The notes under the pieces are model-generated. The model searched no databases, was not told the origin of the DNA, and worked only from the letters and a program-made list of their open reading frames with translations. The position numbers were made by a program, and so were the translations under genes. Below, piece after piece: positions 1 to 64,000 of a stretch of DNA of 64,000 nt. Source of the DNA: Candidatus Marinacidobacterales bacterium (GTDB taxonomy: Bacteria > Acidobacteriota > Vicinamibacteria > Marinacidobacterales > DATDRI01). Where the stretch lies: contig CBDCNP010000002.1 in the NCBI GenBank assembly GCA_965219415.1, positions 1,920,001 through 1,984,000 on the forward strand. The letters run 5' to 3'. Positions within the stretch are counted from its first letter, which is position 1; each line of letters begins with the position of its first letter.

Positions 1-29
1 CAAAAGCGAGCGAAGACAAGCGACGACAA

Positions 30-1808
30 ATGTCCTATCAAGTGCTGGCCCTAAAATGGCGCCCCAAGGTTTTCGACGAGGTCGTAGGCCAAGACACCGT
101 CACCCGCACGCTTCGAAACGCCATCGAGCAAGACCGCGCGGCGCACGCCTTCCTTTTCTCCGGTGTTCGCGGCGTGGGCAAGACGACGACCGCAAGAATT
201 CTCGCCAAAGCACTGAACTGCGCCACCGGCCCCACAGTCAATCCCTGCGGCGAGTGTCCGGCTTGTTTGGAGATCGCCTCCAGCACAAGTCTCGACGTCT
301 TGGAGATCGACGGCGCCTCCAACAATGGTGTCGAACAAGTGCGGGAGATCATCGAAGCCTCTCGGTATGCGCCGTCGCGTGACCGCTTCAAGATCTACAT
401 CATCGATGAAGTCCACATGTTGACGACTCCCGCGTTCAACGCGTTGCTCAAGACACTCGAGGAACCGCCACCCCGGGTGAAGTTCATCTTCGCCACCACC
501 GAGTATCACAAGATTCCGGACACTATTGTTTCTCGGTGTCAGCAATTCGAGTTCTGCACCGTGCCCCGCCCAATCATCTCCGACCAGCTGCGCAAAATTG
601 CTCAGCATGAGGGGATAGAGATCGGAGACGCCGCAGTTTCTCAAATTGCTCGGGCGGCGGAAGGTAGTCTACGGGATGCTCTCTCCGCGCTCGATCAGGT
701 GCTCGCTGCGGTGGGAACGAAGATCGAAGAGAAAGATGTAGCCGAGCTGCTGGGACTCATCGATCACCAGGTGCTGGCCGAGGCGGCTCGTGCCATCATG
801 GACCGCCGGACCGGTGCCATCCTTTCCATTGTCGACGAACTGGTCCGCGGGGGGCGAGACCTCAGGAGTTTCGCGCGCGGGCTCATTCAATATTTCCGTG
901 ACCTCTTGGTCGTTCGTGCCGCCCCTGACTCGCCCGAGCTCGTCGAGCTGGCCGGGGATCGGCAGGAACTCGACGAGCTGTCGAGTCGACTCTCCGAAGA
1001 TGATTTGATCCGTAGCATCGATCTGCTTACGCAAGTGGAAGGTGCACTCCGCTGGGCTCCCGAGCCGCGCTTTCACCTGGAAGTCGCACTCCTGAAGTTG
1101 GCGCAACTTCGGGAGCTCGTTTCTTTCGAGGACTTACTGGCCCGTTTCGAAGCCCTCGAGTCGGGAAGCGGCCCTTCTCCGGGAACGGGTGGCACTCCGA
1201 AGCGTGCGGCTCCCAGGCTCGCGCCGAGAAAACCTACCGCGCCGGCCAGTCGACCCAAGGCTCAATCGAAGTCTGTTGCTTCACTCGCAACCGGTCCCAA
1301 GACGGCAACGTCGGCGGCTCCAAAGAAAGACGGACCATCGACCCCTGCGCCCGAAACGCCCCACACCGATGAACCGCACCAGCTGGTCGACCGCATTATG
1401 GAGCGCATCCGTTCCGTCAACCCCAAGCTCTCTGCCCTCCTCTCCCATCACAATGGCGTGAGCCTAGACGACGATTGCCTCCACATAGGCTTCGAAGTGG
1501 ACCAGAAGTTTTTCCAGGAACAGCTCCAGGACGAGGACATGCGACGAGTGCTCGAGGAGACGGCGTCCGAATGCGCAGGCCGTCCGCTGCGTGTCGAGGT
1601 TGCTCTATCCGATCGGAAGAAGGAGTCCCCACCGGAGTCACCCCCACCGTCTCAGGAGGCCCTTCGAGAGAAAGTCCTCAAGGAGCCGCTGGTCCGCTCT
1701 TTCTTGGAGACGTTCCGGGGCGAGGTCGAGGAGATCAAACCGCTCGGCGGAGCGGCTTCCGACCTAAAAGGAAAAGACCGTCCGTCCAATCGCACCAACA
1801 AGAGGTAA
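30..1808 (+). CDS. dnaX: DNA polymerase III subunit gamma/tau
   Basis: YQVLALKWRP start, Walker A GVRGVGKTT, Cys cluster CGECPAC, IIDEVHML, SRC motif, Pro/Ala-rich linker. Confidence 0.97.
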   Translation: MSYQVLALKWRPKVFDEVVGQDTVTRTLRNAIEQDRAAHAFLFSGVRGVGKTTTARILAKALNCATGPTVNPCGECPACLEIASSTSLDVLEIDGASNNGVEQVREIIEASRYAPSRDRFKIYIIDEVHMLTTPAFNALLKTLEEPPPRVKFIFATTEYHKIPDTIVSRCQQFEFCTVPRPIISDQLRKIAQHEGIEIGDAAVSQIARAAEGSLRDALSALDQVLAAVGTKIEEKDVAELLGLIDHQVLAEAARAIMDRRTGAILSIVDELVRGGRDLRSFARGLIQYFRDLLVVRAAPDSPELVELAGDRQELDELSSRLSEDDLIRSIDLLTQVEGALRWAPEPRFHLEVALLKLAQLRELVSFEDLLARFEALESGSGPSPGTGGTPKRAAPRLAPRKPTAPASRPKAQSKSVASLATGPKTATSAAPKKDGPSTPAPETPHTDEPHQLVDRIMERIRSVNPKLSALLSHHNGVSLDDDCLHIGFEVDQKFFQEQLQDEDMRRVLEETASECAGRPLRVEVALSDRKKESPPESPPPSQEALREKVLKEPLVRSFLETFRGEVEEIKPLGGAASDLKGKDRPSNRTNKR

Positions 1809-1813
1809 GACCG

Positions 1814-2119
1814 ATGTTCAAGAACATGGATCAAATACTCAAACAAGCCCAAGCGATGCAAGAGAAGTTCAAGGAGCAGCTCGGCGAAATGACAGTAGAA
1901 GGAAGCTCGGGCGGCGGCATGGTCACGGTTCAGATGGACGGCAACAAAGTCATCACCGGCCTCACCATCGACCCGGAAGTAATCAACAAAGACGACGTGG
2001 GGATGTTGCAGGACCTTATTACTGCCGCCGTCAACGAGACCGCGCGCAAGGTCGACGAAGAGAGCCAGCGCCAGCTCGGCAACATGGCAGGCGGACTCAA
2101 GATCCCCGGCCTCTTCTAG
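1814..2119 (+). CDS. ybaB: YbaB/EbfC nucleoid-associated protein
   Basis: ATG at 1814 after AGAGG; QAQAMQ...[12 protein letters not shown]...[10 protein letters not shown]; lies between dnaX and recR. Confidence 0.95.
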
Positions 2120-2132
2120 ACACGGAGCAAAA

Positions 2133-2732
2133 GTGAAAGACTATCCAGAACCCGTGTCAAGACTGATCGCGGAGCTAAGGCGCCTTCCGGGCGTGGGGCT
2201 GAAGTCCGCGCAGCGAATCGCTTTCCACCTTCTCCGTAGTAACAAAGAAGAATCACAAGTTCTCTCCCAGGCAATCCGCGACCTCAAGGACAAGATCGGC
2301 ACTTGCCAGATCTGCAACAACGTCACCGATGTTGACCCCTGTAACTTCTGCACCAGGGCCGATCGTAACTCGAAACTCCTCTGCGTGGTCGAGGAGCCTC
2401 CCAACGTCGTGGCCATCGAAAAGACCCATGAGTTTAAGGGGCGCTACCACGTACTGATGGGAGCCCTCTCGCCCCTCCAAGGCGTGGGTCCGGAACAGCT
2501 AAAGATCTCAGGGCTCCTCGAGCGGCTTCGGCCCGGAGAGGTCGAGGAGGTGATCCTCGCTACCAATCCCAACGTCGAGGGCGAGGCCACCGCCATCTAT
2601 CTCTCGAAACTCATCAAGCCGCTCGGGATCCGGGTCACCCGAATCGCCATGGGAATCCCGGTGGGCAGTGAGTTAGACTACGCGGACGAGGTAACGATTC
2701 TAAAGGCCCTGGAGGGCCGTCGCGACTACTGA
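2133..2732 (+). CDS. recR: Recombination mediator RecR
   Basis: [12 protein letters not shown]4 zinc finger, Toprim [21 protein letters not shown]. Confidence 0.97.
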
Positions 2733-2870
2733 GGGGGAGTTTGGCCTTTTTTTTCTATGGGTTAGCGGAACAACGCTTGCACTCTGCGGGACTTTACTGT
2801 CTAAATATTAGACGCTCGCAATTGCATCCCCATTTAAGAGTGCCTAGGCTGGACGGAGGGTAACAAAGTC

Positions 2871-3371
2871 ACGGCGACCGCTGACGTGGTCATGTATGAC
2901 GAGGAGTTCAACCAGATAAAGGTCATCATCAGTAAGCTCCGAGTCGACGCCAACGCAAAACTCGTTTTCCTGGTTGACAAGAACGGGCAACAGATCGCCG
3001 CCCATGGCGACGTCGAGAACCTGGACACTACCTCTCTAGCTTCTCTAACCGCAGGTAACGTCGCGGCCACCGATGCCCTCGCCAAGCTCATTGGTGAGAG
3101 GGAGTTCTCGATCCTCTTCCACGAGGGTGAGCGGGACAATATTCACATCTCGATCGTGGGGCTTCGGGTCATTCTGGTAGTCATATTCGATGAACGTTCA
3201 TCCCTCGGATTGGTCAGACTTCGCGTAAAGAAGGCTTCCAAGGAGTTAAACGACATCTTCGACCGGATCATGAAGAAAGTCGAAACAGAGAAGAGTACCT
3301 ACGGCGCCGGCGTGGACTCGCCCTTTGCGGAAATCACGGACGAGGATATCGATAGCCTCTTTAGCGAATAA
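2871..3371 (+). CDS. mglB: Roadblock/LC7 protein, MglB-type GAP (start uncertain: ACG 2871, GTG 2886 or ATG 2892)
   Basis: FLVDKNGQQIA, LASLTAGNVAAT, SSLGLVRLRVK, acidic C-terminal helix; directly upstream of mglA. Confidence 0.92.
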   Translation, partial: TATADVVMYDEEFNQIKVIISKLRVDANAKLVFLVDKNGQQIAAHGDVENLDTTSLASLTAGNVAATDALAKLIGEREFSILFHEGERDNIHISIVGLRVILVVIFDERSSLGLVRLRVKKASKELNDIFDRIMKKVETEKSTYGAGVDSPFAEITDEDIDSLFSE

Positions 3372-3392
3372 TCTGAAGCTGGGAACGAACGG

Positions 3393-3989
3393 ATGACCTT
3401 CATCAACTACGCCTCACGGGAGATCAACTGCAAGATCGTCTACTACGGGCCGGGGCTATGCGGGAAGACCACCAACTTGCAGTTCATCTACGATAAGACG
3501 AACCCCAGTGCCAAGGGTAAGCTCATCTCTCTCGCCACCGAGACGGACCGGACTTTGTTTTTCGATTTTCTACCACTCGAGCTCGGAAACGTCCGCGGCT
3601 TCAAGACGCGCTTTCATTTGTACACGGTTCCGGGACAGGTATTCTACGACGCCTCGCGGAAGCTCATCCTCAAGGGCGTGGACGGTGTCATATTCGTCGC
3701 CGACTCCCAGCGCGAGCGCATGGATGCTAATATCGAAAGCCTTCAGAATCTCGACGCGAATCTCAAATCGCAAGGTTACGATCTTCAGAGCATTCCCTAC
3801 GTCCTCCAGCTCAACAAACGGGATCTGCCGAGCGCGGTTCCAGTCGAAGAGATGAAGAAAGCGCTCTCCGTCAGGACAGAGCCGGTCTTGGAGGCCATCG
3901 CCAAATCCGGGAACGGGGTGGGTGTCTTCGATACGTTGAAAGCGGTGGCCAAGCTGGTGCTACAGGACCTGACGAAATCAGGGACCTAA
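3393..3989 (+). CDS. mglA: MglA small Ras-like GTPase
   Basis: [41 protein letters not shown]. Confidence 0.96.
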
Positions 3990-4043
3990 CCGCCCGGACG
4001 AGCTATTCTGGCTCGTGCTATACTTCCTCGCTTTCAACCCTGT

Positions 4044-4118
4044 TCCCCGGTAGCTCAATGGTGGAGCGGCGGACTGTTAATCCGATGGCTGTAGGTTCGA
4101 GTCCTACCCGGGGAGCCA
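4044..4118 (+). tRNA. tRNA-Asn (GTT)
   Basis: Acceptor stem TCCCCGG/CCGGGGA, D arm GCTC..GAGC, anticodon loop CT-GTT-AA, T arm GTAGG-TTCGAGT-CCTAC, encoded CCA; extended -10-like TGcTATACT just upstream. Confidence 0.97.
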
Positions 4119-4665
4119 ATTCCGAGGGACCTCGCAAACCCTGGAAACCTGCTAAGCCCTAGCCTCCCAAATTTTAGGGCGACCCAATGAAGAAAGCCTC
4201 GCTCTAGTAGGCATGATGATCGCCCCGAGTCGAATCAACGTAGAGAAAGAGCCCGCTCTGAACGCAAAGCGCGTGGAGTACATCAAGAGATTGATCCGAG
4301 GAGACTACCGAGCCGAATGGATTGATGGACCTATACTACGACAAGGACGCTTTGGATGCGCCTATTCCAGTGGACTCGTCACCGGGCGGGCAGACGATGC
4401 GGTGGGGAAGCGCTGAGTCTCAGCTGGGAAGAGGAATTCCCCAGCCAATCAAACCGACAATGAAATAGGTCAGGCACCCACCGACCACGAACAGGAGCAC
4501 CAGCCACCACCACCAAGGGACGTGGATCAATTCCCTCTTCTGAGCCATTCTTCACCCTCCGCGAGCCAGATGTAAGTCTCTCGGCCAACAGTAGTTGGGG
4601 TTCTTATTAGAAAGAAAACGGGTTGATCTAATTGTACCGCCTGGCCGTTGCTTTGGGAAGTTTGA

Positions 4666-5430
4666 CTAGAACTCGAGGAGGGTCGGCAGCTGGGCGATGG
4701 ACTCGAGGGTCCAGTCGGGCTGGCAGTCGATGGAGCCCGGATCGTCCAAGGCGTACTTGCCCGTCTTCACGAGAATCGTCTTCAGGCCCGCCGCGTGCCC
4801 ACCCAAGATATCGGTGTGGACATCGTCGCCAACCATGGCAACCGCGGGCAAACTTAGATCCTCTAGGGCCATTTCGAAGTAGGCGCGGTTAGGCTTTCCA
4901 ATTACTGTGGCTTCTTGGCCCGCGGCGTACTCTAGCGCCGTCACGAAGGCGCCAACGTCCATCGCCACGCCATCGAGTCTTTGCCAGAATCGGTTCTTCT
5001 GAAGGGCTATCAATCGCGCTCCACTTCGGATCAGTCGGAACGCGTGATTCAGGATGTCGTAATTGAAGTCGCGGCCGAGGTCCCCCACGACCACCGCCTC
5101 TGGGCTGTCGTCGGTGTTCTGGAAATCGGAAAAATCTTCTTGCGCGGCGGTGGGTAGCAGCAGGTGAACTCTATGGATGCCCTGTGCCCTCAACCAACGG
5201 GCTGCAACGACGCAGGTGCTGAAAACTTCCGCAGGCTCGACACGTATGCCAAAACCGCGTAGCTTCTGCGCCAACGAGAGCTGAGAAACCATGGTCGTGT
5301 TGGTGAGAAAACGGAGAGGATACTCCCGTTCTCGAAGCCATTCCATGGCCTCCACCGCTCCGGGAATAACCATGTCCTCTATATAGAGAACGCCGTCGAG
5401 GTCGACCAGGAAACCCTGGGGTAACTTCAC
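4666..5430 (-). CDS. HAD-IIA hydrolase (LHPP/HDHD2-like)
   Basis: DLDGVLY motif I, LTNTT, GKPN, MVGDDVHTDILGG, VKTGKY. Confidence 0.9.
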   Translation of the reverse strand: MKLPQGFLVDLDGVLYIEDMVIPGAVEAMEWLREREYPLRFLTNTTMVSQLSLAQKLRGFGIRVEPAEVFSTCVVAARWLRAQGIHRVHLLLPTAAQEDFSDFQNTDDSPEAVVVGDLGRDFNYDILNHAFRLIRSGARLIALQKNRFWQRLDGVAMDVGAFVTALEYAAGQEATVIGKPNRAYFEMALEDLSLPAVAMVGDDVHTDILGGHAAGLKTILVKTGKYALDDPGSIDCQPDWTLESIAQLPTLLEF

Positions 5431-5528
5431 AAGAATGGGCTGGGGATTTCGACCGACTTGCTTAGTCGGTACCGCGCTGGAAGTCCCGCCGCAGTTTAGA
5501 CCCCAGCTTGCCGAGGTCCTGCCGCAAG

Positions 5529-5942
5529 TTACTCACCAGGTCTTCGAACTCGGGGGGTCACGGCAAGTACTGCTCCTGGCACGAAGTCCGAGGAGTCCAG
5601 GAGATCCTGGAGCCTCGTCGCTTCTCCACCGCTGAGATGCGTGAATTGGACACCTTGAAGGACGGCGCTCGGAACACCCTGCGGGGAGTCGAGCTCGGGG
5701 CCGCTCCAAACGATGCGAGCCGGGGTCTTGAGCAGGTCCCCATGGCGGTAAAAGCTCATGCGTAGCATGACGATCCGGCCTTGCCCCACCGTGGTATCGG
5801 TCATCACGCACGCACCCGTCTCCGAGATGTTGGTGACGACACCGTACGCCAGATCGGTCTCCCCAACGTGTACGGCAACGGTAACCGGCTTGCGTGGCGT
5901 CAGGCGGCGGCTGGCACGATTCTGAATGAGGTTGCCTTCCAT
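5529..5942 (-). CDS. Stand-alone PilZ-domain protein
   Basis: RxxxR (RLTPR) and NISETG motifs, GVQF strand; GGAGAGGAG upstream of ATG 5942. Confidence 0.75.
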   Translation of the reverse strand: MEGNLIQNRASRRLTPRKPVTVAVHVGETDLAYGVVTNISETGACVMTDTTVGQGRIVMLRMSFYRHGDLLKTPARIVWSGPELDSPQGVPSAVLQGVQFTHLSGGEATRLQDLLDSSDFVPGAVLAVTPRVRRPGE

Positions 5943-6074
5943 CGTACTCCACTCCTCTCCCAACGGAGGGGGTGGCCTTTAGTGGTCGGGATTCTAGCCC
6001 AATTTTTATCGCTAATCGCAGTTGTTGTCAAGAGTTGCGGGGATGCGCGGAGGCGGGGAAATCGTGAGGTCGGT

Positions 6075-7091
6075 TTACGTCGCTCGGGCCGCAGCGAGGG
6101 CCCTAAGGAGGAGGAGATCGCCCTCGGATCGGGGGTTACAAATGAACCCTTCGCGAGTGTGGGCGGTCATGAATCCTCTCTGTTCCAGGATGAGCGCTTG
6201 GTGAGCCACGTACTCCTCGATGTTGGTACGGGGGAAAAACTGCGGCTCGTCGTCGACGATGGGGCCCTTGAATCGTGGCCAGCCGAAACTGAGCTCCGGG
6301 AAGTCCCGTCGCGGATAGTGGATGTTTCCCCACGAGCACTGTGGATAGATGTACCGATCGTACGTGGGCTCGGGCTCCTGAGCGGATGAACACGAGATGA
6401 TGACCTGCGGCCACCTCTCTCGTACTTCCTTCACGACGCGATTCACCCGGTCGGGCTCCCAACCCTTCCCCTGGATGTCGACTTCGTTGCCCAGCCTGAA
6501 AACGATGTTCGGTAGATCGTTGAGTCGCTCCATCACTTCGAGGACGTAGTTCTCGGTCGCTTCAAACCTCCGAAATAGTGGACCGCCATTCTGTTCGAAC
6601 TGTGTCACTAGGATGACGTACTCCATGACCGCACGCCGTGGCACGAAGGCTTGGCGGACGGTCTCCCTCACTGTCCGAACGTGCTCTCGAGAAGGATGTC
6701 GTCCAGTATCATCCACGGCGCGGTGCTTCGGCACGCGATCCAAAAGCGGATCGCTCGGCCAAAACGACGTATCGGAGAAAACCCGGAACACGACGATTCC
6801 TTCGGCGATCCCGCGCTCGACCCAGGCGATTCGGTCTTCCGAGGAGCGACCCAACAAACCGAAGCTCGTATAACCGATGTAGTCGAAGTTGAATGTCTTA
6901 CCAATGACCGCGGGCCGAAAGCCCTGGTTCTTCTGGGCGTACTCTTCACTCCGAAGAAGCGACTCCCTCATGTCGGCTTCGCTCATCCCAGCGTTCATTT
7001 CGATGTTGTAGAAATTACGCCCATCGGGATCGACTGCCCGTTGCAAAATGTCGCGGTAGCCGTCCCGGATGATGGAAGTGAAGTCGGGCAT
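6075..7091 (-). CDS. Putative clan GH-A-like TIM-barrel protein with shared N-terminal module
   Basis: 57-aa MPDF...LLRSEEY module; LGNEVD, NIHYPR and IVDDEP positioned like GH-A acid/base and nucleophile motifs. Confidence 0.55.
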   Translation of the reverse strand: MPDFTSIIRDGYRDILQRAVDPDGRNFYNIEMNAGMSEADMRESLLRSEEYAQKNQGFRPAVIGKTFNFDYIGYTSFGLLGRSSEDRIAWVERGIAEGIVVFRVFSDTSFWPSDPLLDRVPKHRAVDDTGRHPSREHVRTVRETVRQAFVPRRAVMEYVILVTQFEQNGGPLFRRFEATENYVLEVMERLNDLPNIVFRLGNEVDIQGKGWEPDRVNRVVKEVRERWPQVIISCSSAQEPEPTYDRYIYPQCSWGNIHYPRRDFPELSFGWPRFKGPIVDDEPQFFPRTNIEEYVAHQALILEQRGFMTAHTREGFICNPRSEGDLLLLRALAAARAT

Positions 7092-7094
7092 TCC

Positions 7095-8171
7095 TTAGAC
7101 CTGAATTGCAGCGGCCACGGGTTTCAGGACCGATTGCAGGAATTGGTAGACCGGTTTGGGTGAAAGGTCTTCGTTGACGATCCCGAACTTAGTGTTGCCC
7201 TGGTTCGGTCCGTCCCAATAGTGGAAGAAGAAAATCCGCTGTACCCAATCACTATTCCGCAGCGACGCGATGACCTCCTGGTAATACTCCACTTGATCTC
7301 CCTCTTTCGTCTCTCGCCCGGTCTCGGTGATCCAGAACGGCTTGTCCGATACTCCTAGATCCTCCATCAGGGTTCTCAAAGAAGGTCGGAAGGCCCGATC
7401 CTCTTCGAGCTCGCGAATCACGTCTCGCCCGCGGCTCGGATAGTTGTGATGGTTGATGATGTCGATGAGGTTCTTGGCCTTCATCGCCTCTTCGAACCAA
7501 TCCCTCCAATCTCCTAAGTTGGCGAGGCCGGGCGAAACGACCTGGCTAGCCGGATGGAGCTCCTTCGCCAATCGAGCCGCCGGCTGCAAGATCTGAGTCC
7601 GATACTGGCTCCTGGAGCCACGCCAAAACTGGTCGAGGTTGGGCTCGTTCCAGAATTGCCAGAATCGAACCTTGTCTCGATATCGGGTAACCGCCTCCCT
7701 GACGATGGTGGTCCAATAGCTCGTCTGGGCCGGAGGATCGCTGATCTGTGGGTTCTGCGGGTTGGACGAAGCCCAGGGTGGCGTGAAGGAGAGAGTGGCC
7801 AAGGGCTCGACGTTCAGTCTGAACGCTTGGTCGACAACGCGATCCGTATCCTCCCACCTGAAGACCCCTTGTTGCGGCTCCATGCGAAACCAATCGAAGT
7901 CGATTCGAATCCACTGCATTCCAAGGTTCCTTCCGATGTCGCGCAGCATGGTATTCGTAGGAATGTGGGCGTTGAGCCCGAGCCGCGTGGGCATGCCTGG
8001 ATCGGGATTGTTGGTCGCGTACTCCGGGCTTCGGAGTAGTGACTCGCGCATCTCGGCCTCCGACATCAACTGATTCATCAGGCCGTTGTAACTGGCGAGT
8101 CCAGTCGGATCAGGGTTTCGTTCTAGGATCTCCTGATAGGCTTCGGTAATGATGGGCGAAAAATCGGGCAT
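7095..8171 (-). CDS. Clan GH-A glycoside hydrolase (GH5/GH39-like) with shared N-terminal module
   Basis: WIRIDFDW, TPPWAS, FWNEPN, NHHNY, WITETG, FGIVNEDLSPKPVY; same N-terminal module. Confidence 0.8.
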   Translation of the reverse strand: MPDFSPIITEAYQEILERNPDPTGLASYNGLMNQLMSEAEMRESLLRSPEYATNNPDPGMPTRLGLNAHIPTNTMLRDIGRNLGMQWIRIDFDWFRMEPQQGVFRWEDTDRVVDQAFRLNVEPLATLSFTPPWASSNPQNPQISDPPAQTSYWTTIVREAVTRYRDKVRFWQFWNEPNLDQFWRGSRSQYRTQILQPAARLAKELHPASQVVSPGLANLGDWRDWFEEAMKAKNLIDIINHHNYPSRGRDVIRELEEDRAFRPSLRTLMEDLGVSDKPFWITETGRETKEGDQVEYYQEVIASLRNSDWVQRIFFFHYWDGPNQGNTKFGIVNEDLSPKPVYQFLQSVLKPVAAAIQV

Positions 8172-8202
8172 GAAGCTAGGCCTCCGGCTGGTGCGTAAGA
8201 AC

Positions 8203-8484
8203 TTATCTACTCTTACCGCGGGCCTTGGTTTTCTTCTTGCCGCGTGCCGACTTGGACTTCTTGCGCTTCGAAGATTGAGCCTTAACCGAAGCCTTCGCCG
8301 CTTGGGCAGCTTGATCAGGATTTTTGATCGCGTACTCCTCGCTTCTCAGAAGCGTCTCGCGCATCACCGCCTCGGTCATCCCTTGATTCATAAGCTGGTC
8401 GAAGTTTTCCTGGCCGCCTGGATCGGCCGGACGCGCGAGTATGCGCATGTACGCTAGATTGATGATTCGTCCAAAATCTGGCAT
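8203..8484 (-). CDS. Small protein: shared N-terminal module plus Lys/Arg-rich tail
   Basis: AGAGGTG RBS; module homologous to the two downstream genes; tail KASVKAQSSKRKKSKSARGKKKTKARGKSR. Confidence 0.8.
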   Translation of the reverse strand: MPDFGRIINLAYMRILARPADPGGQENFDQLMNQGMTEAVMRETLLRSEEYAIKNPDQAAQAAKASVKAQSSKRKKSKSARGKKKTKARGKSR

Positions 8485-8670
8485 CGCTCACCTCTTATGA
8501 GAGCACTCGGTACTAGCCTGAGAGTCTGCTCTCTGGCCTCCCCCGGGGACCCAACAATATTAGCTTACCGATCGCGCCACCGTGAGAACGATCACACTCG
8601 TTGACCAGGATTTTCACAAGGAATATATTGGGGCTTGACTAGGGGGAGCAACTTTTCAGGGTGATCGAAT

Positions 8671-9859
8671 ATGACTTATCGATGGATGTTGCTCCCTAAC
8701 ATACTGCCGCTTTGTTTCTTACTCGCCTGCCAGATTGGCGAAAACGCTGAGCCTGCCGATTTCGACGAGTTGCTCGCTAGCTTCCATCGGCTCTCGTCGC
8801 AAGAACGCCAGGAGCGGGTCGCCGACTACATCACGACCAACGGACCCACTCCGGTGATCGAAGGCAACGAAGCGATTTTCGTTGCCCAGGGCGACCCCTC
8901 GACACCTCCACGGATCCTCGGCGACTTCAACGCTTGGTGAAGAAACGACGACGGGCCTGTCGCCTCGGCAGGTAACATGACGCCGATCGAGGGAACCGAC
9001 TGGTATTACCTAAGGATGGAATTCCGTCCGGACGCGCGCATCGAGTATTCGGTCGTCCGGGGTGAGGCCGAAGAGCTGGATCCACACAACCCCTCGACGA
9101 CCGCGGGCGGCGAGCACCAGCTATCGGAGTTGGCGATGCCAGTCTACGACCCCCACCGGAGTTTTCCGAGGATACTTCGGTCCCCAAGGGCCCAGTGAAG
9201 GAGAGTATTTTCAAAAGCCGGATCTTGAGCAACGAGCGCAAGATCCTCATCTACTTGCCGAGCGGTTATGAAAAAAGTGATCGCCGCTACCCAAGCATCT
9301 ATATTGGGGATGGAGCCATCTATGCGGAACGCGGTTTTCCCGAGCTCATCGACTACGCCATCGCAGAGGGTCTCTGCCGACCACTCATTGCGGTTTTCGT
9401 AGATCCCGTCGTCCGCCGCGAAGAGTACCGGATGCACGAGGGCTATCGCCGGTTCATGACTGAAGAGCTGGTGCCCTTCATCGACGAAAGTTACCGGACC
9501 TTGACCGAGCCGAGCGAAAGGGCAACGTTGGGGGCCTTCGCGCGGAGGACTGGCGGCCGCGGACTTGGCCTATTCTCATCCGGAGATGTTCGGCTTTGCC
9601 GCGGCTTTGAACTCCCGCGACCAGGCCCACGAATTTCAACGAAGTCATTGCTTCGAATCCCGCCCGGCCGGTCCGGTTCTTCCTGATGGTCGGTCTCTAC
9701 GACACCCGCTGGGCCAACGACGGCTTCGAGCTTCGCGACGCTTTGGTCGAGGGAGGCTACGATTTCGCTTACGTGGAGGTCCCCGAGGGACACAACCTCA
9801 AGGCGCGGGGAGCCCAGTTGGACGAGATTTTCGCCGATTTTTTTCCGCCTGAACGTTGA
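8671..9859 (+). pseudogene. Fes/enterochelin-esterase-like alpha/beta hydrolase lipoprotein, several frameshifts
   Basis: Lipobox LLAC; GDFNAW, RKILIYLPSGY, EELVPFIDESYRT and VPEGHN fall in successive frames. Confidence 0.75.
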
Positions 9860-9959
9860 GCGTTCCCTTTTGAGGAAGCGAAAGACTGAGGGATCGCCGT
9901 GATATACTCGGCTCTTTCGAACCTGACGCTCATGTGGTCGGAGAAAGGAGGCGACCCGA

Positions 9960-11072
9960 ATGCATAAGAAAAGCAAGTATCTCCATGGACCCGAGATCAG
10001 CTCGCGCTCCATCGATCCGAATTGGTCCGTGGCGCAGCTCATCGACGATAGCTTCAACGCTTATAACGCCGGACGCCTCCGCGAATCTTGCCAGCTCTTC
10101 GTCGATCGCGTCCTCGACGACGATGTCACGGTAGGGCTCTCAGTCTCCGGAGCGCTCACGCCGGCCGGTCTCGGGCCAAGCGCGCTCATTCCGCTCATGG
10201 AGGCGGGCTTCGTAGATTGGATCATTTCTACCGGTGCCAATCTCTACCACGACACGCACTATGGCATCGGCTACGACATGCACCGTGGGACCCCCTTTGT
10301 CGACGACGTCAAGGTCTTCGAGGACCGAGTGGTTCGGATCTACGACATCTTCTTCAAGTTCGAAGACCTTCTATCTCTGGACAAGTATTATCAACGCCTG
10401 GTCTGCGCCGATGAATTTCAGAAGGAGATGTCGACCGCCGAGTTCCACTACCTTTGCGGCAAGTACGTGGGCGAACGGGAAAAGGCGCTGGGATTGGAGA
10501 ACCGCTCTTTTCTAGCCGCCGCGCATCGCTTGGGAGTCCCCATTTACACATCGTCACCCGGGGACAGTGCCATCGGTATGAACGTCGCCTCCATGGCGCT
10601 CAACGACAACAAGCTCAAGCTCGACATCTGTGCCGACGTCAACGAAACAACGGCCATCGTGTTCGACGCCAAGTTCAACGGCCGCAAGGCGGCCGCGGTC
10701 ATGCTCGGAGGCGGATCTCCGAAGAACTTCCTACTCCAAACCGAGCCCCAGATTCAGGAGATCCTCGGCTTCGACGAAAGGGGCTTCGACTACTTCATGC
10801 AGTTCACCGACGCGCGTCCGGACACCGGAGGCCTTTCCGGCGCCACCCCCGGTGAGGCCGTCAGCTGGGGAAAGGTCGACCCCGAGATGCTGCCGCATGC
10901 CATCGTCTCGTACGTCGATTCAACGATCGCTCTCCCGCTTCTTACTTCCTACGCTCTGGAGCGTCACAAACCTAGAAAGCTGAAGCGCCTCTACGATCAC
11001 CGCGCCGAGTTCGTCGACGCTCTAACCAAGGAATACCATAAGCGGGTCCCCGAGGTTCAGCCGCTCAAGTAA
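9960..11072 (+). CDS. Deoxyhypusine synthase-like protein (probable homospermidine synthase)
   Basis: [43 protein letters not shown]. Confidence 0.9.
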
Positions 11073-11124
11073 GCCCGCACGCCCCCGACTTGCCTTCTCC
11101 CGACGGAGCGGCTTACATTGTTCA

Positions 11125-12699
11125 GTGATGTTCCGGCTTCCCCTCAAAGTCGGGGTGGCACTGCTTATCGCCGCTGCGAGTAGCTCCGCCATCCCTAACG
11201 GCCAAGAAAGTACGCCCCGCATTGGGAACATCGAGATCATTTCGAGCGACGTCTTTCACGAGGCGCAGGACGAGGACGGACTCTGGGTCTACCGCTTCGC
11301 GAATAAGCTGCATATGCAAACCCGGGAAGACATTATTCGTCAAGAGCTACTCTTCGTTCCCGGAGACTCGCTCGACCCAAAGATCCTCGCCGAAACCGAG
11401 CGCAACCTCCGGAATCTCATTTTCATAAGGGACGCCAAGATCGAAACCGTCCCTGCCGACGACGGCACCGTTGACGTCCGAGTCCGAACGTTTGATGCTT
11501 GGAGCATGGTGCTGGAGCTCTCGTTCGCAAAGGTCGGGAACGAGTTCACCTGGGGAGTAGGTGCCTCCGAAAGGAACCTTCTCGGTCGAGGCAAACAGCT
11601 CGAGTTTACCTTCCGTCATGGGCTGGAGCGAGATAGCACGAACTTTTTCTATCGAGACCGGCGCGTAGGTGGATCGCGGGTGGCCGCGACCATAGGGTAC
11701 TCCGATCTTTCCGACGGTGGACGAGGCCAACTCTCGCTTCTTAAGCCTTTTCACTCTCTTCAGACACAATGGGCCTTCAGCTTTCGCCTGCTAGGGTTCG
11801 ATCAGCTCGCGCCTCTCTATTTCAATGGCGAACGCGTGATCGACCTCAGGCATATTCGCCGGTTCGGGGAAATCGACGTGGCTCGGGCGGTCCGGCGGAC
11901 GGGCACCAGCGCGGTCAGGCTCCACCTCGGCTACCGCAAGCAAGAGGATGAAGTCGAAGGGACGCTCCGAGACTTCGGAGTCCTACAGATCGGAATCAGC
12001 ACCGAACAACACCGTTTCTTGAAGCTTACGCACGTGAATCGATTCGAGGTCGCTGAGGACTTCAACCTCGGCAATCGCGCATCGGCATTCTTCGGTGCCT
12101 CGACACCGGCACTAGGGGGAGAACCCGGTACCGCATACTTCCTCTTCCTGTCGGAGCAAGTCGGTGCCGAACTGGGTATCGGGCATTTCATTCGTGGTCG
12201 AGCTACCTGGCGAGTCCGACATCGCCGCGGGGGATGGGAGAACAGCCTCGCGGTCTTTCGTTTGGACTATGTGAATAAGATGGCCCCTCGCCGCACGTTT
12301 CTTGCGCTGGCGCGATTGCTCTACGGAAACAATCTCGATCCGGAAGTCCAGCTGACTCTGGGCGCACACAACGGCCTGCGCGGCTATCCGGTCTTTCAGT
12401 TTGCGGGCGACCGTTCGCTTCTTTTCAGCGCCGAGAAGCGCTTCTTCATTGCGGACGAGGTCTTTCGCCTCGCGTCATTCGCCCTTGGCGTCTTCGCCGA
12501 TGCCGGCTACGCTTGGCCGCGCCCGGTCAGGATGTCGCTGAGCGATCTCAGGGGCGACGTAGGTGTCGGTTTACTCATCGGTAGAAACCGTTTGTCGGCG
12601 TCGCGGCCCGGGGTCCGCTTCGATCTGGCGTACGCGCTCCACCCTGTTGTCGGCAGGAGCCGTTGGTTGTTCTCGGTTGGATCGCAAATCGGGCTCTAA
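11125..12699 (+). CDS. Omp85/BamA-TamA family outer-membrane protein
   Basis: Signal peptide, POTRA-like TREDIIRQELLF..ETERNLR, ERNLLGRG, GLRGYP motif, amphipathic C-terminal strands. Confidence 0.8.
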   Translation: MMFRLPLKVGVALLIAAASSSAIPNGQESTPRIGNIEIISSDVFHEAQDEDGLWVYRFANKLHMQTREDIIRQELLFVPGDSLDPKILAETERNLRNLIFIRDAKIETVPADDGTVDVRVRTFDAWSMVLELSFAKVGNEFTWGVGASERNLLGRGKQLEFTFRHGLERDSTNFFYRDRRVGGSRVAATIGYSDLSDGGRGQLSLLKPFHSLQTQWAFSFRLLGFDQLAPLYFNGERVIDLRHIRRFGEIDVARAVRRTGTSAVRLHLGYRKQEDEVEGTLRDFGVLQIGISTEQHRFLKLTHVNRFEVAEDFNLGNRASAFFGASTPALGGEPGTAYFLFLSEQVGAELGIGHFIRGRATWRVRHRRGGWENSLAVFRLDYVNKMAPRRTFLALARLLYGNNLDPEVQLTLGAHNGLRGYPVFQFAGDRSLLFSAEKRFFIADEVFRLASFALGVFADAGYAWPRPVRMSLSDLRGDVGVGLLIGRNRLSASRPGVRFDLAYALHPVVGRSRWLFSVGSQIGL

Positions 12700-12725
12700 T
12701 TGACGCTGGCTTCCTTCCTTTACTG

Positions 12726-12821
12726 CCTCTCCCTTCCGCCTTCGCTGATGCTTCGGCGGACCCGCCGAAGTCGTTGGAATAGAAGCGGACGGAGGCGGGT
12801 TGGGAGAGGCCTAGGTGAGGG
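12726..12821. repeat. REP/MITE-like palindromic element, copy 1
   Basis: CCTCTCCC...GGGAGAGG outer IR enclosing CTTCGGCGGACCCGCCGAAG; the 84-bp core 12726-12809 matches 19004-19087 in reverse orientation. Confidence 0.8.
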
Positions 12822-12835
12822 ACTAGTCGGAAACC

Positions 12836-13399
12836 CTATTTCTTCTCCAGCACCACCAGAAACTGCCGGTCTACGAAGTGCTCCACGCCAACAAGATCTA
12901 GACCTGCGTTCGTCCCGAGCCGCTTGACTTCAGGCGAGGAGATGAACGCGTCGAACCCGTCGTTCCGGACACCGATCACGCCGATGCGTCCGCCCTTTCG
13001 GAGTCGCTTGCTGCACTCAACGAGCGTGTGTTCCAGCTCCTGCAAATCTTGTCTCGCCATGGTGACATGCAAGGAAAGCATGGCGTCCAAGCCGGGCGGC
13101 AGAGCGGCTACGATTTCTACTGAGGGTACCGTGCGAGCGATGCCATCCGAGACACGACTCGAAGGAGCAATGGCGAAGACGCGACCCACGTCCCCGACAC
13201 GCAGCAGCAATCGTTTGACGAAATAAGTATCGGACGGCGTCCATTCCGCCGCGCGCATCCCGGGCTGAACGCCAATTGCATCTAGAACCGCCTCCGGCTC
13301 CTGCCAACGGTCTCTTCTACCCCTGGCGCCTTGTTGGTACATGTAGAGCCCGGCCAGAGTCGCTACCGCCAAGATGACGGGCAAGAAGGCCAACACCAT
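12836..13399 (-). CDS. Membrane-anchored class I methyltransferase-like protein with degenerate motif I
   Basis: RDRWQEPEAVLDAIGVQPGMRAAE, VGDVGRVFAI, LRKGGRIGVI, QFLVVLEK. Confidence 0.6.
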   Translation of the reverse strand: MVLAFLPVILAVATLAGLYMYQQGARGRRDRWQEPEAVLDAIGVQPGMRAAEWTPSDTYFVKRLLLRVGDVGRVFAIAPSSRVSDGIARTVPSVEIVAALPPGLDAMLSLHVTMARQDLQELEHTLVECSKRLRKGGRIGVIGVRNDGFDAFISSPEVKRLGTNAGLDLVGVEHFVDRQFLVVLEKK

Positions 13400-13434
13400 G
13401 TAATGGCGTGGAAGCTTCTTCGTTATTGGGGGTG

Positions 13435-15147
13435 TCAGTTGGCGTCCGTGCTGTCGTTGAGGCTTACCGGGTAAACCACTTCGCCGCCCACGACGGTGTA
13501 GAGCACTTCGGTATCTAGAATCTCGCGCGGCTGCAGAGTCAGAATATCCTTGGACAAGACGGTGATGTCCGCCAGTTTCCCGGCCTCCAACGAACCCTTG
13601 TCTTGATCTTGAAAGGCAGCATAGGCCGCATCGAGCGTGTAGGACCGGAGCGCCTGTTCCAGGCTCATCCTTTGGTCAGGGAACCAGCCTCCCTCGGGTT
13701 TCCCCTGCTTGTCCTGACGAGTGATGGACGCATAGAGGGACTCTAGTGCCGAAATTCTCTCGACCGGTGCATCGGTGCCGTTGGCGATCTTGGTTCCCGA
13801 AAGGAGAAGCTTCTGCCACACGTAAGCCCCTTCTGCACTCCGCTCTTCGCCGAGTCGATCGGCCACCCACGGCATGTCGGAGGTGGCATGCACGCCTTGC
13901 ATGGAAGCAATGACGCCAAGCTGGGCGAAGCGGCGGATGTCGATCTCATCCAGAATCTGTGCATGCTCGATTCGAAACCTCGGATCGTCGACGGTTGCGT
14001 TATCGTCGAAAGCCCTTTGGAACGCATTCAGCACTTCGCGGTTGGCCCGATCACCGATAGCATGCACGTTGAGTTGGTAGCCCGCACTGAGCGCCCGATC
14101 TGCAATGTTGAAAACGTCCTCTTCGCTCAGGATAGTAAGGCCTCTCCAGTCGGGACGATCGACATAGGGCTCGAGAAGCGCCGCACCTCGTGAGCCGAGC
14201 GCGCCGTCAGCGACGAGTTTCACCGAGCGAATCGTGAGCCAGGGCGAGATCTCCGGTTTGTGAGAGAAGAACCGCTCCAGAAGTTCCGGATCACTGCCAT
14301 CCAACATGAGGTAGAGACGCAGTTTGAGATCACCTCGAGTCAGAGCGTCACGGTATAGCTCGATGTCGCGAGCACCCACACCTGCGTCGTGAACGCTGGT
14401 GATGCCCGCTCGTAGGGCTGCGTCCTGTGCGCTCTGGAACGCCTTGCGGCGATCCTCGTCACTCGGAGCCGGAATGCTATTGGTGATCAGATCCTTGGCG
14501 AGATCGATGAAGACGCCGGTCGGGTTCCCCTCCTCGTCACGAATGATCTCACCCCCCTCCGGATCGGCCGTTTCGTGATCGACACCCGCCAGCTCCATCG
14601 CCTTGGAATTGGCCCAGCCGACGTGCATATCGATTCGCGTGAGGTAGACCGGTTGCTCGGGAGCCACTCGATCGAGGATAGCCGCAGTGGGAAACTCCTT
14701 GTTCTTCCAGTCGTTTTGGTCCCAACCGTGCCCCCGGATCCAAATGGCTTCCTGTTCCTCGCCTTCTTCGTCCTCGTTTGCAGGGGGCGCGGCGACGTCC
14801 TTCAACTTGCGGGCGATCTCGTTCGAGCTTCGAGTGCCGACGAGATCCAACTGCAACTCGGCGAAACCGAGATCCATAAAGTGAGCGTGGGAATCGATGA
14901 ATCCTGGGACGGCCAGCGCACCGGCGAGATCGAGGATCCTCGTCTCCTTCCCCACGAAGTCGTTTACTTCGGCCGTGGTGCCAACGGCGGTGATGAGCCC
15001 GCCGGTCACGGCAAGAGCTTCCGCTACCGGACGTTCCGCAGACAAGGTGATGATTTTGCCGTTGCGAAGCACGAAGTCCGCTTTCGGCCCAGACGGAAGG
15101 CAGGCCGCAGCCAATGCCAGAGAGGTGAAGCAAAGAAGCACGCGCAT
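13435..15147 (-). CDS. Amidohydrolase-3 (YtcJ-like) lipoprotein
   Basis: Lipobox LAAAC, PGFIDSHAH, DGALGSRGA, HAIGDRAN, RIEHAQ, GKLAD. Confidence 0.9.
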   Translation of the reverse strand: MRVLLCFTSLALAAACLPSGPKADFVLRNGKIITLSAERPVAEALAVTGGLITAVGTTAEVNDFVGKETRILDLAGALAVPGFIDSHAHFMDLGFAELQLDLVGTRSSNEIARKLKDVAAPPANEDEEGEEQEAIWIRGHGWDQNDWKNKEFPTAAILDRVAPEQPVYLTRIDMHVGWANSKAMELAGVDHETADPEGGEIIRDEEGNPTGVFIDLAKDLITNSIPAPSDEDRRKAFQSAQDAALRAGITSVHDAGVGARDIELYRDALTRGDLKLRLYLMLDGSDPELLERFFSHKPEISPWLTIRSVKLVADGALGSRGAALLEPYVDRPDWRGLTILSEEDVFNIADRALSAGYQLNVHAIGDRANREVLNAFQRAFDDNATVDDPRFRIEHAQILDEIDIRRFAQLGVIASMQGVHATSDMPWVADRLGEERSAEGAYVWQKLLLSGTKIANGTDAPVERISALESLYASITRQDKQGKPEGGWFPDQRMSLEQALRSYTLDAAYAAFQDQDKGSLEAGKLADITVLSKDILTLQPREILDTEVLYTVVGGEVVYPVSLNDSTDAN

Positions 15148-15197
15148 TCTGTTCTCTTGAGAGTCCTCTTCGACCTCGGCTATGCCGGCTATGCCCG

Positions 15198-16020
15198 TTA
15201 TGACTGAGCGGTCAAAACCTCGCCTAGTCCGTCGAGAAATCGGTGATTGTCCTCGGGCAGCCCGATTGAGACACGCAAGAATTTCGGTTTGCCCCACGAT
15301 TTGCCATCGGTGACGTAAACTTTCTGCTCCCGCAACGCTTTCTTCACCGGGGCCGCCTCACGTTCCAGATCCACCATCACGAAGGGCGCCACGTGAGGAT
15401 AACTGTCGAGGCCGAGCGCTTGGGTGCCCGCCCGGATATCAATTGGACACCCTCGGTGATCGTCCGCATTTAGGCCTTTTTCAGCGCGTCGGCGTCCATT
15501 GCTCCGTGCGATGCGAGAGGAACCTTGACCACTTTGGCACCCATCGATTTCGCCACCTTGGCCGACCAACCGTAGCGGGATCGTGGAGAAGCATGCTTCC
15601 CCCGTCTCCAAGAAGGGTCCACGGCAGAATGTTAAGGAACTCTGTGGATCCGCAGCCGACTATCACTTCCTTGGGGGAAACGCCGTGATACTGCGCAATC
15701 ACATCGTTGAGCGGTGCGATATTGTTGTAGCGATTGGATCCATGGAAGTCGTGCTGAACCACCGCATCGATCGCCTTTCGGGAGGGACCGATTGGGTTCT
15801 CGTTGAAATTCAGGCGCACTGCCCCCTGTGGATAACCGGTTGGAATCTCGTCGGGAACACCGTCACCCACGTTCGGCCCTCCGGTGACCTTCGATTGTGC
15901 AAAAGCATGGTGTGGTGGGGTCAGGGACGTAACCCCTGCGGTGGCTGCGACCGCGCGCAAAAACGCACGCCGTGTCGGCCCGATTCCCTCCGGATAGCAG
16001 CTCCAAGCCGGATGCTTCAT
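15198..16020 (-). pseudogene. Tat-exported HisC-like class I/II aminotransferase, internally deleted and frameshifted
   Basis: TRRAFL Tat motif, LNFNENPIGPS, GCGSTE and C-terminal LRVSIG present; no PLP-lysine (TFSK-type) segment seen; about 270 codons. Confidence 0.75.
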
Positions 16021-16247
16021 CGCAAGTTTTCCTCCAGGATCCACGCGGGCCGGCGGTCTGGAACCGACCGCAACGCGGCAAGCCTACCGCCGATTCCGCT
16101 TCGCTGCAAGGTTCGCGGCGCCCGAAGCTAAGAGGTTGACTCCCCCGACCGCAACCGGATACCATGCCGAGGATCGAGCAAACTCAAATCCTTTCTCATC
16201 CTTGACTTTGATGACGAATCGGCGACTGTAGACCGCGGAGGGAACGA

Positions 16248-16526
16248 ATGGCTGGAAGGGGTAAGGACAAAACGGCGGCGGGCATTTTGGGAATCTTGCT
16301 GGGCGGACTGGGAGTCCACCAGTTCTATCTTGGCTCGATGGGCACTGGGCTGATCTTGATTGCCGCAACCGTGGTTACCTGCGGAATCGGTGGCGCGATC
16401 CTCGGCCTCATCGAAGGGATCATCCTCTTGACGATGAGCGACGACGACTTCAACAAGCGCTACAACGACCGAACTCCGCAGTCTGTCGAGTTCGTCTTCA
16501 TGAAGCCGAAAGAGGCGTCTGGCTAG
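16248..16526 (+). CDS. TM2-domain membrane protein
   Basis: KTAAGILGILLGGLGVHQFYLG, IEGIILLTMSDDDFNKRY. Confidence 0.9.
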   Translation: MAGRGKDKTAAGILGILLGGLGVHQFYLGSMGTGLILIAATVVTCGIGGAILGLIEGIILLTMSDDDFNKRYNDRTPQSVEFVFMKPKEASG

Positions 16527-16587
16527 GCCGATACCGGCAACCACCGGGTGTGACGCCAAGCACGAACAGCCCCCGACTATTTGGCGG

Positions 16588-18942
16588 CTACTGCGCAGAT
16601 CGTGCGTGGGCGCGGGGCGAGGGCTTCGCATGCCAATCGGCGACGACGCGCTCCGCCGGCTTTCCCCGCGGCGTCCAAACGTCGCCTCCCGAACCGGCGT
16701 TCGCGGGGTCGGAGAACCATTTCCACCAATAGAATCCATAGAACCAGGGGCGCGACCAATAGGTCTCGAACGTAACCCGGTAGAGAAGTGCCTGCCGTTC
16801 CCGAGATCGGTCGGGCTGCCCTCGTGTTTAGCGGTTCCCGCCGCGCGAACGGAAGGAAAGCCGACTTCGGTGAAGACCACCGGCTGGCCGACGCGAAGCG
16901 CAACCGCTTCTATCCGCTCCGCTACGCGCTCCGCTGCAACGCGGAGTTGCTCTTCGTCGGCGTCTGCACCCTTCGCTAGCGGGTAGTAAGTTATCGAGTC
17001 CAGCGACATCGAGCGCATCCCAAAAGGTAAGGCTCTCGAATTCCTCGTACCAGTTGGCGGCGTAAGTGAGAGGGCCCTGATAGACCCGCCTCACTTTCGC
17101 GATGATCTCGCGGATTTTCTCCGGTCGCTCGAGGGCCGGGTGAGTCAGCTCGGTGCCCACGCAGAAGAGGTCCACCCGCAGCTCTTCAGCCAAGAGCGCG
17201 TACGACAGGATCCAGCTTTCGTAGCTTTCGAACCAAGCATTCCACTCCTGGTCGGTCTCGAAATCGATGTCGCTCGGCCAGTCTTGGTAGCTGAGCCAGA
17301 TCTGCGGCTTCATCATGACCCGCAATCCCAGTCGCCTCGCGTCCGCGGTGGCCACCCGAATCGACTCGTCGCTCTCGGTGCTGATCGAGCTTCCGGCGCG
17401 ACGGATCGCGGTTCGGTGGACCGGTGAAGTAAAGCCGTAAGGCACCAGTGCCACAGCGTTGGCCGCTAGGTCTCGCAGTCCCTTGAGAGATTCCAACGAA
17501 CGGGCGGTCGGATACCCACTCTCGCGACTGTTCGTGTAGGCATAGTTGAAACCCTTGTGAAAGACTTTGGCACTGGAATAAGACCGACGCGAAAGCTCTG
17601 CTTTTTCCGCGAAACCCTCGGCGTCGGAGGAGGCCTCACGTTCAAGCTGACGTTGCCACCTCTTTTCCCAAGTTTGCAGGCGGGGCTCCCCGTGCCCCGT
17701 GTAGTGACGACGAAATTCGTCGCTCGTCATCTGCTTTCGAAGAAAAGAGACCCAGCTCGCCGCGTAGGCTCGATAGACCGGCTCGGGAAAGGCCAGCGAC
17801 AGACGGTCATCGGTCGCCGCGAGCCGCCGGAGCTCGGGAGGGAACCCGAGGTAGGCGAATCGAGCCGCCTCCTCCTCGAACGGCAGTCCGGCCAACATCC
17901 GCGAGTACCCGGCCCGCAGATACGGCTCGACCGGAGCTCCCAACAAACGGTCCAAGAGCAACCCCACTTCTTCGGCTCCGTCCAGGCCACTGCGCTCCGC
18001 AGAGTAGATTGCGTGGACCGTTAGCATGCTCGAATCGACATGGGACCGAGCCATCGAATCGACCAACCGGCCCTTGGTCTCGTGGGTCGGATAGAGATAG
18101 AAACGGATCGATAGCTCCGGCAGGTCGCCCAATTCCTGAGCCGCCCGGTCGAGCCGGGCCCCTAGGGTCTCGAGGATCGCCTGATGCTTCGATTCTGCGA
18201 AGCTCGCCTCCGGGTAGTAAAGCTCCAAGCGATCGCCAGCCGACCGCTGTAGAGTCTCCGCCCACGCTTCTTGCTCCGCCAGAATGTCGACGTCGGAGGC
18301 CGAGTCTATGCGGCCTTCGGACAGTCGCCCGTAGCGAATGGCGCGACGGCCTTCGAGAATCGAATAGTCCAGTCGCCCGAACCAAAAGCCTCGCCGCGAC
18401 AGAGGGGATTCGTGGGTTGCTCCAGCAACGAGAACCACCGGACGCTCCGGATTCCACGGTGAAAGCGTCAGGAGTCGAAGTACGTGCTCGACTTTTTGGT
18501 AAGATCGTCCGCCAAACGAGAAGCCTTTCGAAAAACGAACCGGCGTTTCCTCAACGATCTCACGGACCCATCGATTTGCTTCGGGTCGACCAATTAAGAT
18601 GATGGCAGCTTCCTTGCGATCGGAGGAAGAGAGGTTGTGATCAGCGATCACTTTCGCTGGACGGCCCCAAGAGTGATAACGCTCCGCGAACCGCTCGGCC
18701 TCAGCACGATACTGGTCCGACCACTTCGGGGCAGCCGTCCCGTAAACGATGAGAAGGGGGGCTCCCTCGCGAAGGGAACGCACCGCACGGCGGCGTTTCA
18801 CTTCCCATGATTCGCCCTCGGCAGTGAGCGAATGGACGCCGAGATGGAGGAGCACCGCTCCACCGAAGAGAACGGTCACGGCCAGGAATAAAGACCAGAC
18901 TCGGTGCACAGAGCTACTATAGCCCACGGTGGGCCTACGCAT
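16588..18942 (-). pseudogene. GH113-like glycoside hydrolase with long N-terminal extension, two frameshifts near the 3' end
   Basis: VALVPYGF, MMKPQIW, CVGTEL, TYAANW, then YYPL..VVFTEVGF and GFYWWKW..PRGKPAE in shifted frames. Confidence 0.75.
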
Positions 18943-18945
18943 TGA

Positions 18946-19088
18946 CCCTCACCCGGCGTCTGACAACGTTGTAGCGGCGCGCACCCCCGTTTGTCGACGC
19001 CACCCTCTCCCAGCCCGCCTCCGTCCGCGTCCATTCTGAGAACTTCGGCGGGTCCGCCGAAGCTTCCGCGAAGGCGGAAGGGAGAGGG
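18946..19088. repeat. REP/MITE-like palindromic element, copy 2
   Basis: CCCTCACCCGGCGTCTG...CCCTCTCCC...GGGAGAGGG; core homologous to 12726-12809. Confidence 0.8.
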
Positions 19089-19110
19089 AATAAAGGATGA
19101 AGAGTCTTTG

Positions 19111-19896
19111 TTACCGTCTAGGAATCAAATGATGCCCGAAAATCAAACTTAGGATCAGAGCAGCGCAAAGCACGAAGTGCGGGGCAGTCAAACGCGGATA
19201 CATCCACAACCAAAAGCGACCCTTGGGCTCGCGATCGTTCATTCGCAGCCGAGCATAGAAGATCCTCTGGATCGCAATGAGGTTGGTGAAGATCGCGAGA
19301 ATCCAGAGCGTGATGTGCAGGTTGAAGGCAAGCATACCAATAATGATGGTGACCGTCCGCTCCGCCCGCTCCATGAAACCGACTTTGCAACTATCGATGA
19401 CGTTCTCGGCGCGGGCTCGCACGTAAGACGTGGTCGCCGTTCCAACGACCGCCAAAGACCAAAGCGTGAAGTAGAGAAGACGATGCGAGTGGATGTGTCG
19501 GTTGGTGTAGACCAGGATCGCAAACAGCATGATGAAATCGGTGTAGCGATCTACGACCGAATCCAGGAAGCCCCCGAAGAGCGTGCTTCCTCTGGAGATG
19601 CGGGCCACCGCCCCATCGAGCAGATCGAAGGCGCCAGCGGCGATCAGAACCAGTCCGGCCAGCCTTTGGTTTCCCTCGAAGACCGGTATAAAGACCAAGG
19701 ACACCACCACCGGCCCAGTCAGGGTCACCACGTTGGGCGAGATTCCGACGCGGATGATGCCGCGGGCGATGGCGTCCCTCGCCCAGCCGAAGACGCCCGC
19801 CACGGCCCTCGAAAGGGCGACCGCGATCGCCCGGAGGAACGCGTTGAGTCCGGGCGGCGGCGGATGTGGCTGATCTAGAGTGACTTTGGCTTCCAC
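19111..19896 (-). CDS. CDP-alcohol phosphatidyltransferase
   Basis: Signature DLLDGAVAR...GGFLDSVVDRYTD, SPNVVT, SYVRARAE, GFMERAER. Confidence 0.92.
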   Translation of the reverse strand: MEAKVTLDQPHPPPPGLNAFLRAIAVALSRAVAGVFGWARDAIARGIIRVGISPNVVTLTGPVVVSLVFIPVFEGNQRLAGLVLIAAGAFDLLDGAVARISRGSTLFGGFLDSVVDRYTDFIMLFAILVYTNRHIHSHRLLYFTLWSLAVVGTATTSYVRARAENVIDSCKVGFMERAERTVTIIIGMLAFNLHITLWILAIFTNLIAIQRIFYARLRMNDREPKGRFWLWMYPRLTAPHFVLCAALILSLIFGHHLIPRR

Positions 19897-20034
19897 GGTG
19901 ACTATGTCCCAGGCTGACTAGGGTCAGGGAGTGTATCACACCATCGCGCCACCCGCTCACGCCGCCATCTTCGCTGGCGCGTCCACCAAGGGGGTTGGCT
20001 GCGTGCTAAGATCCCGCTATTCAGCGACCTCGGC

Positions 20035-20979
20035 ATGAACGATAGCCTCCCTCTTATCATCATCAATCCCGCCGCCCGCGGTGGTGCCGCCGGTCGCTCC
20101 TGGACGAGCGCGGCAGCTACCGTCCGCGCGCACTTCGGACCTTACGAGTGTGCTTTTACGAAGGCTAGAGGTGACGCTACCCGCATCGCAGAGGAGCAAT
20201 CACGATCGGGACGCCGACTGCTGATCACATTCGGTGGCGACGGCACCATCAGCGAAGTGGCCGGCGGTATCTTGCGCTCGGGTGCTAACGTCGAGCTCGG
20301 CTTCTTGCCGCAAGGAACGGGAGGCGACTTCCTGCGAACGATCGGCACGCCGAAACGATTGGCCGACGCGGCCCGAGCCCTCCGTTCGAGCGAACCACGT
20401 CGAATAGACGCCGGCAGGGTGGAATACACAGACGCTGAAGGGAAGACCGCATCCCGCTACTTCATTAATTCGTCGTCGTTCGGCCTGAGCGGAGAGGTTG
20501 CCGAACGCATGAACCAGGCGAATCGTTCGAGCGGGATCGGCTCCGCCCTCGGAGGAAAATTCGCTTACGCGACTCACACCGTCAAGGCCGCGTTGGCGTT
20601 CGACGCACCGGAGGTCTGGATCGAGACCGAAGACGAGAAGCGACAACTGCCGATCACTCAGGTCTCGGTCAACAACGGCAGATTCTTCGGCGGCGGCATG
20701 AAAATCGCGCCCGAGGCTAGGCTAGTAGACGGGCTTCTCGACCTCATTGTGATTCGAAAGGTCTCTTTCGCCCGGATCCTCGCCGACGGTCCAAGTATCT
20801 ACACCGGAACCCACGTCTCACTCCCGGAAGTGGATCACTCACAGGTGAAGTCGATCCGAGCTTGGCCCTTGGATGAAGCGGTCCGCGTCGGCGTGGAAGT
20901 GGACGGTGAGTCCCCCGGCACCCTGCCGGCGCAATTCGAAGTGTGCCCGGCTGCTCTCACCGTTCGCGTACCAGTCTAA
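20035..20979 (+). CDS. Diacylglycerol kinase family lipid kinase (YegS/DgkB-like)
   Basis: IINPAA, GGDGTISEV, GTGGDF, NGRFFGGGM, VDGE. Confidence 0.92.
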   Translation: MNDSLPLIIINPAARGGAAGRSWTSAAATVRAHFGPYECAFTKARGDATRIAEEQSRSGRRLLITFGGDGTISEVAGGILRSGANVELGFLPQGTGGDFLRTIGTPKRLADAARALRSSEPRRIDAGRVEYTDAEGKTASRYFINSSSFGLSGEVAERMNQANRSSGIGSALGGKFAYATHTVKAALAFDAPEVWIETEDEKRQLPITQVSVNNGRFFGGGMKIAPEARLVDGLLDLIVIRKVSFARILADGPSIYTGTHVSLPEVDHSQVKSIRAWPLDEAVRVGVEVDGESPGTLPAQFEVCPAALTVRVPV

Positions 20980-21108
20980 ACGCGAAAATCCGTATTTTTG
21001 CGGGGTCACAGACACCGGGCGGATCTACTATGCTTCGTGACCCGCGCTGAGTTTGCCGCTACTCACTTCTTCGGCATGGGCGGCGGGGTGTAGCCTGGCC
21101 ACGAGCTC

Positions 21109-21860
21109 TTGACCAAGGCGGCCCAGGCCGCTTCGGCCGCCATCGAGCTAGACCCAAGCCTGGCCGACGCGCACGTGTCGCTCGGGGAGGTGAGAATCCA
21201 CCAACTGCGCTGGAGCGAGGCTGAAGCCGCGTACCAAAGAGCTCTCGAGCTCGATGCAAACAGCGCGAGAGCGCACTATTTGTACGGCCATCATCTTATA
21301 AACGTCGGACGGCCCGAGGAGTCTGTGGCCGCGTTCATTCGCGCGAGGGAGCTGGATCCGCTCTCGGTCGGCCGTTGCGTGAACCTCGCGCGTGCCTACT
21401 CTTTAGTACGAGAAATGGGGCGTTCCGAAGAGCTCTGCAAGGAAGCCGTCCAGCTCGAGCCCAACCACCCCCTGGCACAGCTTTGCCTTGGGACCTGGAA
21501 CGTGTTGCAGGGGCACTACGCGGAGGCCATTCCTTACTCGAGACTTCTACCGCGTTGACGGACTCTCCGTGGAACCTGGCGGTTTTAGCGATGGTTTACG
21601 GTAAGACGGGGTGCGCGGACGAGGTCTTGGAGATACAAGAAGAGTTGATGAATCTGTCGGTCCAAGGGCGCGCCGTCACGGCGTCGATGGCCCTTACCCA
21701 TATCGGGCTTGGTGAGAAGGAGCAAGCACCGGATTGGTTGGAAAAAACCTTCGAACTGGGCGAGCCGGTTGCACGCCTCAATTACGTCCCTTTGTTGAAT
21801 AGTCTGCGCTTCGAGCCCCGCTTTCAGGAGCTCCTCGACCGCTTGAACCTGCCGGAGTGA
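21109..21860 (+). pseudogene. TPR-repeat fragment, 5'-truncated and frameshifted near 21540
   Basis: AIELDPSLADAH, RALELDANSARAH, ARELDPLS; end LRFEPRFQELLDRLNL typical of kinase/cyclase-associated TPR tails. Confidence 0.65.
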
Positions 21861-21902
21861 GAAAAGGGGCCGTCGGTACGCGCCATCGCGCGATAGCATC
21901 GC

Positions 21903-22298
21903 TTACCATATCGTTTTCAGTTCTGGGTAGTTCAGTAGTCTTTCGTCCTTGGTGACGAGGGGCACTCCGATAGTTAGGGCGGTCGCGGCGATGATTCGGT
22001 CCGCGAGATCCGGATGCATCGGGGTAGGCAGGAAGGCTGACTTCACTGCGATCGCGTTGTCGACCGGTATGAACTGGAACTGTGGCAAGGCCTCGCATTT
22101 CGCGAGCCAATCGCGGAAATCCATTCTTAGCTGAAGCCGTCCTTTCAGAACTAGGAGGGCCGTCTCCCAGACACTCATAGAGGAGATCAAGGCCAGCCTT
22201 TCTGCGGCCGCCTTCTCTACCGCCTCTTTCGCCTTTCGTGAGAGTTTCCCCGGATCACTCACAAACCAGATCCAGACGTGAGTGTCGAGGACGATCAC
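21903..22298 (-). CDS. vapC: VapC PIN-domain toxin
   Basis: VLDTHVWIW, SVWE, HPDLADRIIAATA, LVTKD; GTG start overlaps the antitoxin stop. Confidence 0.9.
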   Translation of the reverse strand: MIVLDTHVWIWFVSDPGKLSRKAKEAVEKAAAERLALISSMSVWETALLVLKGRLQLRMDFRDWLAKCEALPQFQFIPVDNAIAVKSAFLPTPMHPDLADRIIAATALTIGVPLVTKDERLLNYPELKTIW

Positions 22299-22528
22299 TT
22301 GAGGGATTCCCAATCCTCCAGCGCCACCGGCTCGGTTGGGTATTCATACTTCAATACCGAATGGCGCAGGTCGCGCATTACTTGGGCCGGGTCCTCGGAG
22401 TAAGGCACCACCTTTAGAACCGGCTGTCCCCGGTCCGTAATGACCAGGTCCTTACCCGTCTTCTGCACTTGACGGAAGTAGTAGAGGGCCCGGGCCTTGA
22501 ATTCCGACTTGGAGATCGATTGTTTCAT
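22295..22528 (-). CDS. Phd/YefM-family antitoxin
   Basis: ISKSEFKARAL..VQKTGKDLVITDRGQPV; coupled to vapC. Confidence 0.88.
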   Translation of the reverse strand: MKQSISKSEFKARALYYFRQVQKTGKDLVITDRGQPVLKVVPYSEDPAQVMRDLRHSVLKYEYPTEPVALEDWESLK

Positions 22529-22536
22529 ATGAACCC

Positions 22537-22568
22537 AATATGACCATGGTCATATTACCATAGTCATA
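22537..22568. promoter_or_regulatory. Putative TA autoregulatory operator
   Basis: Perfect 20-bp palindrome AATATGACCATGGTCATATT (22537-22556) overlapping an imperfect copy TATTACCATAGTCATA, just upstream of the antitoxin ATG. Confidence 0.75.
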
Positions 22569-22627
22569 AAGATCACGCAAGCGGAAACCTGGGATGACAA
22601 CAAGGGACCCCAGCTGGGCAATCAGGG

Positions 22628-23629
22628 CTACCGAAATGTCCCGGCGCCGAGGAAATGCTCTTTGAGGTAGGCGACTGTCTCGTAAAGGGTGTCTCCCGGA
22701 TCCCGCGAACAAAATCCTAGGGCGTGCTCGGCCTTCGATGCATCGAGGTACCAGAAGTAGCAGCTCATCTCGACGCTAACCCGATCGACCGGCGGTGCTT
22801 TCCCCCAATGCCGGTACAAAGCATCGACCGCTTGGCTGGTCCATTCGATCACCGGTGCTGGTAGTCGAAGTCGCGGCGCGGCCACCTTCGTAAGGCGTTC
22901 CAATCTGCCGAACAATTTCGGGAATTCCCAGTTGGGTCCGCCGAGCAAGTATCGTTCTCCTGGTACGCCCCGCTTCATGGCTTCGACAAAGGCGGGCGCG
23001 ACGTCCCGCACGTCTACGAAATTCAGTCCACCGGGCGGTATGGCGGGAATCTCCCGCGCGAGAAACTTTAGGATGTCGTCGGTCGAAGAGAGGCGCTCGT
23101 CTCCTGGACCGAGCAAGAGGCTCGGGTTCAAGATCACGAGCTCCGGACCTCCCTCAGTTTCTTGTCGGGCAACCTGCTCCTGATAGACCTTGCTAGTGTA
23201 ATAGGGCCAGCGCGAGATGATGTCGAGAGGCGTCGACCAGGTTTCGTCCGGGATCTTCTCGCCGTCTTCGGTGACCGCAATCGTTCCGCTCGACGAAGCC
23301 AACACGATACGCTCGACGCGGGCGCGACATGCTTCCCGACAAAGCAAACGGGTTCCGTCGACATGCAATTCGTACATGTCTCGCTGATCGTCGGGATTTC
23401 GAGAGACCTTCCCGGCAAGATGATAGACCTTCTGTATGCCCTTCAGGGCGCGACCGACGATTTCCGGTGAGGCGATCGAGCCTTCGACTAGCTCGACGCC
23501 TTTCTTAGCGAGTTTCTCCGGCGGGGAAGTACTCAGGACGCGAAGCTCATCCTCGCCTCGCTCCAAGAGAAGCTCGACGAGATGGCTTCCAAGGAAGCCC
23601 GTTGCACCGGTGATGAGAACCTTCGGCAT
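22628..23629 (-). CDS. elbE: NAD-dependent epimerase/dehydratase, ElbE-like
   Basis: ITGATGFLG, YYTSK, FVDVRDVA, GERYLLG; position after elbD. Confidence 0.8.
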   Translation of the reverse strand: MPKVLITGATGFLGSHLVELLLERGEDELRVLSTSPPEKLAKKGVELVEGSIASPEIVGRALKGIQKVYHLAGKVSRNPDDQRDMYELHVDGTRLLCREACRARVERIVLASSSGTIAVTEDGEKIPDETWSTPLDIISRWPYYTSKVYQEQVARQETEGGPELVILNPSLLLGPGDERLSSTDDILKFLAREIPAIPPGGLNFVDVRDVAPAFVEAMKRGVPGERYLLGGPNWEFPKLFGRLERLTKVAAPRLRLPAPVIEWTSQAVDALYRHWGKAPPVDRVSVEMSCYFWYLDASKAEHALGFCSRDPGDTLYETVAYLKEHFLGAGTFR

Positions 23630-23641
23630 GGTGACTCGCGC

Positions 23642-26600
23642 CTAGGATTTTTTGCTGCGGCCGCTGGTCACGGGAACGGCGTCTCGAGCCGGCCGCTCGG
23701 TGCGATATTCCTGACGTATGGCCTGCGCCTCTTCCTCGATCCGCGTCTCGCGTCCATCGCGAAGATCTTCAACCACCCGCTCGACCAATCGAGTCACCGC
23801 CCGCTCGGCGTCCGAGCGTGCAAGCCCCTCTCCAACCCGCTGAAACAATTCGGGCTGGAGGTACGGTCCGATCACCGCGCTCACCTCGCGTGATTTCAGA
23901 TACCAACCTCCCGGCGGCAAGGCTTCGTGGGTACTGAGATACATCGGAAGTACCCCGACCTTGGCGCGCAAGACAAGGTGACCAAGGCCGCGCTGGAAAC
24001 GTTGCATGCGGCCACTTCGAGAGCGCGTACCCTCCGGGAAGAGCAGCAGGTTGTACCCTTGTTCGACGATATTGAGTGCCCACTCGAGTGATTTCCGGAG
24101 GGATCCCTTTCGCTCCATGGGCGCGAGGTTGGTGAAGTTCTCGAAGAAGGCTCGCTTCAGACGGTTATCGAAGAAGTAATCGGCAGCGGCCAATGCGACG
24201 AGATTCTTTCCTGCGTCGCCGAGCGCCGTTTTCACGAGTCCCATGTCCAAGTGGGACGAGTGATTCGCCGCGACGATGAAATGCGTATGCTTTGGTATGT
24301 GCCCTCGGCCGTGAAATTCCGGGTTCAACACTTCGTGGTAGAACCACCCCTGGGCCGCGGTCAGGCCCTGACGCCCGAGGTTGGCGATCAGAGGAGGAAC
24401 AGCAATTTCCTTTTCCTCCTTCTTCTCCGCGACCGCGCGTGCAGCAACCTTTCGGTCGGCGCTCACCGGCTTCCGTTTGAGATAGTCCACGAGCTCTCGA
24501 ATGTCGTTCAAGCCCGCCAGGACATCCGGCGAAGGCACGTCGCCGGTGGTGCTTTCGAGGGCCGTCGCAAGCTCGTTGTACATCAGGCTGTCGAACCCCA
24601 GCTCATCGAGTCGGCTATCGAGACGTACTTCGGCGCGCGGTTTCTCGCAAATGGTCGCCACCACATCGAGGAGCCAGTTCGAATCGAGCCCGGGGGCTTC
24701 GCTGGAAGGCGCCGGCCGCGCGTCGCTCTCTCGTTTGAGCTCTTGCATCAACGCGACGATCTCTCGACGCTTGATCTTTCGCGTCGACGTGCGCGGCAGC
24801 TCTTTGTCGGTAAACTGGAGGATCTTGGCTCTTTTGTAGAGAGGCAGCCGGCTGGACGCGCTCTGGAAATGCCTTTCTATTTCGGCGCGAAGCTCCCCTT
24901 CACTCATCGACTTGTTGTCCTCGACATTAGGCACCACCAGGCAAGCCACCCGCTCGGCCGCGCCGTCAGGAAAACCCACTACCGCGAGCTCTTTGATCCA
25001 TTTCGGATCGGCGTAGACTTCTTCGAGCTCGTCGGGGTACACGTTCTTGCCATTCCCGTCGACTATCATCTCCTTCAAGCGACCGACGATATGGAGATTA
25101 CCCTCTTGGTCCATTCGACCGAGGTCCCCGGTGTGGAGCCATCCATCGCGCAGCACTTCCTTGGTCGCCCGCTCGTTCCCGTAATAACCCGCCATGATGT
25201 TGGGGCCGCGGGCGAGGACTTCACCCACGCCCCGGGCGTCCGGAGTGTCGATGCGGATGTCGATTCCGGGTAAAGGCTGCCCCACGCTGCCAGGAATGGG
25301 ACGGCCGGTAGGCGGGGTGACGGTGAGCACCGGTGCCGCTTCGGTCATGCCGTAGCCTTCGTTGAGATTGAATCCCAGACCGCGAAACGTTTTGAGTGTC
25401 GATTCGGAGAGTGCCGAGCCACCGCTGATGAGGTAGCGGATCCTTCCCCCGAAACCAAGGTGAACCGGCGAGAAAAGGAGTGGACCCAGGTTGAAAGGAG
25501 TCTCGCCGCGCAACAAGTAGTTTCCGTCGATGAGCGCGGTAGCGATGTCCTCGAGCTTGGTCGAGCGGTCGGAGAGACGGCTCAGCACGCGTCGCTTCAG
25601 GAGATCCCAAAGAGCCGGAACACCCACGATGCATGTGACGTGTCCCTTCTTGAGCGTCCTGGTCATGGTGTCACCGGTGAGCTCGGTTAAATACGTGATC
25701 TGTGCTCCACGGCTGAGGGGAAGGAGAAACCCGGTCGCGAACTCGAACGAATGGTGAAGCGGCAGCGCGCTCAACATCCCGTCCTCGTTGTTGATGTCGT
25801 AGACGGTTAGGAGCTTGGCAACCAGACTCGTGAAGTTCCGGTGCGTCAACATGACCCCTTTGGGGTTTCCGGTGGTGCCGGACGTGAAGATGATGGAGGC
25901 CAACGCCTTGGGACCGACCCTCTCTGGAAGCGCGGCGATTCTTTCGCGCTCGACGGCTTCGTCACCGAGAGCAAAGATCTCTTGGAACGCCCATACTGGA
26001 GACTTGACGTCGACCACCGCGAGCTGACGATCGAGCTCGACATGCTTCTTCTTAAGCTCATCACTAATAACCAACCCGGTCGCTTCGCCGAGGCGTATCA
26101 GGTTGACGATCTCTTCTGTGGTCGCCTCCTTTTCGATCGGAATGCAGGTTGCGCCGGCTTTCAAGATACCGAAATAGCTCATGCCCCACTCGGGGGAATT
26201 CTCGGCGACCAAACCGATGCGCTCGCCCTCTCTCACGCCCTGGCCTACGAAGTACGCGGCCGCGCGGTGTACGCACTCTCTCAGATCGTCATAGGTGTAA
26301 CGTTCTTCGCGCCCCTTCCTCTCGATGCGCATGGCAATGCGGCCGGCGTGGTTCTTGGTCGCCGCATCGAAGAGCTCGGACAGGCTGCCGTAGGTATAGA
26401 TCCGTCGCGGCTTAACCTTTTCCGCTTCGTCCAACCGTGGGAACACCCACTTCTCGAGGCCGGGAAGATGAACCTTCAGCCAATAGTCATACCAATTGAG
26501 CGAGGCGATACCCCAGGGAAGAAGCTCTCGTTCCTCGGCGGGCATTCTCTCGAAAATCGCACGAGTGTTATCCGCTCGGAACGTGTAGTCGTTGTCGACG

Positions 26601-28057
26601 ATGAAGGGGCGGAAGGTTTGGTATTGCTCTTCACCCTGACTCGTGAAGCTCTCGAAGCGTTTCACCGCGTCCCGGGCCTGCTCGACGACGCCGCCGAAAG
26701 GACCGAGCTGCTGGGGTGGCAGTTGCTCCAGAAGTTCTTGAATCTTCCGCGTACCGCGATGCAACATCGGCATCGAGATCCGCTCGAAACGGTCCGGGCT
26801 CACCGCCTGTGCTTCCATGCGGGCAGCGATCTCGTTGAGAAGACGCGAACCGGTCTCCTTTTCTTTGAAGTGCTTTCTCTTATAAAGCCCAAGCAAGACG
26901 ACGAGTCGCCCCAAGCGCGCCGGATTCGTATCTCCCGAGCATACTTGGTGCACCAGCGCCGGCTCTTCCACCAAGGCCTGCGCAGTCGCCGCCAGCACCA
27001 CCGCCGCCGTGTGATCGACCGGGATGATGTCCAGCGTGAGATTTTCTTCGACTGGAAAGAGGTTCTGGCCTTTCAAGGCCATCCGGATGAGCGGAGCGGT
27101 TGTAGTGAAGCCCTCATTCCACCCAGGGAAGGGGAACTCCAACGAGCTCTCGACGATGGCCGGGCGGATGATTGTGCGGGCGATATCGGTCTCCGCCGCC
27201 ACGAGCTGCTCTCCCAAACTCTTGGTGTAGGTGTAGATGTTGGGCCAACCCCACCAGTTCGCCTTTTCGATTCCGAGATCAGTCAGGCGAGAGCGGATCC
27301 AGTTCTTTCGCTCGCGCGCCACCGCGAGGCGAAGCGCCTTTTCATCATCTGGATCCCGACCCTCTTCGAGGAAACGCTTCTTGGCCGCCTCTTGGAACCG
27401 ATCGACCAGCGAATTATCCTGTGCCTCGTCCCTTACCCGGGCCGCGAGGCGCTCGCAGTCCCTAATCTCCCGCTCGACGGAGAAGTGAGGGACCTCGGGC
27501 TCTCCTTTCCTAGGGAAATAGCCGACGAGTGGCTCGTTCTCCCAGATCTGGCCGGACCGGTTTCCGGCGACGAAACAGGTGCTGACATGGACGAGCGCCG
27601 GTCGCTTCATCCGCTTGGCGAAGGCAATGATATTGAGAGTCCCGGTGACGTTGGTCTTGAGAGCGGCTTCGAGCGGCGGATTGAAGGTCACCCGGCCCGA
27701 GCTATTCACCAGAACGTCGATGTCGGAAGCGATGCGTGCCGCTTGTTCTTCGGAGTAGCCAAGGTTCTCATCGGTAATGTCGCCACCGACGATCACAAGC
27801 TTCTTGTGAAGAAAGGCCTCGAGCCCAGAGGCGTATCGTGCCCGCAGCGGATCGAACGCCGGGGAGGGCAGGATGGTCTCCCAGAAACGGCTTTCGCTTT
27901 CCGCATCGGAGGCCGCACGAACCATCAAGTAGACCCGGCCGATCTGGGGAAAGCGATCGAGCAACATGCTCAGGACGACCTTGCCGAGAAAACCGGTCCC
28001 TCCGAGAAGGAAGATACGTCGGCCGGCGAAGGCCTCGCTAGGCTTTAGGTCGGACAA
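23642..28057 (-). CDS. elbD: Multidomain fatty acyl reductase / acyl-CoA synthetase / ACP / acyltransferase, ElbD-like
   Basis: GGTGFLGK and YTYTK (reductase), FTSGTTGNPKG (adenylation), GFDSL (Ppant site), NHSSHLD and FPEGTRS (PlsC-type). Confidence 0.9.
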   Translation of the reverse strand: MSDLKPSEAFAGRRIFLLGGTGFLGKVVLSMLLDRFPQIGRVYLMVRAASDAESESRFWETILPSPAFDPLRARYASGLEAFLHKKLVIVGGDITDENLGYSEEQAARIASDIDVLVNSSGRVTFNPPLEAALKTNVTGTLNIIAFAKRMKRPALVHVSTCFVAGNRSGQIWENEPLVGYFPRKGEPEVPHFSVEREIRDCERLAARVRDEAQDNSLVDRFQEAAKKRFLEEGRDPDDEKALRLAVARERKNWIRSRLTDLGIEKANWWGWPNIYTYTKSLGEQLVAAETDIARTIIRPAIVESSLEFPFPGWNEGFTTTAPLIRMALKGQNLFPVEENLTLDIIPVDHTAAVVLAATAQALVEEPALVHQVCSGDTNPARLGRLVVLLGLYKRKHFKEKETGSRLLNEIAARMEAQAVSPDRFERISMPMLHRGTRKIQELLEQLPPQQLGPFGGVVEQARDAVKRFESFTSQGEEQYQTFRPFIVDNDYTFRADNTRAIFERMPAEERELLPWGIASLNWYDYWLKVHLPGLEKWVFPRLDEAEKVKPRRIYTYGSLSELFDAATKNHAGRIAMRIERKGREERYTYDDLRECVHRAAAYFVGQGVREGERIGLVAENSPEWGMSYFGILKAGATCIPIEKEATTEEIVNLIRLGEATGLVISDELKKKHVELDRQLAVVDVKSPVWAFQEIFALGDEAVERERIAALPERVGPKALASIIFTSGTTGNPKGVMLTHRNFTSLVAKLLTVYDINNEDGMLSALPLHHSFEFATGFLLPLSRGAQITYLTELTGDTMTRTLKKGHVTCIVGVPALWDLLKRRVLSRLSDRSTKLEDIATALIDGNYLLRGETPFNLGPLLFSPVHLGFGGRIRYLISGGSALSESTLKTFRGLGFNLNEGYGMTEAAPVLTVTPPTGRPIPGSVGQPLPGIDIRIDTPDARGVGEVLARGPNIMAGYYGNERATKEVLRDGWLHTGDLGRMDQEGNLHIVGRLKEMIVDGNGKNVYPDELEEVYADPKWIKELAVVGFPDGAAERVACLVVPNVEDNKSMSEGELRAEIERHFQSASSRLPLYKRAKILQFTDKELPRTSTRKIKRREIVALMQELKRESDARPAPSSEAPGLDSNWLLDVVATICEKPRAEVRLDSRLDELGFDSLMYNELATALESTTGDVPSPDVLAGLNDIRELVDYLKRKPVSADRKVAARAVAEKKEEKEIAVPPLIANLGRQGLTAAQGWFYHEVLNPEFHGRGHIPKHTHFIVAANHSSHLDMGLVKTALGDAGKNLVALAAADYFFDNRLKRAFFENFTNLAPMERKGSLRKSLEWALNIVEQGYNLLLFPEGTRSRSGRMQRFQRGLGHLVLRAKVGVLPMYLSTHEALPPGGWYLKSREVSAVIGPYLQPELFQRVGEGLARSDAERAVTRLVERVVEDLRDGRETRIEEEAQAIRQEYRTERPARDAVPVTSGRSKKS

Positions 28058-28069
28058 GATCTTCTCCGC

Positions 28070-29668
28070 TTACTCGACTTCCGGGATCACGATGGGCGGC
28101 AAGTGCAACATCGAGATCTCAGCCGAAGGCCCGGTAAAACTGCGGGCCATCGCGATCGCTTCCGCGATCGACTCCGCCCGTTCCCAACCCAGGAGAGACG
28201 GTACGTGCTCGGTTTCAGCACCGGCGACAATGATCTTCCCGGCGTGACGGCGGCCATTCTCTCCCCAGTACCACATAAAGAAAGGATGGGCGCCATGATA
28301 AGCATTGCCTTGGCGATACATCTGGATGTAGCTCGGATTCTTGGCGAACTCTTCTTCGTATTTCTCGCGAAGCGCGAAGGAATCCCTGGTCTCAGGAAGC
28401 ACGCGGTTAAAGAACTCGATGTAGCTGGGGTGGAACTTGGCATCGAACTCGTCGTAACACGGATGCGCGAGAATCAAAACGCCGCCCTTTTTCAACAAAG
28501 GCTTACCGCGATACATGTTGAAGAAATAGCCGGGGCCCATGACCTGGACCAGAAGCGGGTTCAAAATCGAGTTCACGTTATAGGGAGAGATGTAGGGGAT
28601 ACCCACGATCAAGATGTCGGCCTGTCCCTTGACACGAACCGCGTATTGTTTGAACGATCGCTCGAGGGTGCGCTCGTGGACCGGGTCCGTCTTGCCGGCA
28701 TTGCAGGCGATCATCTGGAAGTGCGCCGGTATCGCGTGCAGGAACGCTCGTTTCGCCGCGCGGGGCATCTTCTCGAGCGACCAACGAGTGGCTCGCAACT
28801 TGAGGCGATCGGCTTCGGTGAAATCGTCTTCGTTCTTTCCCAGGAAATTCAGTTGATCGAAATACATCCGGTTGTTGAGCACGGTCTCGATGTGGAAGAC
28901 GTTGAGGTTCTTGTCGACCAGCTTTCCCATGCGATCGCACTTTTTCGCCAGGGCGGAACGAGGCGGATTCATGTAGCCGTCGGAGTCGATGATCGTCTGC
29001 GGCTCGTGGTGGGAGGTGAGACTTTCGTAGTCACAGAGCCCCACCGTCACCGACTTATGACCGCCATCCATGGGAACCAAATTGATGTTGATGTAAATGA
29101 CGAGATCGCTTTCACAGGCTCGCCGATTGATTCGAAGAACCTCGCCATGCTTGGTCTTTCCGAGATTGACCAGGCCGTCGGGGTCCTCGGCATCGTGGCA
29201 GTAATAGCGATCGGGATAGAACTCTTTGTGAATCTTCGAGCCCACCATCCTCCGCATCTCGGATCCCGTCATCTTTCGATGCAGCGAGTTAGCCACGACC
29301 AAATGGATATCGTCGACGCCATGGTCGGAAAGCATCTCCAACACGACTTCGAGGACGGTCTGTCGGACGTCGGGCGGAAGCATGGGTGGAAGCGGAAGAC
29401 TGACGTCGTCGAGTGCCACCGTGACCTTCATGCCGGGCGTAAGCTGTGCATAGAGCGGATCGCATCCCAACGGGTTGTTCAGAGCGTATCTAACGGCGGC
29501 TCGGGGATTGGGCAGGCCTTGGATCGATGGCTTGGGATAAATGACCCGCGTGCCGACCGGCAGATCCACTTCTAGGAAATCCTCTCCGAAATGGAGGACG
29601 CGAGGGGCCGAATCAGTGTCGATCATGACCGTCGCCGGATCCAGCTTGCGACGCAAGAGAGGACTCAT
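28070..29668 (-). CDS. elbC: LarA/DUF2088-domain protein, ElbC-like
   Basis: [40 protein letters not shown]. Confidence 0.8.
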
Positions 29669-29692
29669 GAAGTCGGTTCCTTTCGCTTCTTC

Positions 29693-30355
29693 CTATTTGA
29701 GAGAAAGAATCGGCCAGTCGTGACGGAGCGCCGTGCTCCGCAGCCTGAGATCGGGATTAGTGGCGGTCGGATGACCCACCATGGAAAGCATGGGAAGGTC
29801 GCTCATGCTATCGGCGTAGCAGAAGCATTCACTCAGAGAAATGCTCTCGCGCTCGGCGTAGGTCCGGATCCAGGACGCCTTGGTCGCGCTCGCCATGATC
29901 GGAGGTACCAGTCGACCGGTGGCCACGCTGTCCACGAACTCCAATCGGTTGGCCACATACTCCTCGATTCCTAGATGTCTCAGCAAAGGCTGAATGCTGA
30001 TATCGAGCGCACCGGTGACCACCACCTGACGCAAACCCAAGCTTCGAGACTTGTCTAACAACTCCGTCGTTCCCGGATAGATCGACGGCTTGATCACGTC
30101 GTCGAACAGGTCCTGAGAGAGGTAACGGAGCCGGTCCTCGGACTGGTTGCGATACCACTTGAAGAAGAGATCGTTGAAGACCTTTCGGCTGTAGACATCG
30201 GTGGCGAGGAATAGCGGGATACCGAGAAACGTCGCGGCCGTCCGCCCCAGGCTCCGGAGTATGCCTTGGTCGTTTCGGGCGTAGAAGGCGAACGTGTGCA
30301 CGAGATTCGTGCTCAAGAGTGTCCCGTCCAAATCGTAGAAAGCCGCCGCCGGCAA
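29693..30355 (-). CDS. elbB: HAD-IB phosphatase, ElbB-like
   Basis: FYDLDGTL, VVTGA, YADSMSDLPML..VGHP..NPD. Confidence 0.8.
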   Translation of the reverse strand: MPAAAFYDLDGTLLSTNLVHTFAFYARNDQGILRSLGRTAATFLGIPLFLATDVYSRKVFNDLFFKWYRNQSEDRLRYLSQDLFDDVIKPSIYPGTTELLDKSRSLGLRQVVVTGALDISIQPLLRHLGIEEYVANRLEFVDSVATGRLVPPIMASATKASWIRTYAERESISLSECFCYADSMSDLPMLSMVGHPTATNPDLRLRSTALRHDWPILSLK

Positions 30356-30676
30356 AGTCTCTATTCCTTATTATTTGGGAAGGGGGAACGCGGCATCGCT
30401 CCCCCGCCGAATCCACGATAATCGTAGGATCATACGCGGTTGCGCCTAAACTCTCAACTCGCCCCTGACTACCTCCGGATCCAGCAACCACGTAGTTGGG
30501 GTGCGACCACGCCACCTCCGGCTGCAACAACCACTTATAGCTGGACGGCCTTGGATTACTAGCAATCCCGCGGCTCGGGTGCCCTCCGGCCTTTTGTTCG
30601 TTTTCATTTCGCCTTGAGGCCGGTTGGCGAGGATTCCGTTGACTGGGGCGAGGCTGGGATCTAGGATGGGCGCTCT

Positions 30677-31681
30677 ATGTCTTTTCGCCGCGCCACCATT
30701 ACCGGCATGGGCCGCTTCCTTCCAGAAAAGATCCTCACCAATGCCGACCTCGAAAAGATGGTCGACACTTCCGATGAATGGATCATAAGCCGGACCGGGA
30801 TCCGCGAGCGTCACATCGCCGAGGGGATGGCCACGTCGGACCTGGCCACCCGCGCCGCCCGAGATCTGTTGTCGAAACGTGGGCTGACTCCAGACGACAT
30901 CGATCTCATCATCGTGGCCACCGTCACGCCGGACATGTTCTTTCCCGCAACCGCCTGCTTGGTTCAGGACAAGCTGGGGGCGAGCCGCGCCTGGGGGTTC
31001 GATCTTTCCGCCGCTTGTTGCGGTTTCGTATACGCGCTCACGACGGGTGCCCACTTCGTGGCCGGTGGCTCCCACGACCGTGTCCTGGTCATTGGTGCGG
31101 ACGTCATGAGCAGCATCATCGATTACGAGGACCGCACGACGTGCGTGCTCTTCGGCGATGGTGCCGGTGCCGTCCTACTGGAGCCCGCAGAGGACGATTC
31201 GGGCGGCCTCATAGATTTCAACCACCACATTGACGGAAGCGGCGGCTTCTTTCTCTACATGCCTGGAGGCGGAAGCATGAACCCGACCTCAGACAAGACG
31301 GTGGCCGAAAAACTCCACTACGTGCATCAAGCCGGCCCCCAGATCTTCAAGTTTGCGGTCCGGCAGACCTACGAAGCCGCGTCGTCCCTGCTCAAGAAGC
31401 ACGGCCTCAATGCCTCAGATATTTCCCTGCTCGTCTCACACCAAGCGAACGCCCGGATCTTGGACGCGGCGGCCGAGCAGCTAGGCCTTCCGTCGGAGAA
31501 GGCCATCAAGAACATCGACAAGTACGGTAATACCACCGCCGCCACGATCCCCCTCGCGCTCACCGACGCTCAGGAACAGGGGCTCCTCAAACCCGGCGAG
31601 CTCATCCTAATGGCTTCCGTCGGCGCCGGGCTCACGGTGGGCTCGTGTCTGTTCCGCTGGACCGGTTTGAAATCGGCCTGA
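30677..31681 (+). CDS. fabH: 3-oxoacyl-ACP synthase III
   Basis: [36 protein letters not shown]. Confidence 0.95.
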
Positions 31682-31735
31682 TTCGGAACGGAGCGGAAGG
31701 GGCGGATCCGATCCAACTCCGTCTGGAGGGTTCCA

Positions 31736-32182
31736 ATGAAAAAATGCGTGTGTCTTGGCGCCTACCTCGTCGTATTCACTCTTATCGCGTGCCAACCACC
31801 AACTCGTTCAGCGCCCAACGCTCGAGAAGAGTTTCAGTTCAGTGAGGACTGGAAGTCTCGTCAGGCCCTGGTTCCGGTGGCCCTGGGACGTGAACCTGCC
31901 GACGTGGTTGTGAAGGGTGGGCAAGTCTTCATCACGCAGACCGGTGAGTTCAAAGACGGATGGATCATCGCGACCAAGGGAAAACGGATCGCCTATCTCG
32001 GACCAGAGGACGAGACACCGAAGGCCGCTGCCGATCTAAGAATGATAGACACGCTGGTCGGGCCGGGGACCAAGGTCCTCGACGCCTCGGGTCAAACACT
32101 CGTGCCCGGATTCGGTCATAGCCACGGCCACATCGAATCGAGCCGACTGACTCCCGACCGCTTCGCGCAAGTGGCTTTGCCC
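31736..32182 (+). pseudogene. Adenine-deaminase-like lipoprotein, N-terminal fragment cut by IS5
   Basis: Lipobox LIAC; ALGREPADVVVKGG, PGFGHSHGHIESSRLTP; homology ends at the IS5 IR. Confidence 0.75.
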
Positions 32183-33271
32183 CTGCCTTGGTGCACAACT
32201 CCGATAGAGGCCGAGAGCTCGCTTGGCCCCGACTCCCATCATCCGATCATCTCGCTATCAGGCATCCCGAGCGCCGTCATGGTGTTGAGAATCTTGCACC
32301 CGATCCTTGCCTCACCTCTCTGTGCCGCCAACCCTCTCGCTCGCATCGCTGAGCCCACGATAGCCTTGTAGCGATGGAACGTTGTCTCGACTTTGCTCCG
32401 TTTGCTGTAGCCCGATTCTGTGTGCCACTTTCGTTTGCCGAGCCGAGCTTGTGCTGCAATGTTGCGATTGCGCTGTCGGCTGCTCGCCGGCCCCGATGCG
32501 AGCAGGGCGCCCTTGCGCGGCGGTATCAGCACCCTCGGCGAGCGATGAGCGCTGTGATTCTCGATTGCCTCATAGACGCCGCTGGCGTCGTATGCGGTGT
32601 CAGCTCTGGCCGATGAGATGGGACTGTCGATCTGTCCGACAAGCGATGCAACCCGCGATGAATCGCGGGCTCTTTTGCTCGTCAGCTCGCCGGCGACGAC
32701 TTCGCCACTCTGCTCGTCGACACACAGATGGAGCTTGCGATAGTCCCTGCTCTTTTGTGCTCTGCGCAGCTGGCCGGCGTGGACAGCGAGACCGCTGCTG
32801 TCGAACAAGATGTGCAACGGCGTCTTCTGCTTGACTGGGTAGAAGGGGACCTTACCCAGCTTCGGCTTGCGCCTCGAGATCGTGGTGTGATCGGGCACAT
32901 CATTGTCTAGCTTCATCAGAGCGAACAACGACCGCAGCAATCCCTCGCTCTGCCTAGATGACAGATGAAACACCATGCCCAGGGTGACAGCCGTCTCGAT
33001 GGCGTGGTTCGAGTACTTGCGTTGACGGCCCGGTTTCCTCCTCCTTGGCCGGGGCGCGTCCCAGTTCACAAGCTTGCCGGCGGTGAGCGAGATCCAGACG
33101 GTCAGGCTCCCGCGGTTGCGTAGACCCGCCTCATATTCACGCCAATTCCTCACGCGATAGGCCTTCTTCACATACTTCCGCTGAGTGCGTTTGAAAATGC
33201 TCATGGGGAACCTCGTATCCGCGAGTACAGGACAATTGTGGACCGAGATCGCGAGTTGTGCACCAAGGCAG
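32183..33271 (-). mobile_element. IS5-family (IS903-like) insertion sequence
   Basis: Perfect 19-bp IRs CTGCCTTGGTGCACAACTC (32183-32201) and GAGTTGTGCACCAAGGCAG (33253-33271); no flanking direct repeat. Confidence 0.9.
32239..33204 (-). CDS. IS5-family transposase
   Basis: NWREYEAGLRNRGSLTVW, PDHTTISRR, DSSGL, ADTAYD, GYSKRSKVETTF. Confidence 0.92.
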   Translation of the reverse strand: MSIFKRTQRKYVKKAYRVRNWREYEAGLRNRGSLTVWISLTAGKLVNWDAPRPRRRKPGRQRKYSNHAIETAVTLGMVFHLSSRQSEGLLRSLFALMKLDNDVPDHTTISRRKPKLGKVPFYPVKQKTPLHILFDSSGLAVHAGQLRRAQKSRDYRKLHLCVDEQSGEVVAGELTSKRARDSSRVASLVGQIDSPISSARADTAYDASGVYEAIENHSAHRSPRVLIPPRKGALLASGPASSRQRNRNIAAQARLGKRKWHTESGYSKRSKVETTFHRYKAIVGSAMRARGLAAQRGEARIGCKILNTMTALGMPDSEMIG

Positions 33272-34117
33272 CATGGACCCAAGAAGTATAATGTGATGGC
33301 TTTGAAAATAGTACGTCAAGTGTGCGCGATGACATCCTTTATTGGGCGCGATGGCGTTCGTCGGCACATGCAGGTCAACTAACATAGCATTCAAAGGCCT
33401 CCAACGCCCCGCAGCACCGGTGTCGAGTTTGATTTCGAGCTCGCGCCGACCCGCAATTTCGACTTTGCCATTTCACGAGCTTCAACAACTCCCAGATGCA
33501 ATCCACCGTGCAGCCAACCTCGGCAACGAGAATCCTGGAGGGGCGGCGGCTACCGACCGTGCCCCAGTTCCAGTTCGCCGCCATCGGCCACCTACCAGTG
33601 GCAGACGGGGAGTCGGTACCCTACGTGACCGCTAGTTGCCAGCACGTCGGCGAGCCCGTCCGCGAGGACATCGACTGGCGCAGGCCCCCCCCGCGATGGC
33701 TTGCCGCGCATCGACCTCGGGGACCTCCCGGTCGCCATCCACGACCGCTCCATGTGGAGCGTGCGACGCTTGGTGCACACCCGCATCCTCACGAGCCTTC
33801 GCACCTGCTCCAGCCGAAGCGTGCGCTACAACGGCCACCGCGTCGCGACCAAGAGGTACAGTGAGGCCACAAGGTGCGCCGCCGACCACGGAACGACGTT
33901 CACTTCGAGTGGTTCGTTCGGCATCATGTCTGCCGACCGCCCACGCCGCTCGCGGAACTCGCCGCCGGGGCGGGTGCCACGAATCATCACGTCAGCAGAA
34001 TCGTCTGGCCGGCACGCTCGATCTCTCTGTTCGGTCATACGCTCTCACATAGTCGGTTCAAGATCCGAGTCCGTGGCAGCATGCACCAATAATATGAATA
34101 TTGAGGTGCTTCCGCCA

Positions 34118-34956
34118 TCAAGTGTTGCTACGTGGCTGCGGGCAGTGGTACGGGTGCGGAAGAGAGCGGATTGCGCGCCTCTTGACCTGCTCCGGCACCC
34201 GCCGGAGCAACATCTTCGTTCGCTGACTAGTGCTGAACATGGTGCGGTCGGACAGCTTGCCGATCAGCGCATAGCCCGTCTTTCGTTCCACGAGCGTGGT
34301 TACGCAGTCCGGCGCGCCTTTTCCTACCACGGTGTCGATCTCCCAGTGGCCAACGGCACTGCGCTTGTCGACACAAGGCGGCCGCTCGGAGATATGACGC
34401 TTCCCGGCCAGGTGGCCTCGGCTGTCATAGCTGTTGTGGCGCTTGCGTCTAAGTTTGGGCGAGCATCGAAGGTGGCGGTATAGATGTCCTCCGGCCTCCT
34501 TGTCCCGCCAGACGTGGGTGTAGATCGTCTCGTGGCTGATCGAGAGCTCGCCGTGAAGGCGCAGGTGGCCGGAGATCTGCTCTGGGCTCCAGTCAGCCTT
34601 AAGCTTCTTCTCCACCAGGGCAAAGTCGGCCTTTGTGAAGTACTGGTTCCGGCGAGACCGCGATCGTCGTCCGTTCGTTTTCTCGATGGCCTTGCTCGGC
34701 CGGTAGCATCCATCACTACGTGAGCTGTTCCTCCTGACCTCTCTCGAGATTGTGCTCCGGTGGTGCCCCAGGCGCCGCGCAATCTCGGCCGAGCAAAATC
34801 CCTCCCGTCGCAGCGCCGCGATGGTGTATCGTTCTTCCGAGGTGATCTGGTAATAAGTCATTAGCGAGTCCCCATTCTTGGTTGTTTGAGGAATCGTGGC
34901 ACATTCCAGGTCACCTCATCCGGGAGCTGTGTTGCACTTACTTTATGAATTCGGGC
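34118..34956 (-). mobile_element. IS30-family element, 3'-truncated (transposase 34118-34861)
   Basis: HTH EIARRLGHHRSTISREVRRN, WSPEQI, SHETIY, GHWEIDTV, TLVERKT; later DDE residues missing; candidate left end GTGTTGCACTTACTTTATGAATTCGGG near 34928-34955. Confidence 0.85.
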
Positions 34957-35154
34957 TTCATCATCCCTCATCAGCGGCGGCGATTGCGGGGCACCGACGC
35001 CATTGGCTATAACGTCGGTCCTCTCGATTGAGTCGACGAACGGAAGTGGATTGGCGATTCGTCTAGTATCCATAGCCGGCCACGCGGCCGCTGCCAGAGA
35101 GTCAAGCCATATGCGGGCATCAAAACGGCGCGTTGCCGCTAGGTAGTTGGTCAG

Positions 35155-36156
35155 ATGCCCCTCCAAGCGCGCGCGCCCACTCGTATCGATCTGGCGGGGG
35201 GGACTCTCGACATTTGGCCCGTCTACCTGATGCTAGAGCAGGCGGCCACCGTGAACGTCGCTATCGATCTCTATGCCGAAGCGAGCATCGAGCCGGCCAC
35301 GCCCACATGGCGCGTGACGGTCGAGGACGGCGGGGGGCAGATCGAGTCTCCGTCACCGGAAGAGCTCTCTAAGCAGACCGGCGCCGAGATCGCCGGCACG
35401 CTTCTCGGTTTCTTCACACCCGACGAGCCCGTCTCGATCACGACGCGCAGCCACGCACCTCCACAATCGGGACTCGGCGCTTCCTCGGCGCTTGGAATCG
35501 CGCTGGCCGGTGGCCTGAACCAATTGACCGGCTCCCGATACCAGCCTTCGGACCTCATCGAGATCGTGAAGAACACTGAGGCAAAGATCCTCGGGACGAT
35601 GACGGGAGTGCAAGATCACTATCCTCCCGTATACGGCGGCGCCAGCTGTCTCTGGTGGGGCATGGGCGGCGATCGACGCGAGCCGCTGCCCCTCGATGCC
35701 TCGAGCTTCGAGGAACGCTTCTTGCTCGCCTACACGCACCAGCCACACCGCTCGGGAGTCAATAATTGGGAGGTCGTAAAACGCTTCCTGGACGGAGATG
35801 TGACGACCCGGCAAGCTTTCGAGACCATCGGTGCCATCGCCGTTGAGATGCGGGACGCGCTGGTAAACGGGGACCTCGAGCGTGCGGGAGACCTCGTCGG
35901 TGAAGAATGGGAAGCCCGTCAACAACTGGCGCCTGCCGTCTCGAGCCCCGAAGTCGAACGGATCCTGCTGACCGCGCTGCAGTCCGGGGCGGACAGCGGG
36001 AAAGCGTGTGGAGCAGGCGGTGGCGGGTGTCTCCTCATAGCGGTACGACCCGATAAGCGGCCGGCCGTGGAGGACGCGATTCGCGCCGCCGGAGGTTCCC
36101 TGGTAGTCTTCCACGTCGACACCCAGGGTTTACAACTGGATTCCGCAGGAGGATAA
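35155..36156 (+). CDS. GHMP sugar kinase (HddA-like)
   Basis: APTRIDLAGGTLD, PPQSGLGASS, GVQD, KACGAGGGG. Confidence 0.88.
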   Translation: MPLQARAPTRIDLAGGTLDIWPVYLMLEQAATVNVAIDLYAEASIEPATPTWRVTVEDGGGQIESPSPEELSKQTGAEIAGTLLGFFTPDEPVSITTRSHAPPQSGLGASSALGIALAGGLNQLTGSRYQPSDLIEIVKNTEAKILGTMTGVQDHYPPVYGGASCLWWGMGGDRREPLPLDASSFEERFLLAYTHQPHRSGVNNWEVVKRFLDGDVTTRQAFETIGAIAVEMRDALVNGDLERAGDLVGEEWEARQQLAPAVSSPEVERILLTALQSGADSGKACGAGGGGCLLIAVRPDKRPAVEDAIRAAGGSLVVFHVDTQGLQLDSAGG

Positions 36157-36157
36157 T

Positions 36158-36721
36158 TTGGCCACCGCAACACAAATCCGCAAGGGCTGGGTGATCAAAC
36201 TGAACAACGAGCTTTTCTTCGTACTCGCCATGGATCACATCACGCCCGGGAAAGGCAAAGCCTTCGTTCAAACTAAACTACGAAGTCTCAAAAGCGGTCG
36301 GCTCCTCGACCACCGGTTCCGCTCAGTCGATAACGTAGAGAAAGCCGTCTTAACGACCGTTGAAATGAACTACATGTACGGCTCGGGCGGCGAGCACCAC
36401 TTCATGAACAACGAGACGTATGAGCAGATCATGCTCACCGAGACGATCCTCGGCGATGCGATGAACTATCTGGTGCCCAACAGCACCCTCAAGGTACAGA
36501 TGCACGAGGGCACGGCGGTCGGCATCGAGCTCCCGAGCTCGGTGAAGCTCAAGGTCGTCGATACCGAGCCAGGTATCAAAGGTGCCTCGGCGCAGCAGCA
36601 GTCCAAACCGGCCACTCTCGAGACCGGCCTGGTGGTGCAGGTTCCATATTTCGTCAACGAGGACGAAGTGATTCGGATCGACACCTTCGAAGGCAAGTAC
36701 GTCGAGCGAGTCAAGTCGTGA
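36158..36721 (+). CDS. efp: Elongation factor P
   Basis: HITPGKGKAFVQTKL, KPATLETGLVVQVPYF, YVER; TTG start. Confidence 0.96.
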   Translation: MATATQIRKGWVIKLNNELFFVLAMDHITPGKGKAFVQTKLRSLKSGRLLDHRFRSVDNVEKAVLTTVEMNYMYGSGGEHHFMNNETYEQIMLTETILGDAMNYLVPNSTLKVQMHEGTAVGIELPSSVKLKVVDTEPGIKGASAQQQSKPATLETGLVVQVPYFVNEDEVIRIDTFEGKYVERVKS

Positions 36722-36745
36722 GTAGCCATTGAGGGGGGTTCGACA

Positions 36746-37390
36746 TTGATAGTTGCCATCGGCTCCACACGGGGTCCCAAGGTGGAGGCGGTCAGACACG
36801 CACTGTCCATACTCAAGGAGCGATTTCCCGGGTTCTTTCGCGACGAGCTCCGTCTCATCGCCAGGACCGTACCCTCGGGGACTGCATCTACTCCCCTTTC
36901 AACGGCTGAGCTCATGGAAGGCGCTCAAACACGCGCCCAAGGACTCTACGAGATTCTCTCCGAAGAGGGAACTGTCGCCAAGCTGGCTATCGGGCTCGAA
37001 GGAGGACTGCGAAGTGAACATTCTGCGGGCCTCACGGAGCCGGTGGTCTCGCTAGAGGCCTGGGCCTACGTAACCGACGGAGTGAGTGGTTTCTTTGGAA
37101 GCAGCGGTTGTCTGCCGCTTCCCAGCGAGTTGGTTCAAGCTGTGATCGAATGCGGCGAGGATCTCGGGCCGGCTGCAGACAAGTTCTACGGCCAACAGGA
37201 TGTCGCGGGACGACAAGGAACGTTCGGAGTCCTAACCGCCGATCTGGTCACACGGGAAGAAGCGTTCGTGCGCGCTCTTCTCCACGCTTTGGCACCGTTT
37301 TACAACGCGTCTGCGTACGCCGAGCGGGGCGCCGAGAAGACGACCAAGAAACGGCCCGCCCCAGCGCCACAAGCGCCCCCCGAAGCGTAG
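36746..37390 (+). CDS. Non-canonical purine NTP phosphatase (YjjX/DUF84)
   Basis: [33 protein letters not shown]. Confidence 0.82.
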
Positions 37391-37401
37391 GGCAATCGCA
37401 C

Positions 37402-37974
37402 ATGGATGTCGTTCGCTCTCGCTCGGGATGGATCGAAGTCATCACCGGGAGCATGTTCAGCGGCAAGAGCGAGGAGCTGATTCGCCGCGTGCGACGTGCC
37501 CAGATCGCTCGCCAACGTGTCCAAGTGTTCAAACCGAGCATCGACGGTCGTTACAGTCTGGAGCATATCGTCTCCCACAACGAGCAACGACTCGAGGCGG
37601 AGCTGGTCCCCACCGCGGATGAAATAGAGAATCGTCTCGACGATCGGACCGAAGTCGTGGGCATCGACGAGGCACAATTCTTCGATCCGGACCTAGTCAA
37701 GGTGTGCAACAAATTGGCTTGCATGGGCAAGCGCGTCATCGTTGCCGGCCTCGACCAAGACTACTTGGGCAAGCCTTTCGAACCGCTCCCACAATTGCTC
37801 GCCATTGCGGAGTACATCACCAAGACCCTAGCGATCTGTATGCGTTGTGGGGACCCTGCGAATCACACGCAGCGACTCGGGACCTCCCACGAAAGAGTCG
37901 TGGTCGGAGGTTCCGAAGCCTACGAAGCGCGCTGCAGACGCTGCTTCGAGCCCGGGCCGGCGACCGACAACTGA
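37402..37974 (+). CDS. tdk: Thymidine kinase
   Basis: [24 protein letters not shown], zinc Cys pairs, YEARCRRC. Confidence 0.96.
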
Positions 37975-38886
37975 GCCTTTCTTAGTCCTTCCACCCATAG
38001 GTTGGCTCCGAGCACCGCGAGGGTGAGCGCCCCACCCGGCACGGCAAGCGTCCACCAGTATCGGGTCAACGAAGCGTAGTTAGAGGCCGCGAAGGCCAGC
38101 ATGTTTCCCCAACTAGCATGGGGCTCCTGCACTCCGAGGCCTAGGAACGAAAGCGTCGCTTCACCTAACAGGAAATACGGGAGCGTGAGACCCACCTGCA
38201 GCAACAAGAGGGGAAGCGTATTCGGAAGGATGTGTCGGAAGAAGAGTCGACCCTGGCCGGCCCCGGCGGCGACCGCGGACGTGGCAAAGTCGCGTTCTCG
38301 CAGCGACAAGACGTGCCCTCGCACGAGCCGTGAAACACCGCACCAACCGACGAGCGCCAACGACCCAACTAGAATCAAGGCCGTCCAACCCTGGGCTAGG
38401 TCATCGGGGAAAACGTTCCGGATCGCGAGAATCAGATAAAGGGCTGGGAGGGCCATGAAGAGCTCCGTCGTTCGCATCAACCATCGATCCCATATCCCAC
38501 CGCCGATTGCCGCGGCCGCTCCCACGAGGGCGCCGAAGCTCACGGTGAGCAAAACACCAAGTAAAGCGGCCGTTGCACTCACCCGCGCTCCATGGAGCAC
38601 CCTCAAGAGTAGGTCTCTTCCCAGAGCGTCGGTACCCAGGAGATAGACTCGACAACCCTGGAACCCGAACAAATGGGTGGCCCCGTCTTTAGTCCGCCAC
38701 CAGCCAGCTAACTGAACAGCCGGCGCTCGGAAGCGAAGGCGGATGATGGAAGCTCTCCCGATCCTGGGCTCGCGGGCTGTAGGGCGCCAAGAAGGAGGCC
38801 CCGACTCCCGCGACGGTGATGACCGAAAGCAGGGCGATCCCTAAGCGTGCCCCCCGATCGGCCCACCACTTGGGTTTCCTCAACAT
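37920..38886 (-). pseudogene. Peptide ABC transporter permease (OppC/DppC-like), frameshift near 38685
   Basis: LGTDALGRD, RHILPN, EATLSFLGLG, SWGNML; N-terminus (FLAPYSP) in another frame. Confidence 0.8.
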
Positions 38887-38932
38887 TTGTGACTCAGTGC
38901 GCGCTCACTCGTCGATCAATGCCGCGGGGCCC

Positions 38933-39197
38933 CACCGCAGCCTGGCGAGCTCCAGATTGGCAACAACGTATTTTGGCAGCAAGCGGGAATTGAGTTCCCG
39001 CCTGGCGAAGTCGATTGGTGGCACCGACCTCTTTTGGCGGCCGACACGATCTCCCAGCCACGCCTAAGTGCTTCGTCGACTGGGCGACTACGCATGGGCT
39101 CATGGCTGTGTTCCCGCGCTTGGCGCCTCGCTCTTCGCTGGGCGCACCGCCGCCTGGCCACGTCGAGTCTGAGCAACTACCTAGTTTGGCGGCCAAC
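38933..39197. repeat. Three degenerate ~48-bp direct repeats between the permease genes
   Basis: CCTGGC...TTTGGC(A/G)GC units starting at 38941, 39001 and 39153. Confidence 0.6.
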
Positions 39198-39227
39198 TCG
39201 GGCTCGCAGTGAATCTTCTGCACCTTT

Positions 39228-40199
39228 CTAGGCCTCCTCCATGCGAATACGTGGATCGGCGGCGCCCGTCAATAAGTCCGCGATCAGATTGCCGAAGAGG
39301 ATCAAGACCGATCCGAGTACCAATATCCCAAGCAGCAAGAACGAATCTCGGGCGAGCAGTCCGTCGAACGCGAGCCTCCCCATGCCCGGCCATCCGACAA
39401 ACACCTCGATTAGAAACGCACCGTTCAACATCCGCGCTAGAGAAGCGCCCGCGAAAGCGATGAGTGGGACCAATGCCGGCCGGAGACCGTAGCGGACGAG
39501 TATCTGGCCTTCGGTAAGGCCACGGGAGCGCGCCGCCCTCACGAATTCCGAGGGTAGAATTTCGAGTAGAGCCCCCCTGGCCTGCAAGAAGAATAGAGGG
39601 GACATCGAGAAGGTAAGGAGAAAGGCCGGCAACAGTAGATGCCGAGCATGATCCAACATCCGACTCAACCACGGAAGCTCGAGCGATCCGGCCATAGAAC
39701 CACCACTGATGGGAAGCAGACCGGTGGCCGCGGCAATTCCCAAGCCACCCACCGCAAGCACCAAAGTGGGAACCGAGACGGCTCCGAGTGCAAGACCGGC
39801 AAGGATTCGATCCAGCGATCGTCCCGGACCAAGCATCGCGAGAAGGCCGAATGCCAAACCGACGAGGGACGAGACGACCAGCGCCACCAGCACGAGGGCC
39901 AGCGTATAGAGTGCCGCCTCGCCAAGGAGCTCCGCTACCGGACGTCGAAAGGCGAGAGAAACCCCCAGGTCGCCGCGGACCGCTCCCGCCAACCACGACA
40001 GGTATTGTTCATACCAGGGCTTGTCGAGACCGAAGCGGCTCACAAGGTCGTCGACCGTCCAGGGCGGAATCCCCGGATCCAGTCGCAAACGATCGACGAA
40101 CGAGCCGGGCGCCAGGTGGAGAAGCAGAAAGGAGAAGAAGCTCACCCCGAACAGCAAGGGAATGGCGGCCAGAAGTCTCGTGAGCGCCATACGAAACAC
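39228..40199 (-). CDS. Peptide ABC transporter permease (OppB/DppB-like)
   Basis: FGLDKPWYEQY..GDLGVS, EFVRAARSRGL, FVGWPGMG, DPRIR. Confidence 0.92.
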   Translation of the reverse strand: MFRMALTRLLAAIPLLFGVSFFSFLLLHLAPGSFVDRLRLDPGIPPWTVDDLVSRFGLDKPWYEQYLSWLAGAVRGDLGVSLAFRRPVAELLGEAALYTLALVLVALVVSSLVGLAFGLLAMLGPGRSLDRILAGLALGAVSVPTLVLAVGGLGIAAATGLLPISGGSMAGSLELPWLSRMLDHARHLLLPAFLLTFSMSPLFFLQARGALLEILPSEFVRAARSRGLTEGQILVRYGLRPALVPLIAFAGASLARMLNGAFLIEVFVGWPGMGRLAFDGLLARDSFLLLGILVLGSVLILFGNLIADLLTGAADPRIRMEEA

Positions 40200-40280
40200 G
40201 ACGCGTCAAACCTCGACAGCAAGCCCCTCAGGGCGTGGGTAACAAACCCTCATGAAGAGTCCGAAGATTTCGCCGCTCGT

Positions 40281-42791
40281 TTATCCCACCCGGCGATCGG
40301 TCTTGTCCTCGGCTCCAAAGAGGCTGGGCTGTTGTGCGACGCGATCAGACTCCTCCGGCCTTCGGCGACGCATCTTTCGACGACTCTTCTGATCGTACAT
40401 GTTTCTATCGGCCGCCATGAGGAGGGACTCGAGATCGGCACCGTCAGCGGGAAAAGACGCGAGCCCGAGTGATATTCCCACGCTCAGCATCTTTCCGATC
40501 CCGACGTCGATGTCGGATGACTCCACGACTTCCTGCAGTCGATGGGAAAACTGAACGGCCTGTTCCATCGTCGTCTTCGGCAATACCGCAATGAACTCGT
40601 CCCCAGCATAGCGGACCAATACGTCACTGTCTCGCATCTGCGCCTTCAGGATGCGTCCGACCTCTTTTAGGAACCGATCTCCGGCATGATGACCAAAACG
40701 GTCGTTCACGCTCTTGAAGTCATCCAGATCCATCTCGATGACGGTGAGCGGCTCGTCGTAGCGTTTTGCCTCCGAAAGGGTCTGCTCGAAGAAAATGTAG
40801 AGGAATCGAGAATTGGCGAGGCTCGTCAAACGATCGGTGAAGGCGTCCTCTTGGGTCTCCTCGAACCGAATCGCGTTGTAGAGCGCTATCGACGAGCGGT
40901 TGGCGATGATCTCCATCAACCGCACATGGTCGTGCGAATACCGCTCGTTTCCCGACCAATAGAGCCCGATTGTTCCGAGCGGTCGTTCCTCGTGAATCAA
41001 CGGAGCCAAAATGGAGTTATGGTAATTCTTTCGGAATTGCTCGGGAAGAAGCATCAGATCCGGACCCGGGTGTACGTTGTAGAGCATGCGGTTGTTGGCG
41101 GCCACCCAACCGGCCAATCGCGTCCCGAACTCGATGGACACCTCTTTGAAGGCGTCTGGGTCTTGCCCCGTGATGTGAGCGGGTGTTAGAACCCCCTGGC
41201 TATCGTCCACGAGATAGATGACGAGCGTGCTGAACGGAATGATCTTCTCGATCTTGGATGCGATGATGGTGAGCGTGTCGGGACGGGACAACGAATTGCC
41301 AACGGTCTGCAAGATTTCGAATAGAGTAAATACCTCGCGCTGGGGCTCGGATATTGAGTCGCTGAAGGCGGGAGCCTGTGGAACTCCCACGATGTCCGGC
41401 ATCCGCTTCTTGTCCCGATGCTCCTTCGGCGCCGCCAGCTCCCGAACCGCCAATGTTCGTAACTGCGCGTCGAGCCCATCCACGATCTCTAGGAATTTGT
41501 TGAACACAATGGGGTCGAAACGATGTGCTTCCCGTTGCATGATCGAGATCGCTGTTTCCCGATCCAGGGAGCGCCGGTAGACGCGGCGGGCGGTCAGCGC
41601 TTCGTAGCAATCGGCGACCGCCATAATCCGGGAACCAAAAGGAATCTCGTCACCTTTGAGGCCGTCGGGGTAACCGCTCCCGTCCCAATTTTCATGGTGA
41701 TGTTTCACGAATGGAATCACCGGAACTGGGAAATCGATGGTGGAGAGGATCTGAGCACCCACCGCGGGGTGCGTACTCATCTTCTGGAACTCTCTTTCCG
41801 TCAAACGCGTGGGTTTGTGAAGGATGTACGAGGGGATCGAGATCTTGCCAACATCGTGTAACACCGCGGCGAACCAGAGTCCCTCATAAGTTTTATCGTC
41901 GACACCCAACGCGCGCGCCAATTGCAGGGTTATCAAACGGGTGCGTTGAATATGCGTGCTCGTGTGGTGCTTGTAATCGGTATGGAGCTCTAGCGCACCG
42001 ATCGATAGCGCGAACGCTTCCGCGGTTTGAGTGTAGAGCTGCGTAAGGTCTTCGTACTTCTCGTTGTAGAAGTGATGGGCGTAGTAAACCACCACCAAAA
42101 TGGGAAGACCGAGCAGGAACGCCCAAGGCCCAGCCACTCTCTGGAAGAAGTAAATGACTGCCGCGCCGGAGGCGGAAGCGAGAAAGTAGAGAGGAACAAG
42201 GGAAACGTTCTCTCTCCAAAGCCTCCAGAAGTCACTCCGGCCAGTCACTGCCATCATGGCGTGCATGGAGGCGGAGTTGATTAGGAAATACGTCCCGGAC
42301 AGCAAAAGGACGGGCACGATGACTTGATAGGCCGCCACAGGCCCCGATGGCAAGAACGCGTAATACACAATGCCGTAGACGAACGCGTAGATTCCGCCCG
42401 ACGCGGTGTTGAGGATGGCCTGGCCGTTCTTCCACGCTAGGTTCTCGGCGCGGTTCTCCAAGTGCTTCGTCTTGGTAGTAAACCAGTAGCCCGCCAAGGT
42501 GAAGAGGGCATTGGCCACGACTCCCGGCGCAATCCCGTAGATCATCGTCACCGAGAGGATCAGACAATCGGCCACCGCCATCCAGGTTTGGGTGCGAGGG
42601 ACACGAACGACCCACTTAGAGCTTAGAGAAGCGACCGCGATCAGACCGGCCAGCGACAGCCATTCCTGCCAGGTGAAGACCGCACGCAGCTGAACGAGGG
42701 CGTGGAAGGCCCAAGCGAAGATCGGGAGGGCAACGGCGACGACCGCCGCGATGTAGAGCTCGACTTTGGCTGGCCGATCTTGCCAGTCCAT
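40281..42791 (-). CDS. Multi-TM sensor with HD-GYP, GAF and GGDEF domains
   Basis: About 7 hydrophobic segments, LHDVGK, HHENWDGSGYPDGL, GAF (APLIHEERPLGTI), DLDDFKSVNDRFGH..GD and RYAGDEF. Confidence 0.92.
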   Translation of the reverse strand: MDWQDRPAKVELYIAAVVAVALPIFAWAFHALVQLRAVFTWQEWLSLAGLIAVASLSSKWVVRVPRTQTWMAVADCLILSVTMIYGIAPGVVANALFTLAGYWFTTKTKHLENRAENLAWKNGQAILNTASGGIYAFVYGIVYYAFLPSGPVAAYQVIVPVLLLSGTYFLINSASMHAMMAVTGRSDFWRLWRENVSLVPLYFLASASGAAVIYFFQRVAGPWAFLLGLPILVVVYYAHHFYNEKYEDLTQLYTQTAEAFALSIGALELHTDYKHHTSTHIQRTRLITLQLARALGVDDKTYEGLWFAAVLHDVGKISIPSYILHKPTRLTEREFQKMSTHPAVGAQILSTIDFPVPVIPFVKHHHENWDGSGYPDGLKGDEIPFGSRIMAVADCYEALTARRVYRRSLDRETAISIMQREAHRFDPIVFNKFLEIVDGLDAQLRTLAVRELAAPKEHRDKKRMPDIVGVPQAPAFSDSISEPQREVFTLFEILQTVGNSLSRPDTLTIIASKIEKIIPFSTLVIYLVDDSQGVLTPAHITGQDPDAFKEVSIEFGTRLAGWVAANNRMLYNVHPGPDLMLLPEQFRKNYHNSILAPLIHEERPLGTIGLYWSGNERYSHDHVRLMEIIANRSSIALYNAIRFEETQEDAFTDRLTSLANSRFLYIFFEQTLSEAKRYDEPLTVIEMDLDDFKSVNDRFGHHAGDRFLKEVGRILKAQMRDSDVLVRYAGDEFIAVLPKTTMEQAVQFSHRLQEVVESSDIDVGIGKMLSVGISLGLASFPADGADLESLLMAADRNMYDQKSRRKMRRRRPEESDRVAQQPSLFGAEDKTDRRVG

Positions 42792-42979
42792 CGTGACTCC
42801 CGGTTAGCAGAAAGAAAAGTCGAGTTAAAAGAGACTTCTATTTAAGAGTCCGGTCCAATTGACTTCTTCTTTGATTCCGTTTACCGGGGTTCGTATTAAT
42901 GAATTAGCAAGACGGCAAAATGAAGAGATGTGATAGTAGCACAGCGGCGCCAGGCCGGTCAAGATACTAAGGCAGGGAG

Positions 42980-43013
42980 TACGAGGAGGCCACCGAGGTG
43001 ACCTCCTCTCGTA
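42980..43013 (-). terminator. Stem-loop downstream of the micro-ORF
   Basis: GAGGAGG(C)CACC-GA-GGTG(A)CCTCCTC inverted repeat; no clear U tract. Confidence 0.45.
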
Positions 43014-43051
43014 AAGTCAATTAAATCAGGACGATCGACGGAGATCGTCGT

Positions 43052-43078
43052 TTAGACCCAAAGGATTCCGCGATTCAT
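43052..43078 (-). CDS. Putative micro-peptide MNRGILWV
   Basis: ATG AAT CGC GGA ATC CTT TGG GTC TAA; removing the IS1595 element places AAGGAG 7 nt before this ATG. Confidence 0.4.
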   Translation of the reverse strand: MNRGILWV

Positions 43079-43103
43079 TTGGGAATTATATACTAGTTTA
43101 CAC

Positions 43104-43132
43104 TTGACCCCTGCCCCAGCCTTGTGTATACT
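43104..43132 (+). promoter_or_regulatory. Sigma70-type promoter of the transposase
   Basis: TTGACC-17 bp-TATACT, then GGGAG RBS before ATG 43158. Confidence 0.75.
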
Positions 43133-43157
43133 ACTTCCGTAAATAGGGAGTAGATAA

Positions 43158-43610
43158 ATGGCACACAAAGCACCCGGCAAGCACTACCGCGAAGGGCTCT
43201 CGCTCGTCGAACTAACGCGCCTCTTCCCCGATGACGCAACTGCGGAGCGGTGGTTCGTCGCCCAGAGATGGCCGGATGGCGTTTCCTGCCCTCTTTGCGG
43301 TGGGACCGAGCGCGTCAAGGAGCGCAAGAACAGGAAGCCGTCCCCCTACCACTGCGGAGACTGCCGACAGTACTTCAGCGTCAAGACGGGTTCGCTGATG
43401 CACAACTCCCCACTGGGCTGCCAGACCTGGGCCATCGCCATTTACCTTTTGACGACAAACCTCAAGGGCGTTTCGAGCATGAAGCTGCATCGAGATCTCA
43501 AAGTCACACAGAAGACCGCGTGGTTTCTGGCTCACCGGATTCGTGACAACTTCCAAGGGCAACACAGTTCCTTTCAATCTCCAGTCGCGCGTCGAATTTC
43601 TGTTCTTTAG
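43158..43610 (+). pseudogene. IS1595 transposase, N-terminal zinc ribbon and HTH only
   Basis: RWPDGVSCPLCG, YHCGDCRQYFSVKTG, KGVSSMKLHRDL..TQKTAWFLAHRIR; no DDE domain. Confidence 0.9.
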
Positions 43611-44174
43611 GCTCCTCTCCGTCCTCTGTGACGACTACGAAGTAGTCGACCTTTCGGAATTCCAGCACCTCAGCTGAAACACTCGATGCTGCTAGACTGA
43701 GTAAACACATCAACCTGATCATCTGACAAACTCCTTTGCTGGCGCATACACCGGATTCCGGAATTGGTCGCCGGGCCAGTCTGCCCGATCAAGCTGCATG
43801 TGTCGTATGCAGGTTCTCGCTTATTTCCTCCCCGGGGGAGGTCTTGTATTCGGCAAGCGACCCGACGTTGCTGCTACCAGGACGCAAAACAACTGAGGAT
43901 TGTTCACGAGAAAGGCGGGGCCGCAAAGGCAACCTACGCGGAAATCCCGTTCGGGGACGTAACGAGCGTTCTGTACGAGCGGTCCAAGTCGCCGCGTGTC
44001 AAGACAGCCATCTTCCTGTCGCCTCTGGCACTATTTGCGCCAGGAAAGAAACACTGGCTCACCATAGAGTACAAAGGCGGCTACTCGTATATGCGCCTGG
44101 ACAAGAAGAATCAGCGCCAAGTGCGCGCTGCGTTGGGTGCGGCTGGATTTGAAGTCGAAGCGATGGTTGGGTAG
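43574..44174. pseudogene. Secreted ~148-aa passenger protein split by an internal inversion
   Basis: N-half on - strand (43722-43574, signal peptide) and C-half on + strand (43877-44174) join in frame when 43574-43876 is flipped. Confidence 0.7.
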
Positions 44175-44288
44175 AACGCAAGGGGCTTAGGTGAAGAGGT
44201 GAACATACCCCTTAGTTCGTTCAGTGGGGTTCGTGTCGATCCCAATCCAGCGTTGCTTCCGCCGGGCCATGTGTTCTCGATCGAAGCG

Positions 44289-44483
44289 TTAGGAAATTAG
44301 GTCTTTGGCCTTGGCGCGGTCCCACCGAGCACGGATCGCCTTTCTCGCAATTTCGCGTCGTCGTTCAGGCGTCAGCTTTGCGGCTCGGGCTTTGCCGAAC
44401 ATGACGGCGCCTGGATTCTTGCCTTCCGCCTCGGCCTTGGCGATCAGCTCCAGGAGCTCGGTTGATTGGCCTGACACAAGCAT
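44289..44483 (-). CDS. Small basic passenger protein
   Basis: KNPGAV..GKARAAKLTPERRREIARKAIRARW basic helix motif. Confidence 0.65.
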   Translation of the reverse strand: MLVSGQSTELLELIAKAEAEGKNPGAVMFGKARAAKLTPERRREIARKAIRARWDRAKAKDLIS

Positions 44484-44535
44484 AGTGTATCACTAGTGAG
44501 ATGGAGGCATGGTATGGCAAAGGAGAGATTGCCCC

Positions 44536-44700
44536 ATGAAGGAGAAGGAAACCAAGCCGAAGCGTGGGCGCCCGAGCACTGGGAAATACGACGCGATTAT
44601 CCACATCGATGCTACGCCAGCACAAGTAGCGCGGTCGCTATTCGTGGGTAGGCCGAAGTCCTTAGCAGAGTGGAAACGAGAGAAGAAGATCGTGCCGTGA
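44536..44700 (+). CDS. Small accessory ORF of the IS1595 element
   Basis: AAGGAG upstream; KRGRP AT-hook-like motif, IDATPAQVARSLF; ends next to the right IR. Confidence 0.55.
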   Translation: MKEKETKPKRGRPSTGKYDAIIHIDATPAQVARSLFVGRPKSLAEWKREKKIVP

Positions 44701-44776
44701 GGGGGTTTGTGTAAACTAGTATATAATTCCCATTCATTTCAGAGCTCCTTGTGCTCATTCCAGATCCAGCTCGGGA

Positions 44777-44868
44777 TCACCCGTTAAAAATCAACGCGGG
44801 AGCGGTTCGCTCTTCGAGCTCTTCCACGGTCAGTTCAACGATTTCGATTTGCCATTTTGGGTTTCCAT
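44777..44868 (-). CDS. Putative ~30-aa precursor peptide, M(ETQ/ENP)KWQIEIVELTVEELEERTAPALIFNG; needs one extra base near the 5' end
   Basis: GAAAGGGA RBS before ATG 44868; 92 nt to TGA; adding one A in an A run joins the ATG to the WQIEIVELTVEELEERTAPALIFNG frame. Confidence 0.55.
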
Positions 44869-45020
44869 TTGTTAGTCCCTTTCTTTCAATTAGTTGTGCC
44901 GAATTAACTGAAAACAAAGACGTAAGCAATTTAAATACTAGACCCACAAAACACCGTTGTTCATCGTGCTACCTCCCTGAGATGCCCGACCCGAAGGGAC
45001 ACGCCGACCGGGCCGGGGTT

Positions 45021-45059
45021 AGGAACGGAAGCTCCCTCCACCGAGGGGTCTCCGTTCCT
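45021..45059. other. Strong intergenic stem-loop
   Basis: AGGAACGGA..CCCTC-CACC-GAGGG..TCCGTTCCT. Confidence 0.55.
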
Positions 45060-45401
45060 GGACTGAAAAGGTTAAGTTGCTGAGAGGAGTGGTTCGGGTA
45101 ACGCAGCGGAAGGGGACTCGTTGGAACTGTCATGATTTCAAATAAAGGTCTTTGAATGACTAGCTCAAGAACCCTTGGTGCAGCCCCTTTCAGACCGACC
45201 GAAATTACCTACAACCTCTGCCTCTCGACCCACCTCCTTCTCGATTGACCGACAGAAACTGAAGACTTCGAAACTTTGGTCTTTCTAAGACTTCTGATTT
45301 ACGTGCGAAAAATAGACCCCATCAGCAAAACAGTCAGTGACCAGGATCACCAATGGGAAAACATGGGGTTTTCCCCTCGTTCTTTCGGCTTATACCCCAA
45401 A

Positions 45402-47128
45402 TCACCTTGTCAAGTAAAGCTCGTCACTGTTCCAAAGGGTCGGGTGCCAAAAGGGTGTGGGCTCGAGGTTTCCGAGCCGGGAGGTGGTCCCCACCAAGGC
45501 GTGGGGAACGACCAGATCGATGACGGGAAGCTCTTCGACCACCAAGGCCTGCAGCTCATCGATCAATGCCTTGCGGGCTCCATACTCGACGGTCATCATC
45601 TGTTGGCCCATCAGCTCGTCCAACCTCGCTTCCCATTCGCTGGCGGGCTCAGGTTGAGACGGGTGCCATAGGTGGAGAGGAGAGCTGCTGACCCAAAGGG
45701 GCCTCTCCGACGAGGGGTCGGGATCGGTAAAGCTAATCCCCAAAAGGCAAGCTTGGTAGTCGAAACTTCGGGTCACGCGACCAATTAGGGTCGCGAAATC
45801 GAGTGGAACGAGGTTCATTTCGACCCCAATCCGGGCAAGGTCTTCCTGGACGAGGGTGGCGGTCTTCAAACGGAAGGGATTGTCCGCATTGGTGAGGAGA
45901 GTGAACCGCACGCGATTCCCCCGCGGGCCCGAGAAGCACCTCCCCGCCCTGTTTGAAGCCGGCCTTCGCGAGCAGGTCACGAGCCCGTTGCGGATCGTAG
46001 GGCGGTGGAGCAATAGACTCGTTCCACCACCGTCGGTTTGCCGGGGTGATGGGACCGGCTGCCGGAGAAGCCAGATCCCCGTAGACGGCCTTAGCGATGG
46101 GCCGCCGGTCGATGGCCAGGGAAATGGCTCTGCGGAAACGTCGGTCCATGAACCATGCTCTCTGCTCCGCCGATACCGAACTTTCCGGGTTGAGATTGAA
46201 CCAAATTCGCTCGGGAGTCGTTCCCGGGCCCAGATCGATGAGGCGCCGATCCGAAGTTTCTTTCCCACTGAGGCTGATGAAGTGCTCCGGTGGCAGCGGG
46301 CTCAAGAGGTCGAGCTCCCCGGCGCGAAAGCGCAGTGCCAAGGCGTTTGCGTCGGATAAGATTTCAAAGGTGATTCCATCCAAATAGGGGAGCGGCTCGC
46401 CCTCGGGCCCGTACTTCCAGTAGTTCGTGTTGGAGCGGAGTACCACCCTCTGGCCGGGCACATAGCGATCGAGAACAAATGGGCCTAGGCCTATGATCGT
46501 CGCCTCGTTGGCCCCGATCCCGTATTCCGACGGCAACGTTCCTTGCTCGAGAGATGCCTCCAGTCGATGTCGCGGAAGGACGGTGATGCTGTCGAAGATC
46601 CTTTCGACGACCGCAGTTCGAAGCGGTAGCTTGAAACGCACGGTCAGCGGATCGACGACCTCCGGAACGAGCGGCTGGCCCTCGACAACCGCTAACTCGA
46701 CAAAAGGGCTCGCGACCTGCGGGTCGTGAATGACCCGGAACGTGAATGCTACATCCTCCGCCGTGAAGGGCTCACCGTCCGAGAAAAGGACCCCGGGCCG
46801 CAATTTGAAGGTCAGCTCTCGACCATCCTCAGAAAAGGACCACGACTCGGCCAGCTCAGGCTCGAGCTCCTGCGTCACCCGATTGACTTCTGAGCAACGC
46901 GGCATGAAGGCGCTCAGTAATCTGGTGGCTCACCTCATCGGTAGCGAGAAGCCGATTCCACGTCTGGGGCTCGCTACGAATTCCCACTCGCAGCATGCCA
47001 CCGGCGACCGGTGTGCCACTGATCGATGAATCCCCTTGGACCGCCACTTCGTCCGACCAACGGCAGTGAAGGGTGGTGAAAAGCGCAAGCGTAGCGAACG
47101 CGAGGGGCAGGGTAGATGCGCGCGACAT
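45402..47128 (-). pseudogene. Peptide ABC transporter substrate-binding lipoprotein (family 5), two frameshifts
   Basis: Lipobox LHC, PELAESWSFSEDG, FSDGEPFTAEDVAFT, GLGPF, FRRAISLAIDR, EELPVI; frame changes near 46890 and 45935. Confidence 0.82.
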
Positions 47129-47328
47129 CCACGTCATTAGGCCCAGCCTTTCTCTCAATAACTGTCTATCTGGAAGTTACATTCTCCATCAAAGAATGCC
47201 GAATAGCCAGAGGTTTCGGTGCCCACAGTCGCAGCGGCTAGACCTTGCGAGGGCCACCGAAGGTGAGCTAAAGTTAACTGGCTCCAAGACTTGGACTTGC
47301 GTACGAAAACCCTCTCGGACCAAAGGCA

Positions 47329-48153
47329 GTGGACATCCTGATAAACACGCTAAACATCAGCCTTCCCACGCTTTACGCCTTGGCATGGGCCGACTACGCC
47401 CTGTTGTTCTTTCGCAACGACGCCTTCGCGGAGAAGACGGCCCCTTGGCTTCTCAGACTGGCCGCGGTTCTGCACGGCATCTACCTCGTCTTGCTAGAGG
47501 CTCACCAACCGCACTTTCCGGTGGCAACCGTCTTCGAGGCCTTTTCACTTCTGGCGTTTTCGGTTTTGGTGGTCTACCTCTTCATCGAATCTCGTATCGG
47601 CATTCGCACGACCGGTTTTTTCATCGTGGGCTTGGTCTTCGCGTTTCAGCTCGTGTCCTCGGCCTTTATCACCCGTCCGACCGAAATCAATCCGCTCCTC
47701 GCGGAGCCCTCCTTCGTCCTACACGCTGCGACTGCCGTGCTGGGTTACTCGGGGATGACGATTTCGGCCATCTATGGCCTGCTTTACTTGATGCTCTTTT
47801 ATGACATCAAGAAGAACCGCTTCGGGCTCATCTACAAACAACTCCCCTCTTTGGAAGTGATGGCTAACTTCACCTACCGGGCGGCCACGCTGGGCTTCAT
47901 CTTTCTCACCGTAGCGATGGCGCTCGGGTTCGCCTTGGTGGTCAAAATCGACCAGCCGGGATGGACGTGGGATCCGAAGTTGATCATTACCTTTGTGGCT
48001 TGGCTCATCTACGGGGCGTGCACCGCAGGCCGCAGATTCTGGGGTTGGTCGCCGCGTAGAGTGGCCTTCGCGTCGTTGACCGGCTTCGCCGTCATTTTGT
48101 TCTCGTTGGTGGTCGTGAATTTTCTCTTCACCTCCTTTCACGGATTCGTCTGA
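47329..48153 (+). CDS. ccsA: Cytochrome c assembly protein (CcsA/HemX-like)
   Basis: About 8 TM segments, LHAA, LPSLE, WDPK, C-terminal SFHGF; precedes hemA. Confidence 0.85.
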   Translation: MDILINTLNISLPTLYALAWADYALLFFRNDAFAEKTAPWLLRLAAVLHGIYLVLLEAHQPHFPVATVFEAFSLLAFSVLVVYLFIESRIGIRTTGFFIVGLVFAFQLVSSAFITRPTEINPLLAEPSFVLHAATAVLGYSGMTISAIYGLLYLMLFYDIKKNRFGLIYKQLPSLEVMANFTYRAATLGFIFLTVAMALGFALVVKIDQPGWTWDPKLIITFVAWLIYGACTAGRRFWGWSPRRVAFASLTGFAVILFSLVVVNFLFTSFHGFV

Positions 48154-48154
48154 T

Positions 48155-49504
48155 ATGAACCTTCTCGTCGTTGGAATGAACCATCGCACGGCTCCGATTG
48201 ACGTGCGGGAGAAGGTCGCCTTCAGCGACAGTGAAATTCGGGACATCCTCTCCCGAACCCGCGCCGAGGAGACGCTCGGCGAAGTCCTGGTTCTTTCAAC
48301 ATGCAATCGAACCGAGTTCTACGGGCTTTCCACGGACAACGGGGCGGCGGAGATGTACATCCGGAACCTCATCGCCCAGCAGAAGAAAGTGGATTTGGCG
48401 GCCCATCCCGGCTACGCCTACACGCTTTCGGATGTCGAGTCGGCAAGGCACCTGATGCGCGTCGCCACCGGGTTGGACTCCATGCTTCTCGGAGAGCCTC
48501 AAATCCTCGGCCAGGTGAAGCAGGCCCACCAGCTATCTGTGGAGTCTGACGCCTGTGGGCTGGTCCTGAATCATCTCCTGCAGGCTGCGATCGTTGCGGG
48601 GAAGAGGGTCCGCACCGAGACACGTCTCGGGGGAGGAGCAATTTCGGTAGCCAGCGCAGCCTCCGAGCTGGCCGGCAAGATTTTTCAGGATCTTTCGACC
48701 CGCTCGGTTCTGCTCATCGGAGCCGGGGAAATGGGTGAGCTCACCGCTCGCCACATGTTGGAAAGAGGAGTCTCGGATCTTACTATCGCAAACCGCACGT
48801 TCAGCAAAGCGCATGAGCTCTCGCGCGAGCTCGATGGAAAGGCGCTTCCCCTCGACCGTGTCGAGGAGGCGCTCGTCTCCACCGACATCGTCATCAGCTC
48901 TACCGGAGCCACCGAGCCCATCGTTAGCGAAGCTCAGATGAGGACCATCGTATCCAAGCGGGCGGGGAGGCCGATCTACATCATCGATATCGCCGTGCCG
49001 CGGGACTTCGAGCCACGAATAGAACGGCTGGACGGGGTCTTCCTCCACAATCTGGAAGCCTTGAATCTTTTGGTGGAAAAAAGTCTCGAGGACCGTCGGG
49101 GCGAGATTCCGCAAGCAGAAATGATCGTAGAGGAAGAATTGGAAGGGTTTCTCAATTGGCGAAACTCCCTTGCCGCCACCCCCACCATCAAACAACTTCG
49201 AGAGAAACTCAAGGAAATCCGTCGACAGGAGGTGGCTCGCTACCGCGGCCGATTCTGCGACGAGGACCAGGAGCAGTTGGACCGGCTGACGGAAGGTTTG
49301 ATGAAAAAAATCTTTCATCCCGCGATGGGCAGGATTCGAGACTGGAGCAGCAAGGGAAAGCTTGGAGCCCTCCGTATCGACACGATCTACGAGCTATTCG
49401 AATTGCCCCGCCCGCCAGGCCGGCCCAACCAGCGCGGACAGCCCGGACAGGAAGACCTCGCCCAACCTGAGCAAGACGCCAGCGACGAGGAGCCTGAGGA
49501 GTGA
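48155..49504 (+). CDS. hemA: Glutamyl-tRNA reductase
   Basis: NHRTAPIDVRE, STCNRTE, GLDSMLLGEPQILGQ, GAGEM, DIAVPRD. Confidence 0.97.
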   Translation: MNLLVVGMNHRTAPIDVREKVAFSDSEIRDILSRTRAEETLGEVLVLSTCNRTEFYGLSTDNGAAEMYIRNLIAQQKKVDLAAHPGYAYTLSDVESARHLMRVATGLDSMLLGEPQILGQVKQAHQLSVESDACGLVLNHLLQAAIVAGKRVRTETRLGGGAISVASAASELAGKIFQDLSTRSVLLIGAGEMGELTARHMLERGVSDLTIANRTFSKAHELSRELDGKALPLDRVEEALVSTDIVISSTGATEPIVSEAQMRTIVSKRAGRPIYIIDIAVPRDFEPRIERLDGVFLHNLEALNLLVEKSLEDRRGEIPQAEMIVEEELEGFLNWRNSLAATPTIKQLREKLKEIRRQEVARYRGRFCDEDQEQLDRLTEGLMKKIFHPAMGRIRDWSSKGKLGALRIDTIYELFELPRPPGRPNQRGQPGQEDLAQPEQDASDEEPEE

Positions 49505-50477
49505 GAGCTCTGCGGGTCGGGACCCGTGGCAGCGAGCTAGCGCTAGCGCAAACCCGTGGGATTGTGACGACGCTGAAGCAGCGGCTGCCTGACATTGAAG
49601 TCGAGATCCAGATCATCAAGACAATCGGCGACATTGTCATCGACCGCCCTTTGTCTCGAGTTGGAGATCGCGGGCTCTTCATCAAAGAGATCGAGAACGC
49701 CCTCCTGGATGGTTCGGTAGATTTCGCCGTCCACAGCATGAAGGACCTTCCGAGCACACTGCCCCATGGGCTCGCCGTGGCCGCGGTGACCGCCAGGCTC
49801 GACCCGCGAGACGTACTCATCTCGCGCCAGGCGCGCTCGATCGAAGCCTTGCCTCGGAACGGCATACTCGCCACCGGCAGCCTGCGCCGGCGTTCGCAAG
49901 TGCTCGCTATCCGTCCGGATCTCCGAATTGCCGAATTACGAGGGAACATCACGACAAGGCTTCGCAAGTTCGATGAGTCGAGTTGGGATTCGATGATCCT
50001 TGCGAGCGCAGGTCTTGTGAGACTCGGCCTCGAGGAGCGCATGGCAACCACGATTTCCACCCCCATTCCCATTGCCCAGATGCTACCCGCCGTGGGCCAG
50101 GGGGCGCTCGGGCTCGAAGCCCGGACCGACGATTCCGAGATTAGCGAGTTTCTCGTGAGCCTCAACGACCGGGAATCCGCGACCGCGGTGGCGGCCGAGC
50201 GCGCTCTTCTCCGCCGGCTAGAAGGAGGCTGTCAGGTGCCGATCGGGGCACACGGCCTCCTCGAGAGGGGGTTGGTCTTGGAAGCGTACATCGGGAGCAC
50301 CGACGGGCGGCAGCACTTGAGGCGTCGGGCCGAGGGAGCGCCCGAACGAGCCGAAGAGATCGGGGAATCTTTAGCGGAGCAGATGCTAAGCGAAGGGGGA
50401 GACGAGATTCTCGAGAAAACCCGGGCTGAAGCGACTGACGTGCCTGACGTTAACGAAGCAAAGGAAAAGCAATCGCC

Positions 50478-50481
<4 letters not shown>
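49501..50481 (+). CDS. hemC: Porphobilinogen deaminase
   Basis: GTRGSELALAQ, AVHSMKDLP, TGSLRRRSQ, LEGGCQVPIG. Confidence 0.97.
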
Positions 50482-53630
<3,149 letters not shown>

Positions 53631-53631
<1 letters not shown>

Positions 53632-53945
53632 TGGCCGAGTTTCGAGTCGCCGATACCCAAGAAGTGCCCGAGGGCACGGGGATTGCCGTCGACGTCAAGG
53701 GCAAACGGCTGGCCATCTTTCAATATCAAGGTGAATTCTTCGCACTCGACGAGACTTGTCCTCATCGAGGGGCCCCGCTCCACGAAGGTCCTATCCAAGA
53801 GGGAGTCGTCGTCTGTCCCTGGCATCTATGGCAGTTCAATCTCAAGACCGGCCTTTCCCCCGTTAACGCGCTTTCCAAGGTCCACGTATACAAGACGCGC
53901 GTCGAAGGCAGCGATATCTTCGTGGAAGTAAACAGTGATCAGTAA
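53631..53945 (+). CDS. Rieske 2Fe-2S ferredoxin
   Basis: CPHRGAPL and CPWHLWQF boxes; start overlaps the hemL stop. Confidence 0.9.
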
Positions 53946-53977
53946 CAAATATTGTACTGATGACCGATAACGGGTTA

Positions 53978-54811
53978 CTAAGCAGTGGAAGCTTCGCGGA
54001 TTTTTTCCAGGGCGTCTGCGGTGAGTTCCGGACAACCCAAGGTGGTAGGGCCTGGGCCTTCCAGAGTATGGAAATCGGATCCGCCGGTCACCAGCAAACC
54101 CAATCGCGCTGACATCTCTAGGTAGTGAGAAGCGAGCTCGGGTGGATGGTCGCTGTGGTACGCCTCGATGGCCTGAAGACCATCGTCGACCATCTTCGGA
54201 ATGAGCTCGTCTCGCTTCATCAGCCCGGGGTGTGCCAAAGACGCCACGCCGCCGGCTCGCTGGATGAGGTCGGCGGCATCGCGCAGGGTCACTTTTTCAT
54301 ACCCCACATAGGCAGGGGCCCCATGGCCGAGATACCGATCGAACGCTTCCGAGAAGCCGGGAACGACACCACGGTCGACGAGCACCTCGGCGACGTGCGG
54401 ACGCCCCACGGTTCCGTGTGACGATTTGGCGAAGACGTCCGCTGCCTCTACGTGAACGTCAACCGCTTCGAGCTTCTCCAGGATCCGATGGATCCGTTCG
54501 ATACGCCGCTCCCTTGCCGTCGAAAAAAACTCGACTAACCACGGCTCCCGATGTCGAACGAACAATCCGAGAACGTGCACCGAAGCGTCTTCGAAGTTGG
54601 CGCTCACCTCGATTCCGGCGATGACCTCGAGACCGTTGTTGGACACCTTGGCCGCCGCCTTTCGAGCCGAGTCGATCCCATCCACCGTATCGTGGTCGGT
54701 CAACGCGAAGGAGGAAACATTCTCGTCAGCTGCTTTTTGAACAAGTTCTTCGGAGCTGAGTCGCCCGTCCGAGGCGGTAGTGTGGGTGTGTAGATCGTAC
54801 AGCTTTTCCAT
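53978..54811 (-). CDS. PHP-domain phosphoesterase (TrpH/YciV-like)
   Basis: DLHTHTTASDG, LTDHDT, GRPHVA, LAHP, GGSDFH. Confidence 0.92.
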   Translation of the reverse strand: MEKLYDLHTHTTASDGRLSSEELVQKAADENVSSFALTDHDTVDGIDSARKAAAKVSNNGLEVIAGIEVSANFEDASVHVLGLFVRHREPWLVEFFSTARERRIERIHRILEKLEAVDVHVEAADVFAKSSHGTVGRPHVAEVLVDRGVVPGFSEAFDRYLGHGAPAYVGYEKVTLRDAADLIQRAGGVASLAHPGLMKRDELIPKMVDDGLQAIEAYHSDHPPELASHYLEMSARLGLLVTGGSDFHTLEGPGPTTLGCPELTADALEKIREASTA

Positions 54812-54879
54812 CGTATGTTTTGGATCGGAACTTTTCATGCTAAAGGGCACCTTGACGGTTGTCAAGCTTTGTCCGTATC

Positions 54880-55392
54880 ATGAGCGCCATGATTAAGAAG
54901 GTGAAACGGCCCCCGCTCAGTCATCTCGAACGCGCCTACGTTCCGGAGATCATGCGGGCGCTAATGATCACCTCCCGCCACTTCATCCTTAACCTGACAC
55001 GTCATCTGGCCCATCTAGTCGGGCTCAAAATGGATAAGCCGGCGTCAGTCACGTTTCAGTATCCCGAGGAGCGGCGTCCGATGGCGCGGCGGCATCGGTC
55101 CCGACACCGACTGACCCGGCGGGACGACGACAGCCCACGGTGTGTGGCTTGCATGATGTGCGAGACGATTTGCCCTGCGTTCTGCATCTTCATCGTAGCC
55201 GGCGAGCACCCGGACCCAAGCATCGAGAAATACCCGAAAACCTTCGATATCGACTACGGCAAATGTGTTTTTTGCGGGCTCTGTGTGGAGGCCTGTCCAG
55301 AAGATGCGATAAGGATGGATACCGGGATCCTGGAGATAAGCGCGCCATCGCGGGGCGAGCTAGTCTATTCGAAAGACCGGCTATTAGGTTGA
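54880..55392 (+). CDS. nuoI: NuoI-like 2x[4Fe-4S] subunit, stand-alone
   Basis: TFQYPEE, CVACMMCETICP, CVFCGLCVEACPEDAI. Confidence 0.85.
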   Translation: MSAMIKKVKRPPLSHLERAYVPEIMRALMITSRHFILNLTRHLAHLVGLKMDKPASVTFQYPEERRPMARRHRSRHRLTRRDDDSPRCVACMMCETICPAFCIFIVAGEHPDPSIEKYPKTFDIDYGKCVFCGLCVEACPEDAIRMDTGILEISAPSRGELVYSKDRLLG

Positions 55393-55412
55393 ATCTAATA
55401 CGGTTCCGCCGC

Positions 55413-55441
55413 TTGACAGTTTCCGGAGTCGTTAGTATACT
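55413..55441 (+). promoter_or_regulatory. Sigma70 promoter of erpA/iscA
   Basis: TTGACA-17 bp-TATACT. Confidence 0.8.
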
Positions 55442-55556
55442 GCGGAGTGTCTGACCAATTTGATTGGGTTTATCAAACCTGCTCTTAATGGCCTGGCAAA
55501 GTAAGAGCAATAAGAAGACCCAGTAAAGCCCTATAAGACAAAGAAGAGGCTTAGCG

Positions 55557-55880
55557 ATGTTGACTTTGAGTACGACTGCCGCCGGTAAGGTAAAAGAGTT
55601 CCTGGTCGAGAATGGCAAACCCGATGCCGCCTTGAGAGTTCGCGTTGTCGGTGGAGGCTGCTCCGGATTCTCGTATCAACTGGCGCTTGATGAGGAAGCC
55701 GGTGCCGAGGACGAGGTGTACGAACAAAATGGCGTGAAGCTATTCGTCGACGAGAAGAGCCTTCTCTACCTCGAAGGAACCGAGATCGACTATGTGGAAG
55801 ACATCATGGGCTCGGGATTCCGTTTCAACAATCCGAACTCGAAGGGGACCTGCGGCTGCGGGGAATCTTTCCAAGTTTAA
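55557..55880 (+). CDS. A-type Fe-S carrier (IscA/ErpA)
   Basis: GGGCSGFSY, NPNSKGTCGCGESF. Confidence 0.95.
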   Translation: MLTLSTTAAGKVKEFLVENGKPDAALRVRVVGGGCSGFSYQLALDEEAGAEDEVYEQNGVKLFVDEKSLLYLEGTEIDYVEDIMGSGFRFNNPNSKGTCGCGESFQV

Positions 55881-55942
55881 GAGAGCCTAGCCTAGTCGTA
55901 CGGCGCGTTCAAATCTGAACGCGTCATTCGAACTCATCGCGG

Positions 55943-55973
55943 TACCCTCGGATCTCACCGGGGGTATTTTTTT
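55943..55973 (+). terminator. Rho-independent terminator
   Basis: TACCCTCGG-ATCTCA-CCGGGGGTA followed by T7. Confidence 0.75.
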
Positions 55974-56007
55974 GTGCTTCCTGTCCCCGATTTGAAGACG
56001 GAGCATC

Positions 56008-56317
56008 ATGAGTTCAGCAGACACCGAATACGACCCGTTCGAACGGCTCGTTGATATCGAGATCGAAGGCATCTCTTTCGCGGTCCCAGAGAACAACATC
56101 GTTCTCCGCTGCGTTCAGTTCATTCTGGACGACGACATGGTCCTAGGCCGATTCTGTTGGAACAACGAGTGCGGCAACTGCGAAGCTCACCTGCCAAACG
56201 CCCGACCAGCCGGAGCCCCAGCGAGCTCGTGGATGTCAAACCGTCGTCCAAGACGGAATGGTTCTTTCCGAGCTCACCCCCGATCTGAGATACTGGCTCC
56301 GCGAAAAACTGAAGTAG
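56008..56317 (+). pseudogene. Small 2Fe-2S ferredoxin-like protein, frameshift near 56185
   Basis: FCWNNECGNC, then RARGCQTVVQDGMVL..YWLREKLK in a shifted frame. Confidence 0.65.
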
Positions 56318-56351
56318 CGCGTATTTGCCTCATTCCTAAAGAGTCGAAGCA

Positions 56352-57110
56352 TTGATCCCCACGGTCATTTCTCTGCTCTCCGCCCATTTGGCGATCGGCA
56401 GCTTGCTGATCGCAACCGCACTGGTGATACGACACCGACTTCCCGATCCCTTCCTCCGTTTCTGCACCGCCGGGTCCGCATTTTCTGCGGGGGTGAGCTG
56501 GCTGCTAAATCCGGGCAGCAACCTCACATACGGTGCCGTAGCAGCGACAGCGGTCTTTTGGTATATCTGGGTGCGCCGTTGGGGAGGCGGCTCTCCGATC
56601 CCCGGCGGGGTAGCGGTGGTCGTCGGCTTGGGAGCCCTTGGTACCGAATGCCTCGACAACACAACCGCGAGCTGGCCGCTTTGTTTCGCAGGTTCCGTCA
56701 GTTCGGCGCTCTTGCTCGGGGCGGTCGTGGTGAGCATGGTTCTCGGCCACTGGTACCTCGTAGATACAAAGCTCTCCATCGCTCCACTCAAGCAGGGGGC
56801 TCTCTGGTTCGCCGTTGCCGTGGTCGCGCGTTGGGCAACTGTTAGTACGACTCTTGCCCAGGAAGGATTACAGGTAGTTCAAGTCACCCGAGCCGACGAT
56901 CTGGTTTTCTCGACACTCGGCCTATTCTTCCTCTTCCGGTTCATTTCTGGCCTGATCGCTCCGGCGTTGCTGGCGGGCCTCATTTGGCAAACGGTGAAGA
57001 TGCGCTCGACGCAGTCCGCGACCGGGCTCCTTTATGTCGCGTTCATACTGGTGCTCTTCGGAGAGCTGATCGCACAATTCCTTGCGGTCGCTACCGGTTT
57101 CCCCCTTTGA
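56352..57110 (+). CDS. Polytopic membrane protein of unknown function
   Basis: About 8 TM segments, MVLGHWYL, STQSATGLLY, FGEL. Confidence 0.7.
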   Translation: MIPTVISLLSAHLAIGSLLIATALVIRHRLPDPFLRFCTAGSAFSAGVSWLLNPGSNLTYGAVAATAVFWYIWVRRWGGGSPIPGGVAVVVGLGALGTECLDNTTASWPLCFAGSVSSALLLGAVVVSMVLGHWYLVDTKLSIAPLKQGALWFAVAVVARWATVSTTLAQEGLQVVQVTRADDLVFSTLGLFFLFRFISGLIAPALLAGLIWQTVKMRSTQSATGLLYVAFILVLFGELIAQFLAVATGFPL

Positions 57111-57131
57111 ACTCACCTGAAACGGACAAAG

Positions 57132-57602
57132 ATGACTGACAGACAAGCAGATTCTCTGACGGTGGGCCTGTTTTGCCCTGAGTGCTCTCGGTACAGCGAG
57201 TACACGCTCTTGCCAATGGAGGCCGCCCACGCCTGTCCTTATTGCGGGTATCAGTCAGAACGCAATGCGAGTCCCACACTCCTGGACGGAGGACCCATAG
57301 ATCGATGTCCGCAGTGCGACAATGGGGAATTCTTCCTCAAAAAAGACTTCCCCCAGCAACTTGGGTGTGCGGCGGTGACGCTGACGGTTGTCTTGTCCAC
57401 CCTCGCCTACGCCGTCTGGGGGTTTCTCCCATCTTTGGCGGTGCTGGTGGTCGCCAGTTGCCTCGACTTCTTCCTCTACCATCGGCTCGGAGACGTGACG
57501 GTTTGTTACCGGTGCCATTCAGAGCTTCGTGGGTTTGCCAACAATCCGACGCATGGGCCCTTTGACATGCATCGGGCGGAAGAGTACGACGAGGGAGGGT
57601 AG
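57132..57602 (+). CDS. Multi-CxxC zinc-ribbon membrane protein
   Basis: CPEC, CPYC, CPQC, KDFPQ, two TM helices, CYRC. Confidence 0.75.
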   Translation: MTDRQADSLTVGLFCPECSRYSEYTLLPMEAAHACPYCGYQSERNASPTLLDGGPIDRCPQCDNGEFFLKKDFPQQLGCAAVTLTVVLSTLAYAVWGFLPSLAVLVVASCLDFFLYHRLGDVTVCYRCHSELRGFANNPTHGPFDMHRAEEYDEGG

Positions 57603-57646
57603 AATTCTGGAGCTTCGCGGGGGCGCGGGCTCGCGGCGCGCCAAGC

Positions 57647-58087
57647 CTATTCGGGGTCGATAGAGACCAAGGGGTGGTTGGGGGCCTTCAGCATGTCCGC
57701 CATCGTGACGTTGCCCAGAAAATCCACCGTCTGCTTTTGCGCCATGTTCCAGACGTGTTGCATCTCACAACTATCTAGAATGGAGCAATCGTCATGCTCT
57801 CCATCGACGCATCGGTTGAGCTTCAACGGTCCCTCTACAGCTTCGATGACCTCGAGAAAAGTGATCTCGGCGGGAGTTCTCGCGAGCGCGTAGCCTCCGT
57901 GCGCACCCTGCTGAGACTTCACAACACCTCGATTCGCCAGGATGGGAAGGATCTGAGCGAGGAACGCCTGGGGGATGTCTTTGGCTTTGGCGATCTCGCT
58001 AACGCGACCGTAACGGTCGGAGCTAAGGCGGGCAAGATAGATGACTGCCCGCAACGCATAGTCGCTCTTTCGCGACAGTTCTAGCAT
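57647..58087 (-). CDS. Rrf2-family regulator (IscR-like)
   Basis: DYALRAVIYLA, GAHGGYAL, EAVEG, C-x7-C-x5-C followed by His. Confidence 0.9.
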   Translation of the reverse strand: MLELSRKSDYALRAVIYLARLSSDRYGRVSEIAKAKDIPQAFLAQILPILANRGVVKSQQGAHGGYALARTPAEITFLEVIEAVEGPLKLNRCVDGEHDDCSILDSCEMQHVWNMAQKQTVDFLGNVTMADMLKAPNHPLVSIDPE

Positions 58088-58263
58088 CCCAGTTTTGCCC
58101 GGACCAACCGTACTGAATTCCGCGGTGATTATAGTGCAGCCTGCCGGGTCGTTCAAGCCAGCCTGAAAAAAGGGCCTTTCAGCCCAAAAAACGTACCGCT
58201 CACTGATCGTGCTCCTCCCGGCGCCTTTGACCGTCACTACCAGCGTCGCTAGCATAGCGCCCA

Positions 58264-58914
58264 ATGGATCTCATCATCTTCGATTTGGATGGCACCCTTG
58301 TGGATTCCCGTCAGGACATCGCCACGTCGGTGAACGAGCTATTGACACTCTTGAGGCGACCAGAACTGCCGGCAGAGCGGGTTTTCGCCTTCATTGGAAA
58401 TGGCGTGCGAAGACTCCTCGAACGTTCATTCGGCGGGTCCCCCGCCTCGGAAGAGCTGGATGAAGCTGTTCATCTCTATTTGCAAATCTATGGCCGCCGT
58501 CTGCTCGATACTACGAGCGCCTACCCAGGAGTGCGAGAAGCCCTGGTCGAACTCCAAGCGTTGAAGTCCGCGCCGCGGAAGGCGGTCCTCACGAACAAGC
58601 CGACCAAGGAGAGCCTGGCGTTGCTCGAGGGACTCGACCTCATGCGGTATTTCGACCGAGTACACGGGGGCGAGAGTTTTCCACAACGCAAACCCGATCC
58701 GATGGGAGTCGACGCGATTATCGAAAGCACGGGCTCACGGCGGGAGCGGACCCTCATGGTCGGTGACTCCCTCGTGGACTACGAGACCGCTCGCAATGCC
58801 GGGATCCGTGTGTCGCTGGTGACCTACGGAATCGGCGCCAAGGAGGTCCGGTCTCTTTCTCCAGACTTTTTCATCGACGACATGAGAGAGCTCCTGCCGA
58901 TCGTGGGGCCGTGA
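58264..58914 (+). CDS. Phosphoglycolate phosphatase-like HAD
   Basis: FDLDGTLVDS, LTNKP, RKPDP, MVGDS..D..TARNAG. Confidence 0.88.
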   Translation: MDLIIFDLDGTLVDSRQDIATSVNELLTLLRRPELPAERVFAFIGNGVRRLLERSFGGSPASEELDEAVHLYLQIYGRRLLDTTSAYPGVREALVELQALKSAPRKAVLTNKPTKESLALLEGLDLMRYFDRVHGGESFPQRKPDPMGVDAIIESTGSRRERTLMVGDSLVDYETARNAGIRVSLVTYGIGAKEVRSLSPDFFIDDMRELLPIVGP

Positions 58915-59227
58915 CCCTCACCCGCCGTCTGACCGGCATCTGGCCACCTTGATAGTGGCACCGAGCTGTTTTGATGCCCAGCATGGTTGGCACAACGTAT
59001 TTTGACGGCCATCCAAATGGCTACCCGCTGTTCTAACATCTACCATGAGACCCTGTTTCTCGACGCCCGCAGTCTCACGGGGAGAGGGAGTAGGATCGAA
59101 GCCAGCTTTGAATATGTAAACTTGGGATGCTTACCCTCACTTATTCGCAGTCGCTAACGGATCGAGCCAAGCAGCGTTTGCCTTTCATCACCAAACGCTT
59201 GCCGGAGAGGTCCCTTCGAATCACGAG

Positions 59228-60661
59228 ATGAGCAAGCCACCGAACAAGAAACGGCAACGCTCGAAGACCACCGACCCTGCCGGGGTGGCTTCTATCTTGC
59301 TCATTGATGACCAGCACGAGGTCCGCGAGAGATCTCGGGCGACGTTTCGACGAAATGGGTACGAAACCCACGCCGTCGAGAACGGAGAGCAAGCGTTGGA
59401 GGCTCTCGCGCAGCGCCCGTTCGATTTGGTGGTTACCGAACTTCGACTTCCCGGGATTACCGAACTTCGACTTCCCGGGATGGACAGCGCGGAGATTCTA
59501 CGCACCGTGAAGCGCACCTCGCCAGAAACTGAGGTCGTCATCACCACCGCTTCCGACGCACTCGAAGGTGCCATGGCGGCGGTCAAAGCCGGGGCCTATG
59601 ACTACATCGTTAAACCCCTCCACCCGCCGGCGCTACTCCTGACAGTCCGACGCGCATTGGAGCGCAAGAGCCTTGCACAGAAGGTCCGTGTACTCGAGCG
59701 AGCGATGGAAGGCCGCGCATCTTTCGACGGGCTTATCGGTACCTCGCCGGCAATATCAGAAGTTTTGAAGATGGTCGAGCAAGTAGCTCGCCTGGACTCG
59801 ACCGTTCTGGTCTCCGGCGAGAGCGGTACCGGTAAGGAGCTGGTAGGCCGTGCGCTTCACGCCCTCTCTCCTCGAAAGGACAAACCACTGGTCATCGTCA
59901 ACTGCAACGCCATCCCTGAGGGCTTACGGGAGAGCGAGCTCTTCGGACACGCCAAGGGCGCTTTTACCGGAGCGCATGTCGACAAAAGAGGTCTCCTCGA
60001 GGAGGCCGATGAGGGCACCGCCGTTCTGGACGAGGTCGAGAAGCTGACGCCTGCCGCCCAAATCAAGTTGCTGCGGTTTCTTCAAAATGGCGAGGTTCGG
60101 CGAGTTGGAACCACCGTCAGTCGAAACCTCGACGTCCGTGTCATTGCCTCCACTCACAGTGATTTGGAAAAGTGCGTTGAAGAGCAAACATTTCGAGAGG
60201 ACCTCTATTACCGCCTCAACATCATTCCGTTCCAGCTTCCACCGTTGCGGGAGCGAACCGAGGATATCCCTCTCCTGGCACAGCACTTCGCGAGGGCTTT
60301 TGCAGAAAGACTGAGACATGCCGCGCCTGCCACATCCTCTCGCGCCATGTCGGTTCTCGTTTCCCGCACGTGGGAGGACAATGTTCGCGAGCTTGAGCAA
60401 GTCATCGAAAGAGCCATCGCCCTCGATCGTGACGGGGTCATTGGGCTAGATGATCTACCCTTCGCCGATTCGCCGACGGCATCCGACAAGATCATCGACC
60501 GGGCGAGAAGCAATACCCTTACACTGAGCCAGCTCGAGCGTGAGTACATTTTGAAGGTGCTCGCGGAAAGCGGGGGTAGTCGCAAGAAAACCGCTGAGAA
60601 ACTGGGCATCACAACCGCCACCCTATGGAGAAAGCTCAAGCGTTACGAGAAGGGCGAATGA
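59228..60661 (+). CDS. Sigma54-dependent NtrC-family regulator with atypical receiver
   Basis: GESGTGKE, ESELFGH, GAFTGA, FREDLYYRL, Fis-type HTH. Confidence 0.93.
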   Translation: MSKPPNKKRQRSKTTDPAGVASILLIDDQHEVRERSRATFRRNGYETHAVENGEQALEALAQRPFDLVVTELRLPGITELRLPGMDSAEILRTVKRTSPETEVVITTASDALEGAMAAVKAGAYDYIVKPLHPPALLLTVRRALERKSLAQKVRVLERAMEGRASFDGLIGTSPAISEVLKMVEQVARLDSTVLVSGESGTGKELVGRALHALSPRKDKPLVIVNCNAIPEGLRESELFGHAKGAFTGAHVDKRGLLEEADEGTAVLDEVEKLTPAAQIKLLRFLQNGEVRRVGTTVSRNLDVRVIASTHSDLEKCVEEQTFREDLYYRLNIIPFQLPPLRERTEDIPLLAQHFARAFAERLRHAAPATSSRAMSVLVSRTWEDNVRELEQVIERAIALDRDGVIGLDDLPFADSPTASDKIIDRARSNTLTLSQLEREYILKVLAESGGSRKKTAEKLGITTATLWRKLKRYEKGE

Positions 60662-60737
60662 GCCAGGAAGAAGAAACCATCGGTACCCTCACCCGGCGTC
60701 TGCGGCTGGCCACGCCTAGATGAGGAGACTATCTGTG

Positions 60738-62270
60738 CTAGTCGGGAATCGGGAAGCTCGGATCGAGGGCGCGCACTTGCTCGAACATCTTCTCCGCTCG
60801 TAGGGTCATACCAGCATCCTGGTAGACCTTCCCGAGTGCCACCAAATACTCCGGCTTCCACGGGTCCAACTTGATCGCGATCTTGAGGTTTCGCTCCGCG
60901 TCCTGGCGCCACTTGGGATTCTCTCTTTGAGCCATTCCCAGCAAGTGGTAATACTCTGGTTGATCGCCGATGATCTCGATCGCCTGTTGGCAGAACTGGA
61001 TCGTCATCCAGTAGTCGCACTTCAGGAATGCGTTCTTGGCTTGCGCGAAAAAAGTCTTCCCTTCTTTCGCGTCTCGCACTACTGGGGGGGCACTCTTTTC
61101 CCCCTTGATTGGTTTCCTTTCGCGAGGAGTTTCTTTGGGAGGCGCACTCCATTCCTTGTTTTGCTTTTCGTACTGCTGCTCTTTCTTCGTGAGCTCGTCG
61201 TAACCTTTGGCCTGCTCCTTTCCGGTGAGGGTTTGGTGGGCGTCGTTCAGCCGACAAAAAACGTGCGTGAGCTTCTCCTGAAACTCTCGATCTTGGATGT
61301 GGTGGTAGTTATCGGGATGATAGAGCTTAGTCTTGTCACGAAACGCAGCGTCTATCTTCTCTAGGCTCGCACCCCGCTTGACGCCCAAAGACCGTCCAAT
61401 GATCCTGCTCCTGGTAATGCTCGAAAAGATGCTCGATGACTTTCTTGGCGCTTACTTGCGCATCGTCCACGTTGCCCGCTGACTCTTCCTCTTTTTCAGC
61501 GGGCGACGGGGGCGGAGTCGCGGTGATCTCTGGCTCCCGGATCGACTCCGCGTAACTGATCGATTCGGGGTCCGGCTCGGGAGGTTTGTCCTGGGCCTCG
61601 ACGATGCCCGCCTCCATGAGCCCTAGCAACGTGCGGGCCGTCTCGGTCTCTGAAAGGGGGGCTTACGTTGACGATGCTCTTCGCTGTTTCGTGACCGTCG
61701 ATCCGAGAGGCGATGTAGCCCTTCTCAGGAGTCAGTTGGACTTCCTGGGAACGGAACGCTGGATCCTGCGCAAGCTGGAGCGGTTTCTCGAGGGCGAGTA
61801 ACGCCTTCAAACAAGGGGCGACTTGGGCGGAACGGCGGGTCGCCTCCATGATGACGTCGGCTACGGAGACAGGAGGTTGCCCTACGATCGCATCCGACGC
61901 TCTCCATGTCAGTGAACACCATGCGTGCGGGTGGCCAGAGGAGCAGGTCGCATACAATATCCACCAGCTGAACTCTGACCATTTCGTCGATGTCGCTAGC
62001 TTCGATATAGCCGAGCTTGACGAGAATCTCACCCAGCTTCAACCCACTCTTGATGTGCTTTGCCGCTTCTTCGGATTGCCGCCGGCTGATCTTTCCGCGG
62101 CGAATCATCACCTCACCGAGGCGATCATCCATGAGCGATGAACGGGCCCCAACCAACGAACCCGCCCGCACCATAATGCTACGCTTGGTTTCCTCTCCCT
62201 CTCCGAGAAGGACTCCCGTCCGCTTCTCTAAGTAGAGTTTACGTAGCGCTTCTGCGACCTGGCTATTCAC
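60738..62270 (-). pseudogene. DUF4388-like / DnaJ / TPR protein, several frameshifts
   Basis: RLGEVMIRRGKI, KLGEILVKLG, J-domain YHPD, C-terminal TPR; pieces in different frames. Confidence 0.7.
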
Positions 62271-62521
62271 TTGTTTGCCTCGGTGGAGAATTCCTTACTT
62301 AGATTGTACTAGACAGCGCGAAATTCGGGTTGCCAAAAACAATTGGCCAGGACTGCCGACCTCGAGGACGCCGGACACATTCCGCCGCCAAAAAAGGGCG
62401 TTGCCAGAAACCACACAGGGTGAGCGGCCCATCTATCTCCTTAACCCACAGCAACCTAGCAGATACTCTAATTAGTGATGCCGAGCTTCCTCATCGGCGG
62501 CAAGGGCCTCCGGAGGAAAGT

Positions 62522-62770
62522 ATGACGACCACTCCCAGCTGGATCGGAACGTTTGCCGAGTTGAAAGAACCCGGCCCTCCCGGGTGCGGCCCTGAAGGTA
62601 TCGTGACCTATCCGGAAGGGATCGGCGGTTTCGTCGTCCGAAGCGACGACGACGCCAAGCCTGTCGTTCGCCTTCGCCACTTCTACGGCAAATCCAACCA
62701 CCACTTCGCAGAACACGGTGACGTATTTTTTCAGGTTGAAGATCTCCATCTCGGGGGCGCCACGGTTTGA
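62522..62770 (+). CDS. Small hypothetical protein
   Basis: GGAGG RBS before ATG 62522; 82-aa ORF. Confidence 0.5.
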   Translation: MTTTPSWIGTFAELKEPGPPGCGPEGIVTYPEGIGGFVVRSDDDAKPVVRLRHFYGKSNHHFAEHGDVFFQVEDLHLGGATV

Positions 62771-62810
62771 TGGCTCTCCGAGCCGCCACGTCGCTCCGAC
62801 GGACGACCCA

Positions 62811-64000
62811 ATGATCCGGCGGTTCAAGTCGCGGTTCCAAGATGGGAGCGAAATCTCCGCGGTCCGGGGAACGCGCGCCGAAAAAATTCGTCGTTTCCAA
62901 GCCACCTTCTCTCTCGTCTACTGGATGGTGACGCTGCTCGTACTCGCGTATGCGTTTTCGGTGGCTCGGATCGGCGACCGACCCCTGCTCATCGCGCTGG
63001 CGCTGGTTGCGGCCACAATCAACTTTGTCTTCCCTCACTTCCGGCCTCAGCGCTTGTCGCTTTCTCACGGTACCTTGGCGATGGTCGTCGTCACCTCGGT
63101 CTTCGCCCTGCTGCTCGTCTTTTGGACCGGCCCGCTCGATTCTCCTTTCTTCGCCACTCTCTTGCTCTTGGTTCTCACCGCGTCCCTCGTCCTCAGCCGC
63201 GTGGTAGCCGTCGCCGTCGTCGCCGCAATCTCCTTAGCATTCCTCGGCGTCGTCGGCCTCACGAGCCAGCTGGGCACCCCGTCTTCCCTTCTGACCGCCG
63301 GGGTCAAACTCGCTATGCTCTGGGTGATGGCGTACGTGGGAGGTTTCTTGTCCCAAGAACTCACGCTCAAAGACGGTGAGCTCAGCCTGTGGGAGCTCGA
63401 GCAGCGCGTTCGGGACGCCACTCAAGGGGCGAGAGATGTGTTCGCCGGGACGATCAACGACCTCAAAAACGCGTTGGACGAAGTGCTGGAGCGCGCAAGC
63501 TTTGCCTTACGCATACCCGCCGCTGGAATTTTCCTCGTCGATGAGGAAAAACGGGGCCTGATCTTGACCAGTTACACGGGCCTACCTAGCGATCTCGCGG
63601 AGCTCGTTGCCGTGCAGCGGCTCGCCGAGCCGGGAGCCGGATTGGCAAGTCGAGCCGCCCTGCAGCGTAAGCCCTTCGTTTTGGACGATCTCATCACCGA
63701 CCCCCTCGTGGAGGAGTTTCGAGAGGCGATTCTTCTTTCGGGTTGGCGCTCGACGGCCTGCATACCCATGGTATCCAGGGGAAGAGTCGTCGGGGTCGTT
63801 CAACTCTTCGCCGACGAGATGGAGTTCTTCAACGAGTCCCGCCTAGCCGCATTGGGCGCTCTGACGAACGAGCTTGGGCTGTCGATCGACAACGTCTCGC
63901 TGGCCGAAGAAGAGAAGAAGCGCCGAACCGAGCTCGCCGCGCTTCATGGCGCGGCCAAGACCATGAGCTCGACCCAAACTCCCAATGACGCCGTACATAG
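62811..64000 (+). CDS. Membrane sensor with GAF domain, runs off the window end
   Basis: Open frame from ATG 62811; several TM helices, then GAF (ACIPMVSRGRVVGVVQL, LGLSIDNVSL). Confidence 0.75.
   Translation, partial: MIRRFKSRFQDGSEISAVRGTRAEKIRRFQATFSLVYWMVTLLVLAYAFSVARIGDRPLLIALALVAATINFVFPHFRPQRLSLSHGTLAMVVVTSVFALLLVFWTGPLDSPFFATLLLLVLTASLVLSRVVAVAVVAAISLAFLGVVGLTSQLGTPSSLLTAGVKLAMLWVMAYVGGFLSQELTLKDGELSLWELEQRVRDATQGARDVFAGTINDLKNALDEVLERASFALRIPAAGIFLVDEEKRGLILTSYTGLPSDLAELVAVQRLAEPGAGLASRAALQRKPFVLDDLITDPLVEEFREAILLSGWRSTACIPMVSRGRVVGVVQLFADEMEFFNESRLAALGALTNELGLSIDNVSLAEEEKKRRTELAALHGAAKTMSSTQTPNDAVH

Follow-up and report, generated by a model that had tools for sequence, protein, structure and literature searches.

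What does a small protein module do when it stands at the N-terminus of three adjacent genes whose products are otherwise unrelated? The question is raised by a locus in the window, a stretch of 64,000 nucleotides from the genome of a Candidatus Marinacidobacterales bacterium (no literature was found under the name Marinacidobacterales). The three genes, here called g1, g2 and g3, form a self-contained, tightly packed operon of Vicinamibacteria-class Acidobacteriota. The original prediction had taken the shared module for a docking tag that co-assembles two hydrolases with a polyanion-binding adaptor. Our preferred explanation, put forward tentatively and at somewhat less than even odds, is that the module is a common address: the two polysaccharide hydrolases, together with an adaptor that binds a polyanion, would be directed by it to a single target, probably a glycan of the envelope or matrix.

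Layout of the locus

The ORF listing of the locus contains exactly three minus-strand reading frames (Table 1), whose N-termini are the three sequences that the original prediction had quoted. The gaps between them had been given as 31 and 3 bp, and the ORF coordinates reproduce these values exactly (8172-8202 between g1 and g2, 7092-7094 between g2 and g3).

Table 1. Features of the g1-g2-g3 locus, in positions of the window
Feature	Position	Strand	Description
g1	8203..8484	-	93 aa: DUF4214-type module 1-57 and disordered Ala/Ser/Thr linker with Lys/Arg-rich tail 58-93
g2	7095..8171	-	358 aa: module 1-57 and PslG-like GH39 (beta/alpha)8 catalytic domain, about 60-358
g3	6075..7091	-	338 aa: module 1-57 and unannotated clan GH-A-like TIM barrel (predicted) 58-338
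Module copy 1 (g1 residues 1-57)	8314..8484	-	Ungapped alignment; own-genome profile match, E 1.5e-35
Module copy 2 (g2 residues 1-57)	8001..8171	-	Ungapped alignment and own-genome profile match
Module copy 3 (g3 residues 1-57)	6921..7091	-	Ungapped alignment and own-genome profile match
Intergenic region, presumed operon promoter region	8485..8670	.	186 bp; upstream of g1, divergent broken esterase gene opposite
PilZ-domain protein	5529..5963	-	Downstream neighbour outside the cassette; Pfam PilZ 1.6e-11

A Shine-Dalgarno-like AGAGGTGA precedes the ATG of g1. No sigma-70-like site was found upstream of g1 on the minus strand by consensus scan, and an Rfam search of positions 5900-8900 (E <= 1) gave no match to a riboswitch or other RNA. 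The reference interval 8671-9862 is interrupted by stop codons.

The PilZ-domain protein encoded downstream was considered as a further member of the cassette and rejected. A promoter-like site of its own lies between g3 and the PilZ gene (6031-6002, minus strand), and no PilZ gene adjoins the cassette in the scanned loci of families f2 and f5 (see below), so that the protein is regarded as a mere neighbour. A phage or defence origin of the three genes was also dropped, because g1-g3 have no matches in PHROGs or PADLOC.

A conserved module on a conserved gene set

As had been proposed, the first 57 residues of g1, g2 and g3 align without gaps, with 29 of the 57 columns invariant. Module identity to g1 is 60% for g2 and 56% for g3, and past residue 57 the three proteins cannot be aligned. 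A profile search of the organism's own 8.05-Mb genome recovered only these three copies. Recent duplication or gene conversion of the modules was rejected as the source of their similarity. The module DNA has diverged (mean column identity 73%, with many third-position changes), and paralogous modules are alike to the same degree within a genome (60.7%) and between genomes (59.6%), below the 68-71% seen for orthologues, which argues that gene conversion is absent. An identity of about 60% among the paralogous repeats has been maintained from a time before the divergence of the families.

A survey of 301 genomes of the class found the module in 19 (5 of 7 in family f1, 9 of 19 in f2, 4 of 59 in f5, 0 in the others). 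Colinear g1-g2-g3 was found in eight genomes (G000, G001, G003, G006, G008, G014, G034 and G038), and relatives have the same gene order with short gaps or overlaps. Other genomes have another tagged barrel in place of g3; two carry g1-g2-g4 (G050 and G125) and one g1-g4 (G142), and in G022 and G008 a barrel with a C-terminal module is followed by g1. A g1-type gene occurs at 16 of 17 clustered loci. In four long-contig assemblies (G003, G008, G014 and G034) g2 is split in two ORFs, and in G003 g3 is split as well, which could reflect assembly error or decay.

The genes flanking the cassette vary between lineages. The cassette is thus conserved in three families with changing flanks, and the survey of operon conservation supports the three-gene arrangement on which the original prediction depended. 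It also bears on the simplest alternative, that chance has placed a common domain on three adjacent genes which have no functional link. DUF4214, the domain family to which the module is assigned below, is certainly widespread, with matches in thousands of representative proteins, but the sole three module copies in 8 Mb are adjacent to one another, their order and spacing are kept across three families with different flanks, and a g1-type gene is nearly always present. We consider coincidence extremely improbable.

Assignment to DUF4214

Judged by profile scores, the module can be classified as a single DUF4214 (PF13946) repeat that scores near the Pfam cut-off. Relative to the gathering score of 23.2 bits, g2 is over (24.4 bits) and g3 and g1 are under (19.4 and 18.2 bits); all three modules cover positions 24-71 of the 72 profile positions, and a six-frame scan of the genome gave DUF4214 scores of 27.0, 22.2 and 19.2 bits. 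Searching with the module profile identified 7571 representative proteins at E <= 1e-3, of which 1514 reach E <= 1e-10. PF13946 was detected at E <= 1e-5 in 63 of 66 scanned proteins, the other three being single-module proteins of the cassette family; the scan took in 63 multi-repeat hits. The resemblance to DUF4214-type domains, suggested earlier from a residue pattern, is borne out by this recovery of thousands of DUF4214 proteins. A resemblance to the RsaA N-terminal domain was not demonstrated. The fold search with the isolated module gave no clear structural match, and the module profile run against the PDB returned only ApcE (E 0.12) and two chance-level matches.

The cassette modules depart from the usual context of the domain, with one repeat each and no signal peptide possible. 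Most DUF4214 proteins have 2-14 tandem repeats; among the 150 best matches of the module profile, 131 are multi-repeat proteins, and the 19 with a single repeat all resemble the cassette family or its fragments. Genome G005, which belongs to the same family, encodes a DUF4214 protein with four repeats and a signal peptide. Partner domains in the scanned DUF4214 proteins are FG-GAP, PKD, Ig/cadherin-like, DUF11, YkuD, CHAP and glucosaminidase. The phycobilisome linker domain PF00427 co-matches in 19 of the 66, and one PF00427 domain corresponds to about two DUF4214 repeats (for example, P0066 residues 222-333 versus profile positions 2-115 of 126), so that a lone repeat may equal half of a stable unit.

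The rarity of single repeats and this possible half-unit would fit a model in which the single repeats bind one another and so rebuild, across three polypeptides, the array that other DUF4214 proteins contain in one, with the tail of g1 tethering the g1-g2-g3 complex to a polyanion; co-assembly through the module was the original prediction. The constant partnership of g1 with the tagged enzymes fits such homotypic docking, as does the combination of an acidic module (pI 4.1-4.7) with a basic g1 tail (pI 12). It is harder to reconcile with the lack of a cohesin-like second partner or a distinct receptor gene in the cassette, with paralogous modules that keep separate orthologous identities and show no sign of co-homogenisation, and with the structure model of g3, in which the module is confidently folded inside one chain (pLDDT 88-96). 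Co-folding of the modules (residues 1-60 of g2, g3 and g1, with their own alignments) gave scores of 0.34, 0.09 and 0.26, with the median of 0.26 set against a mark of 0.32 in a run without controls, an outcome that counts neither for nor against binding. Docking of this kind has, in our view, an appreciable but minor chance of being correct. We give less credit to the proposal that the lone repeats, each half of a phycobilisome-linker-like domain, assemble between chains, and that g1, through its polybasic anchor, recruits interchangeable glycosidases devoid of signal peptides (g2, g3, g4 and others) to a polyanionic surface in a minimal system with no receptor; it appears unlikely. If true, inter-chain assembly of repeats would be a new way to build and place a multi-enzyme complex for glycan processing, and it would give a family with thousands of members its first defined function.

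Two predicted glycoside hydrolases

Two of the three proteins had been described as glycosidase-like, and the analysis supports this for both. For g2, Pfam identified Glyco_hydro_39 (2.5e-11) and Glyco_hydro_cc (1.3e-9), the score against PF01229 being 43.5 bits (cut-off 26). Residues 81-352 match PslG (5bx9, E 2.4e-14), the GH39 enzyme of Pseudomonas aeruginosa (PDB 5bx9/4zn2), with which g2 shares the whole catalytic barrel and both catalytic glutamates. E176 (in WNEPN) and E283 (in ITETG) align to PslG chain positions 139 and 250, which are E165 and E276 by an offset of +26; the catalytic acid/base and the nucleophile are thereby kept. Both motifs (N175-E176-P177 and T282-E283-T284) are invariant across 28 sequences. 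Full-length homologues of g2 number at least 120, and several are named 'PslG' by JGI annotators.

PslG differs from g2 in carrying a signal/anchor sequence where g2 has the DUF4214 module, and in its C-terminal domain, which g2 does not have, as it ends with the barrel (the alignment stops at PslG chain residue 332 of 416, and g2 ends 6 residues on). Also unlike PslG, g2 lies outside an exopolysaccharide synthesis operon; at the loci examined, genes for EPS synthesis are absent from both sides of the cassette.

For g3, the structure model has a (beta/alpha)8 barrel of GH-A / GH5-like fold. No Pfam or NCBIfam match was obtained for this barrel, and in the PDB its profile comes closest to GH5 endoglucanases (E 0.027-0.05). 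In structural alignments, g3 is about 10-14% identical to GH5 beta-mannanases and GH140 apiosidase-like barrels (such as PDB 3wfl and 8t9w). On these grounds (no Pfam match, GH5 at E 0.027, low identity), g3 is a separate sequence family, and the model identifies it as a GH5/GH140-like clan GH-A barrel of an unannotated family. Clan GH-A enzymes carry Asn-Glu at the end of strand 4 and Glu at the end of strand 7. In g3, N202-E203 are located at the end of a predicted strand (196-203, with an invariant GNE), and D281-E282 (in DDEP) come after what was taken to be strand 7, a stretch modelled with low confidence; both pairs are invariant in 25 sequences. The barrel fold and these conserved putative catalytic residues together underlie the glycosidase assignment of g3. 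It is very likely that both g2 and g3 are active enzymes, namely clan GH-A glycoside hydrolases of the retaining type.

The organism's own genome contains no barrel paralogues of g2 or g3 at E <= 1e-5. The further barrel type found in other genomes, g4, is alignable with g2 and g3 over the module alone. Its representative P0132 had no match to the PDB by sequence, and g4 is assigned to GH-A solely by NE/NEY motifs in the alignment. By shuffling, the module has come to stand on barrels of at least four or five unrelated kinds.

A small protein with a basic tail

Besides the module, the only feature of the small protein g1 is a disordered polybasic tail. The homologue search yielded 41 sequences (40 and g1's own), and an alignment of 28 rows (27 homologues and g1) shows a conserved module and a tail that is variable yet basic. 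The g1 tail has 36 aa, with 15 K/R and 0 D/E; the mean tail over the 28 rows has 37 aa, with 42% K/R, 0.8% D/E and 43% A/S/T. The AF2 model of g1 shows a helical module (pLDDT 75-83) and a tail with values under 50. The earlier description of the tail as histone-H1-like agrees with its composition, but the tail, predicted to be disordered, matched no family in the libraries searched, and the parallel with PhaF and H1 is one of composition alone.

Export and location

None of the three proteins had been credited with a signal peptide, and we came to the same result. The frames of g1 and g3 are closed one codon upstream of the ATG, that of g2 has no upstream ATG, GTG or TTG, and N-terminal hydropathy is low (maximum Kyte-Doolittle values of 0.78, 0.14 and -0.21 for g1, g2 and g3 over the first 60 residues, 15-residue window). 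Neither RTX repeats nor secretion genes were found beside the cassette at any locus examined. In the absence of signal peptides, RTX repeats and adjacent secretion or EPS-synthesis genes, default annotation would place g1-g3 in the cytoplasm.

There, by analogy with phycobilisome linkers, the module might dock g1-g3 on a cytoplasmic protein or polymer, with the tail of g1 on nucleic acid, polyphosphate or the anionic inner leaflet, and the hydrolases cutting imported oligosaccharides or a polymer built in the cytoplasm. Apart from the export features just described, the zero cysteines of g1 and g2 and the sequence kinship of the module to the cytoplasmic PBS-linker domain are in line with such an assembly. 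However, the partner domains of DUF4214 in the scanned sample are overwhelmingly extracytoplasmic, PslG, the closest characterised relative of g2, acts on exopolysaccharide in the periplasm or at the inner membrane, and no linked genes of cytoplasmic glycan metabolism (kinases, phosphorylases, transporters) were seen at the examined loci. A cytoplasmic site, which the lack of signal peptides would allow, seems rather unlikely to us.

The literature on DUF4214, to the extent of the excerpts at hand, points to anchoring at surfaces or glycans, which fits the envelope better than the nucleoid or a granule, all three of which the original prediction had named. In the excerpted text of one preprint, a T1SS exports Psh, an RTX-DUF4214 protein of Pseudomonas putida that binds LPS O-antigen, the binding of glycan by DUF4214 itself being the authors' inference; in the methods, DUF4214-like regions are placed under CATH 1.10.3130.20, 'DUF-like / Phycobilisome Superfamily' (bioRxiv 10.64898/2026.09.02.748959). 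Shorter mentions elsewhere term DUF4214 a likely surface-anchoring domain (in an SFB study) and describe an extracellular DUF4214 protein encoded beside an S-layer gene. No experimental test of an isolated DUF4214 domain was found in the excerpts of literature naming DUF4214.

Domains of the MIX/FIX type mark T6SS effectors for export. The module could similarly be a tag for cargo of a dedicated secretion system, with the enzymes as effectors that act on the surface glycans of other cells. One N-terminal module with interchangeable C-terminal enzymes, encoded in tandem and with no signal peptide, would suit this role, and in Serratia a cluster of DUF4214 proteins is mentioned as correlated with T6SS presence. 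On the other hand, no immunity-like, secretion-system or VgrG/PAAR genes occur at the examined loci, the PADLOC and PHROGs searches gave no matches for g1-g3, GH39 and GH5 barrels are atypical as antibacterial effectors, and cassette composition is conserved within lineages instead of being polymorphic. A trafficking tag is very unlikely on this evidence.

A proposed common address for hydrolases and adaptor

According to the preferred explanation, a common address, the repeat would be an address domain that brings each of the three proteins to one target. By analogy with other DUF4214 proteins, this target would most likely be a cell-envelope or matrix polysaccharide, reached by a Sec-independent route. 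At the target, g2 and g3 might shorten or reshape the polymer, much as PslG acts on Psl, and the cationic tail of g1 might tie the site to a polyanion (acidic EPS, LPS phosphates or eDNA). The kinship of DUF4214 to the cytoplasmic, protein-binding linker domain of phycobilisomes counts against an envelope location. The missing signal peptides and secretion genes, the lack of a clear structural match for the isolated module and the split g2 and g3 frames of some assemblies also weigh against this explanation.

DUF4214 is among the larger uncharacterised bacterial domain families (7571 representative clusters in the module profile search), and the recurrence of the tagged cassette offers a test of what this widespread domain does. 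In the cassette a lone repeat sits on each of three small, apparently soluble proteins whose other parts can be interpreted (two hydrolases with clear catalytic residues and a charged tail), which makes it a compact system for binding tests. With g3, a GH-A-like family that had no annotation is defined as well, and no fewer than two other barrels carry this tag in Acidobacteriota from soil and sea. Polysaccharide turnover in this phylum matters ecologically but has seen little biochemical study. If export without signal peptides is true, the export route would itself be of interest.

Comparison with known systems

Surface-associated DUF4214 repeat proteins, such as Psh, are among the closest known relatives, recovered by the module profile at E down to 2e-47, and their helical repeat has the same signature, Y..(I/L)L.R..D..G ... 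S.E(Y/F). T1SS substrates carry no N-terminal signal peptide. Psh has none because it is exported by this route, and in that respect it resembles g1-g3. In contrast, the cassette proteins have one repeat, exactly N-terminal, instead of 2-14, their module is fused with a GH-A barrel or, in g1, a polybasic tail, and the cassette is without RTX repeats and without adjacent T1SS or O-antigen genes.

The likeness to phycobilisome linkers (PF00427; ApcE REP domains, PDB 8imi) is weak, with E-values of 0.12 and 0.057 for ApcE. Such linker domains dock proteins in the cytoplasm and measure about 126 residues, the length of some two repeats; the single cassette module gave no fold match.

In proteins of the PhaF type, a basic low-complexity H1-like tail is joined to a binding domain. 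g1 likewise couples a basic low-complexity tail to a putative binding domain, while H1, AlgP and the PhaF repeats show no sequence similarity to the g1 tail in the libraries searched.

The logic of the cellulosome, in which dockerin-tagged enzymes are combined with anchoring proteins, is comparable in that a small shared module is found on several glycosidases and on a non-catalytic partner with a presumed anchoring role. The cassette differs in having no cohesin-like receptor; here the partner, g1, bears the enzymes' own module.

Three tandem genes headed by one DUF4214 repeat

The three tandem genes g1, g2 and g3 (together, the cassette) begin with a common module of 57 residues, the ORF coordinates of the original prediction are matched exactly, and the N-termini it quotes are residues 1-57 of these ORFs. 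By their arrangement, with 31 bp between g1 and g2 and 3 bp between g2 and g3, the genes appear to be co-transcribed. As predicted, none has a signal peptide, since the reading frames of g1 and g3 are closed one codon upstream of the ATG, g2 has no alternative upstream start in its frame, and the first 60 residues are hydrophilic in all three proteins (maximum hydropathy 0.78, 0.14 and -0.21).

Positions of features in the window and in loci of compared genomes
Feature	Position	Strand	Description
g1	8203-8484	minus	ORF, 93 aa
g2	7095-8171	minus	ORF, 358 aa
g3	6075-7091	minus	ORF, 338 aa
Broken gene divergent from g1	8671-9862	plus	At least four ORF pieces in different frames (8671-8940, 8977-9198, 9195-9686, 9686-9859)
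Esterase-like piece of it	9195-9683	plus	'Putative esterase' family PF00756, 3.8e-11
Roadblock/LC7 and GTPase genes	2886-3986	plus	Roadblock/LC7 protein, then small Arf/Rag-like GTPase
tRNA gene	4044-4115	plus	Rfam, 68.6 bits
GH113 glycosidase gene	16831-18942	minus	704 aa; GH113 domain (6.1e-35) in C-terminal half
Fusion gene	23645-28057	minus	1471 aa; fatty-acyl reductase-like, AMP-binding enzyme, carrier and acyltransferase
Gene after g3, G008	L018:268-5157		GH140-type
Gene after g3, G014	L019:8716-11121		GH140-type
Gene after g3, G034	L023:4007-5866		GH140-type
L020, split cassette	G018:C1:1368000-1382000
L027, split cassette	G018:C1:1350000-1362000

The ungapped alignment of the three modules was confirmed, with 29 of 57 columns invariant and 60% (g2) and 56% (g3) identity to g1. 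The sequences past residue 57 show no relationship, and when the g2 and g3 families were compared profile to profile, only the module aligned with confidence. At the DNA level the modules have drifted apart (mean column identity 73%), which rules out a recent duplication.

In their own 8.05-Mb genome, g1-g3 are the only three matches both to Pfam DUF4214 (PF13946) and to the module profile. The Pfam scores are weak (24.4, 19.4 and 18.2 bits for g2, g3 and g1; cut-off 23.2), all on profile positions 24-71 of 72, but the reverse test was clear. A profile built from the three modules retrieved 7571 of 1.84 billion representative proteins at E <= 1e-3, and 131 of the 150 best matches contain 2-14 repeats. 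Pfam recognised DUF4214 in 63 of 66 scanned proteins, namely in all 63 multi-repeat matches and in none of three single-module proteins of the cassette's family. The suspected DUF4214-type resemblance is therefore borne out, and the module is, as judged from sequence, a single DUF4214 repeat located exactly at the N-terminus.

Several other features of the window were recorded. The broken esterase gene is either a pseudogene or the product of assembly indels. The Roadblock/LC7 and GTPase genes are what we take to be an MglB/MglA-type pair. Some 2 kb separate the tRNA gene from the cassette; it is upstream of the HAD-PilZ-cassette block, and no island signature was seen by composition (GC 0.57-0.58). 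The fusion gene, which has genes for an epimerase and a LarA-N-like protein beside it, may belong to an unusual lipid pathway. The GH113 gene is about 9 kb from the cassette.

Proteins behind the module

In the g1 family alignment (28 rows, 27 homologues and g1), the module is highly conserved, while the tail varies in sequence and is constant in character, with means of 37 aa, 42% Lys/Arg, 0.8% Asp/Glu, 43% Ala/Ser/Thr and 3% hydrophobic residues. The structural model of g1 has four short helices in the module (pLDDT 75-83) and a disordered tail (<50). The predicted resemblance to histone H1 is thus one of composition only.

For g2 there are matches to GH39 (2.5e-11) and to the 'glycosyl hydrolase catalytic core' family, and among solved structures PslG of Pseudomonas aeruginosa is its best relative (E 2.4e-14, residues 81-352). 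E176 (WNEPN) and E283 (ITETG) align with PslG chain positions 139 and 250, which with an offset of 26 become E165 and E276, given as acid/base and nucleophile in PMC6813494 and PMC11912335. Both motifs are invariant across 28 family members.

Outside the module, g3 has no match in Pfam or NCBIfam, and its 35 homologues, 33 matching the barrel and 2 the module only, are all unnamed or 'hypothetical'. The AlphaFold2 model (pLDDT 78.3, pTM 0.78; weaker at residues 161-180, 201-210 and 231-280) is a (beta/alpha)8 barrel, with a GH5 mannanase as top Foldseek match (E 3.6e-6); the nearest ESM Atlas cluster is an acidobacterial 'GH5 domain-containing' group (score 0.96). G201-N202-E203 ends a predicted strand (196-203) and D281-E282-P283 follows the stretch assigned to the seventh strand, where the model is less confident; both motifs are invariant in 25 sequences and would fit the clan GH-A pattern. 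From predicted fold, cluster and motifs, g3 is best read as a retaining glycosidase, putatively active, whose sequence family is new. Both barrels, originally called glycosidase-like, are so supported, and g2 and g3 are probably active GH-A hydrolases.

Distribution and conservation

Homologues elsewhere are labelled as Vicinamibacteria or Acidobacteria MAGs. The module was found in 19 of 301 genomes of the class (E <= 1e-12), with 5/7 in family f1, 9/19 in f2 and 4/59 in f5, and not in the remaining families of this set; one of the 19, the unpublished G007, has a single g3 orthologue only. Eight genomes carry g1-g2-g3 colinear with short gaps or overlaps (G000, G001, G003, G006, G008, G014, G034, G038). 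Two have g1-g2-g4, where g4 is a different module-tagged barrel (G050, G125), and one has g1-g4 (G142). A 429-aa barrel with a C-terminal module, followed by a g1-type gene, occurs in G022 and at a second locus of G008, and the representative library adds another module-tagged barrel (P0162). The module is thus combinable with different barrels, and g1 is the most constant member: in 16 of all 17 loci where at least two modules cluster, a g1-type gene encodes a clearly basic tail, the exception being G002 with truncated ORFs.

The flanking genes are a HAD hydrolase, PilZ and deoxyhypusine synthase in f1 and unrelated genes in f5, so the predicted three-gene arrangement is conserved while its surroundings change, and the cassette travels as a unit. 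These conservation data exclude a mere coincidence, in which the genes would share the module without functional tie, and we give that reading practically no weight. Module identity is 68-71% between orthologues, and 60.7% within and 59.6% across genomes between paralogues; on sequence comparison the three copies are old, kept distinct and all strongly constrained.

In three f2 genomes a large gene directly follows g3, encoding apiosidase-like (GH140) catalytic, DUF5060 and Ig domains, and in G008 also CBM9; in that lineage the encoded protein may add a fourth partner for glycan degradation.

In the long-contig assemblies G003, G008, G014 and G034 (L017, L018, L019, L023), g2 falls into two ORFs, and G003 has a split g3 as well. 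The genes are intact in G000, G001 and those short-read MAGs that were examined (G006, G038, G050), and the protein databases list intact homologues, at least 120 for g2 and about 30 for g3. The splits reflect assembly indels or decay, long-read indel errors being a likely cause. In G018 (L020 and L027), g1 and the N-terminal 200 aa of g2 lie about 19 kb from the rest of g2 and g3; a TIR-domain gene comes after the g2 fragment, while upstream of g1 there is a Mu-type transposase, which points to a mobile element as the cause of the disruption.

A proposed common address for the cassette proteins

We infer that the module is a common address domain. According to a preprint (bioRxiv 10.64898/2026.09.02.748959), the RTX-DUF4214 protein Psh of Pseudomonas putida leaves the cell through a T1SS and binds LPS O-antigen, and its authors suggest that the DUF4214 part stabilises this binding. 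Of two other sources, one describes DUF4214 in segmented filamentous bacteria as a domain that likely serves in surface anchoring (PMC12780176), and the other places an extracellular DUF4214 protein beside an S-layer gene (bioRxiv 10.1101/695007). By analogy, these cases point to the cell surface as the target. The multi-repeat proteins scanned have typical surface domains as partners, and one four-repeat protein, encoded in a genome from the same family, carries a signal peptide. Like carbohydrate-binding modules, the repeat is a non-catalytic domain fused to glycosidases, and PslG, the closest characterised enzyme, processes an exopolysaccharide. On these grounds we tentatively favour a model in which the module would bring g1, g2 and g3 to a single envelope or matrix polysaccharide, g2 and g3 would cleave it on site, and g1 would link it to a polyanion.

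Direct module-to-module assembly, compatible with this model, is a somewhat unlikely reading. DUF4214 repeats usually occur in tandem, and one phycobilisome-linker domain (PF00427) spans about two of them, so that a repeat on its own may depend on a partner.

Export is the weak point of the polysaccharide model, as g1-g3 have neither signal peptides nor RTX repeats, and no secretion genes were found near the cassette in the loci scanned. A cytoplasmic complex, the default reading for proteins without signal peptides and in line with the kinship of DUF4214 to cytoplasmic PBS linkers, is nevertheless unlikely in our estimate. A trafficking tag of a secretion system would suit the logic of one head with many enzymatic tails, but neither immunity nor apparatus genes are present in the loci scanned, and we consider it very improbable.

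Comparison with known systems

The single parts belong to or resemble known kinds (DUF4214, GH39/PslG, GH5-like barrels). We did not find their combination described in the openly accessible DUF4214 literature consulted, and a search on the order name Marinacidobacterales returned nothing. The combination comprises a lone N-terminal repeat on GH-A barrels without signal peptide, a small protein of repeat and polybasic tail accompanying the tagged barrels, and a conserved mobile cassette. The cassette offers a tractable entry to DUF4214 function and defines new tagged glycosidase families. Compared with PslG, g2 lacks the C-terminal domain, because its sequence stops where the barrel does, and carries the DUF4214 module at the N-terminus, where PslG has a signal or anchor sequence.

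Follow-up and report, generated by a model that had tools for sequence, protein, structure and literature searches.

Two kinds of small gene, both new, real and previously unannotated, lie upstream of a membrane c-di-GMP enzyme in the window (the whole 64,000-nucleotide stretch of DNA analysed here): a gene for a 30-aa leader-core peptide, and micro-ORFs of 7–9 codons. Both are conserved and look translated, and the 30-aa gene is found only alongside the gene for the enzyme (hereafter, the receptor). Together, micro-genes and receptor look like a peptide-signalling module that is partly broken in the window's strain: frameshifts affect the peptide gene, an OppA-like binding protein and OppC, and the locus is split by an insertion sequence (IS), while the receptor is intact.

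From this arrangement we infer a mechanism that is quite possible, if still short of probable: the 30-aa product is a precursor whose released tail is the input signal for the c-di-GMP enzyme, and the micro-ORFs are cis-acting leaders. The invariant acidic leader (EIVELTVEELEERTAP) would serve as a recognition and cleavage module, and the variable hydrophobic tail of 5–8 residues would be the peptide released. That peptide would be (i) bound in an S-component-like membrane pocket of the receptor, or (ii) passed on or taken up by way of the OppA-like protein and OppBC, and on its arrival the enzyme would shift the balance between HD-GYP (breakdown) and GGDEF (synthesis) activity. The micro-ORFs would set the expression of the gene behind them rather than provide ligands. 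This input would not function in the window's strain, whose receptor is itself intact.

The features of the locus are as follows.

45417..47017, − strand: family-5 (OppA/DppA-like) solute-binding protein (SBP) gene, three frames here (Pfam SBP_bac_5, E 3.7e-69; breaks near 46888 and 45928)
44938..44976, − strand: micro-ORF 1, MNNGVLWV* (44938–44964), with its GGAGG Shine-Dalgarno (SD) site (44972–44976); conserved in loci, third-position variation
44777..44868, − strand: 30-aa leader-core peptide gene (METQNG[N]IEIVELTVEELEERTAPALIFNG); a 1-nt deletion between 44849 and 44848 disables it
44745..44750, − strand: AAGGAG, the original SD site of micro-ORF 2, from which the IS now separates it by 1.65 kb
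43081..44731, no strand assigned: IS1595-like insertion sequence (inverted repeats; Zn_ribbon_IS1595 match, 29.5 bits)
43052..43078, − strand: micro-ORF 2, MNRGILWV* (pattern match, relatives' copies)
42983..43049, − strand: two hairpins after micro-ORF 2 (GACGATC/GATCGTC at 43030–43049; GAGGAGGTCACC/GGTGGCCTCCTC at 42983–43008)
42933..42962, − strand: promoter-like site ahead of the receptor gene, TTGACC, 18 nt, (TG)TACTAT (scan; alignment)
40281..42791, − strand: 836-aa receptor with MASE9-like membrane domain, HD-GYP, GAF and GGDEF (domain searches, structure model)
39228..40199, − strand: OppB-like ABC permease, intact (Pfam BPD_transp_1)
37923..38871, − strand: OppC-like ABC permease, two frames here (break near 38691)

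Every sequence feature reported in the first-pass annotation—the frameshifted peptide ORF, the IS, the AAGGAG, the stem-loop and the multi-TM HD-GYP/GAF/GGDEF gene—was found on the − strand.

Organization and distribution of the cassette

The cassette reads: OppA-like binding protein, micro-ORF, 30-aa peptide gene(s), micro-ORF 2 (in family f1), terminator-like hairpin, separate promoter, MASE9-like/HD-GYP/GAF/GGDEF enzyme and, usually, OppB and OppC. It is lineage-specific, occurring in soil and sediment bacteria of two families of one Acidobacteria order. Among 55 genomes of that order, the receptor TM domain is present in 21 and the 30-aa peptide in 19. An upstream peptide gene had been proposed from the window alone, and such an ORF is indeed conserved among receptor-bearing relatives (19/21 genomes), with the receptor gene adjacent in 19/19. 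The two receptor-bearing genomes without a peptide are G003, where it is a decayed remnant, and G006, where the locus meets a contig edge. No peptide was found in the 34 genomes of the order that lack the receptor gene; family f3 yielded neither peptide nor receptor TM domain (0/28 genomes for each), and none was detected in 400 other genomes of the phylum. The SBP gene is upstream of the peptide in 13/13 syntenic loci, and the peptide lies between the SBP and receptor genes in 13 of the 14 loci fetched.

The surrounding region is syntenic across the two families, with tdk/efp on one side and hemA-L on the other. Because the whole neighbourhood is conserved in this way, the adjacency of peptide and receptor may be inherited and is not necessarily functional. 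This synteny favours an explanation that we consider improbable, namely that the 30-aa peptide is the precursor of a secreted product (bacteriocin-like, RiPP-like or Opp-imported) unrelated to the c-di-GMP enzyme, the adjacency being a frozen accident. It also draws on the persistence of the receptor without the peptide: G000 and G003 each have a broken SBP, OppC and peptide gene beside an intact receptor, which is therefore independent of a working peptide for its survival. The quite different neighbours of the multi-core relatives (below) point the same way. Against an unrelated product stand the confinement of the peptide to receptor-bearing genomes (0/34 of the others), the faster divergence of the sensor domain where tails differ (below), and the lack of any immunity or modification gene. 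Against the proposed signalling mechanism, the cassette encodes no exporter, protease or modifying enzyme; of 41 relatives, 32 have C39 transporters, irrespective of peptide presence. Further frame breaks are scattered among relatives (receptor in G004, G005, G010 and G034; SBP in G014), part of which may be assembly errors.

The 30-aa peptide and the micro-ORFs

Translation from the ATG at 44868 gives METQNG and then, after a one-base slip, IEIVELTVEELEERTAPALIFNG*, with the stop at 44777–44779; the lost base falls in an Asn codon. In run X7, from a related strain, one additional base is present behind 44848 (G on the + strand, giving AAC on the − strand), and the ORF restored in this way is identical to public protein P0004. 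X1, X3 and X4, three runs that stem from two studies, yield contigs that match the window, so the frameshift is reproducible and not peculiar to one assembly. The intact peptide, METQNGNIEIVELTVEELEERTAPALIFNG, occurs in public data and in the sister strain.

The peptide belongs to a so far undescribed family of ~30 aa in total, in which invariant EIVELTVEELEERTAP is followed by a variable hydrophobic tail of 5–8 aa. All 24 public proteins fetched show ...EELEERTAP plus a variable tail, an alignment of 21 peptide sequences contains 16 invariant columns, and a profile search of 1.84 billion representatives returned 37 matches at E<=1e-3. Tandem duplicates of the gene are found in G004 and G005, and an orphan copy lies elsewhere in the former (G004:C7). 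Multi-core relatives repeat the unit [..EELEEVIAP-core-NHNETLV..]; here the acidic motif flanks short, putatively excisable cores. Their neighbours are (i) an ECF sigma factor and a Ser/Thr kinase, (ii) TPR and HlyD-like proteins, (iii) CHAT-domain proteins, and (iv) a C39-ABC transporter. The layout of the 30-aa peptide, leader plus variable core, is that of a processed precursor.

The micro-ORFs fit M(x)xG[IV][LV]W[VI]*, all have strong SD sites and vary at third codon positions, and they occur in 22 of the 55 genomes. Micro-ORF 1, a second copy absent from the first-pass annotation, has its GGAGG 7 nt upstream; an M(x)xG[IV][LV]W[VIA]* ORF with an SD precedes the peptide gene in 15/15 aligned loci (in G034, its stop codon is lost). 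Members of family f1 (G001, G003, G004, G005) have a second copy behind the peptide gene. In the window, the IS sits between this second copy and its SD. The element has 33-nt imperfect inverted repeats at its ends, is flanked by an 8-bp target duplication (ATTCATTT at 43073–43080 and 44732–44739), and is single-copy in the genome; it is present in all four runs compared, with no empty-site joint. As the earlier reading had it, in-silico removal of the IS joins the frame into MSTRSSEMNRGILWV*, and AAGGAG then stands 7 nt ahead of the inner ATG.

Codon-level selection is visible on both the leader and the micro-ORF core, and the hidden peptides of the first-pass annotation are genuine, conserved coding sequences. 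Variable leader columns number 8, 3 and 15 of 16 at codon positions 1, 2 and 3, respectively; in the micro-ORF core, just 1 of 20 copies deviates at second positions, and four of five codons vary at the third. Pattern searches gave no match in window shuffles, and the reversed pattern none in 55 and 401 genomes; together with conservation in relatives, this excludes a chance origin of the small ORFs.

Downstream, the hairpin at 42983–43008 is terminator-like and is followed by a C/T-rich tract. A GC-rich hairpin occupies the same position in 13/14 loci, with differing stem sequences, and TTGAYY-N-TGTGnTA is conserved across 16 aligned loci. Since this promoter-like site of the receptor stands downstream of the hairpin, the small genes form a unit separate from the receptor. 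The same site tells against a reading to which we give little credence, in which every small ORF encodes a cis-regulatory leader or arrest peptide and nothing diffusible is made; ribosomes translating these ORFs would sense the supply of Ile, Leu, Val and Trp or some other factor and control read-through into the receptor and Opp genes. That reading gains from the shortness of the ORFs, their strong SD sites and their position immediately before hairpins and two unrelated gene sets, from the abundance of Ile, Val and Leu in the tails, as in branched-chain attenuator leaders, and from the loose resemblance of RAPP/RAGP arrest motifs to the peptide's R-x-A-P-G stretch. However, RNAalifold gave no alternative antiterminator pairing; 16 invariant acidic residues are kept while the putative regulatory (Ile/Val/Leu) codons vary freely, which is abnormal for attenuator leaders; and the tandem duplicates, the orphan copy and the multi-core relatives fit precursors, not attenuators.

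For the micro-ORFs themselves, a cis-regulatory role is favoured, because six genomes carry the same ORF (MxTNGILWV) ahead of an aconitase-family/ETF-QO operon, and neither receptor nor peptide was found in three of these (G012, G016, G018). These copies argue against the micro-ORF as a dedicated ligand of the c-di-GMP sensor. The first-pass annotation had proposed both peptides as ligands of the TM sensor: the 30-aa peptide remains tied to the receptor by adjacency and co-occurrence, and the receptor's membrane part has a modelled fold of ligand-binding type, whereas the RGILWV-type micro-ORF turns up at this unrelated locus. We therefore regard as unlikely that the 30-aa tail and the micro-ORF product (e.g., RGILWV) are both released and bind the sensor directly, the micro-ORF being a leaderless core copy. 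Its products (G-[IV]-[LV]-W-[VI]) do resemble many tails (GIVWGG, GLVWT, GVLWCG, GMIWN), and hairpins directly 3' of micro-ORF 2 and of the locus-2 copies, followed by the next gene's promoter-like site, are expected of stand-alone small genes; the modelled sensor fold would also suit. Yet the cassette has no exporter, and we know of no unprocessed bacterial signal of 7–9 residues.

The membrane receptor and the flanking Opp-like genes

The membrane domain of the receptor (residues 1–250, 7–8 helices) scores 16.7 bits against Pfam MASE9, under the cut-off of 24.3 bits, and is confined to the HD-GYP/GAF/GGDEF architecture (32/32 matches). The GGDEF motif is an AGDEF variant with an RxxD I-site. 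In a structure model (pLDDT 75, pTM 0.77), the domain resembles the ligand-binding fold of ECF S components: the top 15 fold matches are all S-component chains (Z 15.1 to 9.7; next 7.6). Foldseek E-values for the resemblance are 0.017 or weaker, and for a helical bundle a Z near 13 can arise from a common arrangement alone.

The sensor membrane domain diverges faster where peptide tails differ, as judged from one close different-tail pair and unpaired metagenome proteins. The ratio of TM to remaining divergence is 3.9 in that pair (G000–G001), versus 1.3–1.85 in four same-tail pairs. Same-clade metagenome receptors share 90–95% identity outside the TM domain and 74–90% within it, and the peptide tails of this clade vary behind identical leaders.

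The Opp-like genes flanking the locus had been overlooked at first reading. The three-frame SBP was traced by tblastn with an intact orthologue, and the solved structures nearest to it bind oligopeptides (E about 1e-25). OppBC is absent from 4 of 16 cassettes (G020, G026, G034, G036), and no ABC ATPase lies adjacent to the cassette. The OppA-like protein and OppBC offer an alternative route, by import or as co-sensor, to direct TM-domain binding.

Comparison with known systems

The receptor has the same domain order as MASE9-HD-GYP-GAF-GGDEF proteins, in which short membrane segments form an intramembrane hairpin and for which ligand binding inside the membrane has been proposed (Galperin and Chou, bioRxiv 10.1101/2021.11.05.467447); it differs in its sub-threshold MASE9 score. 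The parts of that account available to us mention neither associated peptide genes nor an S-component-like fold (bioRxiv 10.1101/2021.11.05.467447). Modelled residues ~7–222 align over 152–191 residues with ECF S components (RibU, FolT, ThiT, BioY and metal-transport chain 4m5c; Z 15.1 to 9.7), but the receptor shows no sequence-family match to them, has no EcfT/EcfA genes nearby, and carries the domain fused to signalling domains.

ErmCL, MsrDL, TnaC and ToiL are leader ORFs of 6–24 codons that have an SD site, precede hairpins and a regulated gene, and are conserved in peptide sequence. The micro-ORFs share these traits; they differ in the promoter-like site that intervenes before the receptor gene, and in what lies downstream (peptide gene, c-di-GMP enzyme, aconitase-family operon).

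In the AgrD/AgrC and ComC/ComD pherotypes, a conserved leader precedes a hypervariable core, and a polytopic membrane sensor domain co-diverges with the peptide. The cassette has the same leader-core layout and, on thin support (one pair and unpaired proteins), a sensor membrane domain diverging with the peptide. Its output is HD-GYP/GGDEF rather than a histidine kinase, and no AgrB- or ComAB-type processing/export gene is adjacent.

In the Enterococcus faecalis pCF10/pAD1 systems (PrgQ/iCF10, PrgZ, PrgX), the active peptide is the very hydrophobic, 7–8-residue C-terminal piece of a ~22–30-aa ribosomal precursor; next to the peptide gene lies that of a dedicated OppA-family binding protein, and the peptide enters through Opp permeases. 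The cassette likewise combines a short hydrophobic C-terminal piece of a putative small precursor with an adjoining OppA-family gene and Opp permeases. It differs in its diderm Acidobacterium host, in a leader that is acidic and not signal-peptide-like, and in lacking an RRNPP/PrgX-type cytoplasmic receptor, the neighbouring sensor being a membrane c-di-GMP enzyme.

Finally, in the NspS–MbaA system of Vibrio cholerae, a periplasmic binding protein controls a membrane GGDEF-EAL enzyme, MbaA, which has a periplasmic docking domain. Here too, a solute-binding-protein gene stands directly upstream of a membrane c-di-GMP enzyme gene, with the small ORFs between the two; the receptor differs from MbaA in having, according to the model, only short loops, and the binding protein belongs to peptide-binding family 5.

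The cassette in the window and its decay

The region of interest encodes an 836-aa membrane c-di-GMP enzyme (hereafter, the receptor), together with an OppA-like family-5 solute-binding protein (SBP), a peptide of ~30 aa, two very short open reading frames (micro-ORFs), and OppB- and OppC-like proteins. The features described in the first-pass annotation were all re-found on the - strand, and their description is correct. Its list of small ORFs was incomplete: it held the peptide and MNRGILWV, and left out MNNGVLWV (44938–44964).

Features of the cassette in the window (coordinates, strand, description)
45417–47017, - strand: SBP gene, family-5 solute-binding protein by Pfam; readable only in three frames, with two frame breaks
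44938–44964, - strand: micro-ORF 1, MNNGVLWV and stop; GGAGG 7 nt upstream
ATG at 44868, - strand: peptide gene; METQNG, a 1-nt slip, then IEIVELTVEELEERTAPALIFNG and stop
43081–44731 (1651 bp): IS1595-like element; 33-nt imperfect inverted ends, 8-bp target duplication, Zn_ribbon_IS1595 match
43052–43078, - strand: micro-ORF 2, MNRGILWV and stop; AAGGAG displaced 1.65 kb by the IS element
43030–43049 and 42983–43008, - strand: two hairpins
42933–42962, - strand: promoter-like site, TTGACC-18 nt-(TG)TACTAT
40281–42791, - strand: receptor gene, 836 aa; multi-helix membrane domain, HD-GYP, GAF, GGDEF
39228–40199, - strand: OppB-like gene, intact
37923–38871, - strand: OppC-like gene, one frame break

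Both flanks of the cassette consist of housekeeping genes: on one side are tdk, efp and a gene for a GHMP kinase, and on the other a ccsA-like gene with hemA, hemC, hemD, hemB and hemL. These heme-biosynthesis genes (47329–53631), which lie beside the broken OppA-like gene, are full-length or nearly so when aligned to the orthologues of relatives. A further transposase gene (DDE_Tnp_1/DDE_Tnp_1_5) is found at 32239–33282, ~5 kb past the cassette. No family was returned by an Rfam scan of 42000–46000 at E ≤ 1.

The IS element, present as a single copy in the window's genome, carries the characteristics of the IS1595 family: a Zn-ribbon transposase N-terminus, terminal inverted repeats and the 8-bp target duplication. 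The transposase gene is broken into two ORFs (150 and 138 aa); there is no intact DDE transposase domain in the element, and the second ORF (43736–44152) has no Pfam match. A 64-aa ORF lies on the opposite strand (44289–44483). The element was seen in all four public sequencing runs compared, with no contig joining both flanks across the insertion site. Contigs from two of these runs (X1 and X4) join the ends of the element and skip its interior, suggesting that MITE-like or circle-junction forms exist somewhere in those samples.

The one-base slip reported in the peptide gene was checked against contigs from the public runs, compared over 42700–47200. Runs X1, X3 and X4 (from two studies) have the same sequence as the window at the peptide gene. 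Run X7, from a related strain with nine other differing letters in 1037, carries one extra base behind 44848; with it the codon reads AAC, and the restored ORF is the same as a public protein (P0004). These results indicate that the peptide gene is truly broken in the window's strain and intact in a sister strain; with three runs from two studies in agreement, a mere assembly error in the window is unsupported. At the first SBP frame break (46888), X1 is without one base that is present in the window, and so that particular break is polymorphic or an error.

In two genomes, the window's own (G000) and G003, the SBP, OppC and peptide genes are decayed and the receptor gene is intact. Joint decay with the receptor spared fits these two genomes but was rejected as a general rule: G004, G005, G010 and G034 have breaks in the receptor frame, and G014 has one in the SBP frame. 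Some of the frame breaks scattered among relatives may be assembly errors. The system is partly decayed in the window's strain, and the persistence of an intact receptor where the peptide is dead suggests that any input from the peptide is optional.

The peptide family and its association with the receptor gene

A protein search with the 56-aa open frame of the peptide locus returned proteins of ~30 aa. All 24 that were fetched share the same layout: a starting M and a variable stretch, then EIVELTVEELEERTAP, and finally a hydrophobic tail of 5–8 residues (tails seen: ALIFNG, GLIFNG, GIIYGG, GLIYAG, GVLWCG, GIIVVF and GLVVVW). Alignment of 21 peptide sequences shows 16 consecutive invariant columns and a variable tail; that is, a conserved leader and a variable short core of the precursor type. 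In the leader DNA, 8, 3 and 15 of 16 columns are variable at first, second and third codon positions, respectively. This preponderance of third-position variation indicates that selection acts on the peptide. Searched with a profile of the family, 1.84 billion representative proteins yielded 37 matches at E ≤ 1e-3.

No model in Pfam or NCBIfam matches the peptides. The motifs ELEERTAP, NHNETL, HNETLV, EELEEVIAP and VEELEER are absent from the papers in the literature searched, and a topical search on Acidobacteria, c-di-GMP, small peptides and HD-GYP gave nothing relevant by title and abstract. The nearest ESM Atlas clusters are unnamed hypothetical proteins of ~31–35 aa; the only named cluster, a lantibiotic, scores at chance level. 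We conclude that the peptide represents a real and new gene family.

The first-pass annotation had seen no processing enzyme or exporter, and this stands: by Pfam, no processing, modifying or export gene lies beside the peptide gene in the window's cassette or in 13 syntenic loci. The double-glycine leader signature (Gly at -2; Gly, Ala or Ser at -1) is not found in the peptides, in which Ala-Pro precedes the core. Leader residues Leu -12, Glu -8 and Leu -7 match the double-glycine (C39/PCAT) leader consensus. A C39 transporter domain (PF03412) is present in 32 of 41 relatives, peptide-less genomes included, and does not appear to track the peptide.

Additional peptide copies occur in two relatives. 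In the G004 cassette (G004:C23, L026), two complete peptide genes stand in tandem with a third, shorter match; away from the cassette, the same genome has an orphan extra peptide gene (G004:C7, L027, ~9800–10040; tail GIVIVIY) beside a MacB/FtsX permease gene and a DUF885 gene. G005 (G005:C21, L029) carries two peptide copies with identical tails.

The profile search also found repeat proteins, of the form [..VELSVEELEEVIAP - 4–8 variable residues - NHNETLVSD..], with the unit consensus EELEEVIAP - 4–8 variable residues - NHNETLV(S/R)D. Scanning metagenomes for these proteins yielded 58 multi-core loci (L044–L101), some with ten or more repeats (examples: L048:3736–4704; L049:9806–10384; L051:2–1879). 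Their neighbours fall into three groups: (i) an ECF sigma factor with a Ser/Thr kinase-TPR protein, (ii) a TPR protein with a ~900-aa HlyD-like protein, plus CHAT-TPR proteins, and (iii) for a variant with cores after ...RAGG, a C39-peptidase ABC transporter. The presence of several cores in one protein implies excision of short peptides, which in turn supports EELEExxAP as a cleavage and recognition module.

A tblastn-based search of genome contigs for peptide loci proved too strict for 30 aa, confirming one locus. Fourteen peptide loci were considered with 10 kb fetched on each side. Thirteen show the order SBP, micro-ORF, peptide gene(s), receptor orthologue (59–89% identity), followed at ten of the thirteen by OppB and OppC; the fourteenth, the orphan second copy in G004:C7, does not follow the cassette order. 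The proposal that hidden peptides are ligands of the receptor had been made to depend on a conserved peptide ORF upstream of related receptors; such an ORF is kept in the 13 syntenic loci, with codon-level selection. Directly upstream of the peptide in all 13 is the OppA-family binding protein (SBP_bac_5), whose closest solved structures are oligopeptide binders. Four of 16 cassettes lack OppBC, and there is no ABC ATPase gene next to the cassette.

As the whole region is syntenic, adjacency of peptide and receptor could by itself be inherited. Across 55 genomes of the order (including unpublished genome G007), the peptide occurs in 19 and the receptor membrane domain in 21, with both absent from all 28 genomes of family f3. 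G007 contributes to these counts and to nothing else claimed here. Only two genomes have the receptor without the peptide: G003, in which the remains of the peptide gene are frameshifted and joined by a deletion to a truncated SBP, and G006, in which the contig begins inside the receptor gene. The peptide was found in none of the 34 receptor-less genomes of the order, and a sample of 400 further genomes of the phylum gave none either. G016 and G018 contain only deletion-scarred remnants of the receptor, and G022 contains the SBP alone. The conserved cassette is real and new.

Micro-ORFs and transcription units

The pattern M(x)xG[IV][LV]W[VIA] and stop, with (A)GGAGG 5–9 nt upstream, precedes the peptide gene in 15/15 aligned loci. 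In G034 the micro-ORF stop codon is lost, and in family f1 a second copy follows the peptide gene. Among 20 micro-ORF copies, second codon positions are invariant save in one copy, third positions vary in four of five codons, and amino-acid changes are limited to I/V, L/V and V/I/A. When the Shine-Dalgarno (SD) sequence is included, the pattern is found in 22 of the 55 genomes of the order (28 distinct ORFs), in which a reversed control pattern has no match. A search of a sample of 401 genomes of the class (346 of them outside the order) gave only two matches outside families f1 and f2, both of which are non-ORF matches.

Six micro-ORFs (MxTNGILWV and stop) lie at a second locus (L102–L107: G018, G016, G012, G020, G036 and G454), near positions 8010–8070 of each locus and near 4260–4290 in L105. 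The locus is equipped with a separate promoter (TTGAC...TATTTT), which has a TGTGG-N9-CCACA palindrome ahead of it. Two hairpins and a conserved TATAAT stand between the micro-ORF and the next two genes, the first a fused LeuD/LeuC-like gene of the aconitase family and the second ETF-ubiquinone oxidoreductase-like; upstream is a gene for an M28 peptidase. In three of the carriers (G012, G016 and G018), neither the receptor domain nor the peptide was found. The occurrence of the micro-ORF in receptor-less genomes points to a portable element that does not need the receptor, and favours a cis-acting leader role. Micro-ORFs are hence more likely to be cis-regulatory than to encode ligands. A ligand-type reading is kept alive by the resemblance of the micro-ORF product to many peptide tails (G-hydrophobic-hydrophobic-W), together with the hairpins directly behind it.

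One form of cis-regulation is attenuation, and the corresponding layout is present: a short ORF with an SD sequence, upstream of hairpins and a gene that it might regulate. RNAalifold analysis of the six second-locus sequences gives two hairpins only, with no alternative pairing of the attenuator type and with compensatory change in 2 of 26 base pairs. The micro-ORF contains no runs of a regulatory codon; Ile, Leu, Trp and Val are each encoded once. In the cassette, the stretch from the last small ORF to the receptor gene includes a GC-rich hairpin at 13 of 14 loci; its stem sequences differ among loci, and a C/T-rich tract follows. Behind the hairpin are a conserved promoter-like site (TTGAYY...TGTGnTA) and a ~170-nt leader to the receptor gene. 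With a hairpin behind them and a separate promoter-like site for the receptor gene, the small genes look like a short transcript of their own, which argues against simple attenuation of the receptor gene.

The receptor and a candidate peptide input

The receptor matches Pfam HD_5, GAF_2 and GGDEF, and has the domain order MASE9-HD-GYP-GAF-GGDEF. The same ~835-aa architecture is seen in 32/32 database proteins with its membrane domain, and those carriers with a named source are Acidobacteria or Vicinamibacteria MAGs. Across 12 orthologues the HD...HHExxDGxGYP motifs are invariant, and the cyclase motif is RYAGDEF (an AGDEF variant), with an RxxD site five residues upstream. The Pfam MASE9 model (PF20972) scores 16.7 bits on the receptor, below the cut-off of 24.3; a homologue that is 79% identical over the first 250 residues has a precomputed PF20972 match.

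A structure model of receptor residues 1–260 (pLDDT 75, pTM 0.77) was compared with 48,161 chains. The best 15 fold matches are S components of ECF transporters (Z 15.1 to 9.7, 152–191 residues aligned; next match 7.6), and Foldseek also places S components first, with E only 0.017 or more. Given that the domain is a helical bundle and its structure a prediction, both of which call for caution, we regard an ECF S-component-like fold of the membrane domain as likely, not proven. Pfam scans of the neighbourhood and of the protein found neither EcfT/EcfA genes nor a match to an S-component sequence family. S components are membrane-embedded binders of small ligands, and thus such a fold would fit a sensor role. 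Between helices 2 and 3, the model folds the most conserved stretch of the membrane domain, residues 61–72 (SxxWVVRIPRT..W), into a beta-hairpin. It corresponds to the "intramembrane hairpin" of MASE9 that is noted in a preprint (bioRxiv 10.1101/2021.11.05.467447).

Between families, the membrane domain is 44–49% identical and the whole receptor 63–67%. In close pairs, compared at 94–98% identity outside the membrane domain, we measured divergence of the membrane domain relative to the rest: it diverges 1.3–1.85 times as fast in same-tail pairs (four pairs, within two genera) and 3.9 times as fast in the single different-tail pair (G000–G001). Metagenome receptors of the window's clade are 90–95% identical outside the membrane domain and 74–90% within it, and peptides of the same clade have identical leaders and different tails. 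Judged from one close pair and from receptors not paired with peptides, this looks like pherotype-style co-diversification of sensor and tail.

The best single reading is that the peptide is an input to the c-di-GMP enzyme, which we advance tentatively and rate at somewhat short of an even chance. A fuller and more novel reading would run as follows: (i) the 30-aa ribosomal precursor, with its invariant acidic leader and pherotype-like hypervariable hydrophobic core, would release the core, (ii) the MASE9-type membrane domain, ECF-S-component-like in fold, would sense the released core, either alone or together with the OppA-like protein, (iii) sensing would directly set c-di-GMP via the bifunctional HD-GYP/GGDEF enzyme, and (iv) the product of the 7–9-codon genes would be a conserved form of this core that lacks a leader. 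That all of this holds together as a peptide pheromone system is, in our estimation, unlikely.

If true, the full system would give a MASE-type domain its first class of ligand, and its micro-genes would be among the smallest functional genes of bacteria. To our knowledge, most membrane sensor domains of c-di-GMP enzymes, the MASE families included, have no known signal. Comparative genomics here gives a concrete candidate: a short encoded peptide, the variable part of which appears to change with the sensor domain. Acidobacteria are an abundant, poorly studied phylum of soils and sediments, and we know of no peptide pheromone system in this diderm phylum; confirmation would establish peptide-based cell–cell signalling there, tied directly to the choice between sessile and motile life. 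Whatever the mechanism, three conserved kinds of gene have been missed by gene callers—7–9-codon ORFs, 30-aa peptides and, in soil metagenomes, their multi-core relatives—and search patterns for such genes are now given, with a reversed control that has no matches.

Among known systems, the comparison is with the enterococcal pheromone type. Such systems use a cytoplasmic RRNPP/PrgX-type receptor, whereas none is present among the Pfam-scanned ORFs of 28–58 kb here; an OppA-family protein beside the peptide gene is common to the enterococcal type and the cassette.
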